A stretch of 64,000 nucleotides of DNA from Mustelus asterias (taxonomy: Eukaryota), in assembly GCF_964213995.1 (NCBI RefSeq), contig NW_027590139.1:1178001-1242000 (forward strand), written 5' to 3'. The position numbers and the translations under genes are program-made. The notes beneath the pieces were generated by a model. That model saw only the letters and a list, made by a program, of their open reading frames with translations, had not been told where the DNA came from and did not search any database. Each line of letters begins with the position of its first letter. The stretch's first letter is position 1. Below are positions 1 through 64,000 of this stretch, in pieces.

Positions 1-7
1 CCCCACT

Positions 8-265
8 GTAAGAGTTTTAACAACACCAGGTTAAAGTCCAACAGGTTTATTTGGTCGCCAATGCCATTAGCTTTCAGAGCGCTGCTCCTTCGTCAGATGG
101 AGTGGAAATCTGCTCTCAAACAGGGCACAGAGACACAAAATCAAGTTACAGAATACTGATTAGAATGCGAATCTCTACAGCCAACCAGGTCTTAAAGATA
201 CAGACAATGTGAGTGGAGGGAGTATTAAGCACAGGTTAAAGAGATGTGTATTGTCTCCAGACAGG
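8..265 (-). mobile_element. Penelope-like element terminal (pLTR) fragment with hammerhead motif
   Basis: Same sequence as the 3' end of the GIY-YIG-encoding copies at 25413-26430 and 55085-55800; minus strand ccatCTGACGA..GAAAgctaatgg at 64-100. Confidence 0.85.
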
Positions 266-1239
266 CATACTTCTCCCCACTGGCATAACTCAATAAACTG
301 TTTGTCAATTGAATCAGGCTTGAGTGTTGAATGATTCTTCTGAGTTCATTCCCAAAACACACTGGGTACGTTACCACTGGAGACCAGGTATTGCCAAAAC
401 CTTCAGACAATACAAAGACTCATGAAAGCCAGTGCCCCAGTTTAAAGACATATCTTCTATTTGACCAACGATTGAAGGGAGAAATTATTGGACGGTGTTA
501 ATCCTGCTCGAGAAGAGAAGCATCCTGATCTAATAACTCTGACAATCATTAGGATAGATCAATAATACATTCTTCATATCAATTCTCCTGCCTTTCATCA
601 GGTGTAAACCAATCATTTTCAATACAAATCAATCCTTAATTACACGTCATATACTTTAACCAATTGCATTTTACCCTCTGACATAATGGGATTTCATTGG
701 TCCGTAGAATCCGGACACTTCCTCCCCCTATTGCTGACTCTGCTTCCCCTTGTTGCTGAGCAACCTCAGAAGCTTAGCTACAAAGGTCAAAGTTAATGTT
801 CCAATCGGCTCTTATTCCGTCACTGGCCAAACCAGACAAATGCACGTTTTCACGTCTGAGAAGACACTGTCTTGTCTGGCCAGTGTGAATCAATCATATT
901 CATGAAGCTGCCTTTAGAAACTTTGTTAAAAACTTCCTTGAAAAGGTTGGCGCATTCTGTGGCTTCATTGTTCCGAAGAATGTAGCCTGTCTGTAAGTAT
1001 CCCTGTACCATCATGCCTTGCAGCAGCCTGCCTTTGGCTAAAGTTTCCAATTGCTTTTAAAAATACAGCTAACATACATTTTAAAATCAGAAAATTCATG
1101 TCTAAATCAGAATTACTTGTTTAAATCTCTTACTGTGTTCACATGTGTAGACTGTTCCCTTGTTAGCTTCTCAGTCTGATTTAGTCATTGAACTCAATGC
1201 TGGTGGTTCTGTTAGTGTCTGAGATGCCTCATGGTTTAA

Positions 1240-1850
1240 AATTTCTCCAACCTATTAGAAATTTTCTCCAACAGCTTGCCATTGTGGAGCTCGGAGTACA
1301 GCACTTGTTTCAGGAGTCTTGTGTGGGGCTTGTGGACAATGTGCCCCGCCCATCGCAGCTGGTCAAGTGTGACCAGTGCCTCGATACTGGGGATATTGGC
1401 CTGGGAGAGGACAGTCACGGTGGTAAGCCTATCCTGCCAGTGGATTTGCAGGATTTTGTGGAGGCAACATTGGTGACATCTCTCCAGGGATTTGAGGTGT
1501 GTGCTGCGCATTGTCCATGTTTCTGATGGATACAGGAGGGCAGGGACCACGGCTGCTCTGTAGACCATGAGCTTGGTGCTGGATTTGAGGTCTCGGGCTT
1601 TGAACTCTGTTCCTCAGGCGTCCGAAGCCTGCACTGGCGCATTGGAGTCGATGCTGGATTTCATCGTCGATGCCTGCCCGTGCCGACAGGATGCTCCCGA
1701 GGTGTGGGGAATGATCCACGTTACCCAGGGGCTCACTGTGGATCTTGATGGTCGGGAGGGGGAGCAGGAGTGGGCTGGTCGAGAACCTTTGTTTCCCGGA
1801 TGTTTAATCTGAGTCCCATTCTCTCATATGTCTCAGTGAATATGTCGACG
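1240..1850 (-). mobile_element. RTE-clade LINE fragment (C-terminal RT region), degraded
   Basis: ORF 1236-1568 VYRAAVVPALLYPSETWT...QLRWAGHI and adjacent HLGSILS..IDDEIQHRLQCAS match RTE/BovB-type ORF motifs. Confidence 0.8.
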
Positions 1851-1984
1851 AGTTTGTAGATAAGTTTAAGGTTTTTGATTAGTGTCACAAGTGGTCTTAC
1901 ATTAACGCTGCAATGAAGTTACTGTAAAAATGCCCTTGATCAACCTCTGAGTGTGCGCACAGACTCACTCAGGTCGTGAACGAA

Positions 1985-2365
1985 GATCAGTCCATCGTTC
2001 AAACCAGCCTCCCATCCATTGACACTGTCGACACTTCCCACTGCCTTGGAAAAGCAGCCAGCATAATTAAGGACCCCACACACCCCGGACATTCTCTCTT
2101 CCGCTTTCTTCTATCGGGGAAAAAGAAACAAAAGTCTGAGGACACGAACCAACCGAGTCAAGAACAGCTTCTTCCCTGCTGCCATCAAACTTTTGAATGG
2201 ACCTACCTCGCATTAAGTTGATGTTTCTCTGCACCCCAGCTATGACTGTAACATTCTGCACTCTCTCATTTCCTTCCTTATGTACGTTATGGTTTTTCTG
2301 TATCGCGTGCAAGAAATAATCCTCTTCACTGTGTACTAATACGTGTCAATAATAAATCAAATCAA
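1985..2365 (+). mobile_element. Rex1/Babar-like LINE 3' end
   Basis: KAASIIKDPTHPGHSLF..LSG C-terminal motif, followed by aataaatcaaatcaa tail. Confidence 0.7.
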
Positions 2366-2379
2366 GTACGCATTTTCTT

Positions 2380-2707
2380 CATTCATTTATGGGACATTTA
2401 TTGCCATCCTAGTTGCCCTTGGAGGGCATTCGAGAGACAACCACATTGCTGTGGCTCTGGAGTCATATGTAGGCCAGGCCAGGTAAGGGCAGCAGATTTC
2501 CTTCCCGAAAGGGCACTGGTGAACCAGATGGGTTTTTCCGACAATCGACAATGGTTTCATGATGATCAGTAGGTTCTTAATTTTATTTAATTGAATTCAA
2601 ATTCCACCATCTGCCGTGGCGGGATTCGAACCCGGACCCCCAGAACATTAGCTGAATTTCTGGATTAATAGTCTAGCAATAATACCCACTCGGCCATCAC
2701 CTCCCCC
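2380..2707 (-). mobile_element. tRNA-derived SINE (SacSINE1-like)
   Basis: Minus-strand head ggggaggtgatggccgagtgg...gggttcgaatccc (A/B boxes); related copies at ~7780-8130, 17095-17390, 17780-18100, 19960-20050, 53915-54065. Family name is from recall. Confidence 0.65.
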
Positions 2708-2709
2708 CA

Positions 2710-2930
2710 ACCCCCCTTAGAGTCTGCGTACTGCAGCCCGATGACTGAGGCTGGGCTGGTCTTGGTTCTGGCCTGGAGGGGTCAGACATTGAAAGTTTCC
2801 CACTGGTCCAGTAGGCCAGCTGGACTCCAGTGGGGAGCTTCACGGTGCTGGGGTGGAGTGTTGCTGCAGGGAAGGTGGGGATGAACGTTGGTGCAATGAC
2901 GCAGCCCTGCTTGACCCCAGTTTGCACTCA
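2710..2930 (-). mobile_element. RTE-clade RT fragment
   Basis: QTGVKQGCVIAPT, RT motif B region. Confidence 0.7.
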
Positions 2931-2934
2931 TTCT

Positions 2935-3456
2935 GATTGCCTCACCATAGGAAGGATGTGATTGCACTGGAGGGGGTGCAGAGGAGGTTCACCAGGATGT
3001 TGCCTGGGATGGAGCAGCTGAGCTATAAGGAGAGACTCGATAGGCTTGGATTGTCTTCTTTCGAGCAGAGAAGGCTGAGGGGGGACATGATTGAGGTGTA
3101 TAAGATTGTGAGGGGTATGGACAGAGTGGACAGGAAGCAGCCGACAGGAAGCTTAGTTGACGGGTCAATAACGAGGGGGCATCATTTTAAGGTGAGGGGC
3201 AGGAGGTTTTGGGGGATTTGAAGAAAAATGTTTTCACCCAGAGGGTGGTGGGAGTCTGGAATTCACTGTCTGGGAGGGTAGTGGGGGCGGGAAACCTCAC
3301 AACCTTTAAAAAGCACATGGATGAGCACTTGAATGTTTTGACAGTTCAAACACCATCAGCCAAGTGCTGGAAAATGGATTAGTGTAAATTTAGTATAGTT
3401 TTGTCAGTGCAGACTCGATGGGCTGAAAGGCCTCTTCTGTACGGTATGACTCTGAC
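2935..3456 (+). mobile_element. CR1 LINE 3' fragment
   Basis: PHHRKDVIALEGVQRRFTRMLPGM..RRLRGDMIEVYKI; 3' tail tatgactct abuts the ZNF gene. Confidence 0.9.
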
Positions 3457-4211
3457 TTGTGAACTCGCTGGTGTTTCTGCAGTCGGGATGAATGTGTGAA
3501 TCCCTTCCCACACACGGTGCAGGGGAATGGCCTCTCCCCAGTGTGAACTCGCTGGTGTGTCCGCAGGGCAGATGACGATCTGAATCTCTTTGTGCAGTGA
3601 GAGCAGCTGAAAGGTCTCTCCTCAGTGTGAATGCGCTGGTGGGACATCATTAGCTGAGAGCTTTTGAAATCCCTCCCACAGTCAGAGCATTTAAAGGGTC
3701 TCTCTTGGGTGTGAGTGACATTGTGCCTCAGCAAGTAGGGCAACTGACTGAAGCCTTTCCCACACACAGAGCAAGTGAATGACCTCTCCCCAGTGTGAAC
3801 TAACTGGTGTCTCCGCAGGCCTGATGCCACACTGAATCCTTTCCCACACACACAGCAAGTGAATGGCCTCTCCCCAGTGTGAACTCGCTGATGGCTCTGC
3901 AAATCAATTAACTGAGTGAATCCCTTCCCACACACAGAGCAGATGAAAGGTCTCTCCCCAGTGTGAAATCGATGGTGTCTCTGCAGACTGGATAACCGAG
4001 TGAATCCTTTCCCACACTCAGAGCAAGTAAATGGCCTCTCCCCAGTGTGAACTCGCTGGTGTCTCTGTAAATCAATTATCTGAGTGTATCCCTTCCCACA
4101 CACAGAGCAGGTGAATGGTCTCTCCCCAGAGTGACTGCGTCGATGAATTTCCAGCTGAGATGGGAAACTGAATCCTTTCCCACAGTCCCCACATTTCCAC
4201 GGTTTCTCCAT
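3390..4211 (-). CDS. C2H2 zinc-finger protein, 9 fingers; last ~20 aa read into antisense CR1
   Basis: 9 CxxC-x12-HxxxH units with TGERP-type linkers; ATG in accATGG context. Confidence 0.85.
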
Positions 4212-5039
4212 GGTTCAGGTGTCCTTGTGACTCTCCAGGTTAAACAATTAGTTAAACTCAAACAGAACACGGGTACAGTCTCTCCCCGCTGTGAATGCTG
4301 CGATGTATTTTCAGGCTGTGTAACTGATTAAAGCTCTTTCCACACTCAGTGCACTGGAGCACTCTTACTCGGGTGTGTGTGTGTATTTCGGTGCTTTTCC
4401 AGTCACACTGAAATTTGAAATCTCCTGAAGCAGACAGAACAGAGAAACATTTCCATTCTGGATTCAAATGTCGATAATATTCAGGTCCCGACGAATTGAG
4501 GCCTCTGTCAGATGTTGATGTGACATTTGGTTTGAGATTTCTGTCTGTAAATCCTCACCTTCTGATATCCTGTAAAAGGAATTTACATAAGTCATCACAG
4601 TCAGTACAGGATAGAAATTCAGAACAGACAGTTCTAGTTTCTATGGAACATTCTTTCCTCTCTCATTCCCCAAAAGATGCAAATCTCCATCCCACACACT
4701 CTCCCTCCATTCTCACTCTGCTGTATCTAATATTCACCCTGCCAATTCTCCTGAAGGTGCTGATTGACAGATCCATGCTCACTGCTTCCTGTCCTGGATA
4801 CAGAGAGCTGGAAATCTCCATGCAGCCGCCAGACAGATGTCTACAATACTGGATAAAAGTGTAATATACAGGACATTATTTGAATCGTGATAGAGCAGGC
4901 ATTTGAGGAAGATTTATACTTGGGTAGGGAGAGCACACGATCTGGAACTCGCTGCCTATAAGGATGGTGAAACAGAAGATGAATGGGAAAGAAATCTCAT
5001 GATATAGTGGGATCTGGAAAGCAGAATTTATTTCCCTTT

Positions 5040-5140
5040 CCAAAAGAGAAAATGCTGGAAAATCTCAGCAGGCCTGGCAGCATCTGTGAGGAGAGAAAAG
5101 AGCTGACGTTGAGGCCAGATGACCGTTTGTCAAAGCTATT
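5040..5140 (-). mobile_element. Second Penelope-like terminal repeat family, fragment
   Basis: aaaatgctggaaaatctcagcagg..gagctgacgtt..gatgacc; related copies at 23988-24172, 31003-31110, 54080-54150, 58190-58360; degenerate hammerhead core. Confidence 0.55.
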
Positions 5141-5279
5141 TCCCTTTCTTTCCTTCTCTGCCACCGCTCTGCCTCGTCAATAAGACATTGGGACTCAGGG
5201 GGTTGATGCAGTTTGATGGACAAGTTGTCTCCATTCTGAACACTGGGGAACAAGCCCCTCCCACTCATTGACAATATTA

Positions 5280-5705
5280 CCCCGTAAAACGATGCCGGCC
5301 TGCGCATGCGCCTTGTTGCATATTGCCCCCAATAAAGATGGCGGCCATGAACACGGCCCGACCATGAGGAGCTGCGGTACCGCTCGGTACAAACTGGGTC
5401 CGTGAAGCTCTTTACCGAGGTTCGTGGCTGACACAAGCTGCTTACGCAGCGTTTCCGTCCACCCGCGAGATCCCTCGCCCCCTCCGTACCGTCAATCACC
5501 GCTAATCTATCTCCGAGCCGAAAAAACAGCCCGTCTCCGTCGCCATTACCCACAATGCGCATGCTCCAGTCAGAGCGGGCTCCGCCCCTCATTCACTGTG
5601 ATTGGTTGGAGGTCCGAGCGGGAAAGGCTGGTCCTCCAGCCCCTTCTCTTCCCATTGGTCCGGGCTACCGTCAATCAGCCGGGCATTGTGACGGTGGCTT
5701 GCTGT
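5280..5705. promoter_or_regulatory. CpG-rich ZNF promoter module
   Basis: TGCGCATGCG (NRF1-like) ~5301, AAGATGGCGGCC (YY1) 5335-5346, TACCCACAATGC (ZNF143/Staf-like) ~5547, GC box and ATTGG boxes; lies upstream of ZNF 3390-4211. Confidence 0.7.
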
Positions 5706-5729
5706 TTGTCCAATAATAAGTGACAGAGT

Positions 5730-5990
5730 CTCAGTGTAACAATGACCCACACAGGCTCCAATACAATCAATCAGAGTGGGGATGGAGCACAGAGACAACA
5801 CAGCAAAGCACTGACTTACTCTGAGTGTAACAATGACACACACAGACTCCAATACAATCAGAGTGGGGATGGAGCACAGAGACAACACAGCAAAGCACTG
5901 ACTTACTCTGAGTGTAACAATGACACACACAGGCTCCAATACAATCAGAGTGGGGATGGAGCACAGAGACAACACAGCAAAGCACTGACT
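5730..5990. repeat. 87-bp tandem repeat, about 3 copies
   Basis: ctgagtgtaacaatgac...gcactgactta repeats at 5821 and 5908. Confidence 0.95.
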
Positions 5991-6051
5991 TCAAAACAGA
6001 AAATGCTGCAAAACCTCAGCAAGTCTGACAGCAACTGTGGAGAGAGATTCC

Positions 6052-6545
6052 ATGATGTGGAGATGCCGGTGTTCGACTGGGGTAAGCCCAGTAAGAGGTC
6101 TCACAACACCAGGTTAAAGTCCAACAGGTTTATTTGGTAGCACAAGCCACACAAGCTTTCGGAGCGCTGCCCCTTCGTCAGATGAGTGGGAGTTCTGTTC
6201 ACAAACAGGGCATATAAAGACACAAACTCAATTTACAGAATAATGGTTGGAATGCAAGTCTTTACAGGTAATCAAGTCTTAATGGTACAGACAATGTAAG
6301 TGGAGGGAGCATTAAGCACAGGTTAAAGAGATGTGTATTGTCTCCAGCCAGGACAGTAAGGGAGATTTTGCAAGTCCAGGCAAGTTGTGGGGGTTACAGA
6401 TAGTGTGACATGAACCCAAGATCCCAGTTGAGGCCGTCCTCATGTGTGCGGAACTTGGCTATCAGTCTCTGCTCAGCGACTCTGCGTTGTTGTGTCGTGA
6501 AGGCCGCCTTGGAGAATGCTTACCCGAAGATCAGAGGCCGAATGC
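6052..6545 (-). mobile_element. Penelope 3' fragment with hammerhead
   Basis: Homologous to 25413-25900; includes end of GIY-YIG coding region and intact hammerhead core at ~6150-6184. Confidence 0.85.
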
Positions 6546-8189
6546 CTGTTTTACACAGCACATGGTCATTCTGAATGGAGAATCTCTGAGTTGTACAATT
6601 CACCTCATTCAGGAGCCAGATTGTCTGCTCAGAAAGAGGAAGGTTTCTATGACACCAATGAAAAGCAACACACACTCACAGACACCCTCACACACAGAGT
6701 CTCACACCCTGCAAATTATCTCCTGTCACTTTTAGTCGTTTTGAAATAAATCCTGAATGAACTATAAAATCATTCATAAGTACTTGTTGAGATTCCCCTG
6801 AAAGACATCTATACTGTTCATTTCACTCCCTGTAGTTGTGATTTCCCTATTCTCGCCACTCTTTGTGTAGAGAAATTTATCCTGGATTTTCGATTGGATT
6901 TCTTAGTGACTGTTTTATATTGATTGTCTCCAGTTTCCCAGTAACTTCACTGCAGTGTTAATCTAAGCCTACTTGTGATTAATAAATAAACTTTACTTTT
7001 TGCTCTTCCCCACAAGAGGAAACACTATTTCTGTATCGAAGCATTTTATAAATTTGAAGACCTCTGCTCAGGTTACCCCTCAGCCTTCATTTCTAAAGAA
7101 AGAAGAACTAGCCTGTCAATCCTTTCCTGATAAAAAAACACACATTTTGAAATTCATTTCTGGGATGTGGGCATTGCGAGCTTGGCCAGCATTTATGGCT
7201 AATCCCTGATTGCCCTTGAGAAGGTGGTGGTGAGCTACCGTCTACATTAAAATCTCATAATTAAAATCTTCTCTGCACCCTCTCCAGTGCCTGGATATTT
7301 TTTTAATAATACGATGACTAGAATGGTATGCAGTGGTCAGTAAGATTCTTGATCAGAGAGTCACAGATTTTCCAAAAGTGGTTTGAGTTTATCCATGGTT
7401 TTAAATTAGATTCTTAGGAAGCAACAATTTAAAAATGATGTATAATAAACAAGGGAAAAAAAACAAGACCCATGGCAGGTGAGTAACCGAGGCCCCAGCA
7501 CTGATCCTGCGTTACCCAAATAGTCACTGCCTGCCAGTTGGAAAAAGACCCGTTTAATCCTACTCTTTGTTTCTTGTCTGCCAATCAGTTTTCTACCCAT
7601 CTCAGTACAACAGCCCCAATCCCATGTGCTTTACTTTTTGTGAAGAAGTTGCCGAGTTGGCGGACGAGGGGAATCGGGTTCACGTTATCGATCTCAGGGT
7701 ATAATCATCAACAACTTGTATTTACACAGAGTGTTGTGGGGCTGGAGGAGGTTACTGAGATACCGAGGAACTTTGTTTTATTCATTTTTACGGAATGTAG
7801 ACGTCACTGGCTGGGCCAGCATTTCTTGCCCATCTCTAACTGCCCTCCATTTCAGAGGGCATTTGAGAGTCAACCACATTGCTGTGGGTCTGGAGTCACA
7901 TGTAGGTCTGACCAAGTAAGGACGGCAGGTTTCCTTTTCTAAAGGACGTTACTGAATCAAATGGGTTTTTACGACAATTGATTAAAGGTTGAGGTTTGTC
8001 ATTAGACTTTTAATTGAAGATTTTAATTGAATACAACTTTCACCATTGCCTGTGGTGGAATTTGAACCTGGGTCCCCAGAGCCTTACCCTGAGTCCAGTG
8101 ATAATTCCACTGTGCCGCTGCCTCCCCTATTCATCCAATTGTTATTGTTTATCTCAGGGCGCAGAAACAACAGAATCCAACTTTGCCGG

Positions 8190-9395
8190 TCACACATGAA
8201 GTCGTCTATGTTTCAGCAGGCTGTAATACTGATTAAATCCCTTCCCACACATGGAGCAGTTGAAAGGTTTTGCCCCAGTGTGAACTCGCTGGTGTCTCTG
8301 CAGGCGGGATGGATCAGTGAATCCCTTCCCACACAGGGAGCAGGTGAACGGTTCTGTCGCAGTGTGAGCCCGCGGGTGTTTCAGCATATAGGATGAATCA
8401 GTGAATCCCTTCCCACACACAGAGCAGGTGAACGGCTTCTCCCCGGTGTGAATGCGTTGGTGTCTCAGCAGGCCAGATGACTGAGCGAATCCCTTTCCAC
8501 ACACAGAGCACAGGAACGGCCTCTCCCCGGTGTGAATGCGTTTGTGTTTCAGCAGATCATCACTTCTTTTAAAGGTCTTATTGCATTCTGAGCATTGAAA
8601 AGGTCTCTTATCAGAGTGAATGTGTTGGTGTTGATTGCAGGAGGAAAACTGAGCAAATCTTTTGCCACAAATGGAGCAGGAGAACGGCTTCTCCCCTGTG
8701 TGAATGCGGCGGTGTCTCCGGAGGCTGGATGACTCCGTGAAAGCCTTCCCACACACGGAGCAGCTGAATGCCTTCTCCCCGGTGTGAATAGGCCGGTGAC
8801 TTAGCAGATGCTGCAAACAAGTAAATGCTTTCCCACAAACAGGGCAAACGTATGGTCTCTCCCCAGTGTGAGTGCCCTGGTGTCTCAGCAGACTAATCCT
8901 TCTTTTGAAGGTCTTCTCACATTTAAAGCATTTAAAATGTCTCTTCTGAAAATGAATCTGTTGGTGAACGGTGCAGTGGGAGGACTGAGTGAATCTCTTC
9001 CCACACTGGGAGCAGCTGAATGGCCTGTCCTTGGTGTGAACTTGTTGGTGCTCAGTGAGATGCACTGAGTCGCTGAATGACTCTCCACAGTGAGAGCAGC
9101 TGAACGGTCTCTCGTGTGTGTGAAGGAGCTGGTGCTCTGCAAGGCGGGAGGACTGGCTGAACCTCTTCCCGCAGTGGGAGCAGCTGAACGGTCTCTCGTC
9201 AGTGCGAAGGAGCTGGTGTTGGGCCTGTTCCTCAGAGGTTTCAATGCTTTGCCCAGAGTCAGAGCTTTGAAGAGGCTTCTGAATAATGTGATCGAGTTGG
9301 TGAGCCAGCAGGTTGGACGAACACATGAATTTCTTCCCACACACGGAGCAGGTGAATGAACTCTCACTATTGCGAGCTCGCTGTCGTGTCAGCAT
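8190..9395 (-). CDS. C2H2 zinc-finger protein, 13 intact fingers plus degenerate units
   Basis: ORF track 8190-9461 begins at TTG just after an in-frame TGA; first ATG at 9395; splice acceptor ttttgcag at ~9579; start uncertain. Confidence 0.8.
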   Translation of the reverse strand: MLTRQRARNSESSFTCSVCGKKFMCSSNLLAHQLDHIIQKPLQSSDSGQSIETSEEQAQHQLLRTDERPFSCSHCGKRFSQSSRLAEHQLLHTHERPFSCSHCGESFSDSVHLTEHQQVHTKDRPFSCSQCGKRFTQSSHCTVHQQIHFQKRHFKCFKCEKTFKRRISLLRHQGTHTGERPYVCPVCGKAFTCLQHLLSHRPIHTGEKAFSCSVCGKAFTESSSLRRHRRIHTGEKPFSCSICGKRFAQFSSCNQHQHIHSDKRPFQCSECNKTFKRSDDLLKHKRIHTGERPFLCSVCGKGFAQSSGLLRHQRIHTGEKPFTCSVCGKGFTDSSYMLKHPRAHTATEPFTCSLCGKGFTDPSRLQRHQRVHTGAKPFNCSMCGKGFNQYYSLLKHRRLHV

Positions 9396-9606
9396 GTTTT
9401 CCAGCTGTATCAATCCCTCCCCACAGGAGGAGCAAGGAAACAGATTCTCACCAGTTTCCAACTGAGATGGTCAATTAAATCCCTTCAGATGTACAAATCT
9501 TCAAATCCCAATGAATTGATTGACTCTGTCTGACGTGAGATTTGTTTGTCCAGACTGCAAATCCTCCTCTTCTATTTCCTGCAAAATAAGTTTACAAAGA
9601 ATTACG

Positions 9607-10040
9607 TGGCTGGCACGGTGGCACAGTGGTTAGTCCTCCTGCCTCACAGCACCAGGGACCTGGGTTCAATTCTGGCCGTGGTTACCTGTCTGTGTAGAGT
9701 TTACACAGTAAGGAGTTTAACAACACCAGGTTAAAGTCCAACAGGTTTATTTGGTAGCAAACGCCACTTGCTTTCGGAGTGCTGCTGTGTGGAGTTTGCA
9801 TATTCTCCACTTGTTTGCGTGGGTTTCCTCCAGGTGCTCCGGTTTTCTCCCACAGTCCAAAGATATTCAGGTTAGGTGGACTGGCCATGCTAAATTATCC
9901 ATTTTCCCCCCAGGGTGTGTAGGTTAGGGAGATTAGTGGGGTAAATAAGTTGGGTTATGTTGTTGGGGCCTTGGTGGGATGCTCTGTCAGAGAGTTGACT
10001 TGATGGGCCAAATAGCCTCCTTCCGAGCTGTGGAATTCTA
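9607..10040 (+). mobile_element. HE1/V-SINE-like tRNA SINE interrupted by a Penelope fragment (9708-9785)
   Basis: ggcacggtggcacagtggttag..gggttcaatt head and V-domain gggtttcctcc..ctcccacagtccaaaga; ~18-bp imperfect duplication flanks the Penelope piece. Confidence 0.85.
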
Positions 10041-11009
10041 TGAATATATCTATCCTGAACTGACAGTGATGACTTTTGTAAATTCCCTTTGCAGGATATT
10101 GGAAAGGAGGATTTACAGCAAGAAAACACAAACCAAACATTACGTTGAGATCTGACAGTCACTCGGATCATTCAGAGCTGATTGTTATTGTCTTTGAACA
10201 GGGAAGGAGAATTGTTTGTTCTGTCTGTGACAATACACAAACAGGCCATTCGGTTTATCGAGTCTGTACTGGAGTTTATCCTCCACATGAGTCTCCTCTC
10301 ATTCTGATCACCACATCTCAGCTTTTCACTTGATTTTTCCAATCCCTTTTCTCTCATAGGCTCATATATTTTCCTTTTGAAAGCATCTAAAGTATTTGAG
10401 TCAACCACTTCCAGTCGCAGTGAGTTCCAAATTCTAACAACTGTCTGAAGAAAGAAACATCTCCTATTTTCCTGTTTGATTTATTTGTTGTCTGTTCATG
10501 GTTCCCAGTAATGGAAGAACCAACAAGTGGAAACATTCCATTCACATCTACCTACTTGTCCCATTCAGAAAGCCCATATCAGAAGAGACAACATTTTCTC
10601 TTGGTTTGAGCTTGTTGTGTGTAAATCCTCCCTTTCTAACCCCCTGTCACAAAAAAGTGTTCAAAATCCATCACGATAGAAAATACAGGTACAAGTAATT
10701 CAGAAAGCTATCATTTGTTATGAGGGGAATGGAGTAAAAGCTGGGAAGTTATGTTTCAGTTGCACACGGTGAGTCTGTATCTGGAGCAATGTCTACATTA
10801 TCGATTTCCTTATTTAAGGAAAAATATAAGTGCATTAGATGAAGTTCATAGAAGGTTTAGTCGACTAACACCTGGAATAGGTGGATTGTCTGATGAGGAG
10901 CAGTGAGACAGTCTCTGCTCGAGTTTAGCTTCTGCTCGAGTTTAAAAGAGTAAGAGGCAACTTAATTTAAACCTTTCACATCCTGAAAAGTCTTGGATGT
11001 GGAGAGGAG

Positions 11010-12440
11010 TTATAGAGGTTTATAGCATGGAAACAGGCCCTTCAGCCCAACTTGTCCATGCCGCCCCTTTTTTTAACCCCGAAGCTAGTCCCAATTGCCC
11101 GCATTTGGCCCATATCCCTCTATACCCATCATACCCATGTAACTGTCTAAACGCTTTTCAAAAGACAAAATTGTACCTGCCTCTCCTACTACCTCTGGCA
11201 GTTTGTTCAAGACACTCACCACCCTCTGTATGAAAATATTGCCCCTCTCGACTCTTTTTATCTCTCCCCTTAAACCTATGACCTCTAGTTTTAGACTCCC
11301 CTACCTCTGGTAAAAGATATTGACTATCTAGCTGATCTATGTCCCTCATTATTTTATAGACCGCTATAAGTTCACCCCTCAGCCTCCTGCGCTCCAGAAA
11401 AAAAAGTCCCAGTCTATCCAGTCTCGCCTTATAACCATCAAGTCCTGTTCGCATCCTAGTAAATCTTTTCTGCACTCTTTCTCATTTAATAACATCCTTT
11501 CTATAATAGGGTGACCAGAACTGCACACAGTATTCCAAGTATGGCCTTACCAATGTCTTGTACAACTTCAACAAGACGTCCCAACTCCTGGATTCAATGT
11601 TCTGACCAATGAAACCAAGCATGCCGAATGCCTTCTTCACCACTCTGTCCACCTGTGACTCCACTTTCAAGGAGCTATGAATCTGTTACCCTAGATCTCT
11701 TTGTTCTATAACTCCCCCCAATGCCCTACTATTAACTGAGTAAGTCCTGCCCTGGTTTGATCTACCAAAATGCATCACTTCGCATTTATCTAAATTAAAC
11801 TCCATCTGGCATTCGTCAGCCCAATTGATCAAGATTCCGTTGCAATCAGAGATAATCTTCTTCACTGTCCACTATACCACAATCCTGGTGTCTGCAAACT
11901 TACTAACCATGCCTCCTAAATTCTCATCCACATCATTAATATAAATGATAAATAACAGTGGACGCAGCACCAATCCCTGAGGCACACCGCTGGTCACAGG
12001 CCTCCAGTTTGAAAAACAATCCTCTACAACCATCCTCTGTCTTCTGTCATGAAGGGGCAGTGTTCTGAAAGCTTGTGGCTTGTGCTACCAAATAAACCTG
12101 TTGGACTTTAACCTGGTGTTGTGAGACTTGTTCTGTCATCAAGCCAATTTTGTACCTATTTGGCTACCTCACCCTGGATCCCGAGAGATTTAACCTTATG
12201 CAACAACTTACCATGTGGTATCTTGTCAAAGGCCTTGCTAAAGGTCATGTAGAGAACATCAACTGCACTGCCCTCATCTACCTTCTTGGTTACTCCTTCA
12301 AAAAACTCAATCAAATTTGAGAGATATGATTTTCCACTCCAAAGCCATACTGTCTCTAAATGTCACTCACATGACTATCTCTAATCAGTCCTTGTGTCTC
12401 TAAATGCCTGTAGATCCTGTCTCTCAAAATACCTTCTAAA
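11010..12440 (-). mobile_element. CR1 LINE ORF2 3' portion, degraded, with Penelope insert 12050-12130
   Basis: KAFGMLGFI..LYKTLVRPYLEYCVQFWSP; QKRFTRM..; insert flanked by ttctgtcat duplication. Confidence 0.9.
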
Positions 12441-12779
12441 AACTTGTTAGAACTGTTGTTTACTCTTATGGGAGAATCTTGCGGTCACTATTTAAAAAAC
12501 AGTGCTGCCCATAGAGACAGAGATGAGATGTTTTTCTCTCAGTGGGTCATGAATCTTTGGATCTGCGTTCCTCAAAAGTGGAAGTAGAGCCTGATTTCAA
12601 TTAGATATATCTCTTGGGGCTAAAGGGATATTATGGGGTGGGGGGTGGGATTAGGGTATTGAATTTGAGGATCAGCCATGACTATAATGAATGGCAGGGA
12701 ATGCTCAAAGAGCTGAATGGTCTACTTCCGCTTCTATGTAAACATGAGGAGCCTGGGGCTGAAGTGTAACGAAAAGGCT

Positions 12780-13185
12780 ATAAGACATAGGAGCAGAATT
12801 GGGCCACTCGGCCCATTGAATCTGCTCCACCATTCAATCATGGCTGATATTTTTCTGATCCCCATTCTCCTACCTTTTCCCCATAACCCCTGATCTGCTT
12901 ATTAATCAACAACCTATCTATCTCTATCTTAAAGACACTCAATGACCTGGCCTCCACAGCCTTCTGCGGCAAAGAGTTCCACAGATTCACCACTCTCTGG
13001 CTGAAGAAATTCCTCCTCATCTCTGTTTTAAAGGATCGTCCCTTTCGTCTGAGGTTGTGCCCTCTGGTTCTAGTTTTTCCTACTCGTGGAAACATCCTCT
13101 CCACGTCCACTCTGTCCAGGCCTCGCCGTATCCTGTAAGTTTCAATAAATTCCTCCTCAACCTTCTAAACTCCAACGAGTACAAA
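12780..13185 (-). mobile_element. CR1 LINE 3' end
   Basis: RTRGHNLR..RRNFFSQRVVNLWNSLP, with cctatgtcttat tail. Confidence 0.9.
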
Positions 13186-13369
13186 AGCCTTGTAACCGCT
13201 TCATGTAAGTACTCTGGGATGCAACCTCTCACACTGAATATGTACATGACCCATAAACTTCTCTCGGCTGCAAACGTGAGGTGCAGCCTGGGAGTGGGTG
13301 AAGCTGTTTGAAAATCTATTGTTCATTGTTGGTATGCATTAGGACCCGATGGGTGCATTAGGACCCGGT

Positions 13370-14745
13370 GGGAGCAGAAACACAAAGACCCGCCCACTCA
13401 CGGTTGCGTCACCAAGACACCAACGCGTGCGCTCTGCTCCCCGCTGAATCAAGATGGCGGCCGTTAACCTGAGCTTCGTCTCGGGAAAAAGACCTGAAGC
13501 TGCAAACACGGGACCTACGGGCTCATATTCGAGGTTTGAGGCCTTCACCAGATATTTACAAACCCTCTACGTCCATCCGCCGGTTCCATTGTTCCCTCTA
13601 TGTTTCTGCATCCTTACCGGCTGCTGATGAGACAGAGGAACTTCTCTCCAATTGCTGTCACCCATAAGGCGAACGCCGTTGCTTACTGCGCATGTGCATC
13701 TCTCCCATGCAAAGAATAGAGAACTCTTCCTATTGGTCCGGGCCCTCATTCAGTGCGATTGGTTGGAGGACCAGCCGCTCCCGCTCGGTCCTCCAGTCCC
13801 GCCCCTCATTCACTCCGATTGGTTGGGTGACCAGCCCCGCCCCCTCTTCCTATTGGTCCGGAGCTGCCGTCAATCAATCCCCGGGCATTGTGATGTGGAG
13901 CATGCGCTGTGTCATTGCTGGCCTTGGCGCTTGTTTGTCCCGGAGAAGCGGAGTCCATAAGACCATAAGACATCGGAGCTGAAGTAAGGCCATTCGGCCC
14001 ATCGAGTCCACTCCACCATTCAATCATGGTTGATTTCAACTCCATTTACCCGCTCTCTCCCCATAGCCCTTAATTCCTCGAGAATTCAAGAATTTATCAA
14101 TCTCTGTCTTGAAGACGCGTTAGGCGGTGGCTGGGAGGATTTGGAAACACTTTGTGGATCCGCAAACCCTTCAGAATCATTGTCAGCTCCCTGGTTTGCA
14201 GCTGCGGGGCTTCTCCCTCCCTCCCTCCCGGGAACAGGCCCAGGTTAACGGCCCCATCCTGGCTCAGCCACTGGAGGATGGTTCACATCAGAGGATGGGG
14301 GAGGGGGACAATAAGAAATCTTAGAAACCCTACAGCACAGAAAGAGGCCATTCAGCCCATCGAGTCTGCACCGACGACAATCCCACCCAGGCCCTACCCC
14401 CATATCCCTACATGTTTACCCACTAATCCCTCTAACCTACGCATCCCAGGACACTAAGGGGCAATTTTAGCATGGCCAATCAACCTAACCCGCACATCTT
14501 TGGACTGTGGGAGGAAACCGGAGCACCCGGAGGAAACCCACACAGACACGAGGAGAATGTGCAAAATAAATAAGAGGTTACACTTTGGCCTCAAATCAAT
14601 GAGGACTCTGATCTCTGGGAAGGAAGGAAACCCTGGGAGGTGGGCGGGGAGGATTCACAAACACCCGCTGGAGGCCCTAACACCCCCAATAAGAGCCATT
14701 GGTTTTATTGTCAGTCTGCAGACAGGAGCTGGAGAACTGAATCCA
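13370..14745. promoter_or_regulatory. CpG-rich ZNF promoter/first-exon module (paralog of 49510-50090 and 61500-62355)
   Basis: YY1 AAGATGGCGGCC 13451-13462, actgcgcatg, GC/CCAAT boxes; near-identical to the other copies apart from a CR1 tail (13958-14115) and a V-SINE (14315-14565). Confidence 0.7.
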
Positions 14746-15075
14746 TGATGTGGAGATGCCGGCGTTGACTGGGGTAAAGACAGTAAGAAGTTTAACAACA
14801 CCAGGTTAATGTCCAACAGGTTTATTTGGTCGCAAATGCCACTAGCTTTTGGAGCGCTGCCCCTTCGTCAGGTGGAGTGGAGAAATGCTCACAAACAGGG
14901 CATACAGAGACACAAACTCAATTTACAGAATAATGATTGGAATGCAGTCTTTACAGATAATCAAGTCTTAAAGGTGCAAACAGTGTGAATGGAGGGAGCA
15001 TTAAGCACAGGTTAAAGAGATGTGTATTGTCTCTAGACAGGACAGCCAGTGAGATTCTGCAAGTCCAGACAAGCT
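14746..15075 (-). mobile_element. Penelope terminal fragment
   Basis: tgatgtggagatgccggcgttg..acaacaccaggtt..; hammerhead with G12>A change. Confidence 0.85.
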
Positions 15076-15077
15076 GT

Positions 15078-15265
15078 TCGGGTCAATGCGCCTAACCAGC
15101 ACGTCTTTCAGAATGTGGGAGGAAACCAGAGCACCCGGAGGAAACCCACGCAGACACGGGGAGAACGTGCAAACTCCACACAGACAGTGACCCAAGCCGG
15201 GAATCAAATCTGGGTCCCTGGCGCTGTGAAGCAGCAGTGCTAACCACTGTGCTACCGTGCCTCCC
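15078..15265 (-). mobile_element. HE1/V-SINE-like SINE, 5' part
   Basis: Minus strand ggcacggtagcacagtggttagcactgctg head. Confidence 0.85.
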
Positions 15266-15384
15266 AAAACATTAAATCTGTTTCTCTCGCCAGAGGTGCT
15301 GTCAGACCCGCTGTGTTTTTACAGCACTTCCTGTTTGTATTTATGAGTTCAGGAGTCAGGCCAGAAGGAAATTTAAAGACAGTT

Positions 15385-15525
15385 TGGCCCGGTGGGCGAA
15401 TGGAAGAGAGGGAAGGAGCAGAGGCAGCTGATCAGATTGTCTCAATCTTGGTGACAAAGAAACTCCATGAGCTCCTCACACTTGTTGTTGGAGGTGAGGA
15501 TGGAGGAGACGGGAGAGGGGGAAGC
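15385..15525 (-). mobile_element. L2-like LINE fragment
   Basis: Frameshifted NKCEELME/FFVTKIETI..SAAS; similar L2-like pieces at ~21810-22130 and 60420-60800. Confidence 0.5.
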
Positions 15526-15717
15526 CCTTCAAATGGAACTAACATGTTTGAGGTATTAAAAGCATTCATCACACTGTGTTGAACATAAAGCTTGTGTATT
15601 TGAGTTCCACCCAAAATATAAACCTTCCAACTGGGCTAGGATTTATCAGCAGAAACAGACACCAATGAAAATAGTCAGGACCTTGATGTGATTAAGAGCA
15701 AACTCCAGTCCTTGCAG

Positions 15718-16755
15718 TCATTCGTGAACACGCTGGTGTTTCAGCAGGTGAGGTGACTGAGTGAATCCCTTCCCACACACGGAGCAGGTGAATGGCCTGT
15801 CCCCAGTGTGAATTCGCTGGTGCTTTACCAGGTTGGATGATTGACTGAATCTCTTACCACAATCAGACCAGGTGAATGGTCTCTCCCCGGTGTGAACTCG
15901 CTGGTGTCTCTGCAGGGTGGATGAATCAATAAATCCCTTCCCACAACTGGAGCAAGTGAATGGCCTCTCCCCAGTGTGAACTCGCTGGTGTTTCAACAAG
16001 ATGAATGACTGACTGAAGCCCTTCCCACACTCAGAGCAGGTGAACGGCCTCTCTCCGGTGTGACCTCGCTGGTGTTTTAGGAGGTTGAATGATTGAGTGA
16101 ATCTCTTCCCACACTCGGAGCAGATAAATGGCCTCTCCCCGTTATGAATTCTCTGGTGTTTCAGCAGGTAGGATGAATCAGTGAATCTCTTTCCACACTC
16201 AGAGCAGGTGAACGGCCTCTCTCCAGTGTGAACTCGCTGGTGTTTCAGCAGGATAGAAGAGGTAGGGAATCCCTTCCCACAGTCAGAGCATCTGAATGGT
16301 CTCTCTCTAGTGTGAACTCTCTGGTGTGTCAGCAGGATTGATGAGGTAGCGAATCCCTTCCCACACTCATGACAGTTGAATGGCCTCTCCCCAGTGTGAA
16401 CCCACCGGTGTTTCAGCAGATGGGATGAACAAATGAATCCCATCCCACACTTGGAGCAGGTGAACGGTCTCTCCCCAGTGTGAACTCGCCGGTGTGTCAA
16501 CAAGATGGATGAGGTAGTGAATCCCTTCCCACACTCAGAGCAGGTGAATGGTCTCTCTCCAGTGTGATTGTGTCGATGAGTTTTCAGTTCAGATGGAAAT
16601 CTGAATCTCTTCCCACAGTCTCCACATTTCCATTGTTTCTCCCTGTTGTGACTGCATTTATGTTTCAACAGGCCAGATGATCGGCTGAATGTTCGTCCAC
16701 ACACACAACACGTGTACGGTTTCTCTCCACTGTTAACCGTGCTTTCCCCTTCCAT
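15718..16755 (-). CDS. C2H2 zinc-finger protein, 12 fingers (finger 11 has C>W)
   Basis: Open array from aacATGGaa at 16755; acceptor at ~16865. Confidence 0.85.
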
Positions 16756-17399
16756 GTTCAAAACCCAATGATGTTCAGATTACACTAATTTAGGCGATAG
16801 TGTCAGATCCTGATGCGATGTTTGGTTTGAGTTTTCTCCCTTCCACTCCTGCACTTCTAATATCCTGTAAAAAAAAAGTCCAAAGTTAAAAATTGAAGCA
16901 AATATTTCTCTTGGTTTGAGTTTACTGTGTGTAAATCCTCCCCTTCTCACCCTCTGGAAAAGGAGACTCCAAAATCCATCAATGTCAGTCCAGGTTAGAA
17001 ATTCACATTTTCTCACAGGGACAGTGATAACCGTGCCTGTGTCCTGAGATGACAGCCATTAACCCAAGTCTATCAGTGTTTCTCCTTCACTATTTCATGT
17101 GATGTGGGTTTTATTGCCAAAACCAGCATTTATTTCCTGCCCCTGAGGAGGGCAGTTAGAGACTGAATCGCATGTTGACAAGTCTATGGAGAGACAGCAG
17201 ATTCCCATGAATAAACAGGATGGGTTTTTTAAATTGTTCACAGCTGTAATGGTTACTCAAGTGAAATTATATTCCAGATTTTCCAGCGTTTTGTGAATTC
17301 TATTTAAATCTCCCCCAGCTCCATGATGGGACTTGAACCCCTGTCCCCAGAACATTAGGCTGTGTCACTGATATTACCACCACCTCCCCGATTGTAGAG

Positions 17400-17680
17400 G
17401 TGCTGCAATTACCCCCCGGGTCGGTGCAAACTCGGGCCCGGGGGTTTCTTATTCCGGGTTTGAGGCCTCCTCCACTGGCTGTTTCTGAAGCCTCTGCACT
17501 CACTTCCCTGCCTCCCTGCAGCTCCAGCACCCACACTGCGCATGGGCCAGTCCGAATCCGCACAGCGCATGCTCCACTCAGAATCAGGTACTGCGCCTGC
17601 GCAAGCGGCTGCTATTGTGACAATACGGCACATTCTCTCTCGCTGCGAATGCTGGGTAAGAGGACCGCCATAGGAAGGAG
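17400..17680 (-). promoter_or_regulatory. CpG island promoter of ZNF 15718-16755
   Basis: Three NRF1-like sites (actgcgcatg, agcgcatgc, actgcgcctgcgca) and ZNF143-like ttacccagcattc on the minus strand at ~17647-17659. Confidence 0.65.
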
Positions 17681-18104
17681 ATAATGTTCAACACAAAATT
17701 GTATTTTGTCATCCAATTACAATCAGAACTATAGGGTTAATATATAAAATTATTAAACCAATTGATACATCTACCAATGTGCATGGTGGGATTGTTACTG
17801 GACGAGCATTCCAGAGACCCAGGGTCCTTTTAGAGTCTACCCCACTCTGTCGTAGGTTGCAGCAAGATATAGTTGGGTTGGTCACATGGGCAGAACAGTG
17901 GTAGACTTTGAAATATATCACCATTCCGTCACAGTCACTGGGTCAAAATCCTGGAATTCCCTCCCTTACCGCATTGTAGGTAAACCCACAGCACATATAC
18001 TGCAGCAATTCAAGAAGGTAGCTCACCACCACCTTCTCAAGGGCAACTAGGGATGGCCAGCGAGCGACGCCCATGTCCCACAAATGAATAAAAAAAATAT
18101 GGTA

Positions 18105-18875
18105 TTTAACCTTGATAAGTGCGAAGTGATGCACTTTGGAAGAAGCAACAAGACAGGAAATAATTAATGAAAGGAAGGACACGAGGTAAAATCAGAGGAG
18201 CTTGGGGTACTTATTCACTTCAGGTAGCAGAGCAGGCGAATAGAATAGATAAGAAGGCATATGAGACACTTGCTTTTATCAGTGGTGGCATACAGTATAA
18301 GAACATGGAGATAATGTTGGAGCTGTATAGAATGTTGGTTAGGCCACAGCTTGAGTACTGTGTGCAGTTCTGGTCACCTCACTATAGGAAGGGTGTGATT
18401 GCACTGGAGGGGGTACACAGGAGATTCACCAGGATGTTGCCTGGGATGGAACATTTGAGCTATAAGGAGACTGGATAGGTTTAGAGTGTTTAGAGCAGAG
18501 AAGGCTGAGGGGGACATGACTGTGGTGAATAAGATTATGAAGGATATGGACCGGGTGAGTAGAACCCTTGGTTGAGGGGGTCAAGCATGAGGGGACATAG
18601 CTTTAGGGTGCCAGACAAGAGATTCAGGGGGGAGTTGAGAAAAAAAAATCAGAGGGTGGTGGGAATCTGTAATAAACTGCCTGGGAAGGTAGTGGAGGCT
18701 GGAAACGTAACAACCGTTAAAAAGTATTTGGATGAGCACTTGAAATATTATAGCATTCAGATAAGGATATGGGACAAGTGCTGGAAAATAGGATTAGCAT
18801 GGGGTTTAGTGGTATCTATTGTTGGTGCAGACTCTATGGGTCGAAGGGTGTTTTCTGCACTGTATGACTATGACT
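18105..18875 (+). mobile_element. CR1 LINE 3' fragment
   Basis: LYRMLVRPQLEYCVQFWSPHYRK..; tatgactatgact tail. Confidence 0.9.
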
Positions 18876-20430
18876 GTAACTCTCGCTCAGTCTCTTTCAC
18901 TCTAACAGTCTCTGTCTGTGTCTCTATTTCCCTCTTTTGGTCTTTGTTCTATTTGCTCACTGTCTTTGTGCAACTAAATTTCACTGGATTGATTCCTGAG
19001 GTGAGGCGGTTGTCTTTGGAGGACATTCAGTGGGATGAGTCTGTCCTCTCTGAAATTCAGAATCATGAGAAGTGATACAATTGAAAAGAGAGAGGAAAGG
19101 ATCAGGAAAGCAGCAAACACTTTATGTTGTTCCAGGAAAAGTGGGTCTAGTGGTGTGGATGTCAGGTTTTACACAGCAGATGGTCAGCCTGTGGATTCAC
19201 CCAGGATGAAGAATCTCTGAATGATTCTACTCAAATCACCCGGAGAGGAACCTTTGAGACAAACCACCTAAGAAGCAGCAGCACATAAAGATATCCAAAC
19301 ACAGAGATCCAAACACACTCTCTCTCCCTGTCTCTTACACGGACATGGGCAAACATAGAGACACACCCACACCCAGACAGACATCTTCATTCATAGACAC
19401 ACACCCACACCCAGACAGACATCTTCATTCATAGACACACCCACACAGATAATTCCAGCCCTGTCATGTGGAGAATACAGCCCATTCTGACTAATACTGG
19501 AGATGAAATAACAGTGTCTTTACAAACCACAATGTTTGAGAAATTCAAGTAACCATTACCCTCCAGGGATTGTGAGCAGTTCTGATGACCCATTTCCACT
19601 CCTTTCTCTAAACTTGAGTCTATGTTGAACAACATCTGGGAGAGCAGCAATGACAAATCACGAACACTGAGCTGCCTCTTGTCAGCCTGGGTGAAGAGCC
19701 CTGCTGGGGGATAGTGTAAATTACAGAACAACATCCCAGGGGAATCAGTGTCTCTTGGTTCTGGAATTACAGAAGATGCTAATTCCCCTCACATTGATGG
19801 TCCAGTTAATGAAGAGAATTCTAAGATAGGTTTCAAGCATAAAGAATATAATGTTGTTTTGACTCTGTCATCCTGGCCTCATTCATTACTGCTCCAATGT
19901 CCTGGGAAATGTGCTGCACCACATCCAGCAGGTACCACAGACACTGTTCATCTTTTTCAAAATGTGGATTCGAATCCAGGTCCTCAGAACATTAGCTGGG
20001 TTTCTGGATTAATAGTCTATCGATAATACCATTAGGCATCACCTCCCCCAAATTTGTTCCCTTTAGAACAAAGAAGCTTAAATGGAGATTTCATGGATCT
20101 GTTCAAGATTATGGGGGTGGGGACGGGTGGTTTGATAGAGCAGACCGGGAGAAACTGTTCCACTGATGCGGGTCAGTAACCAGAGGACTGGGATTGAAGA
20201 TAATTAAAGAAAGACAGACTGGCATTAATATCGCACATTTCCCAACCAGCAGGAATCACAATGGGATCATTGTTAAAATGAAGGCTGAATGGCCGAATGC
20301 TGCTCCTACGGCTTATGGTCTATTCCTTAGTTCCCTCGAAACGGGGATAATCCCAGCCTCCCAAATGAAGATGCAGTCATTCAAAAATTAAAGCAAAGTT
20401 GATTTTTTTTATTTTGAACCCAGAATACTA

Positions 20431-21455
<1,025 letters not shown>

Positions 21456-22269
21456 GTTCAAAATCCAATGATACGCATATTACGATAAATTGGGCGACTC
21501 TGTCAGATCTTGATGTGATGTTTGGTTTCAGTTTTCCGACTGCAAATCCTCACCTTTGAATATGCTGTGAAATTGATTTAAAAAAGAAAAAAAGAGAGTG
21601 AGAGAGAACCCACAAAAACACAAAGGCAGGTTGTGAAATTGAGCTGAATGAATCTGGTAATTTGTGGGGCCGGCACTGGGAAAAAGAGACCAAGAAAACT
21701 GATGGATTGTCATAAAAACCCAACTGGTTCACTAATGTCCTTCAGGGAAGGGAACCTTTGAGCCAGTCTGAACCTATACAAGACCAGAGCTTCAAGGTGA
21801 AGAGGCAGCGGATGGGCGGGATTAAGAGATGTGGGAGGAGAAGAGGTGAAGGAAAGGATACATCTACAACCAGACAGAAACCCCCAAACCCTCATCTTCC
21901 ACCATTTAGAAAGACCAGGTTCACAGGTGAATGTGAACATCATCACCTCAAAGTCACACAGCATCGCGACTGGACTGAGATCCTGTCCTGGATTAGGAGA
22001 AGTTTCCTCCATTTAAAGAGTGAGAAACATGAAACGATTGTCTTCAGTTCACGATACAAACTCCACCCCGTGGACACTGACACCATCCCACTCTGGTGCT
22101 GAAGCAGGCTGTTTACAACCAGGTTCAAATATTTATTTTCTAAATCTGACTTTGCAGGGTCGACAAGGCCGTTTCCCGTGTCAAGGCCTATGCCTGGTCT
22201 GTGGGTGGAGAAGTACTAGTTGGGTACAACTGAGTGGCTTGCTGTGCCACATCAGTGGGAATTTAAGAT

Positions 22270-22640
22270 TCAACCAGGGAGCTGACAATGATTCTGAAGG
22301 GTTTGCGGATCCACAAAGTGTTTCCAAATCCTCCCAGCCACCGCCTAACGCTGACTCCGCTTCTCCGGGACAAACAAGCGCCAAGGACAGCAATGACACT
22401 GCGCATGCTCCACATCACAATGCCCGGGCACTGATTGACGGCAGCTCCGGACCAATAGGAAGAGGGGGCGAGGCTGGAGGACCGAGCGGGAGCGGCTGGT
22501 CCTCCAACCAATCGGAGTGAATGAGGGGCGGGACCTGAAGCATGCGCAGTGCGGGTAATGGCGACGGACGGTTTCCCTTTATCCAATTCCCGATGGGGAA
22601 CTTTAGAAAATTGAACACATCGACATCTGTGAGTAAAACA
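22270..22640. promoter_or_regulatory. Inverted copy of the ZNF promoter module; putative bidirectional promoter with + strand donor ct|gtgagt at 22629
   Basis: Reverse complement of ~49510-49790; lies between divergent ZNF loci 20610-21455 (-) and 24310-25110 (+). Confidence 0.6.
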
Positions 22641-22789
22641 CTTCCTTTTCTCCCCCTTTCCATTTCTTCTCTCATTCTGGGGGAAATTGGGGACTTGCAG
22701 CAACTGAAGGGAAAGGAAGTGAATCCAGGGAGGCTGCAGACTCTGGAAAGGTTGGCCCAGGTCTGTCTGTCTCTCTCTTAAACCAGAAA

Positions 22790-23985
22790 ATGATCCATTT
22801 CTGCCCACTGTTTGCTGTTAGCCAATCTTCTATCCACGCCAATATGTTATCCCCGCAGCATGAATTTTTATTTGCTGCAATAACCTTTGATGTGGCACCT
22901 CATCAAATGTCTTCTGGAAATCTGAGTACAGCACATCCACCGGTTTCCCTTTATCCAATTCCCGATGGGGAATTTTAGAAAATTGAACAACACATCAACT
23001 ATCTCACTCTGTTAAGACCCGAGAATGAAGCCCAGCAGGACCCGAGGACTCATCAGCCCACAGCTCCAACAGTTTGCTGAGGACTACTTCCCTGGGAATT
23101 GTGCTTTTTCAGAGTTCATCCCACACTTCTGTTTTCTGATTTCCAGCTGTTTCTGAGTTTTAACTGTGTCCTCTATTGTGAACACCGAGGCAAAATACTT
23201 GTTCAATTCATCTCCCAGCTCCTTATTTTTCATCATCAATTCCTGGACTCACTTTCTATTAGACAGTTAAGAAATGAGGTCGAGCAAGTGACTGAAGTGT
23301 CAGTCAGGGAGCACTATTGGGAGCACCAATAGTTTCAAAATAGTTCTGGAAAAAGATGGGACAGGTCCACAGGTCAAGGCCCTAAACAGGAGCAGGGCCA
23401 CTTTTGTGGGCATTAGGCAGGATCGAGCAGATGTCAATTCGGTGAGTTTGTTTGAAGGGAAAGGAATGACTGGCAAATGGGAGGTTTTAAAAGTGTGATA
23501 TCAAGAGTCCAGGGGCAGTATATTCCTGTTAAGATGAAGGGAAAGAATGGTAAATTTAGGGATCTCTGGCAGACAAGGGACATTGAGGCTCTGGTCAGGT
23601 AAAAGAAGGAAGCAGACATTGGGTTTAGGCAATTGGGGACAAGTGAATCACTCTGACTATAAAAAGTGTAAGAAAATACTGAAGAGGGAAATCAGGAGGA
23701 CAAAAAGAGGGTATGATATGGATCTGGCAGGTAAGATTAAAGACAATTCCAAGAGGTTCTATAGCTATATTAAGAGTAAAAGGGTGGCTAGAGAGAGAAT
23801 AGATCCCCTTAAAAATCAGTATGGCCATCTGTGTGTGGAGCCACAGGAGATGGGTGAGATTTTTAATGAATACTTCCCCTCTGTGTTTACTGCGGAGAGC
23901 ACCATGGGTGCTAAAGAAATAAGGGAAACAAGTGGTGATGTCTTGGGCACACGCATGCTACTTGGGAGGAGGTATCTGCAGCCTT
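22790..23985. mobile_element. CR1 fragments (minus 22790-23260, plus 23262-23985)
   Basis: KREIRRTKRGY..KIKDNSKRFYSYIKSKR..MGEIFNEYFPSVFT, CR1 ORF2 tether region. Confidence 0.8.
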
Positions 23986-24309
23986 ATAAAAGCAAATTAC
24001 TGCGGATGCTGGAATCTGAAACCAAGAGAGAAAATGCTGGAAAATCTCAGCAGGTCTGGCAGCCTCTGTAAGGAGAGAAAAGAGCTGATGTTTCTTGTCT
24101 AGATGACCCTTTGTCAAAGCTCTGAAACATCAATTCTTTTCTCTCCATACAGATGCTGCCAGACCTGCTGAGAATGGGGAGAGAGTGTGTGGGATGGAGA
24201 TTTACAGCTTTTGGGGAATGAGAGAGGAAAGAATGTTCCATAGAAATTGTCTGTTCTGAATTTCTATCCTGTACTGACACGGCTGACTTTTGTAAACTCA
24301 TTTTACAGG

Positions 24310-25110
24310 ATATTGAAAGAGGAATCACAGACCGAAATCTCAAACGTCACGTCTAGATCTGACAGAGTCATATTCCTTGGGAGCTGAATATCATCGGACT
24401 TTGAATCCAGAAGGAGAAATGATTGTCCAGTCTGTCGATTTGAAAAGATTTGAAATGTCAGTGTGAGTGAAAAAGCACCAACACACTGCCACACTTGAGT
24501 GAGTGTGTTCCAATGCTCTGACTAAAGAGCTTTAACCAGTTACACAGTCTGAATAAATATCACACCATTCACAGCGGGTAGAGACTGTAATCTTGTTCTG
24601 TGTGTGGACGAAGTTTCAACTAATTGTCCACCCAAGAGAGAGGTAAGGACACCTGCACCATGGAGAAACCATGAAAATGTGGGGACTGTGGGAAGGGATA
24701 CAGAGCCCCATTCCTGCTGGAAGCTCATCGGCGCAGCCACACTGGGGAGAAGCTGTTCATCTGCTCTCAGTGTGAGAAGGGATTTAATCAGTTCTCCAGC
24801 TTACGGATACACCAGCGAGTTCACACTGGGGAGAGACCATTCACCTGCTCTCAATGTGGGAAGGGATTCACTCAGTCATTCCACCTGCAGTCACATCACT
24901 CAGTTATCCCATTTACAAACACACCAGAGAGTTCACACTGGCGAGAGGCCATTCACCTGCTCTGTGTGTGGGAAGGGATTCAGTCTTTCATCCAACCTGC
25001 AGACACACCAGCGAGTTCACACTGGGGAGAGGCCGTTCACCTGCTCTCAGTGTGGGAAGAGTTTCAGCGTTTCATCCCAGCTGCTGAGACACCAGCAAGT
25101 TCACGAGTGA
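24310..25110 (+). pseudogene. C2H2 ZNF pseudogene
   Basis: ATG GAG AAA CCA TGA (W>stop) at 24660, internal finger deletion/frameshift; paralog of 27771-29216. Confidence 0.8.
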
Positions 25111-25412
25111 TTCCAGGGGTTGGATTCTGCTGTTATTGTTTCTGCTCTCAGTTGCATCCAGGACTGCATTTTGTTCATTCTCTCAGTTGGTCAATGGGAA
25201 GGGACAGAGGGTTTCTTTGTGCTGGACTGGCTGGTCTCAGCCTCCAGTGGGCTGATGCTCTTTGAGTCTTTTTGTGAATACCTGGTTTCAAATGTCACGA
25301 GGATCACAGAGTGACAGGGTGTTAGGAAGTTTAGAGATATTTAGTCAGAAGAAAACAGAGGTTGGCAGTGCAAAGGTACATTTCTGAATGGAGGGCTGTG
25401 ACAACTGACATT

Positions 25413-26430
25413 GTGTGGAGATGCCGGCGTTGGACTGGGGTGAACACAGTAAGAAGTCTCACAACACCAGGTTAAAGTCCAACAGGTTTATTTGGTAGCA
25501 AATACCATAAGCTTTCGGAGCACTGCTCCTTCGTCAGATGGAGTGGAAATGTGCGTTCAAACAGTGCAAACAGACAGAATCAAGTTGCAGAATACTAATT
25601 GGAATGCGAATCCTACAGCCAGCCAGGTCTTAAATGTACAGACAATGTGGGTGGAGGGAGCATTAAACACAGGTTAAAGAGATGTGTATTGTCTCCAGAC
25701 AGAACAGCTCGTGAAATTCTGCAAGTCCAGGAGGCAAGCTGTGGGGGTTACTGATAATGTGACATAAATCCAACATCCCGGTTTAGGCCGTCCTCATGTG
25801 TGCAGAACTTGGCTATCAGTTTCTGCTCAGCGACTCTGCGCTGTCGTGTGTCGTGAAGGCCGCCTTGGAGAACGCTTACCTGAAGATCCAAGGCTGAATG
25901 CCCGTGACTGCTGAAGTGCTCCCCCACAGGAAGAGAACAGTCTTGCCTGGTGATTGTTGAGCGGTGTTCATTCATCCATTGTCGTAGCGTCTGCATGGTT
26001 TCCCCAATGTACCATGCCTCGGGACATCCTTTCCTGCAGCGTATCAGGTAGACAATGTTGGCCGAGTTGCAAGAGTAGGTACCGTGTACCTGGTGGATGG
26101 TGTTCTCACGTGAGATGATGGCATCTGTGTCGATGATCCGGCATGTCTTGCAGAGGTTGCTGTGGCAGGGTTGTGTGGTGTCGTGGTCACTGTTCTCCTG
26201 AAGGCTGGGTAGTTTGCTGCGGACAATGGTCTGTTTGAGGTTGCGTGGTTGTTTGAAGGCAAGAAGTGGGGGTGTGGGGATGGCCTTGGCGAGATGTTTG
26301 TCTTCATCAATGACATGTTGAAGGCTCTGGAGGAGATGCCGTAGCTTCTCTGCTCTGGGGAAGTACTGGACGACGAAGAGTACTCTGTCCACCGTGTCCC
26401 GTGTTTGTCTTCTGAGGAGGTTGATGCGGT
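25413..26430 (-). mobile_element. Penelope-like (Neptune-type) retroelement 3' part: Cys motif, GIY-YIG endonuclease and pLTR
   Basis: ORF 25748-26392 CHSNLCKTC..NIVYLIRC..WYIGET..NEH..EHF..EQKLI..GLN. Confidence 0.9.
25505..25541 (-). ncRNA. Minimal type I hammerhead ribozyme (Penelope-associated)
   Basis: ccat-CTGACGA-a-ggagc(agt)gctcc-GAAA-gctt-atgg. Confidence 0.75.
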
Positions 26431-26459
26431 TTCAGGAGAACAGTGACCATGACACCACA

Positions 26460-26855
26460 CAACCCAACTCGACAGCCTAATCCTGCTTTTTCCCATAACC
26501 TTTGATCCCATTCGCCCCAAGTGCTTTATCCAGCCGCCTCTTGAATACATTCAATGTTTTGGCATCAACTACTTCCTGCGGTAATAAATTCGACAGGGTC
26601 ACTATTCTTTGGGTGAAGAAATGTCTCCTCACCTCCGTCCTAAATGGTCTACCCTGAATCCTCAGACTGTAACCCCGGGTTCTGGACTCCCATCGGGAAC
26701 ATCCTCCCTGTATCTATCGTGTCTAGACCTGTTAGAATTTTATAAGTCTCATTGAGATCCCCCCTCATTCATCTGAACTCCAATGAAAACAATCCTAACC
26801 TAGTCAGTCTCTCCTCCTACATCAGTCCTGCGATTCCCTGAATCAGCCTGGTAAA
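26460..26855 (-). mobile_element. CR1 LINE 3' fragment
   Basis: Minus strand aggagacatttcttcacccaaagaatagtg (RRHFFTQR), CR1 C-terminus. Confidence 0.75.
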
Positions 26856-28121
26856 CATCCTTTGCTCCCTCAGCTTGACACATTTATTTGTCTGTCGAAA
26901 AGGATGGTCTTTTTCCTAATGTTCATAATTAAAGGGCAGCTTTCCCCAGGAGATGGCTGACATTTAAGGGGACAGTACATTAATATAGGACAGAGATATG
27001 TCTGGTGTTATATGGTACCCAGATTAGATATATTATTTATGTTTCTGTAATAAAATACATTTATTATTATTTCTTGCATTATAATATAATGCTGTAGCAA
27101 CGTTATACATTTCCAGTCATAAAGTCATTACAGCACAGAAGGAATCCAATTTGGTAACTCGAGTCCATGCTGACTCTCTGTATAACATTCCAGTCCCATT
27201 CCCCCTCTATATCCCCATTCTCCTGAAAGTTTATTTGCTTCAAGTGCCCATCCACTTTCCTTTTGAAATAGAATCCATAGATATGGATGGAGAGTTACAA
27301 CTTTTTGGGAATGAAATAGGAAAGAATCCCAAGGACAGTGAAGCCTCAGTCATCAACTATTTTCAAGAGAGAGATTGATTGGTTTCTAGATATTGAGGAT
27401 ATCAAGGGATATGGGTTTAGTGTGGGGAGAATGATGCTGAGGTAGATGAAAGAATTATCTCATTGAATAGTTTAAAAGGCTCGATGGGCCAAATGGCCGA
27501 CTGCAGCTCCTATTTGTTATGGTCTCTGTGTCCAGGACAGGAAGCAGTGAGCATGGATCTGTCAATCAGCCTCAATCAGCACCTTCAGGAGAATTGGGAG
27601 GGTGAATATTAGATACAGCAGAGTGAGAATGGAGGGAGAGTGTGTGGGATGGAGATTCACAGCTTTTTGGGGAATGAGAGAGGAAAGAATGTTCCATAGA
27701 AACTAGAATTGTCTGTTCTGAATTTCTATCCTGTACTGACACTGATGACTTTTGTGAACTCGTTTTACAGGATATTGGAAGAGGAATCACAGACTGAAAT
27801 CTCAAACTTCACGTCTAGATCTGACAGGATCATATTCCTTGGGAGCTGAATATCATCGGCCTTTGAATCTAGAAGGAGAAATGATTGTCCGATCTGTTGA
27901 ATTGAAAAGATTTCAAACATCAGTGTGACTGGAAAAGCACCAACACACGGCCACACTCAAGTGAGAGTCTTCCAGCGCACTGACTAAAGAGCTTTAACCA
28001 GTCACACAGCCTGAATAAATATCATATCATTCACAGCAGGGAGAGACTGTACCCGTGTTCTGTGTGTGGACGAGGCTTCAACTGATTGTCCACCCAAGAC
28101 AGAGGCAAGGACACCTGCACC

Positions 28122-29216
28122 ATGGAGAAACCATGGAAATGTGCGGACTGTGGGAAGAGGTACAGAGCCCCCTCTCTGCTGGAAGCTCATCGGCGCAGCC
28201 ACACTGGGGAGAGACCATTCACCTGCTCTCAGTGTGGGGAAGGATTCACTCAGTCATTCAGCCTGCAGTCACACCAGCGAGTTCACACTGGGGAGAGGCC
28301 ATTCACGTGTTCTCAGTGTGGGGAGGGATTCAGTCATTTATCCAGCCTGCGCAAACACCAGCGAGTTCACACTGGGGAGAGACTGTTCACCTGTGCTCAG
28401 TGTGGGAAGGGATTCACTTGTTCATCCAACCTGCGGAGACACCAGCCAGTTCACACAGGGGAGAGGCCATTCAGCTGCTCTCAGTGTGGGAAGGGATTCA
28501 CTCTGTCATCCAGCCTGCGGGCACACAAGCGAGTTCACACTGGGGAGAGACCATTCACCTGCTCTCAGTGTGGGAAGGGATTCACTCTGTCATCCCACCT
28601 GCGGAGACACCAGCGAGTTCACACTGGGGAGAGACCGTTCACCTGCTCTCAGTGTGGGAAGGGATTCACTTGTTCATCCAACCTGCAGACACACCAGCGA
28701 ATTCACACTGGGGAGAGGCCATTCACCTGCTCTCAATGTGGGGAGGGATTCATTCGGTCATCCCAGCTGCAGATACACCAGCGAGTTCACACTGGGGAGA
28801 GGCCATTCACCTGCTCTCAGTGTGGTAAGGGATTTACTCAGTCATCCAGCCTGTGGACACACCAGCGAGTTCACACTGGGGAGAGACCGTTCACCTGCCC
28901 TCAGTGTGGGGAGGGATTCACTCGATTAACCAGCCTGCGGATACACCAGCGAGTTCACACTGGGGAGAGGCCGTTCACCTGCTGTCAGTGTGGGAAGGGA
29001 TTCAGTGATTCATCCAGCCTGCTGACACATCAGCGAGTTCACACTGGGGAGAGGCCATTTACCTGCTCTCAATGTGGGAAGGGATTCACTCGCTCATCCT
29101 GCCTGCAGACACACCAGCAAGTTCACACTGGGGAGAGGCCGTTCAGCTGCTCTGTGTGTGAGAAGAGATTCAGTCTTTCATCCCACCTGCTGAGACACCA
29201 ACAAGTTCATGAGTGA
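28122..29216 (+). CDS. C2H2 zinc-finger protein, 13 fingers (364 aa)
   Basis: gcaccATGG start; 13 x 28-aa units, uninterrupted; acceptor ttttacag at 27770. Confidence 0.9.
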
Positions 29217-30289
29217 TTCCAGGGGTTGGATTCTGCTGTTATTGTTTCTGCTCTCAATTACATCCAGGACTGCATTTTGTTCATTCAACTCGCTGGTGTG
29301 TCCACAGGCTGGATGACTGAGTAAATCCCTTTATGGGGAGGGTCGGAGGGTTTCTTTCTGCTGGACTGGCCGGTCTCATGACCTTGCCTCCAGTGGGCTG
29401 ATGCTCTTTGAGTCTTGTTGCGAATACCTGGTTTCAAATTTCACAAGGATCACAGAGTGACAGGGTGTTAGGAAGTTAAGAGTCACTATTTCTGTTTGAA
29501 ACCCCCCAGATGCCCATCCAATTTCCTTTGTAATTGTTTATTGTCTCCACTTCCTCCACCCTCGTAGGCAGCGAGTTCCAGGTCATTACCACTCACTGCA
29601 TCAAAATATTTTTCCTCAGATCTCCCCCTGCATCTCTGACCCAAAACCATAAATCTGTGTCCCCCTCATCCTTGTCCAATCAGCTAATGGGAACAGCTTT
29701 TCTTTGTCCACCTTATCTAAACCTGTCAGAATCTTGTCCACCTCCATCAAATTTCCCTTCAACATGCTTTGCTCCAAGGGGAACAACCCCAGCCTGACAT
29801 TGACAATAAAGAACAAACTAACAGAATATGTTACTGCCTGAAATCAAATGGGAATGTTTAATTTCTGTTTTAAAGATCTTGTGAATATACTTTCCTGGAC
29901 AATAAAGAAATTGGAATGACTCACCTTGGGTGTGGTTGAATGGAATATATCAATCTGGTATCCATCTACAGTCTAGGGAAAGTCTGGAATGTGTAGCTGG
30001 AAATCCTTCCCTAACAGCACTGTGGGTGTACTTACACCTCAGGCATTGTAGCAGTTCAGGAAGGCAGTGTTGGTGCTGATCGTGGCCGAGGCAGCTACAT
30101 ACAGCCACATATTCTGTTATAATTGAAGGACTGCAGATTGAATGTGAGGCATTATGGGACTGGACTATCTTGACCACATTCCTGTGACTGCTCAGTTTCT
30201 GCAATCACGAACCATTAAAGCTGCTCAGCAGGGCCCCGACAGAGGACCTGGTGAGAATATTTACTCAGAATGAGCTAAAATTAAACTGG

Positions 30290-30590
30290 GGTGGCACAGT
30301 GGTTAGCACTGCTGCCTCACAGCGCCAGGAACCCGGGTTTTATTCCCAGCTTGGGTCACTGTGTAGAGTTTGCACATTCTCCCCGTGTCTGTGTAGGTTT
30401 CCTCCAGGTTCTCCGGTTTTCTTCCACAGTACAAAGAAGTACGGGTTAGGTGGATTGGCCATGCTAAATTGCCCCTTTGTGTCAGGGGGTCTTGCGAGGG
30501 TAAATGCATGGGGATAGGGTCGGTGGGATTGTGGTTGGTGCAGACTTGATGGGCCGAATGGCCTCCTTCTGCACTGTAGAGATTCTATGA
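30290..30590 (+). mobile_element. HE1/V-SINE-like SINE, near full length
   Basis: tRNA-like head, V-domain, CR1-like tail gggccgaatggcctccttctgcactgtagagattctatg. Confidence 0.85.
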
Positions 30591-31905
30591 GATTATTGCA
30601 GGACCGGCTGGTGTTCAGCGGCTGAGATACCTGGAATCTGTAAAAACGGGGTCTGACTGATCAACAGACCGGGGGAGGTAGCTGACCAAGAAATTAAGAA
30701 GTGTTTTCAGGCATGTTTAAATTATGTTATCATAAATTTGTGATAAGAACTGTGAGGGACTTGTGACCTGATAGTCGGTGAAGTGACGGTACACTCCAAG
30801 TAGCACTGGACTGAAAAGTGGACCTCTAAGAGTGGATTCTAATGGTTATAATCTGACCCAAGCATGGCCAGTGAAAAATTCAGAGCTCGAGTGGGGACTG
30901 GACAGATTTCTTACCTGTCTTTTGGAAACTAAGAGCAAGAAACTTATCGATAAAATGATTTGAGAATAGAGCCAACATTTTGAGTCTGGATGACACTTCA
31001 TAGGAGCTCTCATGAAGGGTCATCCAGACTTGAAACGTTGGCTCTATTCTCTCCCTACAGATACTGTCAGATCTGCTGGGATTTTCCAGCATTTTCTGTT
31101 TTTGTTTTACTTTTATAATAAATGATTCGGTCTGATTGGAATCCCCACGATCCTCCCGCAAGGCAGAGAGAAAGTGGTGACAAAAGGAGAAAAAGGATAT
31201 GGATGATAGAGTCTGGGTTCTGATTCTCCGAGCCCATGTAGAATTAACAAAACGAGTGAACCAGTTTATAAAGAACAGAAATTACCCATCCCTAACAAAA
31301 AACTGATCAAATTAAAATAGGTTGAGAATATAACAAAAAAATTCATAGATGAAGTTTAAAATCAAGTTTCTTTTGTTGTTAGAGAGGGGATTTTTTACAG
31401 TAACTTCATTGCAGTGTTAATGTAAGCTTACTTGAGACTAATTATAAACTTTAAATTTTTTAAAGTTATTTTGTTAGAGGGGTTCAGAATACCTTGAGAT
31501 TAAAAACTAATAAAGGCTATTGAAACAGGGTGGACTGACTTAGACTAATGTAGAATAAGGACCACAATGTGCCTTATTTATATTATACAAAGGTACTGTC
31601 TGCTTAGAGACACATATAACCACTGGTAGAGAATTTAAACATGTATTTCAGATTTAAATATGTACTTTTTGTACTGAAATGTATACCTTGGCCAAACTGC
31701 AGACTGCCCTAAAGCATAATGGGATAAAAGCTGAGTGAGACAGGCCACATTCTTTCAGAACAGTGAAGCCACAGAGCACAGTTTTTATCAGTATGAGTTA
31801 TAAAAGTAAACGCTTCCCAGACACTAGAATGAATAGAATTATTCATTTTTTACTGATGAGGGATGGCTCAGCAGACAGTGGAAAGGAACTTTTGAACACT
31901 ATAAG

Positions 31906-33150
31906 GTATGTGACTAGGGCGGTTGATGGAGGAGAACCGGTGGATGCGATGTTTTTGGATTTCCAAAAGGCGTTTGATAAGGTGCCCCATAAAAGGCTGC
32001 TGAAGAAGATTAGGGCACACGGAGTTGGGGGTAGTGTGTTAAAGTGGATTGGGGACTGGCTATCCGACAGGAAGCAAAGAGTCGGAATAAATGGGTGTTT
32101 TTCCGGTTGGAGGAAGGTAACTAGTGGCGTGCCGCAGGGATCGGTACTCGGGCCGCAACTATTTACCATTTATATAGATGATCTGGAGGAGGGGACGGAG
32201 TGTAGGGTAACGAAGTTTGCAGACGACACAAAGATAAGTGGAAAAGTGAATCGTGTGGAGGACGGAGAAGATCTGCAGAGAGATTTGGACAGGCTGAGTG
32301 AGTGGGCGAGGATATGGCAAATGGAGTATAACGTTGAGAAATGCGAGGTTATACACTTTGGAGGAAATAATAACAAATGGGATTACTATCTCAATGGAAA
32401 CAAATTAAAACATGCTACCGTGCAAAGGGACCTGGGGGTCCTTGTGCATGAGACGCAAAAGCCCAGTCTGCAGGTACAACAGGTGATCAAGAAGGCAAAT
32501 GGGATGTTGGCCTATATTGCGAGGGGGATAGAATATAAAAGCAGGGATGTCTTGATGCACCTGTACAGGGCATTGGTGAGGCCGCAGCTGGAATACTGTG
32601 TGCAGTATTGGTCCCCTTATATGAGGAAGGATATATTGGCATTGGAGGGAGTGCAGAGAAGGTTCACCAGGTTGATACCGGAGATGAGGGGTTTGGATTA
32701 TGAGGAGAGGCTGAGGAGATTGGGTTTGTACTCGTTGGAGTTTAGAAGGATGAGGGGGGATCTTATGGAGACTTATAAGATAATGCGGGGGCTGGATAGG
32801 GTGGAGGCGGAGAGATTCTTTCCACTTAGTAAGGAAGTTAAAACTAGAGGACACAGCCTCAAAATAAAGGGGGGTCGGTTTAAGACAGAGTTGAGGAGGA
32901 ACTTCTTCTCCCAGAGGGTGGTGAATCTCTGGAATTCTCTGCCCACTGAGGTGGTGGAGGCTACCTCGCTGAATATGTTTAAAGCGCGGATGGATGGATT
33001 CCTGATCGGTAAGGGAATTAAGGGTTATGGGGATCAGGCGGGTAAGTGGTACTGATCCACGTCAGATCAGCCATGATATTATTGAATGGCGGGGCAGGCT
33101 CGAGGGGCTAGATGGCCTACTCCTGCTCCTATTTCTTATGTTCTTATGTA
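31906..33150 (+). mobile_element. Young 5'-truncated CR1 LINE with uninterrupted RT C-half
   Basis: [28 protein letters not shown] to stop at 33055; ttcttatgttcttatg tail; the upstream part of ORF 31763 is unrelated flank. Confidence 0.95.
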
Positions 33151-33974
33151 ATAGAAGTTGCTGAGAGTCAGTTAGAAAGCAACCTTTGAACCCTATGGAC
33201 CTACATAAGTGAATGTTGCAAAGTCACAGTGGGCAGGAACTTTCAGATTCTACAGACCAATGAATTCCCATTCTTCCAGAAGAAAGGATGTTATTGGCCA
33301 AGGTAAATATTGTGCACAAACATGATTGGAGCATCCAGTTAGGATGACAGAGTCGGCGGGTGAAATGAACTTTCAAAATAGTATAACTACGTGGCCAATG
33401 TATTGTAACTTTAGAAAGGAGTTGGACTGCCCAGCTGCCTTTCTCCCAGCGTGCGTTGGTCAATAAATAATGTCTTTAACCAGTATACTGTCTTTTGCAA
33501 ATCTTTGTATTAACTGGGTTCAGCTAAATACTTAGCCTCTGAGAAAAAACCCCATTATATGTAAAGTGAAGTAATTGTGGGCCAAGTTTTTTCTGCTCAC
33601 TCCCGACCCCTTTAGGTTCTGTAGAAAAGTTAACCCTTTCAGCAGACAGTTCATTTCTTTGTAAATCACCTGGAAACTCATGTGTCTATTTTAGTTTTTG
33701 ATTGAGGATTTATGGGAACCAGTTAAAAGTGTAAATTTTAAGCAGAGCCTGGATGAATTTGGAAGAACTGTGAGGATTTTATCGTGTTGTCACCTCAACC
33801 CCAGATAAAGAACAAAGATTTTGCAGCTGGCAACATGTTTGGGATTTTAAATCAACAAAGACTAGATGTTTCCTATAAAATCAGGCCTTGGAAGTTGGCT
33901 AAAAAAAGGTTAAGTTATAATGAAAGGGAATAAAGGATCTTGTATCTTATTTTAATCAAGGAGTTGTGAGCTTA

Positions 33975-34850
33975 GACCATAAGACATAGGAGCAGAATTA
34001 GGCCACTCGGCCCATCGAGTCTTCTCCGCTATTCAATCATGGCTGATATTTTTCTCATCCCCATTCTCCTGCCTTTTCCCCAGAACCCCGATCCCCTTAT
34101 TAATCAAGAACCCATCTATCTCTGTCTTACAGACACTCAATGAACTTACCTTCACAGCCTTCTGCAGCAAAGAGTTCCATAGATTCATCACTCTCTGGCT
34201 GAAAAAATTCCTCCTCATCTCTGTTTTCAAGGATCGTCCCTTTAGCCTGAGGTTGTGTCCTCTAGTTCTAGTTTTTCCTCCTAAGTTTCAATAAGATCTC
34301 CCCTCATCCTTCTAAACTCCAATAAATACAGACCTAGAGTCCTCAACCATTCTTCATACGACGACAAGCTCTTCATTCCAGAGATCATTCTTGTGAAGCT
34401 CCTCCAGACCCTTTCCAAGAGCAGCATATCCTTCCTTAGATGTGGGGCTCAAAACTGCTCACAGTACTCCAAATGGGGTCTGACCAGAGCCTTATACAGT
34501 TTAAGAAGTACATCGCTGCTCTTGTATTCTAGCCCTCTTGACATGAATGCTAACATTGCATCTGCCTTCCTAACTGCCAACTAAACCTGCACGTTAACTT
34601 TAAGAAAATCTTGAACAATGACTCCCAAGTCCCTTTGTTCTTCTGATTGCCGAAGCATTTCCCCATTTAGGAAATAGTCGATGCCTCCATTCCTCCTCCC
34701 CAAGTGCATAATCTCACACTTTTCCATTGTATTCCATCTGCCACTTCTTTGCCCACTCTCCGAGCCCATCAAAGTCCTTCTGCAGCCCCCCTGCTTCCTC
34801 AATACTACCTGTCCCTCTACATATCTTTGTATCATCTGCAAACTTAGCAA
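33975..34850 (-). mobile_element. CR1 LINE 3' fragment, followed by a Penelope piece (34857-34962) and a V-SINE (34965-35195)
   Basis: KTEMRRNFFSQRVMNLWNSL; EKCEIMHLGR; cctatgtcttatggtct tail. Confidence 0.85.
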
Positions 34851-37774
34851 TGTGTGGACATTTCCACTCCATCTGACGAAGGAGCAGTGCTCCAAAAGCT
34901 TATGGTATTTGCTACCAAATAAACCTCTTGGACTTTAACCTGGTGTTGTGAGACTTCTTACCGTATTAACCTATCTAACTCACACAGCTTGGGATACTAA
35001 GGGGGAATTCAACATTGCAAATCCACTGAACCTGGGCATCCTTGGTCTGTGGGTGGAAACTGGAGCACCTGGAGGAAGCCCACGGAGACACAGGGAGAAC
35101 ATGCAAACTGCACACAGACACTCACCCAAGACTGGAATTAGATGGGTCCCTGGCGCTGTGAGGCAGCAGTGCTAACCACTGTGCCACCATGTCACCCTAT
35201 AGTTGAGGCCAAAACATTGTCTTATTTCAAGAAGATATGAAATATAGCTCTTGGGGCTAAAGGGATCAAGGGATATGGAAGGAATTGGGGAATCAGGATA
35301 TTGAATTCGATGATCAGCCATGATGAAGATGAATGGTGGAGCAGGCTCAAAGGGCCGAATGGCCGACTCCTGCTTCTAGTTTCTATGTTTCTCTCCACTG
35401 GGCCAGCATTCCATCCAGCGACACAGTGGTTAGCACTGCTGCCTCAAAAAAGCAAATACAGCAATGGCTTTGGCAACTGCTACAATGTGACTGACAGTTT
35501 GACAACGGAGTCAAGGGCATCAGGAGTAAAAGATACCTTGGGAGGTGGAGAAGAATGTGACGGAGATTACGAGCGGGTCCTTGATAGGTTTTCTAAAGAG
35601 AGTCAGAAAGGAAAGAGTGAGTTGGAAAAAGTCCAGAATAAATTAATTTACAGTTACATTGGAAACCTGTGCCTCACAGCTGAGTACAAAATATAAAGAG
35701 TTGAGGGAACTGGTGGATAAGCTGCAGAATGGAGCTGATTGCTGGCAGGAGAGCACGTCTGACCTGGACAATCAGTTACATTGGGAACAGGGGGCAGATG
35801 ATAGGGTGAGTGGAGCTCAGAAAAATCTACTGCTGTTCGGCCAAACTCTGGAACAAGATATTGATTTACAGTCAGAAAATATCAGATCAAGTGAAGAGTT
35901 AGAAAATGCCGTGGGGACTTTGAGGAAGTTAATTCAGCCACAAAGAGACACCTCCCTGAAGCAGACCACTCCCCGTGTTTAGCTAAAATCAAACAACCTG
36001 AGACACAAATCAGTCACCAGCGAGCACATTTAGTTGTTTTCTCCAAAAAAATAATCACTGAAAGCACTCCTCCCTCTCCTCTGCCTCTCCTGTGTGATAA
36101 GGGAATGCAGGTGTGTGAGGTTAGCCATGACTTCTGCACCATCATGATCCACAACCCTTACTCCAAGTTGGTTTGCTCAGTTGAAGGAATACTGTACATT
36201 TGAGTCATAATTGTTGAAGCAGAGTGTTGTTTGAAAGCATCACAGATTCGAAGAATTAGTTTGGAAAGGGAATAAAAATTAATTTAATTTGAACTGCCAT
36301 GAGTTTCTGTTTGAAATAAATTCAGACTGCACTAAAATATGAAAGGAATGTATTTGGGTTTGAAATTAAGTTGTTGAAGGTTAGAATTGTGAAGGCCAAT
36401 TTGCTCCCAAAACACAAAGATAAGGCTGCAGTTTGGCAGCAAACCAGTTCCAACTTTCCAAAACATCGGAGTTAAAATTGTTGAGATTTGGTTAACAACA
36501 CATTTCACAAAGTATTTCTTTCAACTTCGATTAAGTAGCAAATATTGAAAATTGAAATTGGTGTTCAAAAAAGGATGGATAAAAGAGATGAAATTTGAAC
36601 AAAATTGAAGAAAATAACATGAGAGAAATTTTTAAAATTATATAAATTGACACAATTGCCAAGTTTCCTCTGCCCACTCCCCGCCTCTCTCGGTTCCACA
36701 GAGAAGTTAACCCTTTCAGCAGACAGCTGATTTTTATAAATCTCCACACAGCCTTTGTTTTTTAATGTAACCTGTGATTGGACACATTAACTCACTGGGA
36801 TCTTGGCCAGAGCCAGATGGATTGTTTATGGGGTTTTTTTAAACAGGTGATGACGTTTTCACTCACAAACAATCCGAGTGAAGGCAGCAGTTTTGAGAAT
36901 TAAAGCAGAGAATAAAAGACTTTACCTTTCAGAAAGCCAACAAGCCTGCTTTTGATATTGGAATTGATAAATATCTGACATGGGTTGCTATTTCAAGCAT
37001 TTAAAATGGAAATTTACCTGATGTTTAAGGGAAAGAACAAAATTGATAATGCCTGGAATCAAACAGAAATGTTCGGTTTCTGTTAAAAGATATTATGAGA
37101 ATACTTCATGATTTATTTGACTCCAAAGATTCTCCAGAACTCCTGAAAGTGTAGTTTAAAGCAATCCATACATTTGGGTGTTTATGAAGATTTGAGTGAA
37201 AGGGAAGTCCAGATGAGATGAATGAGGTGACAGTTTTCTCTTGGAGATATTTGTTTCTTTGTCTATGAACTATTTGAGAGAACTGAATTTGATAATCTGG
37301 CCACCACCTGACACATTGGGACTGTACAGGGGGAAATAAGCAAAGACATTGAGATGAAGAACCCCTTTGACTCTGACTTTTGACTTTCTTCTGAAGATTC
37401 TGACAGAATTATGTAATGGTGCTTCTTTTGTAAGAAAGTGGAATCCAGGATGATGAAACTGATTGGTAAAATACACAGCACAATCCCAAAAGACCTGATA
37501 AACCTTCCACAAATGTAAAACAATGATTTGTTGGAGAGGGAAAAGAGATGCCAACAAATATGACAAAAGAACACTGTCTGGTTAAAAATAAAATGAGAGG
37601 CAACGTTTAACAGGGAGGGACATGTGTGAAGATGGCTTATGAGCGCGAGACTCCAACAGAGGGTTAAAGAAGGAGTTGGAACACCGATGTGAGATTGCAG
37701 AGGTGGTTTGTAAATTGTGAAGGAACTGACATCCGACAGTACACGGTGGAACTGCACTGAAGAATATAAAGGTT

Positions 37775-38770
37775 GGCATGGTGGCACAGTGGTTAGCACT
37801 GCTGCCTCACAGCGCCAAGGACTCGGGTTCAATTCTGGCCTTGGGTGACTGTCTGTGTGGAGTTTGCACATTTTCCCCATGTCTGTGTGGGTTTCCTCCG
37901 GGTGCTCCAGTTTCTTCCCTCAGTCCAAGATTGGCAGGTTAGGTTGATTGGCCATAGCAAATTGTCCCTTCATGTCAGCGGAACGAGCAGGGTAAATAAG
38001 TGGTGTTATGGGGATAGGGCCTGATGGGATTGTGGTCTGGGGAAATGCTTAGGAAATCAGAAGCACAAAGGGACTTGTAAGTTCTGGTTCAGGACTCTCT
38101 TAAGGTTAACGTGCAGGTTCAGTTGACAGTTTGGAAGGCAAATGCAATGTTAGCATTCATGTCGAGAGGGCTAGAATACAAGAGCAGGGATGTACTTCTG
38201 AGGCTGTCTAAGGCTCTGGTCAGACCCCATTTGGAGTATTGTGAGCAGTTTTGGGCCCCTTATCTAAGGAAGGATGTGCTGGCCTTGGAAGGGGTCCAGA
38301 GGAGGTTCACAAGAATGATCCCTGGAATGAAGAGCTTCTCGTATGAGGAATGGTTGAGGACTCTGGGTCTGTACTCATTGGAGTTTGGAAGGATGAGGGG
38401 GGATCTAATTGAAATTTACAGAAGCCTGAGAGGCCTGGAGAGAGTGGACGTGGAGAGGGTGTTTCCACCAGTGGGAGAGTCGAGAACTCGAGGGCACAAC
38501 CTCAGAGTGAAGGGATGATCCTTTAAAACAGATGAGGAGGAATTTCTTCAGCCAGAGTGGTGAATCTTTGGAAGGAGAGCTGTGGAGACCCGGTCATTGA
38601 GTGTCTTTAAGACAGAGATAGACAGGTTCTTGATTAATAACTGGATCAAGGGTTACGGGGAGAAGACAGGAGAATGGGGACAAGAATCAGATCAGCCATG
38701 ATTTAATGGCAGAGCAGATTCGACGGGCCAAATGGCCTAATCCTGCTCCTATATCTTATGGTCTTATGAT
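37775..38770 (+). mobile_element. V-SINE (37775-38040) plus CR1 3' fragment (38040-38770)
   Basis: SINE head ggtggcacagtggttagcact; KANAMLAFMSRGLEYKS..; atcttatggtcttatg tail. Confidence 0.85.
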
Positions 38771-39284
38771 TACATTAGAACGGTCTGGGTATTCTGTATC
38801 TGAGATCATCAATATAATTTCTCCCATTGATCACTGGTTTTTAATAAAGTTTTACCTTGATACTGTGACATTGGTTTCCGGAGTATAATTGCCACCTTGT
38901 CGGAGAAACCCGCTAACAAATGGTGTGGAAGGGGTTCTGGGTTAATTAGCAGAACGACAGGCAGAGTCTGAGGTTTAGCAACAGCTGGGGAGGAAAGAGT
39001 TACAGGGATTCCCTGTACTGCCTGGGGTGGTGGTGGAGGCAGATACAATAGGGGCTTTTAGATAAGCACATGAATATGTAAGGAATAGAGGAATATGGAC
39101 CAAGGGCAGGCAGAAAGGAATAGTTTAATTTGGCATCATGTTTAACGCAACATCGTGGGCTGAAGGGTCTGTTCCTGTGCTGTACTGTTCTATGTTCTAT
39201 TTGTGATCTCCATTTAGAAAAAGGAAACAGAGGCACTGGAGAAGGGGCAAGAAAGATTCACAAGAATAATCCCAGAACTGTAAT

Positions 39285-40555
<1,271 letters not shown>

Positions 40556-40789
40556 CAAAAGAGTTTATAAAATTCATCAGTGTTAGTACAGGATAGAAAT
40601 TCAGAACGGACAATTCTAGTTTCTATGGAACATTCTTTCCTCTCTCATTCCCCAAAAAGCTGTGAATCTCCATCCCACACACTCTCCCTCCATTCTCACT
40701 CTGCTGTATCTAATATTCACCCTGCCAATTCTTCGAAAGGTGCTGATTGAGGCTGATTGACAGATCCATACTCACTGCTTCCTGTCCTG

Positions 40790-41545
40790 GATGTGGAGAT
40801 GTCGGTGTTGGACTGGGGTAGACACAGTAAGAAGTTTCACAACACCAGGTTAAAGTCCAACAGGTTTATTAGTAGCAGGAGCTTTCGGAGCACTGCTCCT
40901 TCATCAGCTGTGTGCAGGATTTGGTTCGCAAACAGGGCATATATAGACACAAACTCCATTATAAGATAATGGTTGGAATGCGAGTCTTAACAGGTAATCA
41001 AGTCTTTACAGGTACAATGTGAGTGGAGAGAGGGTTAAGCACAGGTTAAAGAGGTGTGAATTGTCTCAATGTTGTCTCAATTGTCTCACGTTGTTTGTCT
41101 CTTAAAGACTTGATTAGCTGTAAGTATTCGCATTCCAACCATTATTCATGTAAATTGAGTCTGTGTCTTTATATGCCCTGTTTGTGAACAGAATTCCCAC
41201 TCTCCTAAAGAAGGGGCTTGGAGCTCCGAAAGCTTGTGTGGCTTTTGCGACCAAATAAACCTGTTGGACTTTAACCTGGTGTTGTTAAACTTCTTACTGA
41301 ATTGTCTCAAGCCAGGATAGTTAGTGAGATTTTGCAAGCCCAGCAAGTTGTGGGGGTTACAGATAGTGTGACATGAACCCAAGATCCTGGTTGAGACCGT
41401 CCTCATGTGTGCGGAACTTGGCTATCAGTTTCTGCTCAGCGATTCTGCACTGTCGTGAGTCTTGAAGGCCGCCTTGGAGAACGCTTACCCGAAGATCAAG
41501 GGCATTCAGCCTCTGATCTTCGGGTAAGTGTTCGCCAAGGCGGTT
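40790..41545. mobile_element. Rearranged, inverted Penelope terminal fragments
   Basis: Minus 40790-41090, plus 41100-41300, minus 41300-41545, all homologous to 6052-6545. Confidence 0.8.
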
Positions 41546-42120
41546 TATAGTTTAGTTTTGATTGTTTATTAATTAGTGTCACAAGGAGGCTTACATTAAC
41601 ACTGCAATGAAGTCACTTGAAAATCATGAAAAAAGTGCAAACAATCTATGAAGTTACTGTGAGAGTCAGCATGGACTCGAGTTGTCCAATGGACTCCTTC
41701 TGTGCTGTAATGACTCTATAACTGGAAATATATAATGCAGCTACAGTACAATATGACAAGATTGGAATGATAAATGTATTTATTGCAGGACCAGGAATAA
41801 ACCTGTCTGATATAACAACACTAGACATATCTCTGTCCTATATTAATTTACTGTCCCCTTAAATGTCAGCCATCTCCTGGGGAAACCAGCCCTTTAATTG
41901 TGAACATTAGGAAAGAGATCATCCTTTTAGCCAGACAAATAAATGTGTCAAGCTGAGGGAGCAAAGGATGTCAATGTCTTTAAGAGAGAGAGACCTGGGC
42001 CAACCTTTCCAGAGTCTGCAGCCTCCCTGGATTCACTTCCTTTCCCTTCAGTTGCTGCAAGTCCCCAATTTCCCCCAGAATGAGAAAAGAAATGGAAAGG
42101 GGGAGAAAAGAAAGTGTTTT

Positions 42121-45100
42121 ACTCTCAGATGTTGGTTTCTTTTTGTTTATTACAAATAAATACAAATAAATACAAAACAATTACAAATACACAAAGAACA
42201 AATGTGAAAAAATACATTACCAATGGCTAACGCCATCCATTTATCAGTTACTACCTTCCATTTCTGAAGGGTTCATCGTCAATTACAGTTTTCCAGGGCA
42301 TTGCCCTCAAAATACACCTCCATCTACAAATCATAATCTACAAATCTACAAACATTAACACAACACTACAACTGTACACAACAAAAAATAAACACTGAAG
42401 CATAAGGGCACCGTCCCCTGGGTTTGTCCACCTGCCGGGGGATGCAACCCTCCAGTGGTACTCATATCCGGGGGTTACACCTTATGGATGTTCAGCCGGA
42501 GGGGGGAAATGGGGGAAACCACCCCGAACCTACTCAATCCGGAATCCCTTCCGGAATTTCAGCCGGGGCGGTGGGAGAGTCTCTCCAGGGTACTCAGTTC
42601 GGGCCTGCCTTCCCAATTTTTCTCCCGGAGAATAAAAATCCCTCTGGTGTTACTATGTCCGGGGCTTCACCACCCAGAACTTTCCCCAAGTGGATGTCAC
42701 ACCCCCCGGGGGTGACTTTATCCAGGGGGGGATGCCCCCCAGGCCACAAATAACGCAAGAAAATAGACGGGGGCTGGAACAAACCACCAACTACCATAAC
42801 AGGAAAACCACATATTACAATAACAAACAATCCATGAAAAATACATTACCGATGGCTAACACCATCCATTTATCAATTACTACCTTCCATTTCGGAAGGG
42901 TTCATCGTCAATTACAGTTTTCCAGGGCATTGCCCTCAAAATACACCTCCATTTACAAATCATAATCTACAAATCTACAAACATTAACACAACACTACAA
43001 CTGTACACAACAAAAAATAAACACTGAAGCATAAGGGCACCGTCCCCTGGGTTTGTCCACCTGCCGGGGGATGCAACCCTCCAGTGGTACTCATATCCGG
43101 GGGTTACACCTTACGGATGTTCAGCCGGAGGGGGGAAATGGGGGAAACCACCCCGCCTACTCAATCCGGAATCCCTTCCGGAATTTCAGCCGGGGCGGTG
43201 GGAAAGTCTCTCCAGGGTACTCAGTTCGGGCCTGCCTTCCCAATTTTTCTCCCGGAGAATAAAATCCCTCTGGTGTTACTATGTCCGGGGCTTCACCACC
43301 CAGAACTTTCCCCAAGTGGATGTCACACCCCCCGGGGGTGACTCCATCCAGGGGAGGATGCCCCCCAGGCCACAAATAACGCAAGAAAATAGACGGGGGC
43401 CGGAACAAACCACCAACTATCATAACAGGAAAACCACATATTACAATAACAAACAATTCATGAACAACCATACAATTGTGAAACATTTCGGAGGCATCGC
43501 CTTCCAGAGCTTCGCCCATCAACATTCCACCGTCCGAAGTCGACAACGCTCAACTACAGTCCTCCAAAGTCCACCACTCCGGGCCAGAACTTCCAAAATC
43601 ACACCCACTGGGGCTGCACCGTCTGGGGTCACACCTTCCGCGGCTGAACCTTCCGAAACCATAGTTCCCAAATGGCTCCTCCCTGGCTTGGGTCTTCCGA
43701 GATTGCATCTACCTGGGCCACGCCTTTCAAGGCACAGGAATCCCAGCGAGAGCAGCATTCAACAAGCCCCAGCCGAAACAAAAGGTTCCCGCACAAGTCA
43801 CGAACCCAAGCACTTGAAACAGAAACTTCACGCCGACCAAGGCGTTCCTCCCAGCGGCCACATTTCCAAAAGCTCACCGCAAGGCGCACATTAAGCCCGC
43901 CTTGAACTCCTTATCCTCTGCCCGCCCCCTGCCTGGAGCACACCATACTGGCCAACACGCAAAGCGAACGGCCAATATGGTGGACTGGCTGGACAATCCA
44001 ATCTTTCCCACTCACAGATGTGGATTTCTTTTTGTTTATTACAAATACGTTAATACAAAACAATTACAAATACACAAAGAACAAATGTAAAAAAAATACA
44101 TTACCAATGGCTAATGCCATCCATTTATCAGTTACTACCTTCCATTTCGGAAGGGTTCATCGTCAATTACAGTTTTCCAGGGCATTGCCCTCAAAATACA
44201 CCTCCATTTACAAATCATAATCTACAAATCTACAAACATTAACACAACACTACAACTGTACACAACAAAAAAATAAACACTGAAGCATAAGGGCACCGTC
44301 CCCTGGGTTTGTCCACCTGCCGGGGGATGCAACCCTCCAGTGGTACTCATATCCGGGGGTTACACCTTACGGATGTTCAGCCAGAGGGGGGAAATGGGGG
44401 AAACCACCCCGCCTACTCAATCCGGAATCCCTTCCGGAATTTCAGCCGGGGCGGTGGGAGAGTCTCTCCAGGGTACTCAGTTCGGGCCTGCCTTCCCAAT
44501 TTTTCTCCCGGAGAATAAAAATCCCTCTGGTGTTACTATGTCCGGGGCTTCACCACCCAGAACTTTCCCCAAGTGGATGTCACACCCCCCGGGGGTGACT
44601 TTATCCAGGGGGGGATGCCCCCCAGGCCACAAATAATGCAAGAAAATAGACGGGGGCCGGAACAAACCACCAACTACCATAACAGGAAAACCACATATTA
44701 CAATAACAAACAATTCATGAAAAATACATTACCGATGGCTAACACCATCCATTTATCAATTACTACCTTCCATTTCGGAAGAGTTCATCGTCAATTACAG
44801 TTTTCCAGGGCATTGCCCTCAAAATACACCTCCATTTACAAATCATAATCTACAAATCTACAAACATTAACACAACACTACAACTGTACACAACAAAAAA
44901 TAAACACTGAAGCATAAGGGCACCGTCCCCTGGGTTTGTCCACCTGCCGGGGGATGCAACCCTCCAGTGGTACTCATATCCGGGGGTTACACCTTACGGA
45001 TGTTCAGCCGGAGGGGGGAAATGGGGAAACCACCCCGCCTACTCAATCCGGACTGCCTTCCGGAATTTCAGCCGGGGCGGTGGGAGAGTCTCTCCAGGGT

Positions 45101-47779
45101 ACTCAGTTCGGGCCTGCCTTCCCAATTTTTCTCCCGGAGAATAAAAATCCCTCTGGTGTTACTATGTCCGGGGCTTCACCACCCAGAACTTTCCCCAAGT
45201 GGATGTCACACCCCCCGGGGGTGACTCCATCCAGGGGGGGATGCCCCCCAGGCCACAAATAACGCAAGAAAATAGACGGGGGCCGGAACAAACCACCAAC
45301 TATCATAACAGGAAAACCACATATTACAATAACAAACAGTCCATGAACAACCATACAATTGTGAAACATTTCGGAGGCATCGCCTTCCAGAGCTTCGCCC
45401 ATCAACATTCCACCGTCCGAAGTCGACAACGCTCAAATACAGTCCTCCAAAGTCCACCACTCCGGGCCAGAACTTCCAAAATCACACCCACTGGGGCTGC
45501 ACCGTCTGGGGTCACACCTTCCGCGGCTGAACCTTCCGAAACCATAGTTCCCAAATGGCTCCTCCCTGGTTTGGGTCTTCCGAGATTGCATCTACCTGGG
45601 CCACGCCTTTCAAGGCACAGGAATCCCAGCGAGAGCAGCATTCAACAAGCCCCAGCCGAAACAAAAAGTTCTTGCACAAGTCACGAACCCAAGCACTTGA
45701 AACAGAAACTTCACGCCGACCAAGGCGTTCCTCCCAGCGGCCACATTTCCAAAAGCTCACCGCAAGGCGCGCATTAAGCCCGCCTTGAACTCCTTATCCT
45801 CTGCCTGGAGCACACTATACCGGCCAACACGCAAAGCGAACGGCCAATATGGTGGACTGGCTGGACAATCCAATCTTTCCCACTCACAGATGTGGATTTC
45901 TTTTTGTTTATTACAAATACGTTAATACAAAACAATTACAAATACACAAAGAACAAATGTGAAAAAAATACATTACCAATGGCTAACGCCATCCATTTAT
46001 CAGTTACTACCTTCCATTTCGGAAGGGTTCATCGTCAATTACAGTTTTCCAGGGCATTGCCCTCAAAATACACCTCCATTTACAAATCATAATCTACAAA
46101 TCTACAAACACTAACACAACACTACAACTGTACACAACAAAAAATAAACACTGAAGCATAAGGGCACCGTCCCCTGGGTTTGTCCACCTGCCGGGGGATG
46201 CAACCCTCCAGTGGTACTCATATCCGGGGGTTACACCTTACGGATGTTCAGCCGGAGGGGGGAAATGGGGGAAACCACCCTGCCGACTCAATCCGGAATC
46301 CCTTCCGGAATTTCAGCCGGGGCGGTGGGAGAGTCTCTCCAGGGTACTCAGTTCGGGCCTGCCTTCCCAATTTTTCTCCCGGAGAATAAAAATCCCTCTG
46401 GTGTTACTATGTCCGGGGCTTCACCACCCAGAACTTTCCCCAAGTGGATGTCACACCCCCCGGGGGTGACTTTATCCAGGGGGGGATGCCCCCCAGGCCA
46501 CAAATAACGCAAGAAAATAGACGGGGGCCGGAACAAACCACCAACTACCATAACAGGATAACCACATATTACAATAACAAACAATCCATGAAAAATACAT
46601 TACCGATGGCTAACACCATCCATTTATCAATTACTACCTTCCATTTCGGAAGGGTTCATCGTCAATTACAGTTTTCCAGTGCATTGCCCTCAAAATACAC
46701 CTCCATTTACAAATCATAATCTACAAATCTACAAACATTAACAACACTACAACTGTACACAACAAAAAAATAAACACTGAAGCATAAGGGCACCGTCCCC
46801 TGGATTTGTCCACCTGCCGGGGGATGCAACCCTCCAGTGGTACTCATATCCGGGGGTTACACCTTACGGATGTTCAGCCGGAGGGGGGGAAATTGGGGAA
46901 ACCACCCCGCCTACTCAATCCGGACTGCCTTCCGGAATTTCAGCCGGGGCGGTGGGAGAGTCTCTCCAGGGTACTCAGTTCGGGCCTGCCTTCCCAATGT
47001 TTCTCCCAGAGAATAAAAATCCCTCTGGTGTTACTATGTCCGGGGCTTCACCACCCAGAACTTTCCCCAAGTGGATGTCACACCCCCCGGGGGTGACTTT
47101 ATCCAGGGGGGGATGCCCCCCAGGCCGCAAATAACGCAAGAAAATAGACGGGGGCCAGAACAAACCACCAACTGTCATAACAGGAAAACCACATACTACA
47201 ATAACAAACAATCCATGAACAACCATACAATTGTGAAACATTTCGGAGGCATCGCCTTCCAGAGCTTCGCCCATCAACACTCCACCGTCCGAAGTCGACA
47301 ACACTCAAATACAGTCCTCCAACGTCCACCACTCCGGGCCAGAACTTCCAAAATCACACCCACTGGGGCTGCACCGTCTGGGGTCACACCTTCCGCAGCT
47401 GAACCTTCCGAAACCATAGTTCCCAAATGGCTCCTCCCTGGCTTGGGTCTTCCGAGACTGCATCTACCTGGGCCACGCCTTTCAAGGCACAGGAATCCCA
47501 GCGAGAGCAGCATTCAACAAGCCCCAGCCGAAACAAAAAGTTCTTGCACAAGTCACGAACCCAAGCACTTGAAACAGAAACTTCACGCCGACCAAGGCGT
47601 TCCTCCCAGCGGCCACATTTCCAAAAGCTCACCGCAAGGCGCACATTAAGCCCGCCTTGAACTCCTTATCCTCTGCCCGCCCCCTGCCTGGAGCACACCA
47701 TACTGGCCAACACGCAAAGCGAACGGCCAATATGGTGGACTGGCTGGACAATCCAATCTTTCCCACTCACAGATGTGGA
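42121..47779 (-). mobile_element. Three tandem copies of a ~1.88-kb putative non-autonomous non-LTR retroelement
   Basis: Units of 1889, 1872 and 1883 bp separated by 15-bp repeats at 42121, 44010, 45882, 47765; each ends (minus) in a T/G-rich tract + AATAAA + caaaaagaaa; each has an internal ~630-bp duplication. The repeat is certain, its retroelement nature is inferred. Confidence 0.7.
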
Positions 47780-48270
47780 CGACAGGAGAAACTTTGACTC
47801 TCTCTGAAGATCAATCTTCATTCACACAAAGCCCACGCTCTGATTGGCTGGAGGACCAGAGTCCTTCCGGTCCTCCAACTCTTCCCATTGGTCAACACCT
47901 CAGCATGAAGATCAGAGGGTGGGTTCTCCCCCGCACATGCGCAGCTTCCCCTCTCCCTCGCACATGTGTAGTCCTGGGCCGGGGGGCGGGAGAGCTCACT
48001 GAGCGGCTTCTCGCTCTTGCCGGAGCCGTCAGCCAGTTGCCTGGAAACCTTGGTTCAAGGAGGTGTAGGGGGAGGGGAACAATGGGTGGGGGCGGGGCTC
48101 CTGGGTCCGCGCGCCCGGGCCTGCGCATTGGAACCCAGAGACGTCACCGCGGAGCAGAGTGATTCCTATTGGCTGATTCAGGCAGGGCTCTATTGTGACG
48201 TCACAATGCGGAAGTTGTCCAATGAGCTTCCGAGTGAAACTCCCTCCTCTGTTCAACATCTGGGAGGAAA
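47780..48270. promoter_or_regulatory. CpG-rich, probably bidirectional ZNF promoter
   Basis: cacatgcgca, tgtagt, ggggcggg, ctgcgca, 16-bp CRE palindrome attgtgacgtcacaat 48192-48207, cggaagt; intron-1 homology on both sides. Confidence 0.6.
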
Positions 48271-48474
48271 TCAATGTTTCCCCCTTTCCATTTCTTTCCT
48301 CATTCTGGGGGAAGTTGGGGACTTGCAGCAACTGAAGGAAATGAAGTGAATTCGGTCTGTATATTCCACACATTTTTACTCCAGTAATGTAGACATTTAT
48401 CTGTCTGGCAGCCTGCATGGAAATTTTCAGCTCTCTGCATCCAGGGCAAGAAGCAGTGAGCATGGATCTGTCAA

Positions 48475-49015
48475 TCACACATGAGGATGGCCTCAACCGG
48501 GATCTTGGGTTCATGTCACACTATCTGTAACCCCCACGACTTGCCTGGGCTTGCAAAATCTCACTAACTGTCCTGGCTGGACACAATGCACATCTCTTTA
48601 ACCTGTGCTTAACCCTCTCTCCACTCTCATTGTCTGTACCTTTAAGACTTGATTACGTTTAAAGACTCGTATTCCAACCATTATCTTGTAAATTGAGTTT
48701 GTGTCCTTATATGCCCTGTTTGTGAACAGAACTCCCACTCACCTGATGAAGGGGCAGCGCTCTGAAAGCTTGTGGCTTGTGCTACCAAATAAACCTGTTG
48801 GGATTTTAACCTGGTGTTGTGAGATTACTTACTGTGCTTACCCCAGTCCAACGCCGGCACATCTTTGGACTGTGGAAGGAAAACCGGAACACCCGGAAGA
48901 AACCCACACAGACACGGGGAGAATGTAGAAACTCTGCACAGACAGTGACCCGAGGCTGGAATTGAACCCGGGTCCCTGGCGCTGTTAGGCAGCTGCACTA
49001 ACCACTGTGCCACCG
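48475..49015. mobile_element. Penelope 3' fragment (+, 48475-48860, hammerhead 48740-48774) and V-SINE (-, 48858-49015)
   Basis: catgaggatggcctcaaccgg..cacCTGATGA..GAAAgcttgtg; SINE head on the minus strand. Confidence 0.85.
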
Positions 49016-49069
49016 GGTCACATGTCAGTGCCATCGCCCGACTCCAGCCCAGTCTCAGCTCATCTGGAA

Positions 49070-49152
49070 CCCTCACCCATTCCATTGTGACGTCACACCC
49101 TCACCCATTCCATTGTGACGTCACACTCTCACCCATTCCATTGTGACGTCAG
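49070..49152. promoter_or_regulatory. 28-bp tandem repeat x3, each with a TGACGTCA (CRE) palindrome
   Basis: tgacgtca at 49088, 49116, 49144; paralog at ~61195-61275. Confidence 0.7.
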
Positions 49153-49199
49153 GGCTTCACTCTCCGATCACAATCCCTGCCGGCCTCCCACATGCAGCC

Positions 49200-49720
49200 T
49201 CAATGGCGGCAGTCAGCCCGGGTCTAACACTACAAGCTGCCGCTCCATTTGGTACAAAGCGGGGGACCGGGAAGTTCATTTCCGGGGTTTGGGTTTGAAC
49301 AACATGTTTACAAAGTCTCTCCACCCACCCGCCACATTTATCATTCCCCGCGCGCCGCCCTCTACCTCGTATTGCTCTCGCTTCCAAACTAAAACCGGCC
49401 GTCCGTCGCCATTACCCGCACTGATGTGGAGATGCCGGCGTTGGACTGGGGTAAACACAGCAACAAGTCAAACAACACCAGGTTAAAGTCCAACAGGTTT
49501 ATCTGGTTCACCCGCACTGCGCATGCTTCAGGTCCCGCCTCTCATTCACTCCGATTGGTTGGAGGACCAGCCGCTCCCGCTCGGTCCTCCAGTCCCGCCC
49601 CCTCTTCCTATTGGTCCGGCGCTGCCGTCAATCAGTGCCCGGGCATTGTGATGTGGAGCATGCGCAGTGTCATTGCTGTCCTTGGCGCTTGTTTGTCCCG
49701 GAGAAGCGGAGTCAGCGTTA
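49200..49720. promoter_or_regulatory. ZNF promoter module with Penelope insert 49424-49509
   Basis: caatggcggc, ccgggaagt, actgcgcatg, GC box, ATTGG; insert flanked by acccgcactg duplication and absent from the 61540 paralog. Confidence 0.65.
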
Positions 49721-50089
49721 GGCGGTGGCTGGGAGGATTTGGAAACACTTTGAGGATCCGCAAACCCTTCAGAATCATTGTCAGCTCCCTGGTTTGCAGC
49801 TGCGGGGCTTCTCCCTCCCTCCCTCCCGGGAACAGGCCCAGGTTAACGGCCCCATCCTGGCTCAGCCACTGGAGGATGGTTCACATCAGAGGATGGGGGA
49901 GGGGGACAATAAATAAGAGGTTACACTTTGGCCTCAAATCAATGAGGACTCTGATCTCTGGGAAGGAAGGAAACCCTGGGAGGTGGGCGGGGAGGATTCA
50001 CAAACACCCGCTGGAGGTCCCAACACACCCAATAAGACCCATTGGTTTTATTGTCAGTCTGCAGACAGCAGCTGGAGAACTGAACCCAA

Positions 50090-50256
50090 TAAGAGTTTTA
50101 ACAACACCAGGTTAAAGTCCAACAGGTTTATTTGGTAGCAAACACCATTAGCTACCATTAGGTGTTTGCTACCAAATAAACCTGTTGGACTTTAACCTGG
50201 TGTTGTTAAAACTCTTACTGTGTTCACCCCAGTCCAACGCCAGCATCTCCACATCA
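50090..50256. mobile_element. Fold-back (palindromic) Penelope terminal insertion
   Basis: ~57-bp perfect inverted arms with a 14-nt loop; flanked by agaactgaaccca duplication; paralog at 62355-62506. Confidence 0.85.
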
Positions 50257-50814
50257 GAACTGAACCCAGACAGAGGAGAGGGAGGGAGAAAACTGGGAGT
50301 GGAGAAAAGAAATGGTGAGATGGGTTTGGATTTCAGCCCAGGGAGGAGGGAGAGTTTGTGGGACAGGAATTTATTGATTTGGGGCAACAAGAGAGGAAGA
50401 AATGTTCCAGAGAATTAGAATTGCCTGTTCAAAATTTCTATCCTGGACTGACAGTGATTAATTTTGTAAACTCCTTTTACAGGTGAGGTGAAGAAACATC
50501 ACATCAAAATCAGACAGAGTCTCGATTCACTCGGGCTTAAATATCCTCAGACTTTGAATGTGGAAGGAGAAATGTTTGTCTTCTGTCTGGAGGAGAAGAT
50601 TTCAAACATCAGTGCGTCTGAAAAAGCACCAAGAAACACGCACACCCGAGTGAGAGTGTTTCAGTGAGTTGACTGTGGAAAGAGCTTTATCCAGTTACGC
50701 AGCCTTAAAAAACATCACAGCATTCACAGCGAGGAGAAACTGTCCACGTGTTCTGTGTGTGGATGAGGCTTCAACTGATCGTTTAACCTGGAGAAACATA
50801 AGGACACCAGCACC

Positions 50815-51654
50815 ATGGAGAAACCGTGGAAATGTGGGGACTGTGGGAAAGGATTCAGTTACTCTTCCCTGCTGGAAAACCATCGGCGCAGTCACACTGG
50901 TGAGAGACCGTTCACCTGTTCTGTCTGTGGGGAGGGATTCATTCAGTCATCTGGCCTTTGGTCTCACCAGAGAATTCACACTGAGGAAAAGCCATTCACC
51001 TGCACCTCCTGTGGGAAGAGGTTCAGGCATTCTTCAGCACTCACTGTGCACCAACGCACTCACACCGGGGAGAGACCATTCATCTGCTCCGTGTGTGGGA
51101 AGGGATTCACTCAGTCATTCCACCTGCTGTCACACCAGCGAGTTCATACTGGGGAGAGGCCGTTCACCTGCTCCGACTGTGGGAAGGGATTCACTGGGTC
51201 ATCCCACTTACTGTCACACCAGCGAGTTCACATTGAGGAGAAGCCATTCAGCTGCACTGACTGTGGACGGAGTTTCAGACAGGCATCCTCCCTCATTGCA
51301 CACCAGCGAATTCACACTGGGGAGAGACCGTTTACTTGCTTTTTGTGTGGAAAGGGATTCACAGTTTTACCCACCCTGCTGAGACACCAGAAAATTCACA
51401 CTGAAGAGAAGCCATTCAGCTGCACTGACTGTGGAAAGAATTTCAGGCAGTCATCCAACCTCACTGCTCACCGACGCACTCACACTGCAGAAAGGCCATT
51501 CACATGCTCCGTGTGTGGGAAGGGATTCGCAAAGTCTTTCAACCTGCTGGCTCACCAACGCACTCACACTAAGAGGCCATTCAACTGCTCTGTGTGTGGG
51601 AAGGGATTCACTCAGTCACAATGGCTCCTGAGACATCAACAAGTTCACAAGTGA
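50815..51654 (+). CDS. C2H2 zinc-finger protein, 10 fingers
   Basis: gcaccATGG start, intact array ending HQQVHK*. Confidence 0.9.
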   Translation: MEKPWKCGDCGKGFSYSSLLENHRRSHTGERPFTCSVCGEGFIQSSGLWSHQRIHTEEKPFTCTSCGKRFRHSSALTVHQRTHTGERPFICSVCGKGFTQSFHLLSHQRVHTGERPFTCSDCGKGFTGSSHLLSHQRVHIEEKPFSCTDCGRSFRQASSLIAHQRIHTGERPFTCFLCGKGFTVLPTLLRHQKIHTEEKPFSCTDCGKNFRQSSNLTAHRRTHTAERPFTCSVCGKGFAKSFNLLAHQRTHTKRPFNCSVCGKGFTQSQWLLRHQQVHK

Positions 51655-52919
51655 CTGCAGGGGTCGGATTCTGCTGTTTTTGCTGCTGTTCAGTATTGAC
51701 AGTCTGACAATATTTTATTTCTGCTGATGTGAACAAACCCTATAACTAGTTGGAATTTAATATTCTGGAAATGTCACTGATTTTCGGGGCTGCAATGTCA
51801 CTTTTTAAAAGCAACACCTGTGATCTTCCCTCTTAACTGAAGAACTCTCACAGGAACCTGTTGAGAATAAAATTAAGAACTTTTGCTTCAATTCTAATTT
51901 GATCTTTGGGGCAAAATCTACAATTCATTCTCTGAAAGATCCATCTGCAGGGCACAAAGTATTTATTTTCAATGCTTGTATTGAGATTTTCTGGAAAGCT
52001 GCTCTTTGATTTTTAAGGGCTATTTTTTGGTTTCCAGGGCATCGTTTTCCATTCTCAGTAACTCCTTTATTAGTGATGTAGTCACGTAGTAACATTACCT
52101 TTTGTGTTTCTGTTAGTTTACTTCTTTGAATAAGATAGCACAAATACTGAAGACTGTGTATATATTAAATCTTTTAAATTGGAATCTATGAATGATATTT
52201 TTTGTTAACTTATTTTAAAAATACTCCCATACTCTCTTTCCAAAATGAGAATTCTAACTATTTGACACAAGGTAACTGAATCAGATGTTTACTGGTTCAG
52301 ACGGTGGAGCAGGAAAAATCTCTCCCGATTCTGATCTTCATTGTGTGTGGATTTACATTGATAACCCATCAATAACCTCACTACACCAGCTGAGATCAGC
52401 TCTGACCGGGGATTCTGTATGTTGTCTGTGAACGTTAAACTGCAAATAAAAGCAGTTTAGAATATGAACCTGGATGAATGGATCTCAATTTCTAATGTGA
52501 TGACCCAAGTGATTGTAAGTACGTTCACAATATCTGTTTACTCAAATTCCTGAGCTGTACACCCCACCTCCTGAGATATATAAAAATAATCAAGACTTGT
52601 TCAGCAGAATGGGGAAAGCTCTGCCGATGGTCGGATCATTCCTTTTGAGGCTCACACTGCTATGAAACTAGTTCTGTAGCAGGAAGACACAACTCCTCCA
52701 CACATCACCGATAGGCTGCTGAGTCAGTGAACCTCTTTTCTCAAAATAGGTGGCAAAGCTGTTCCTCCAGTTTGAGACTGTCTCTGCAGATGTAGCAACA
52801 TCAGGAGAGACAGAATCTGTGATTGGAGGAGATGGTCCTCACAGTTTCTGTCTCTCCCATGTACAGGATGATTTATTTTTTCCAGTAGTTCCTCCCAAGA
52901 CAGAATTTCTGCGGGCCTT

Positions 52920-53515
52920 TTGGCAAGTCATGTTGCAGCTTTATAGAACCTCAGTTAGGCCGCACTTGGAATATAGTGTTCAATTCTGGTCGCCACACTA
53001 CCAGAAAGATGTGGAGGCTTTGGAGAGGGTGGAGAGGGTACAGAAAAGATCTACCAGGATGTTGCCTGGCATGGAGGGCATTAGCTATGAGGAGAGGTTG
53101 GAGAAACTTGGTTTGTTCTCACTGGAACGACGCAGGTTGAGGGCGATCTGACAAAGTCTACAAGATTGTGAGGGGCTTGGGCAGAGTGGATAGTCAGAAG
53201 CTTTTTCCCAGGTAGAAGAGTCAGTTACTCGGAGGCATAGGTTTAAGGTGCGAGGGGCAAGGTTTAAAGGAGATGTACGAGGCAGATTTTTTACCCAGAG
53301 GGTGGTGGGTGCCTGGAACTCGCTGCCGGGGGAGGTAGTGGAAGCAGATACAATTGTGACTTTTAAGGAGCGTCTTGACAAATACATGAATAGGATGGGA
53401 ATGGAGGGATATGGTCCCCAGAAGGGTAGGGGGTTTCAGTTCAGTCGGGCAGCGTGGTTGGTGCAGGCTTGGAGGGTCGAAGGAATGTTCCTGTGCTGTA
53501 ATTTTCTTTGTTTTC
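52920..53515 (+). mobile_element. CR1 LINE 3' fragment
   Basis: LYRTSVRPHLEYSVQFWSPHY..; FFTQRVVGAWNSLP; ttctttgttttctttt tail. Confidence 0.9.
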
Positions 53516-54986
53516 TTTTGAGAGTGAATTCACCATCCACAGCCATTTATTTTGAACCCTGGTTTGAAATATTCTCACTCTGGGTTTAAGGCTTCACGGC
53601 GTAATACACAGATTTAGATCTTACCACCAAACACCAATTCATATCCTCATCCGAGTCCCAGATTTAAATGTGGTTGTCCAAACTAGAAAACATATATAAT
53701 TTGACTCTTTTTAAACCTGATTCACCACACCCTGCCACACTAACTACAAGAGATTGTTTTTGGGACCAGTTGTTCCGTTAAAGTCTGTGTTGTTCTCAAT
53801 GATGACAGTTTTAACCTCTCCGTAACCTGTCCTAACACTTCTGCCCTCCAGGGGGCTCTGTTTTTCTGATGGTGACATTCCCTGTTTACCCAGTCAGCCC
53901 TTGAATTGTTTGTGAATCCAGTCACATGTCGGTTAGACTGGATCAGGGCGGCAGATTTCCTTCCTTGAAGGGAATTAGAGAACCAGATGTGTTTTTACAA
54001 CAATTAATTCATGCTCATCAATATTTTTGTTGAAACGTGGTGGGATTCAAACCCAGGTCCCAAAATCATTATAATAAATAGAGAAAATGCTGGATAAACT
54101 CAGCAAGTCTGTTTTATTCAGAATTCCAGCATCTGCTGGATTTTCCTTTATCTCCAAATCATTCCCCTGGATTACTCCTGCTCTGGCTCTAATTCCAGTC
54201 AGCTCAGACAACAAAAACAGGTTTCACAAAATCGCAAACATTTAAAAAAGGAGGTAGACAAAAGGCGGGTAACTATAGGCTGGTTAGCTTAACTTCTGTA
54301 GGAGGGAAAATGCTTGGATCTATCATCAGGGAAGAAATAGCGAGACATCTGGATATAAATTGTCCCATTGGTAAGACACAGCATAGGTTCTTGAAGGGCA
54401 GGTCATGTTTGACTAATTTGGTGGAATTATTTGAGAACATTACATGTGCAGTGGACAATGGGGAACCTGTGGATGTGGTGTATCTGGATTTCCAGAAGGC
54501 ATTTGACAAGGTGCCGCACCAAAGACTGCTACATAAGATAAAGTTGCACAGTGTTACGGGTAATGTATTAGCATGGATAGAGGATTGGTTAACTAACAGA
54601 AAGCAAAGAGTGGGGGTAAATGGGTGTTTTTCTGGTTGGCGATCAGTGACTAGTGGTGTGCCTCAGGGATCAGTGTTGGGACCGCAATTGTTTACGATTT
54701 ACATAGATGATTTGGATTTGGGGACCAAGTGTAGTGTGTCAAAATTCGCAGATGACACTAAGAGCAAAGTGTGCAGAGGATGCTGAAAGTCTGCAAAGGG
54801 ATATAGATAATCTAAGTGAGTGGGCGAGGGTCTGGCAGATGGAGTACAATGTTGGTAAATGTGAGGTCATCCATTTTGGTAGGAATAACAGCAAAATGGA
54901 CTATTATTTAAATGGGAAAAAATTGCAGCGTGCTACTGTGCAGAGGCCAAGCTGATTGGAGGAGGGAAAGCACTTCCTCCTCTATG

Positions 54987-55023
54987 ACTTGATCTCATTT
55001 GCATCTTAGCCAAAAGGCCGAGA
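54987..55023 (-). other. U2 snRNA 5'-end-like fragment
   Basis: Minus strand tctcggccttttggctaagat matches the U2 5' sequence; agatcaagt resumes after a gcaaatg insert. Confidence 0.7.
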
Positions 55024-55084
55024 TACTGCTTTTAAAAATTGCTTCATATGAAACATATGAAGCTTCAATGTAACCTAATGACCT

Positions 55085-55800
55085 CAAACAAACCTCTGCA
55101 AGACGTGCCGGATCATTGACACGGATGCCATCATCACACGTGAGAACACCATCTACCAGGTACACGGTACCTACTCTTGCAACTCGGCCAACATTGTCTA
55201 CCTGATACGCTGCAAGAAAGGATGTCCCGAGGCATGGTACATTGGGGAAACAATGCAGACACTACGACAACGGATGAATGAACACCGCTCGACAATCACC
55301 AGGCAAGACTGTTCTCTTCCTGTGGGGGAGCACTTCAGCAGTCACGGGCATTCAGCCTTGGATCTTCAGGTAAGCGTTCTCCAAGGCGGCCTTCACGTCA
55401 CACGACAGCGCAGAGTCCCTGAGCAGAAACTGATAGCCAAGTTCCGCACACATGAGGACGGCCTAAACCGGGATGTTGGATTTATGTCACATTATCAGTA
55501 ACACCCACAGCTTGCCTCCTGGGCTTGTAGAATCTTAATAGCTGTTCTGTCTGGAGACAATACACATCTCTTTAACCCGTGTTTACTGTTCCCTCCACCC
55601 ACATTGTCTGTACCTTTAAGACCTGGCTGGCTGGAGGATTCGCATTCTAATCAGTATTCTGCAACTTGATTTTGTCTGTTTGCACTGTTTGAGAGCACAT
55701 TTCCACTCCATCTGACGAAGGAGCAGTGCTCCGAAAGCTTATGGTATTTGCTACCAAATAAACCTGTTGGACTTTAACCTGGTGTTGTGAGACTTCTTAC
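55085..55800 (+). mobile_element. Penelope 3' part (GIY-YIG and pLTR) nested in CR1
   Basis: NIVYLIRCKKGCPEAWYIGETMQTLRQRMNEH...; near-identical to 25413-26150 inverted. Confidence 0.9.
55708..55744 (+). ncRNA. Minimal type I hammerhead ribozyme (Penelope-associated)
   Basis: ccat CTGACGA a ggagcagtgctcc GAAA gctt atgg. Confidence 0.75.
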
Positions 55801-56509
55801 GCTGTGCAGAGGGACAGGGGTGTCCTTGTGCAGGAATCTCAAAGAGTTGGTTTGCAGGTGCAACAGGTAATTAAGAAGGCAAATGGAATTTTGTCCTTCA
55901 TTGCTCGAGGGATGGAGTTTAAAAACAGCGAGATTATGTTGCAGCTGTATAAGGTGCTGGTGAGGCCACACCTGGAACACTGTGTACAGTTTTGGTCTCC
56001 TTACTTGAGAAAGGATATACTGGCACTGGAGGGGGTGCAGAGGAGATTCACGAGGTTGATTCCGGAGTTGAGAGGGTTGGCTTATGAGCAGAAACTGAAT
56101 AGACTGGGGCTATACTCATTGGATTTCAGAAGAATGAGGGGAGATCTTATAGAAACATATAAGATTATGAAGGGAATAGATAAGATAGAAGCAGGGAAGT
56201 TGTTTCCACTGGCGGGTGAAACTAGAACTTGGGGGCATAGCCTCAAAATAAGGGGAAGCAGATTTAGGACTGAGTTGAGGAGGAACTTCTTCACACAAAG
56301 GGTTGTGAATCTGTGGAATTCCCTGCCCAGTGAAGCAGTTGGGGCTACCTCATTGAATGTTTTTAAGGCAAGGATAGATAAATTATTGAACAGTAAAGGA
56401 ATTAAGGGCTATGGTGAGCAGGCGTGTAAGTGGAGCTGAGTCCACAAAAAGATCAGCCACGAGGCTCGAGGGGCCAGATGGCCTACTCCTGCTCCTAGTT
56501 CTTATGTTC

Positions 56510-56600
56510 TTCCCACAATTCCCACATTTCCATGGCATCTCCCTGTGACTGCAATTATGTTCCAAAAGGCCAGATGATTGGTTGAAGCTTTCACCACACC
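56510..56600 (-). pseudogene. ZNF fragment truncated by the CR1 tail
   Basis: CGESFNQSSGLLEHNCSHREMPWKCGNCGK. Confidence 0.7.
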
Positions 56601-56994
56601 TGACTAAACCTCTGACTAACCTGAGTAAAACTGAGGATAAAGTATTGGTGTCTGTAAGGGCTAAAACAATACCCTTGGCTTCCTTGCAGATCTGTGGCAC
56701 CAAGTTCAAGACTCCTTCATGAATCATCCTCTTGGCCTCTTGCCTGTCAACTGTCCATGAGAATCTCATGTTTCAGAATGTTCACTGCTCATTCTTCCAG
56801 AACTAATGAGTATAGGTGCAACCTTTCCCCAAAAGACAACGAGTTGGATTCTGTGGGATCACTTCCCCAAAACTGGAGAATCCCCCCCTGAGGTCAGAGG
56901 ACCCCCCGGCCTGCTACGATTCCTGTGGTGGGTGGGATGGGAGAATTCTCCCCTACACCTTCACAACCTTTCCTCAAAAGCCAACACCATCATC

Positions 56995-57450
56995 TTAGGA
57001 ATGGGCCTGGTGAACTTTCTCTGAACTCATTCCAATGAAAGCATGTCATTCCATAAGTAGGGAGACCAAAACCGCACACAGTATTCCAGCTGCTATCTCA
57101 GCAATGTCCTGTGTAGGTGCAGCAAGTTCCCTTTTTCAAACTCCACCCCCTTGCAGTAAAGTCCAACACTCCATTTGCCGCCTTCTTTACTTGCTGTACC
57201 TTCATCCTATTTTTTCACGATTCATGTACAAGGACACCCAGATTCCTCTCTACGGCAGTATTCTTCAGTTTCTGTATATTTATAAATTGTTTGCTTCTCT
57301 ATTCTTCCTGCCAAAGTGGAAAAGCTCCCACTTTCCCGCACTATACTCCATCTGCCATTTTTCTGTCCATTCAGGTAACTTATCTGTGTCCCTTACAGAT
57401 TTTTTGTAATAACCTCACAACTTGCTTTTCTACCTATCTTTGTATCATCA
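56995..57450 (-). mobile_element. Old CR1 fragment
   Basis: Minus strand aaatggcagatggagtatagtgcgggaaagtgg (KWQMEY) and gatgatacaaagataggtag. Confidence 0.7.
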
Positions 57451-58502
57451 ATTCTGGCTTCATCCAAGTCATTGATCAAGGTGGCTGTTTTTCTCTCTCT
57501 CAGTTGTGGGTGATATTTGTCTCTATTCTCCTGGAAACTGAATGAATCTTGTTCCAAACTGGGTTCAATATCAGACATTTCAGGGAGTCAGGAATCATTC
57601 GCCCCTGAACCTACACTGGTAAAACCCCAGGCAGTTCCTCAGTAAGGATTTTTCTGGTTCCTCACCATATATTAGTCAGGATACTGAAACCCAGCTTTTT
57701 TACAGTCCACTCCTGGAGGTCCCACTCCCTGAGCCGACAAAATTCAGCAGTGTCAGTGCTGAAGTTTCACAGTGGGAGTGATTCCCAGAGTAACTGTCAA
57801 TCAGATCACCATTGATGTCCAGGTTTGTGTAGTTTTAGTTATCCTGATGTCTAACACACACACATCAATAAAACAGGGAATTCCTGCAAACAAACTGCAG
57901 CTTCTTCTCTGTCTGGACAGACAATGTTTGTTGAATAATTGTCCCAATGGTTAACAGGCTCCTGTGAACTCATCCAACTCGTATTTTAATACTGACTTTA
58001 ACAAATATATATTAAATAGGTTTATTTTAAATAAGTTAAAACCAGCCTTAAAATGGTATATATAGTATAATAACCATAGTACTTTTCAGACTGGAAACTT
58101 TAACCTGCTGTTTCACTTTGATTTAGGAGCAGATCCCAGTTTTACACCAATCTCTGATTCATGTATCCAGCATTCACCGTCATTCTAAAAACAGAAGTTG
58201 CTGCAAAATCTCAATAAGTCTGACAGAATCTGTAAAGTCAGGAACAATTAATGTTTCCAGTTGAATGTGACTCTTCTTCAGTGTCAAAACATTAGATCTG
58301 TTTCTCTCTCCAGAGATGCTGTCAGACCTGCTGAGTTTTTACAGCACTTCTTGTTTTTATTTACGAGTTCAGGACTCAGACAAGACAATCCACAATACAA
58401 ATCTTACAACTGGGCTCGGGTTTATTAACATCAGCAGAAACAGACACCAATGAAAATGGTTGGGACCTCAATGTGATTAACAGCAAAATTCAGTCCTTGC
58501 AG

Positions 58503-59093
58503 TCACTCGTGAACCTGATGGTGTTTCAGCAGGTGAGGTGACTGAGTGAATCCCTTCCCACACACGGAGCAGGTGAATGGCCTGTCCCCAGTGTGAATTC
58601 GCTGGTGTGCCTGCAAGTTGGATGACTGAGCGAATCCCTTCCCACACTGAGAGCAGGTGAACGGCCTCTCCCCAGTGTGAACTCGTTGGTGTCTCAGCAG
58701 GCTGGATGGATCACAGAATCCCTTTCCACACTGAAAGCAGGTGAATGGCCTCTCCCCAGTGTGAACTGTCTGGTGTCTCAGCAGGCTGGATGAATCACCG
58801 AATCCCTTCCCACACTGAGAGCAGGTGAACGGTCTCTCCCCAGTATGAATGCGCTCGTGTGCCCGCAGGCTGGATGACCGAGTGAATCCCTTCCCACACT
58901 GAGAGCAGGTGAATGGCCTCTCCCCAGTGTGAACTCGCTGGTGTGTCTGCAGGCTGGATGACCGAGTGAATCCCTTCCCACACTGAGAGCAGGTGAATGG
59001 CCTCTCCCCAGTGTGGTTGCGCCGATGTGCTTCCAGCTGTGATGGGGCTCTGTATCTCTTCCCACAGTCCCCACATTTCCATGGTTTCTCCAT
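58503..59093 (-). CDS. C2H2 zinc-finger protein, 7 fingers (196 aa)
   Basis: gcaccATGG at 59093; 7 x 28 aa; acceptor at 59445. Confidence 0.88.
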
Positions 59094-60356
59094 GGTGCAG
59101 GTGTCCTTGCCTCTCTCTTGGGTGGACAATCAGTTGAAGCCTCGTCCACACACAGAACACGGGTACCGTCTCTACCCGCTGTGAATGGTGTGGTATTTAT
59201 TCAGGCTGTGTAACTGGTTAAAGCTCTTTAGTCCGAGCACTAGAACACTCTCACTCGAGTGTGGCAGTGTGTTGGTGCTTTTCCAGTCACACTGATGTTT
59301 GAAATCTTTTCAAATCAACAGACTGGACAATCATTTCTCCTTCTAGATTCAAAGTCCGATGATATTCAGCTCCCAAGGAATATGACTCTGTCAGATCTAG
59401 ACGTGACGTTTGAGATTTCGGTCTGTGATTCCTCTTTCAATATCCTGTAAAACAAGTTTACAAAAGTCAGCAGTGTCAGTACAGGATAGAAATTCAGAAC
59501 AGACAATTCTAGTTTCTATGGAACATTCTTTCCTCTCCCATTCCTCAAAAGCTGTAAATCTCCATCCCACACACTCTCCCTCCATTCTCACTCTGCTGTA
59601 TCTAATATTCACCCTCCCAATTCTCCTGAAGGTGCTGATTGAGGCTGATTGACAGATCCATGCTCACTGCTTCCTGTCCTGGACACAGAGACCATAACAA
59701 ATAGGAGCTGCAGTCGGCCATTTGGCTCATCGAGTCTTTTAAACTATTCAATGAGATAATTCGTTCATCTACCTCAGCATCATTCTCCCCACACTAAACC
59801 CATATCCCTTGATATCTTCAATATCGAGAAACCAATCAATCTCTCTCTTGAAAATAGTTGATGACTGAGGCTTCACTGTCCTCAGGGGTTGAGAATTCCA
59901 AATCTTTACCACATCCTTGAGTGAAGAAATCCCCCCACATCTTAGCTTTTGCTCCATCTTCTTGTCTGTTCCCCATAACCTTTGACACCCTTGTCAGTCA
60001 AAAATCTGTCTAACTGGAATATATTCAATGATCCTCAGCCTCCACTGGTCCCTGTGGAAGAGAAATCCAAAAGACGAACAATCCTCTGAGGGAAGAGATG
60101 TCTGGAAAGATATAATGTAGCTACAGTTCCATATTACAAAATATTCAGATCCCAAGGAATATGACTGTCTCGATGTGACAGTTGAGATTTTTGCCTGTGA
60201 TTCCTCGTTCAAAATCTTGTGAAATGAGTTTGCAAAAGTCATCACAGTTAATATAGGATAGAAATTCAGAGCAGACAATTCTACTTTCTATGGAACATTC
60301 TTTCCTATTTCATTCCCAAAAAGTTGTAAATCTCCATCCATATCAATGGATTCTCA
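58950..60356 (-). repeat. Inverted segmental duplicate of ~27265-28260
   Basis: Shared CR1 tail, small upstream exon, intron and leader; the 27-kb copy lacks ~410 bp. Confidence 0.85.
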
Positions 60357-60844
60357 TCTGGTGTTGTGAGACTTCTTACTGTGCTTACCCCAGTCCAACG
60401 CCGGCATCTCCACACTCTGAGTGGAAACAGAGAGAAGTAGGAGAGGCCGGAGGTGAAGAGAGAGATTTTATTCATCAACAACTCAACAGGAACTTTGACA
60501 GAATTTCCAAACCCTGTGAACACCATCAGCTCCAAGTTCCTCTCCAACCCACACACCATCCTGACTTGTCTGACATCCAGTACTGAAAGAACAGAAATTT
60601 ATTTCATTTAAATACTGGGAAGACTGAACCCATTGTGTTCAGTCCCCACTATGAACTCCACTCCCTCACCAACAACTTTATCTCTCCTCCTGGCAACTGT
60701 CTGAGGCTGAACCAGGCTGTTCACAACCAGGGTGAAACAGTTCATCTCAAGATGAGCTTCCAGCCACATGTCCACATCATCATCAAGACCACCTTCATTC
60801 ATAGAAGCATTAATAGTAATTAATTAAAAGTAATGAATAATAAA

Positions 60845-61140
60845 ATACAGTGTAGAAGGAGGCCATTCAGCCCATCGAGCCTGCACCGATAACAATCCCT
60901 ATCCAGGCCCTATCCACATATTTACCTGTTAATTCCCCCTGATACCAGGTGGCAATTTATCGTGGCCAATCCGTCGAACCGGCACATCTTTGGACTGTGG
61001 GAGGAAACCTGAACACCTGGAGGAAACCCACACAGACACGAGGAGAATGTAGAAACTCTGCACAGACAGCGACCCGAGGCTGGAATTGAACCCGGGTCCC
61101 TGGCACTGTTAGGCAGCTGCACTAACCACTGTGCCACCGG
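60845..61140 (-). mobile_element. HE1/V-SINE-like SINE
   Basis: Minus strand ggtggcacagtggttagtgcagctg..gggttcaattcc. Confidence 0.85.
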
Positions 61141-61559
61141 GCCACATGTCAGTGCCATCGCCCGACTCCAGCCCAGTCTCAGCTCATCTGGAACCCTCAC
61201 CCATTCCATTGTGACGTCACACTCTCACCCATTCCATTGTGACATCACACGCTCACCCATTCCATTGTGACGTCAGGGCTTCACTCTCCGATCACAATCC
61301 CTGCCGGCCTCCCACATGCAGCCTCAATGGCGGCAGTCAGCCCGGGTCTAACACTACAAGCTGCCGCTCCATTGGGTACAAAGGGGGGGACCGGGAAGTT
61401 CATTTCCGGGGTTTGGGTTTGAACAACATGTTTACGAAGCCTCTCCACCCACCCGCCACATTTATCATTCCCCGCGCGCCGCCCTCTACCTCGTATTGAT
61501 CTCGCTTCCGAGTGAAAACCGCTTGTCCGTCGCCATTACCCGCACTGCGCATGCTTCAG

Positions 61560-61870
61560 GACCCGCCCCTCATTCACTCCGAATGGTTGGAGGACCAGCC
61601 ACTCCCGCTCGGTCCTCCAGCCCCGCCCCTCATTCACTCCGATTGGTTGGAGGACCAGCCGCTCCCGTTCGGTCCCCCAGCCCCGCCCCTCATTCACTCC
61701 GATTGGTTGGAGGACCAGCCACTCCCGCTGGTCCTCCAGTCCCGCCCCTCATTCACTCCGATTGGTTGGAGGACCAGCCGCTCCCGTTCGGTCCTCCAGC
61801 CCCGCCCCTCATTCACTCCGATTGTTGGAGGACCAGCCGCTGCCACACGGTCCTCCAACCCCGCCCCCTC
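61560..61870. repeat. ~60-bp promoter minisatellite, about 5 copies (GC box + CCAAT + inverted repeat)
   Basis: cccgcccctcattcactccgattggttggaggaccagccgctcccgttcggtcctccag repeated; single copy in the 49530-49600 paralog. Confidence 0.92.
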
Positions 61871-63064
61871 TTCTGATTGGCCCGGAGCTGCCGTCAATCA
61901 GTGCCCGGGCATTGTGATGTGGAGCATGCGCTGTGTCATTGCTGTCCTTGGCGCTTGTTTGTCCCGGAGAAGCGGAGTCAGCGTTAGGCGGTGGCTGGGA
62001 GGATTTGGAAACACTTTGTGGATCCGCAAACCCTTCAGAATCATTGTCAGCTCCCTGGTTTGCAGCTGCGGGGCTTCTCCCTCCCTCCCTCCCGGGAACA
62101 GGCCCAGGTTAACGGCCCCATCCTGGCTCAGCCACTGGAGGATGGTTCACATCAGAGGATGGGGGAGGGGGACAATAAATAAGAGGTTACACTTTGGCCT
62201 CAAATCAATGAGGACTCTGATCTCTGGGAAGGAAGGAAACCCTGGGAGGTGGGCGGGGAGGATTCGCAAACACCCGCTGGAGGCCCCAACACCCCCAATA
62301 AGACCCATTGGTTTTATTGTCAGTCTGCAGACAGGAGCTGGAGAACTGAACCCTGTAAGAGTTTTAACAACACCAGGTTAAAGTCCAACAGGTTTATTTG
62401 GTAGCAAACACCATTAGCTACCATTAGGTGTTTGCTACCAAATAAACCTGTTGGACTTTAACCTGGTGTTGTTAAAACTCCAGTCCAATGCCGGCATCTC
62501 CACATCAGAACTGAACCCAGACAGAGGACAGGGAAGGAGCAAACTGGGAGTGGAGAAAAGAAATGGTGAGATGGGTTTGGATTTCAGCCCAGGGAGGAGG
62601 GAGAGTTTGTGGGACAGGAATTTATTGATTTGGGGAACAAGAGAGGAAGAAATGTTCCAGAGAATTAGAATTGCCTGTTCAAAATTTCTATCCTGGACTG
62701 ACAGTGATTAATTTTGTAAACTCCTTTTACAGGTGAGGTGAAGAAACATCACATCAAAATCAGACAGAGTCTCGATTCACTTGGACTTAAATATCCTCAG
62801 ACTTTGAACGTGGAAGGAAAAATGTTTGTCTTCTGTCTGGAGGAGAAGATTTCAAACATCAGTGTGACTGAAAAAGCACCAAGATACACGCACACCCGAG
62901 TGAGAGTGTTTCAGTGAGTTGACTGTGGAAAGAGCTTTATCCAGTTACACAGCCTGAAAAAACATCACACCATTCACAGCAAGGAGAAACTGTACACGTG
63001 TTCTGTGTGTGGATGAGGCTTCAACTGATCGTTTAACCTGGAGAAACATAAGGACACCAGCACC

Positions 63065-63903
63065 ATGGAGAAACCGTGGAAATGTGGGGACTGTGGGAAA
63101 GGATTCAGTTACCCTTCCCTGCTGGAAAACCATCGGCGCAGTCACACTTTTGAGAGACCGTTCACCTGTTCTGTCTGTGGGGAGGGATTCATTCAGTCAT
63201 CTGGCCTTTGGTCTCACCAGAGAATTCACACTGAGGAAAAGTCATTCACCTGCACCTCCTGTGGGAAGAGGTTCAGGCATTCTTCAGCACTCACTGTGCA
63301 CCAACGCACTCACACCGGGGAGAGACCATTCATCTGCTCCGTATGTGGGAAGGGATTCACTCAGTCATTCCACCTGCTGTCACACCAGCGAGTTCATTCT
63401 GGGGAGAGGCCGTTCACCTGCTCCGACTGTGGGAAGGGATTCACTGGGTCATCCCACTTACTGTCACACCAGCGAGTTCACATTGAGAAGAAGCCATTCA
63501 GCTGCACTGACTGTGGACGGAGTTTCAGACAGGCATCCTCCCTCATTGCACACCAGCGAATTCACACTGGGGAGAGACCGTTTACTTGCTTTGTGTGTGG
63601 AAAGGGATTCACAGCTTTACCCACCCTGCTGAGACACCAGAAAATTCACACTGAAGAGAAGCCATTCCGCTGCACTGTGGAAAGAATTTCAGGCAGTCAT
63701 CCAACCTCACTGCTCACCGACGCACTCACACTGCAGAAAGACCATTCACATGCTCCGTGTGCGGGAAGGGATTCAATCGGCCATCCAACCTCTCTGCTCA
63801 CCAGCGAGTTCACACAGGGGAGAGGCCATTCAACTGCTCTGTGTGTGGGAAGGAATTCACTCAGTCACAATGGCTCCTGAGACATCAACAAGTTCACAAG
63901 TGA
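63065..63903 (+). pseudogene. ZNF duplicate of 50815-51654 with a 4-bp deletion in finger 8 (7-finger truncated product or pseudogene)
   Basis: tgcactgtggaaag versus tgcactgactgtggaaag at ~63676; frameshifted stop at 63880. Confidence 0.8.
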
Positions 63904-64000
63904 CTGCAGGGGTTGGATTCTGCTGTTTTTGCTGCTGTTCAGTATTGACAGTCTGACAATATTTTATTTCTGTTGATGTTAACAAACCCTATAACTCGCT

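Follow-up and report, generated by a model that had tools for sequence, protein, structure and literature searches.

Retrotransposons of the Tx1 clade have been described in transposons, snRNA and rRNA genes, satellites and microsatellites, and an element is classed as target-specific when more than 20% of its flanks fall in one sequence (Kojima, 2015, PMC4494074). As presented in the same paper, the crocodilian elements SINEU-1, SINEU-2 and SINEU-3 are non-autonomous passengers that share the target preference of the LINE Tx1-Mar, no LINE shares the 3' end of SINEU-1, and the passengers often stand in tandem, with transcription proposed from flanking sequence. Also described there are Xenopus Tx1L, Keno, Kibi and Koshi, which have two ORFs, APE and RT domains and a target preference, and the 5'-transducing group of SVA, a non-coding retroposon of about 2 kb that is driven from a host promoter and carries a host exon 1 (the MAST2 exon). 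For R2 (PMC3774820), R1Bm and SART1 (PMC7265360), and human L1 priming (PMC3649969), the accounts consulted together describe co-transcription with the target, uniform 5' junctions owing to upstream target sequence on the RNA, and more accurate priming through downstream target bases on the RNA, four matching nucleotides being enough for L1 (PMC3649969).

Here we describe a comparable system in a window of 64,000 nucleotides of the Mustelus asterias genome. On the minus strand, three distinct 1.87-kb non-coding units (U1, U2, and U3) lie between 15-bp repeats that span the exon-1/intron-1 junction of a ZNF gene (Table 1), in the three-deep order recognised by the first-pass annotation. Each unit consists of a 542-nt unique head, two internal repeats of ~627 nt, and a T-rich tail of ~75 nt that closes with AATAAACAAAAAGAAA; the terminal target copy is followed by the ordinary intron start AAAACACTTTC. 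Like the SINEU elements, the unit is a tandem passenger that shares its target with a Tx1 LINE, and, as for SINEU-1, no LINE with its 3' end was found; however, the SINEU target is a Mariner DNA transposon, as given in that report, whereas the unit occupies the exon-1 donor of a family of host protein-coding genes, is 1.87 kb long, and is without an snRNA head. The three units differ pairwise by 1.5-2.0%. Local duplication of the stack was ruled out, since sibling units are not each other's nearest relatives: U1 shows 19 differences from a copy at another locus against 31-36 from its siblings, and U2 shows 7 differences from the copy at locus L017 on another contig against 27-31 from its siblings.

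Table 1. Positions of the unit stack, the host gene and neighbouring ZNF sites in the window.
Feature	Position	Strand	Remarks	Basis
Unfilled target and intron start of a paralogue	22620..22785	+	exon 1 replaced by duplicated fragment	
Host ZNF exon 2	39280..40547	-	pseudogene-like, interrupted by stops and frameshifts; near 40547 an acceptor-like site	
Terminal target copy	42121..42135	-	CCAACATCTGAGAGT; donor mutated to GAGAGT	sequence match
Unit U3	42136..44009	-	1874 bp	sequence comparison
U3 tail	ends at 42136	-	AATAAA present	
U3 repeat B	~42841-42210	-		
U3 repeat A	~43467-42841	-		
U3 head	44009-43468	-		
Target copy between U2 and U3	44010..44024	-	TCCACATCTGTGAGT	sequence match
Unit U2	44025..45881	-	1857 bp	sequence comparison
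Target copy between U1 and U2	45882..45896	-	TCCACATCTGTGAGT	sequence match
Unit U1	45897..47764	-	1868 bp	sequence comparison
Upstream target copy	47765..47779	-	TCCACATCTGTGAGT; comprises the 9 terminal nt of host exon 1 and the donor GTGAGT (47770-47765)	donor use at paralogous empty site
Non-coding exon 1 of the host ZNF gene, with CCAAT-rich edge of the promoter	47771..47900	-	5' limit approximate	sequence family of 30 empty sites
First-exon/intron start of head-to-head partner ZNF gene	48254..48350	+	GGGAGGAAATC type, which also carries Tx1 tails	
ZNF ORF of the partner gene	50779-51651			

About 180 full-length copies of the unit are dispersed through the genome. Unit heads directly follow an exact CTGTGAGT in 177 of 182 cases, against 0 matches for the reversed control, and the target directly follows 136 of 264 unit tails (control, 0), a share that counts copies rather than events, segmental duplication raising the numbers; chance is excluded as the source of either pattern. 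Tabulation of the flanks, which had been suggested as a check, gave a head directly after the target in all 29 other loci. The flanks are independent: the 21 distinct outer flanks have a median identity of 0.80 over 60 nt and 0.64 over 120 nt, whereas the first 540 nt of the unit are 0.993 identical in the same comparison. That all copies go back to one insertion, multiplied by gene conversion and by segmental and tandem duplication among ZNF genes, is hardly credible in view of flanks that are 64-80% identical against 99% for the units, stacked siblings that are not nearest relatives, and truncated stray copies with target-site duplications (TSDs) on many chromosomes. ZNF clusters do duplicate, some filled loci are near-identical, and long arrays are present (C140); duplication contributes to copy number but is contradicted as its sole cause. 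Inflated counts of this kind are exemplified by loci L312, L314, and L317 and by the C19 array.

The remaining 128 of the 264 tails lie away from the target, and an LTR-like repeat constitutes a second target of the unit. Among 31 solo stray copies, 30 have no head and show varied start points with a fixed 3' end; TSDs of 11-16 bp were identified in 13 of the 31, with none found in the others, and additionally at locus L039. The stray copies are 5'-truncated and many have such TSDs, and we therefore attribute them to retrotransposition. The proposal of a dispersed non-autonomous retroposon was supported, whereas the site specificity proposed with it was upheld only as a strong preference for the ZNF donor. 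The 136 of 264 tails at the target exceed the 20% of flanks that marks a target-specific element; however, the tails elsewhere, about half of the total and including both the 5'-truncated strays and the copies at the LTR-like repeat, distinguish this preference from strict, R2-like specificity. Older relatives of the unit, with 72-89% identity, were identified at L094, L128, L143-L146, and L149. Locus L117 was dropped as a chance pattern match, and a pattern search for A6-tailed inserts directly before the exact target site gave 0 matches.

The boundary repeat is host sequence, as the first-pass annotation had held, since the same sequence occurs at empty paralogous sites, and proper empty sites number 96 elsewhere in the genome. 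Its GTGAGT is a used donor on the paralogous empty site: in RNA-like contigs from other organisms, whose RNA status is a guess, the empty-site donor is spliced into ZNF exon 2. Six such contigs (five in set X3 and one in X7) depart from an empty-site sequence at the first base of the GT, and the sequence spliced to in X3 matches an exon-2 start in the window at 30 of 31 nt, behind ttttacag. ZNF linkers lie downstream of 18 of 20 filled sites against 0 of 75 stray loci, in agreement with the expected downstream ZNF coding exon. The element had been predicted to land just inside the intron; the unit indeed resides at intron position +6 because the TSD spans the exon/intron junction, but the most likely place of the cut is in exon 1, 9 nt upstream of the GT.

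Protein, HMM, and database searches revealed no coding remnant in the unit, and Rfam gave one weak hit on 41900-48400 (E 0.78, below the gathering score). By this search, its head is not derived from tRNA, 5S, 7SL, or snRNA, which separates it from SINEs, whereas variable 5' truncation, TSDs, and the lack of coding capacity are those of a TPRT retroposon. A single weak positional alignment (E about 6) to ORF2 was rejected as evidence of an ORF2 remnant, the HMM and database searches being negative. Derivation by deletion from the local Tx1 was also rejected (blastn aligned at best 13 nt, and neither tblastn nor the HMM reached significance); the unit and Tx1 have no common sequence, and their likeness is confined to the last tail bases. 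The long T-rich body, the AATAAA, the unit's own tail, and the older relatives would fit an origin as the truncated 3' part of a different LINE, one that serves or formerly served as the unit's helper. We regard this origin as quite improbable, given that the unit has no coding remnant, that about 97% of heads begin at the target, and that among 40 tail regions, followed for 4 kb upstream, none leads into an ORF-bearing version; the anticipated longer copies with the unit's ends and APE and RT domains were not found, and the Tx1 at the site has other ends.

The proposed link to a Tx1-clade LINE was confirmed at the target itself, where a 7-kb Tx1 element occupies the same site as the unit and 266 Tx1 tails stand directly before the target. 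Its ORF1 has a zf-CCHC match below the Pfam cut-off (E 0.0015); in ORF2, Exo_endo_phos (APE) and RVT_1 (RT) pass the Pfam cut-offs and zf-RVT does not (E 0.004). ORF2 is 49% identical to Xenopus Tx1L (YTX2_XENLA) over 99% of its length and scores 1332 bits to this protein against 272 bits to human L1 ORF2p; by protein similarity, the LINE belongs to the Tx1 clade, its ORF2 resembling Tx1L more than L1. Compared with the Tx1-clade families cited above, as described in that source, this Tx1 hits ZNF first exons, at no fewer than two sites (at least 2) about 50 bp apart. ORF2 is open over at least 1300 aa in 36 of 40 fetched copies, which are 0.4% apart. Among intact copies with a 3' end, 34 of 37 (copies, not events) are located either in ZNF exon 1 or within the exon copy that the element itself has captured, again above the 20% level, whereas the 100 Tx1 tails listed in ~518 Mb of chromosomes C1-C3 are incompatible with strict site specificity. 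TSDs were not found for over half of 40 stray Tx1 copies; the young Tx1 begins with a captured exon copy, and automatic 5' TSD calls are therefore unreliable. The youngest intact subfamily inserts ~50 bp upstream of the donor site, in exon 1, at a TCTCT rather than a CCAAC junction, and intact ORF2 was found in 0 of 29 donor-site Tx1 copies (9 long and 20 others). Because the ends of the Tx1 at the target differ from those of the unit and sequence comparison detected no resemblance between the two, this LINE is a candidate trans-acting helper and not a parent. We consider it likely that the units are a young non-coding retroposon, located mostly at the ZNF exon-1 donor and copied in trans by TPRT with Tx1 proteins.

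The choice of site appears to follow the unit lineage. The triplet at stray sites matches the lineage's own downstream flank (TCC in 5 of 5 against 1 of 10, p=0.002), and the match reaches position 4 before falling to background. Since the lineage predicts the stray triplet, read-through RNA may aid site choice, and these junctions suggest that flanking bases on the unit RNA help choose the landing site. At the LTR-like repeat, copies are accompanied by a local duplication of 190-390 bp, which passes into the leader of one donor plus 26 nt of ZNF exon, and an ATCCAC junction accompanies one unit haplotype across differing flanks. Our tentative reading is that target choice may be inherited through the RNA, with a loosely specific Tx1 enzyme inserting any cargo wherever the sequence matches the host flank of that cargo's source copy. 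For R2, R1Bm, SART1, and L1, as described in the cited accounts, the protein sets the site and pairing only refines it, whereas here lineages appear to inherit the site from the place of the source copy.

It is unlikely, in our judgment, that the same retroposon and Tx1 helper had their sites set by the endonuclease alone, with Tx1 subfamilies cutting CCA, GCA, ACA, TCT, and TCC each mobilising one unit lineage. Target choice in the Tx1 clade is credited mainly to the endonuclease in the cited work (PMC4494074), several endonuclease residues differ between old and young subfamilies, so that a change in enzyme specificity explains the LINE's own site shifts equally well, and the LTR site also harbours a sister Tx1 whose tail ends ...CAAAAGAAA (L138) and which could supply a different endonuclease. 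However, a non-coding unit cannot pick its helper's enzyme, yet the lineages retain their own triplets; none of the 100 listed chromosomal Tx1 tails starts with TCC, the ATCCAC junction moves with its haplotype through different flanks, and the 29 donor-site copies include no young intact helper of the CCAAC type.

In the mechanism that we propose for this copying by Tx1 proteins, the unit would have no promoter of its own and would be transcribed from the host ZNF promoter, or from the LTR-like repeat in one clade, and its RNA would therefore carry host sequence at the start and a few bases of the next target copy past the tail. Nicking of the target 9 nt before the GT would yield a primer that pairs with the read-through bases, over ~4 nt at stray sites and over a longer stretch at true paralogues. 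The 5' leader, taken from the host, would let the cDNA join by homology. Priming and joining of this kind would produce uniform full-length copies and a duplicated donor, and stacking would result from every insertion recreating the target site. Only copies landing behind a promoter would become new sources, and the preference would thus reinforce itself.

Insertion at the donor would provide a promoter and probably keep the mRNA spliceable. The target lies in exon 1 and at its splice donor in a family of host protein-coding genes, unlike the RNA genes, repeats, and transposons of the systems as described above, and the colonised family is a C2H2-ZNF cluster, a type of gene family linked to the silencing of transposons. 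An element residing in ZNF promoters would be co-expressed with the genes that are likely to repress it, and could change them. SVA is not known to return to the family of genes that supplied its promoter, and searches of mainly open-access literature found no described element with a ZNF exon-1 donor target. In fish, ZNF families reportedly repress transposons, in an account whose available text leaves cartilaginous fish unmentioned (PMC10547256). If target choice is inherited through the RNA, a retroelement behind a multicopy promoter, such as ZNF exon 1 or an LTR, would home to the paralogues of that family and could switch targets with no change in protein. With intact, 0.4%-diverged Tx1 copies and a passenger that has two target lineages, the shares of enzyme and RNA in LINE site choice become testable, a long-standing question that bears on RNA-programmed gene insertion.

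In the window itself, the host ZNF gene of the stack is broken. The empty paralogous site proposed near 22620 is followed by the correct intron, but upstream a ~60-nt duplicate from ~22940-23000 replaces the normal exon 1; none of the 15 joints listed for 21800-25300 (300 further joints) is an exon-1/exon-2 joint. The site at 48254-48350, previously taken for a diverged empty copy of the target, is instead a separate first-exon type (ATCTGGGAGGAAATC) with no GT at that position, and Tx1 uses this type too.

The 1.87-kb unit is a real repeat family, a young non-autonomous retroposon that strongly prefers the 15-bp target spanning the exon-1/intron-1 donor of ZNF genes. In searches covering the 3.68-Gb assembly, the unit head returned 316 candidates, of which 40 were scored and 30 fetched, and target-like sequence (...CTGTGAGT) precedes the head in 29 of 29 fetched loci, the window's own excluded. 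Exact patterns, which are imperfectly nested, matched 182 heads and 177 head-plus-target junctions genome-wide, together with 264 unit tails and 96 empty target sites. Since the unit RNA probably includes exon 1, targeting is not proved by counting heads; the proof comes from the tail count and the flanks. Across the 60 nt and 120 nt compared in 21 distinct outer flanks, median identity is 0.80 and 0.64, respectively, whereas the opening 540 nt of the unit reach 0.993; unit and flank similarity are correlated (rho 0.47), and thus duplication or leader carry-over plays a part. Exon-2-like sequence is present at 19 of 20 filled sites, and 18 of 20 have two or more same-strand ZNF linkers no further than 10 kb away, versus none of 75 stray loci, the latter being shorter (4-10 kb). 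The dispersal of copies at targets ahead of ZNF genes, anticipated in the first-pass annotation, is therefore borne out by the junction and linker counts, whereas the site specificity proposed there stands as a strong preference (136 of 264 tails at the target) and not as an exclusive one, the other tails lying elsewhere.

The description of the window stack holds: three units (1868, 1857, and 1874 bp) lie between four target copies, and the units differ pairwise by 1.5-2.0%. Each consists of a 542-nt head, two repeats of ~627 nt, and a T-rich tail carrying AATAAA. The unit has no long ORF, its longest frame gave zero Pfam matches, a search for protein relatives of its head frame found none, and comparison with RNA families assigned it to none; classification as a SINE was rejected. 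The target site duplication (TSD) comprises 9 nt of exon and 6 nt of intron, which places the unit at intron position +6 with a donor on either side. Host exon 2 of the stack locus contains frameshifts and stops. Among 34 complete units, U2 has 7 differences from a copy on another contig and 27-31 from its stack neighbours, U1 has 19 from its nearest relative versus 31-36 from its siblings, and U3 is equidistant. Thus, the stack was assembled from separate copies; local duplication is ruled out as its origin by the nearest relatives of U1 and U2, and the same kinship contradicts the earlier alternative of one insertion duplicated in tandem. Part of the junctions may have been brought in as read-through multimers.

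The unit moves by TPRT. Forty tail-bearing regions from large chromosomes comprised 31 solo copies, four full-length copies in an LTR-like repeat, four older copies in a ZNF cluster, and one chance match. The head is missing, with varied start points, in 30 of the 31 solo copies, and 13 have a TSD of 11-16 bp starting at the tail.

A second tail, ...TTGACCT(T/A)AAAAGAGG, occurs directly ahead of the target 266 times genome-wide. Its ~7-kb owner encodes ORF1 with a zinc knuckle and an APE-RT ORF2, which is 49% identical to Xenopus Tx1L ORF2 across 99% and far from L1. Fragments of the LINE protein match entries from rays and sharks at 64-70%, which makes a cartilaginous fish the likely source; judged by domain order and similarity, this candidate helper is a Tx1-clade element. 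Its donor-site copies are 3-10% diverged and mostly broken or 5'-truncated, and none of 29 examined has an intact ORF2. By hand count, 43 of 60 scored protein matches have a stop-free frame of at least 1300 aa, none of them on C1-C22. Such an ORF2 occurs in 36 of 40 fetched copies, which are 0.4% apart; 3' ends lie upstream in exon 1 in 24 (Table), within a captured exon copy at another element's 5' end in 10, and are classed as other in three, with three lacking a 3' end. This youngest subfamily starts with a diverged exon-1 copy and a tRNA-Val-like remnant, and forms tandem stacks. The unit has no similarity to the LINE, and its origin as a deletion derivative was rejected on that account; what connects the two is their common site and TSD length together with co-stacking (L094, L227, L204), the grounds on which SINEU was linked with Tx1-Mar. 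The unit is probably carried by the Tx1 family resident in the same exons, a system that works like SINEU with Tx1-Mar (PMC4494074).

Several observations suggest that the RNA helps to pick the landing site. A unit clade with support of 0.999 occupies an LTR-like repeat (Table); its full-length copies show a 190-390 bp local-repeat duplication followed by a switch to the leader of a single donor with 26 nt of ZNF exon, the trace expected from joining by 5' homology. Of 33 solo loci, 15 were untypable and three were typed at the LTR site; among the other 15, TCC stands at the stray site in 5 of 5 with the LTR-clade marker versus 1 of 10 without (p=0.002). These bases are in both TSD copies where a TSD was found, and were thus present before insertion. 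Short stray Tx1 tails are frequent (100 in ~518 Mb); from the 100 listed, 40 were hand-picked, nine of which were set aside for shortness, and in 17 of the remaining 31 the stray triplet is correctly predicted by the LINE 3' haplotype, versus 8.7 shuffled (p=0.002), although related copies in both statistics lack independence. The LINE's stray-site match to the lineage's on-target flank stops at base 4; given the AATAAA position in the unit, 3' cleavage would fall within CCAACA, and this might account for stray-site matches of no more than about 4 nt. Among those listed, old-type Tx1 tails start with CC (16 of 16) and none of the 100 with TCC. That target choice is inherited through the RNA is a reading we consider slightly less than evenly probable. 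The endonucleases of Tx1 subfamilies differ and a sister Tx1 occupies the LTR site, which speaks against a role of the RNA; enzyme specificity probably contributes as well. In exploiting target sequence carried by the RNA, the unit system resembles R2/R1 (PMC3774820, PMC3649969, PMC7265360, and PMC3747384); PMC10547256 was also compared. PMC4494074 records a few copies of SINEU-1B inside introns of one RING/B-box gene family, which it does not present as a target. The literature searched, mainly open papers, described no element targeting the ZNF exon-1 donor; the unit may already be deposited in Repbase or Dfam as a named family.

Locations of features in the window and at fetched loci (L-numbers)
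Feature	Location	Site or remark
AATAAA	window 44025-44040 and equivalents	~10 nt ahead of target copy
Head-to-head ZNF genes	window 47780-48254; paired target matches elsewhere	short CCAAT-rich bidirectional promoters
Recent ZNF gene-unit segmental duplicates	window 48854-51747 vs 60979-63996; 27332-28696 vs 58519-59882	92-96%
LTR-site unit clade	L105/L106 (G000:C19:82.81-82.83 Mb), L115, L133, L138, L150	TCC(C/T)TGATT
Sister-Tx1 3' ends	L138:2300-2600 (element orientation)	two, different tails, stacked at one LTR site
Youngest Tx1 subfamily	L201-L240, e.g. L202 G000:C71:15017927-15027631	TCTCT(CT)GAATG, ~50 bp upstream of donor
Older unit subfamilies (72-89%)	L094, L143, L144, L146, L149, L128	own shared 5' leaders, target-like sequence at end
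tRNA-Arg-, tRNA-Val-, tRNA-Asp-like copies	L041, L043, L057, L060, L082, L083, L089, L096, L098	donor site
~140-nt insert	L080, L081, L084	joined to Tx1 3' UTR at target
Tx1 tail-target contig	L160:1507	run X1, independent RNA-like run

At the empty paralogue L160, six RNA-like contigs (five from run X3, one from X7; both of other organisms, RNA status guessed) part from the genomic sequence at the G of GTGAGT, which supports the proposal that it is a used donor. They run into a match of a window exon-2 start (30/31 nt for X3), with ttttacag just before that start; further contigs continue into the intron or go elsewhere. The donor site collects several kinds of cargo: part of the tRNA-like copies carry the 16-nt Tx1 tail, and the ~140-nt insert resembles, by eye, a small structured RNA. 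The C19 array of LTR-clade units is now satellite-like.
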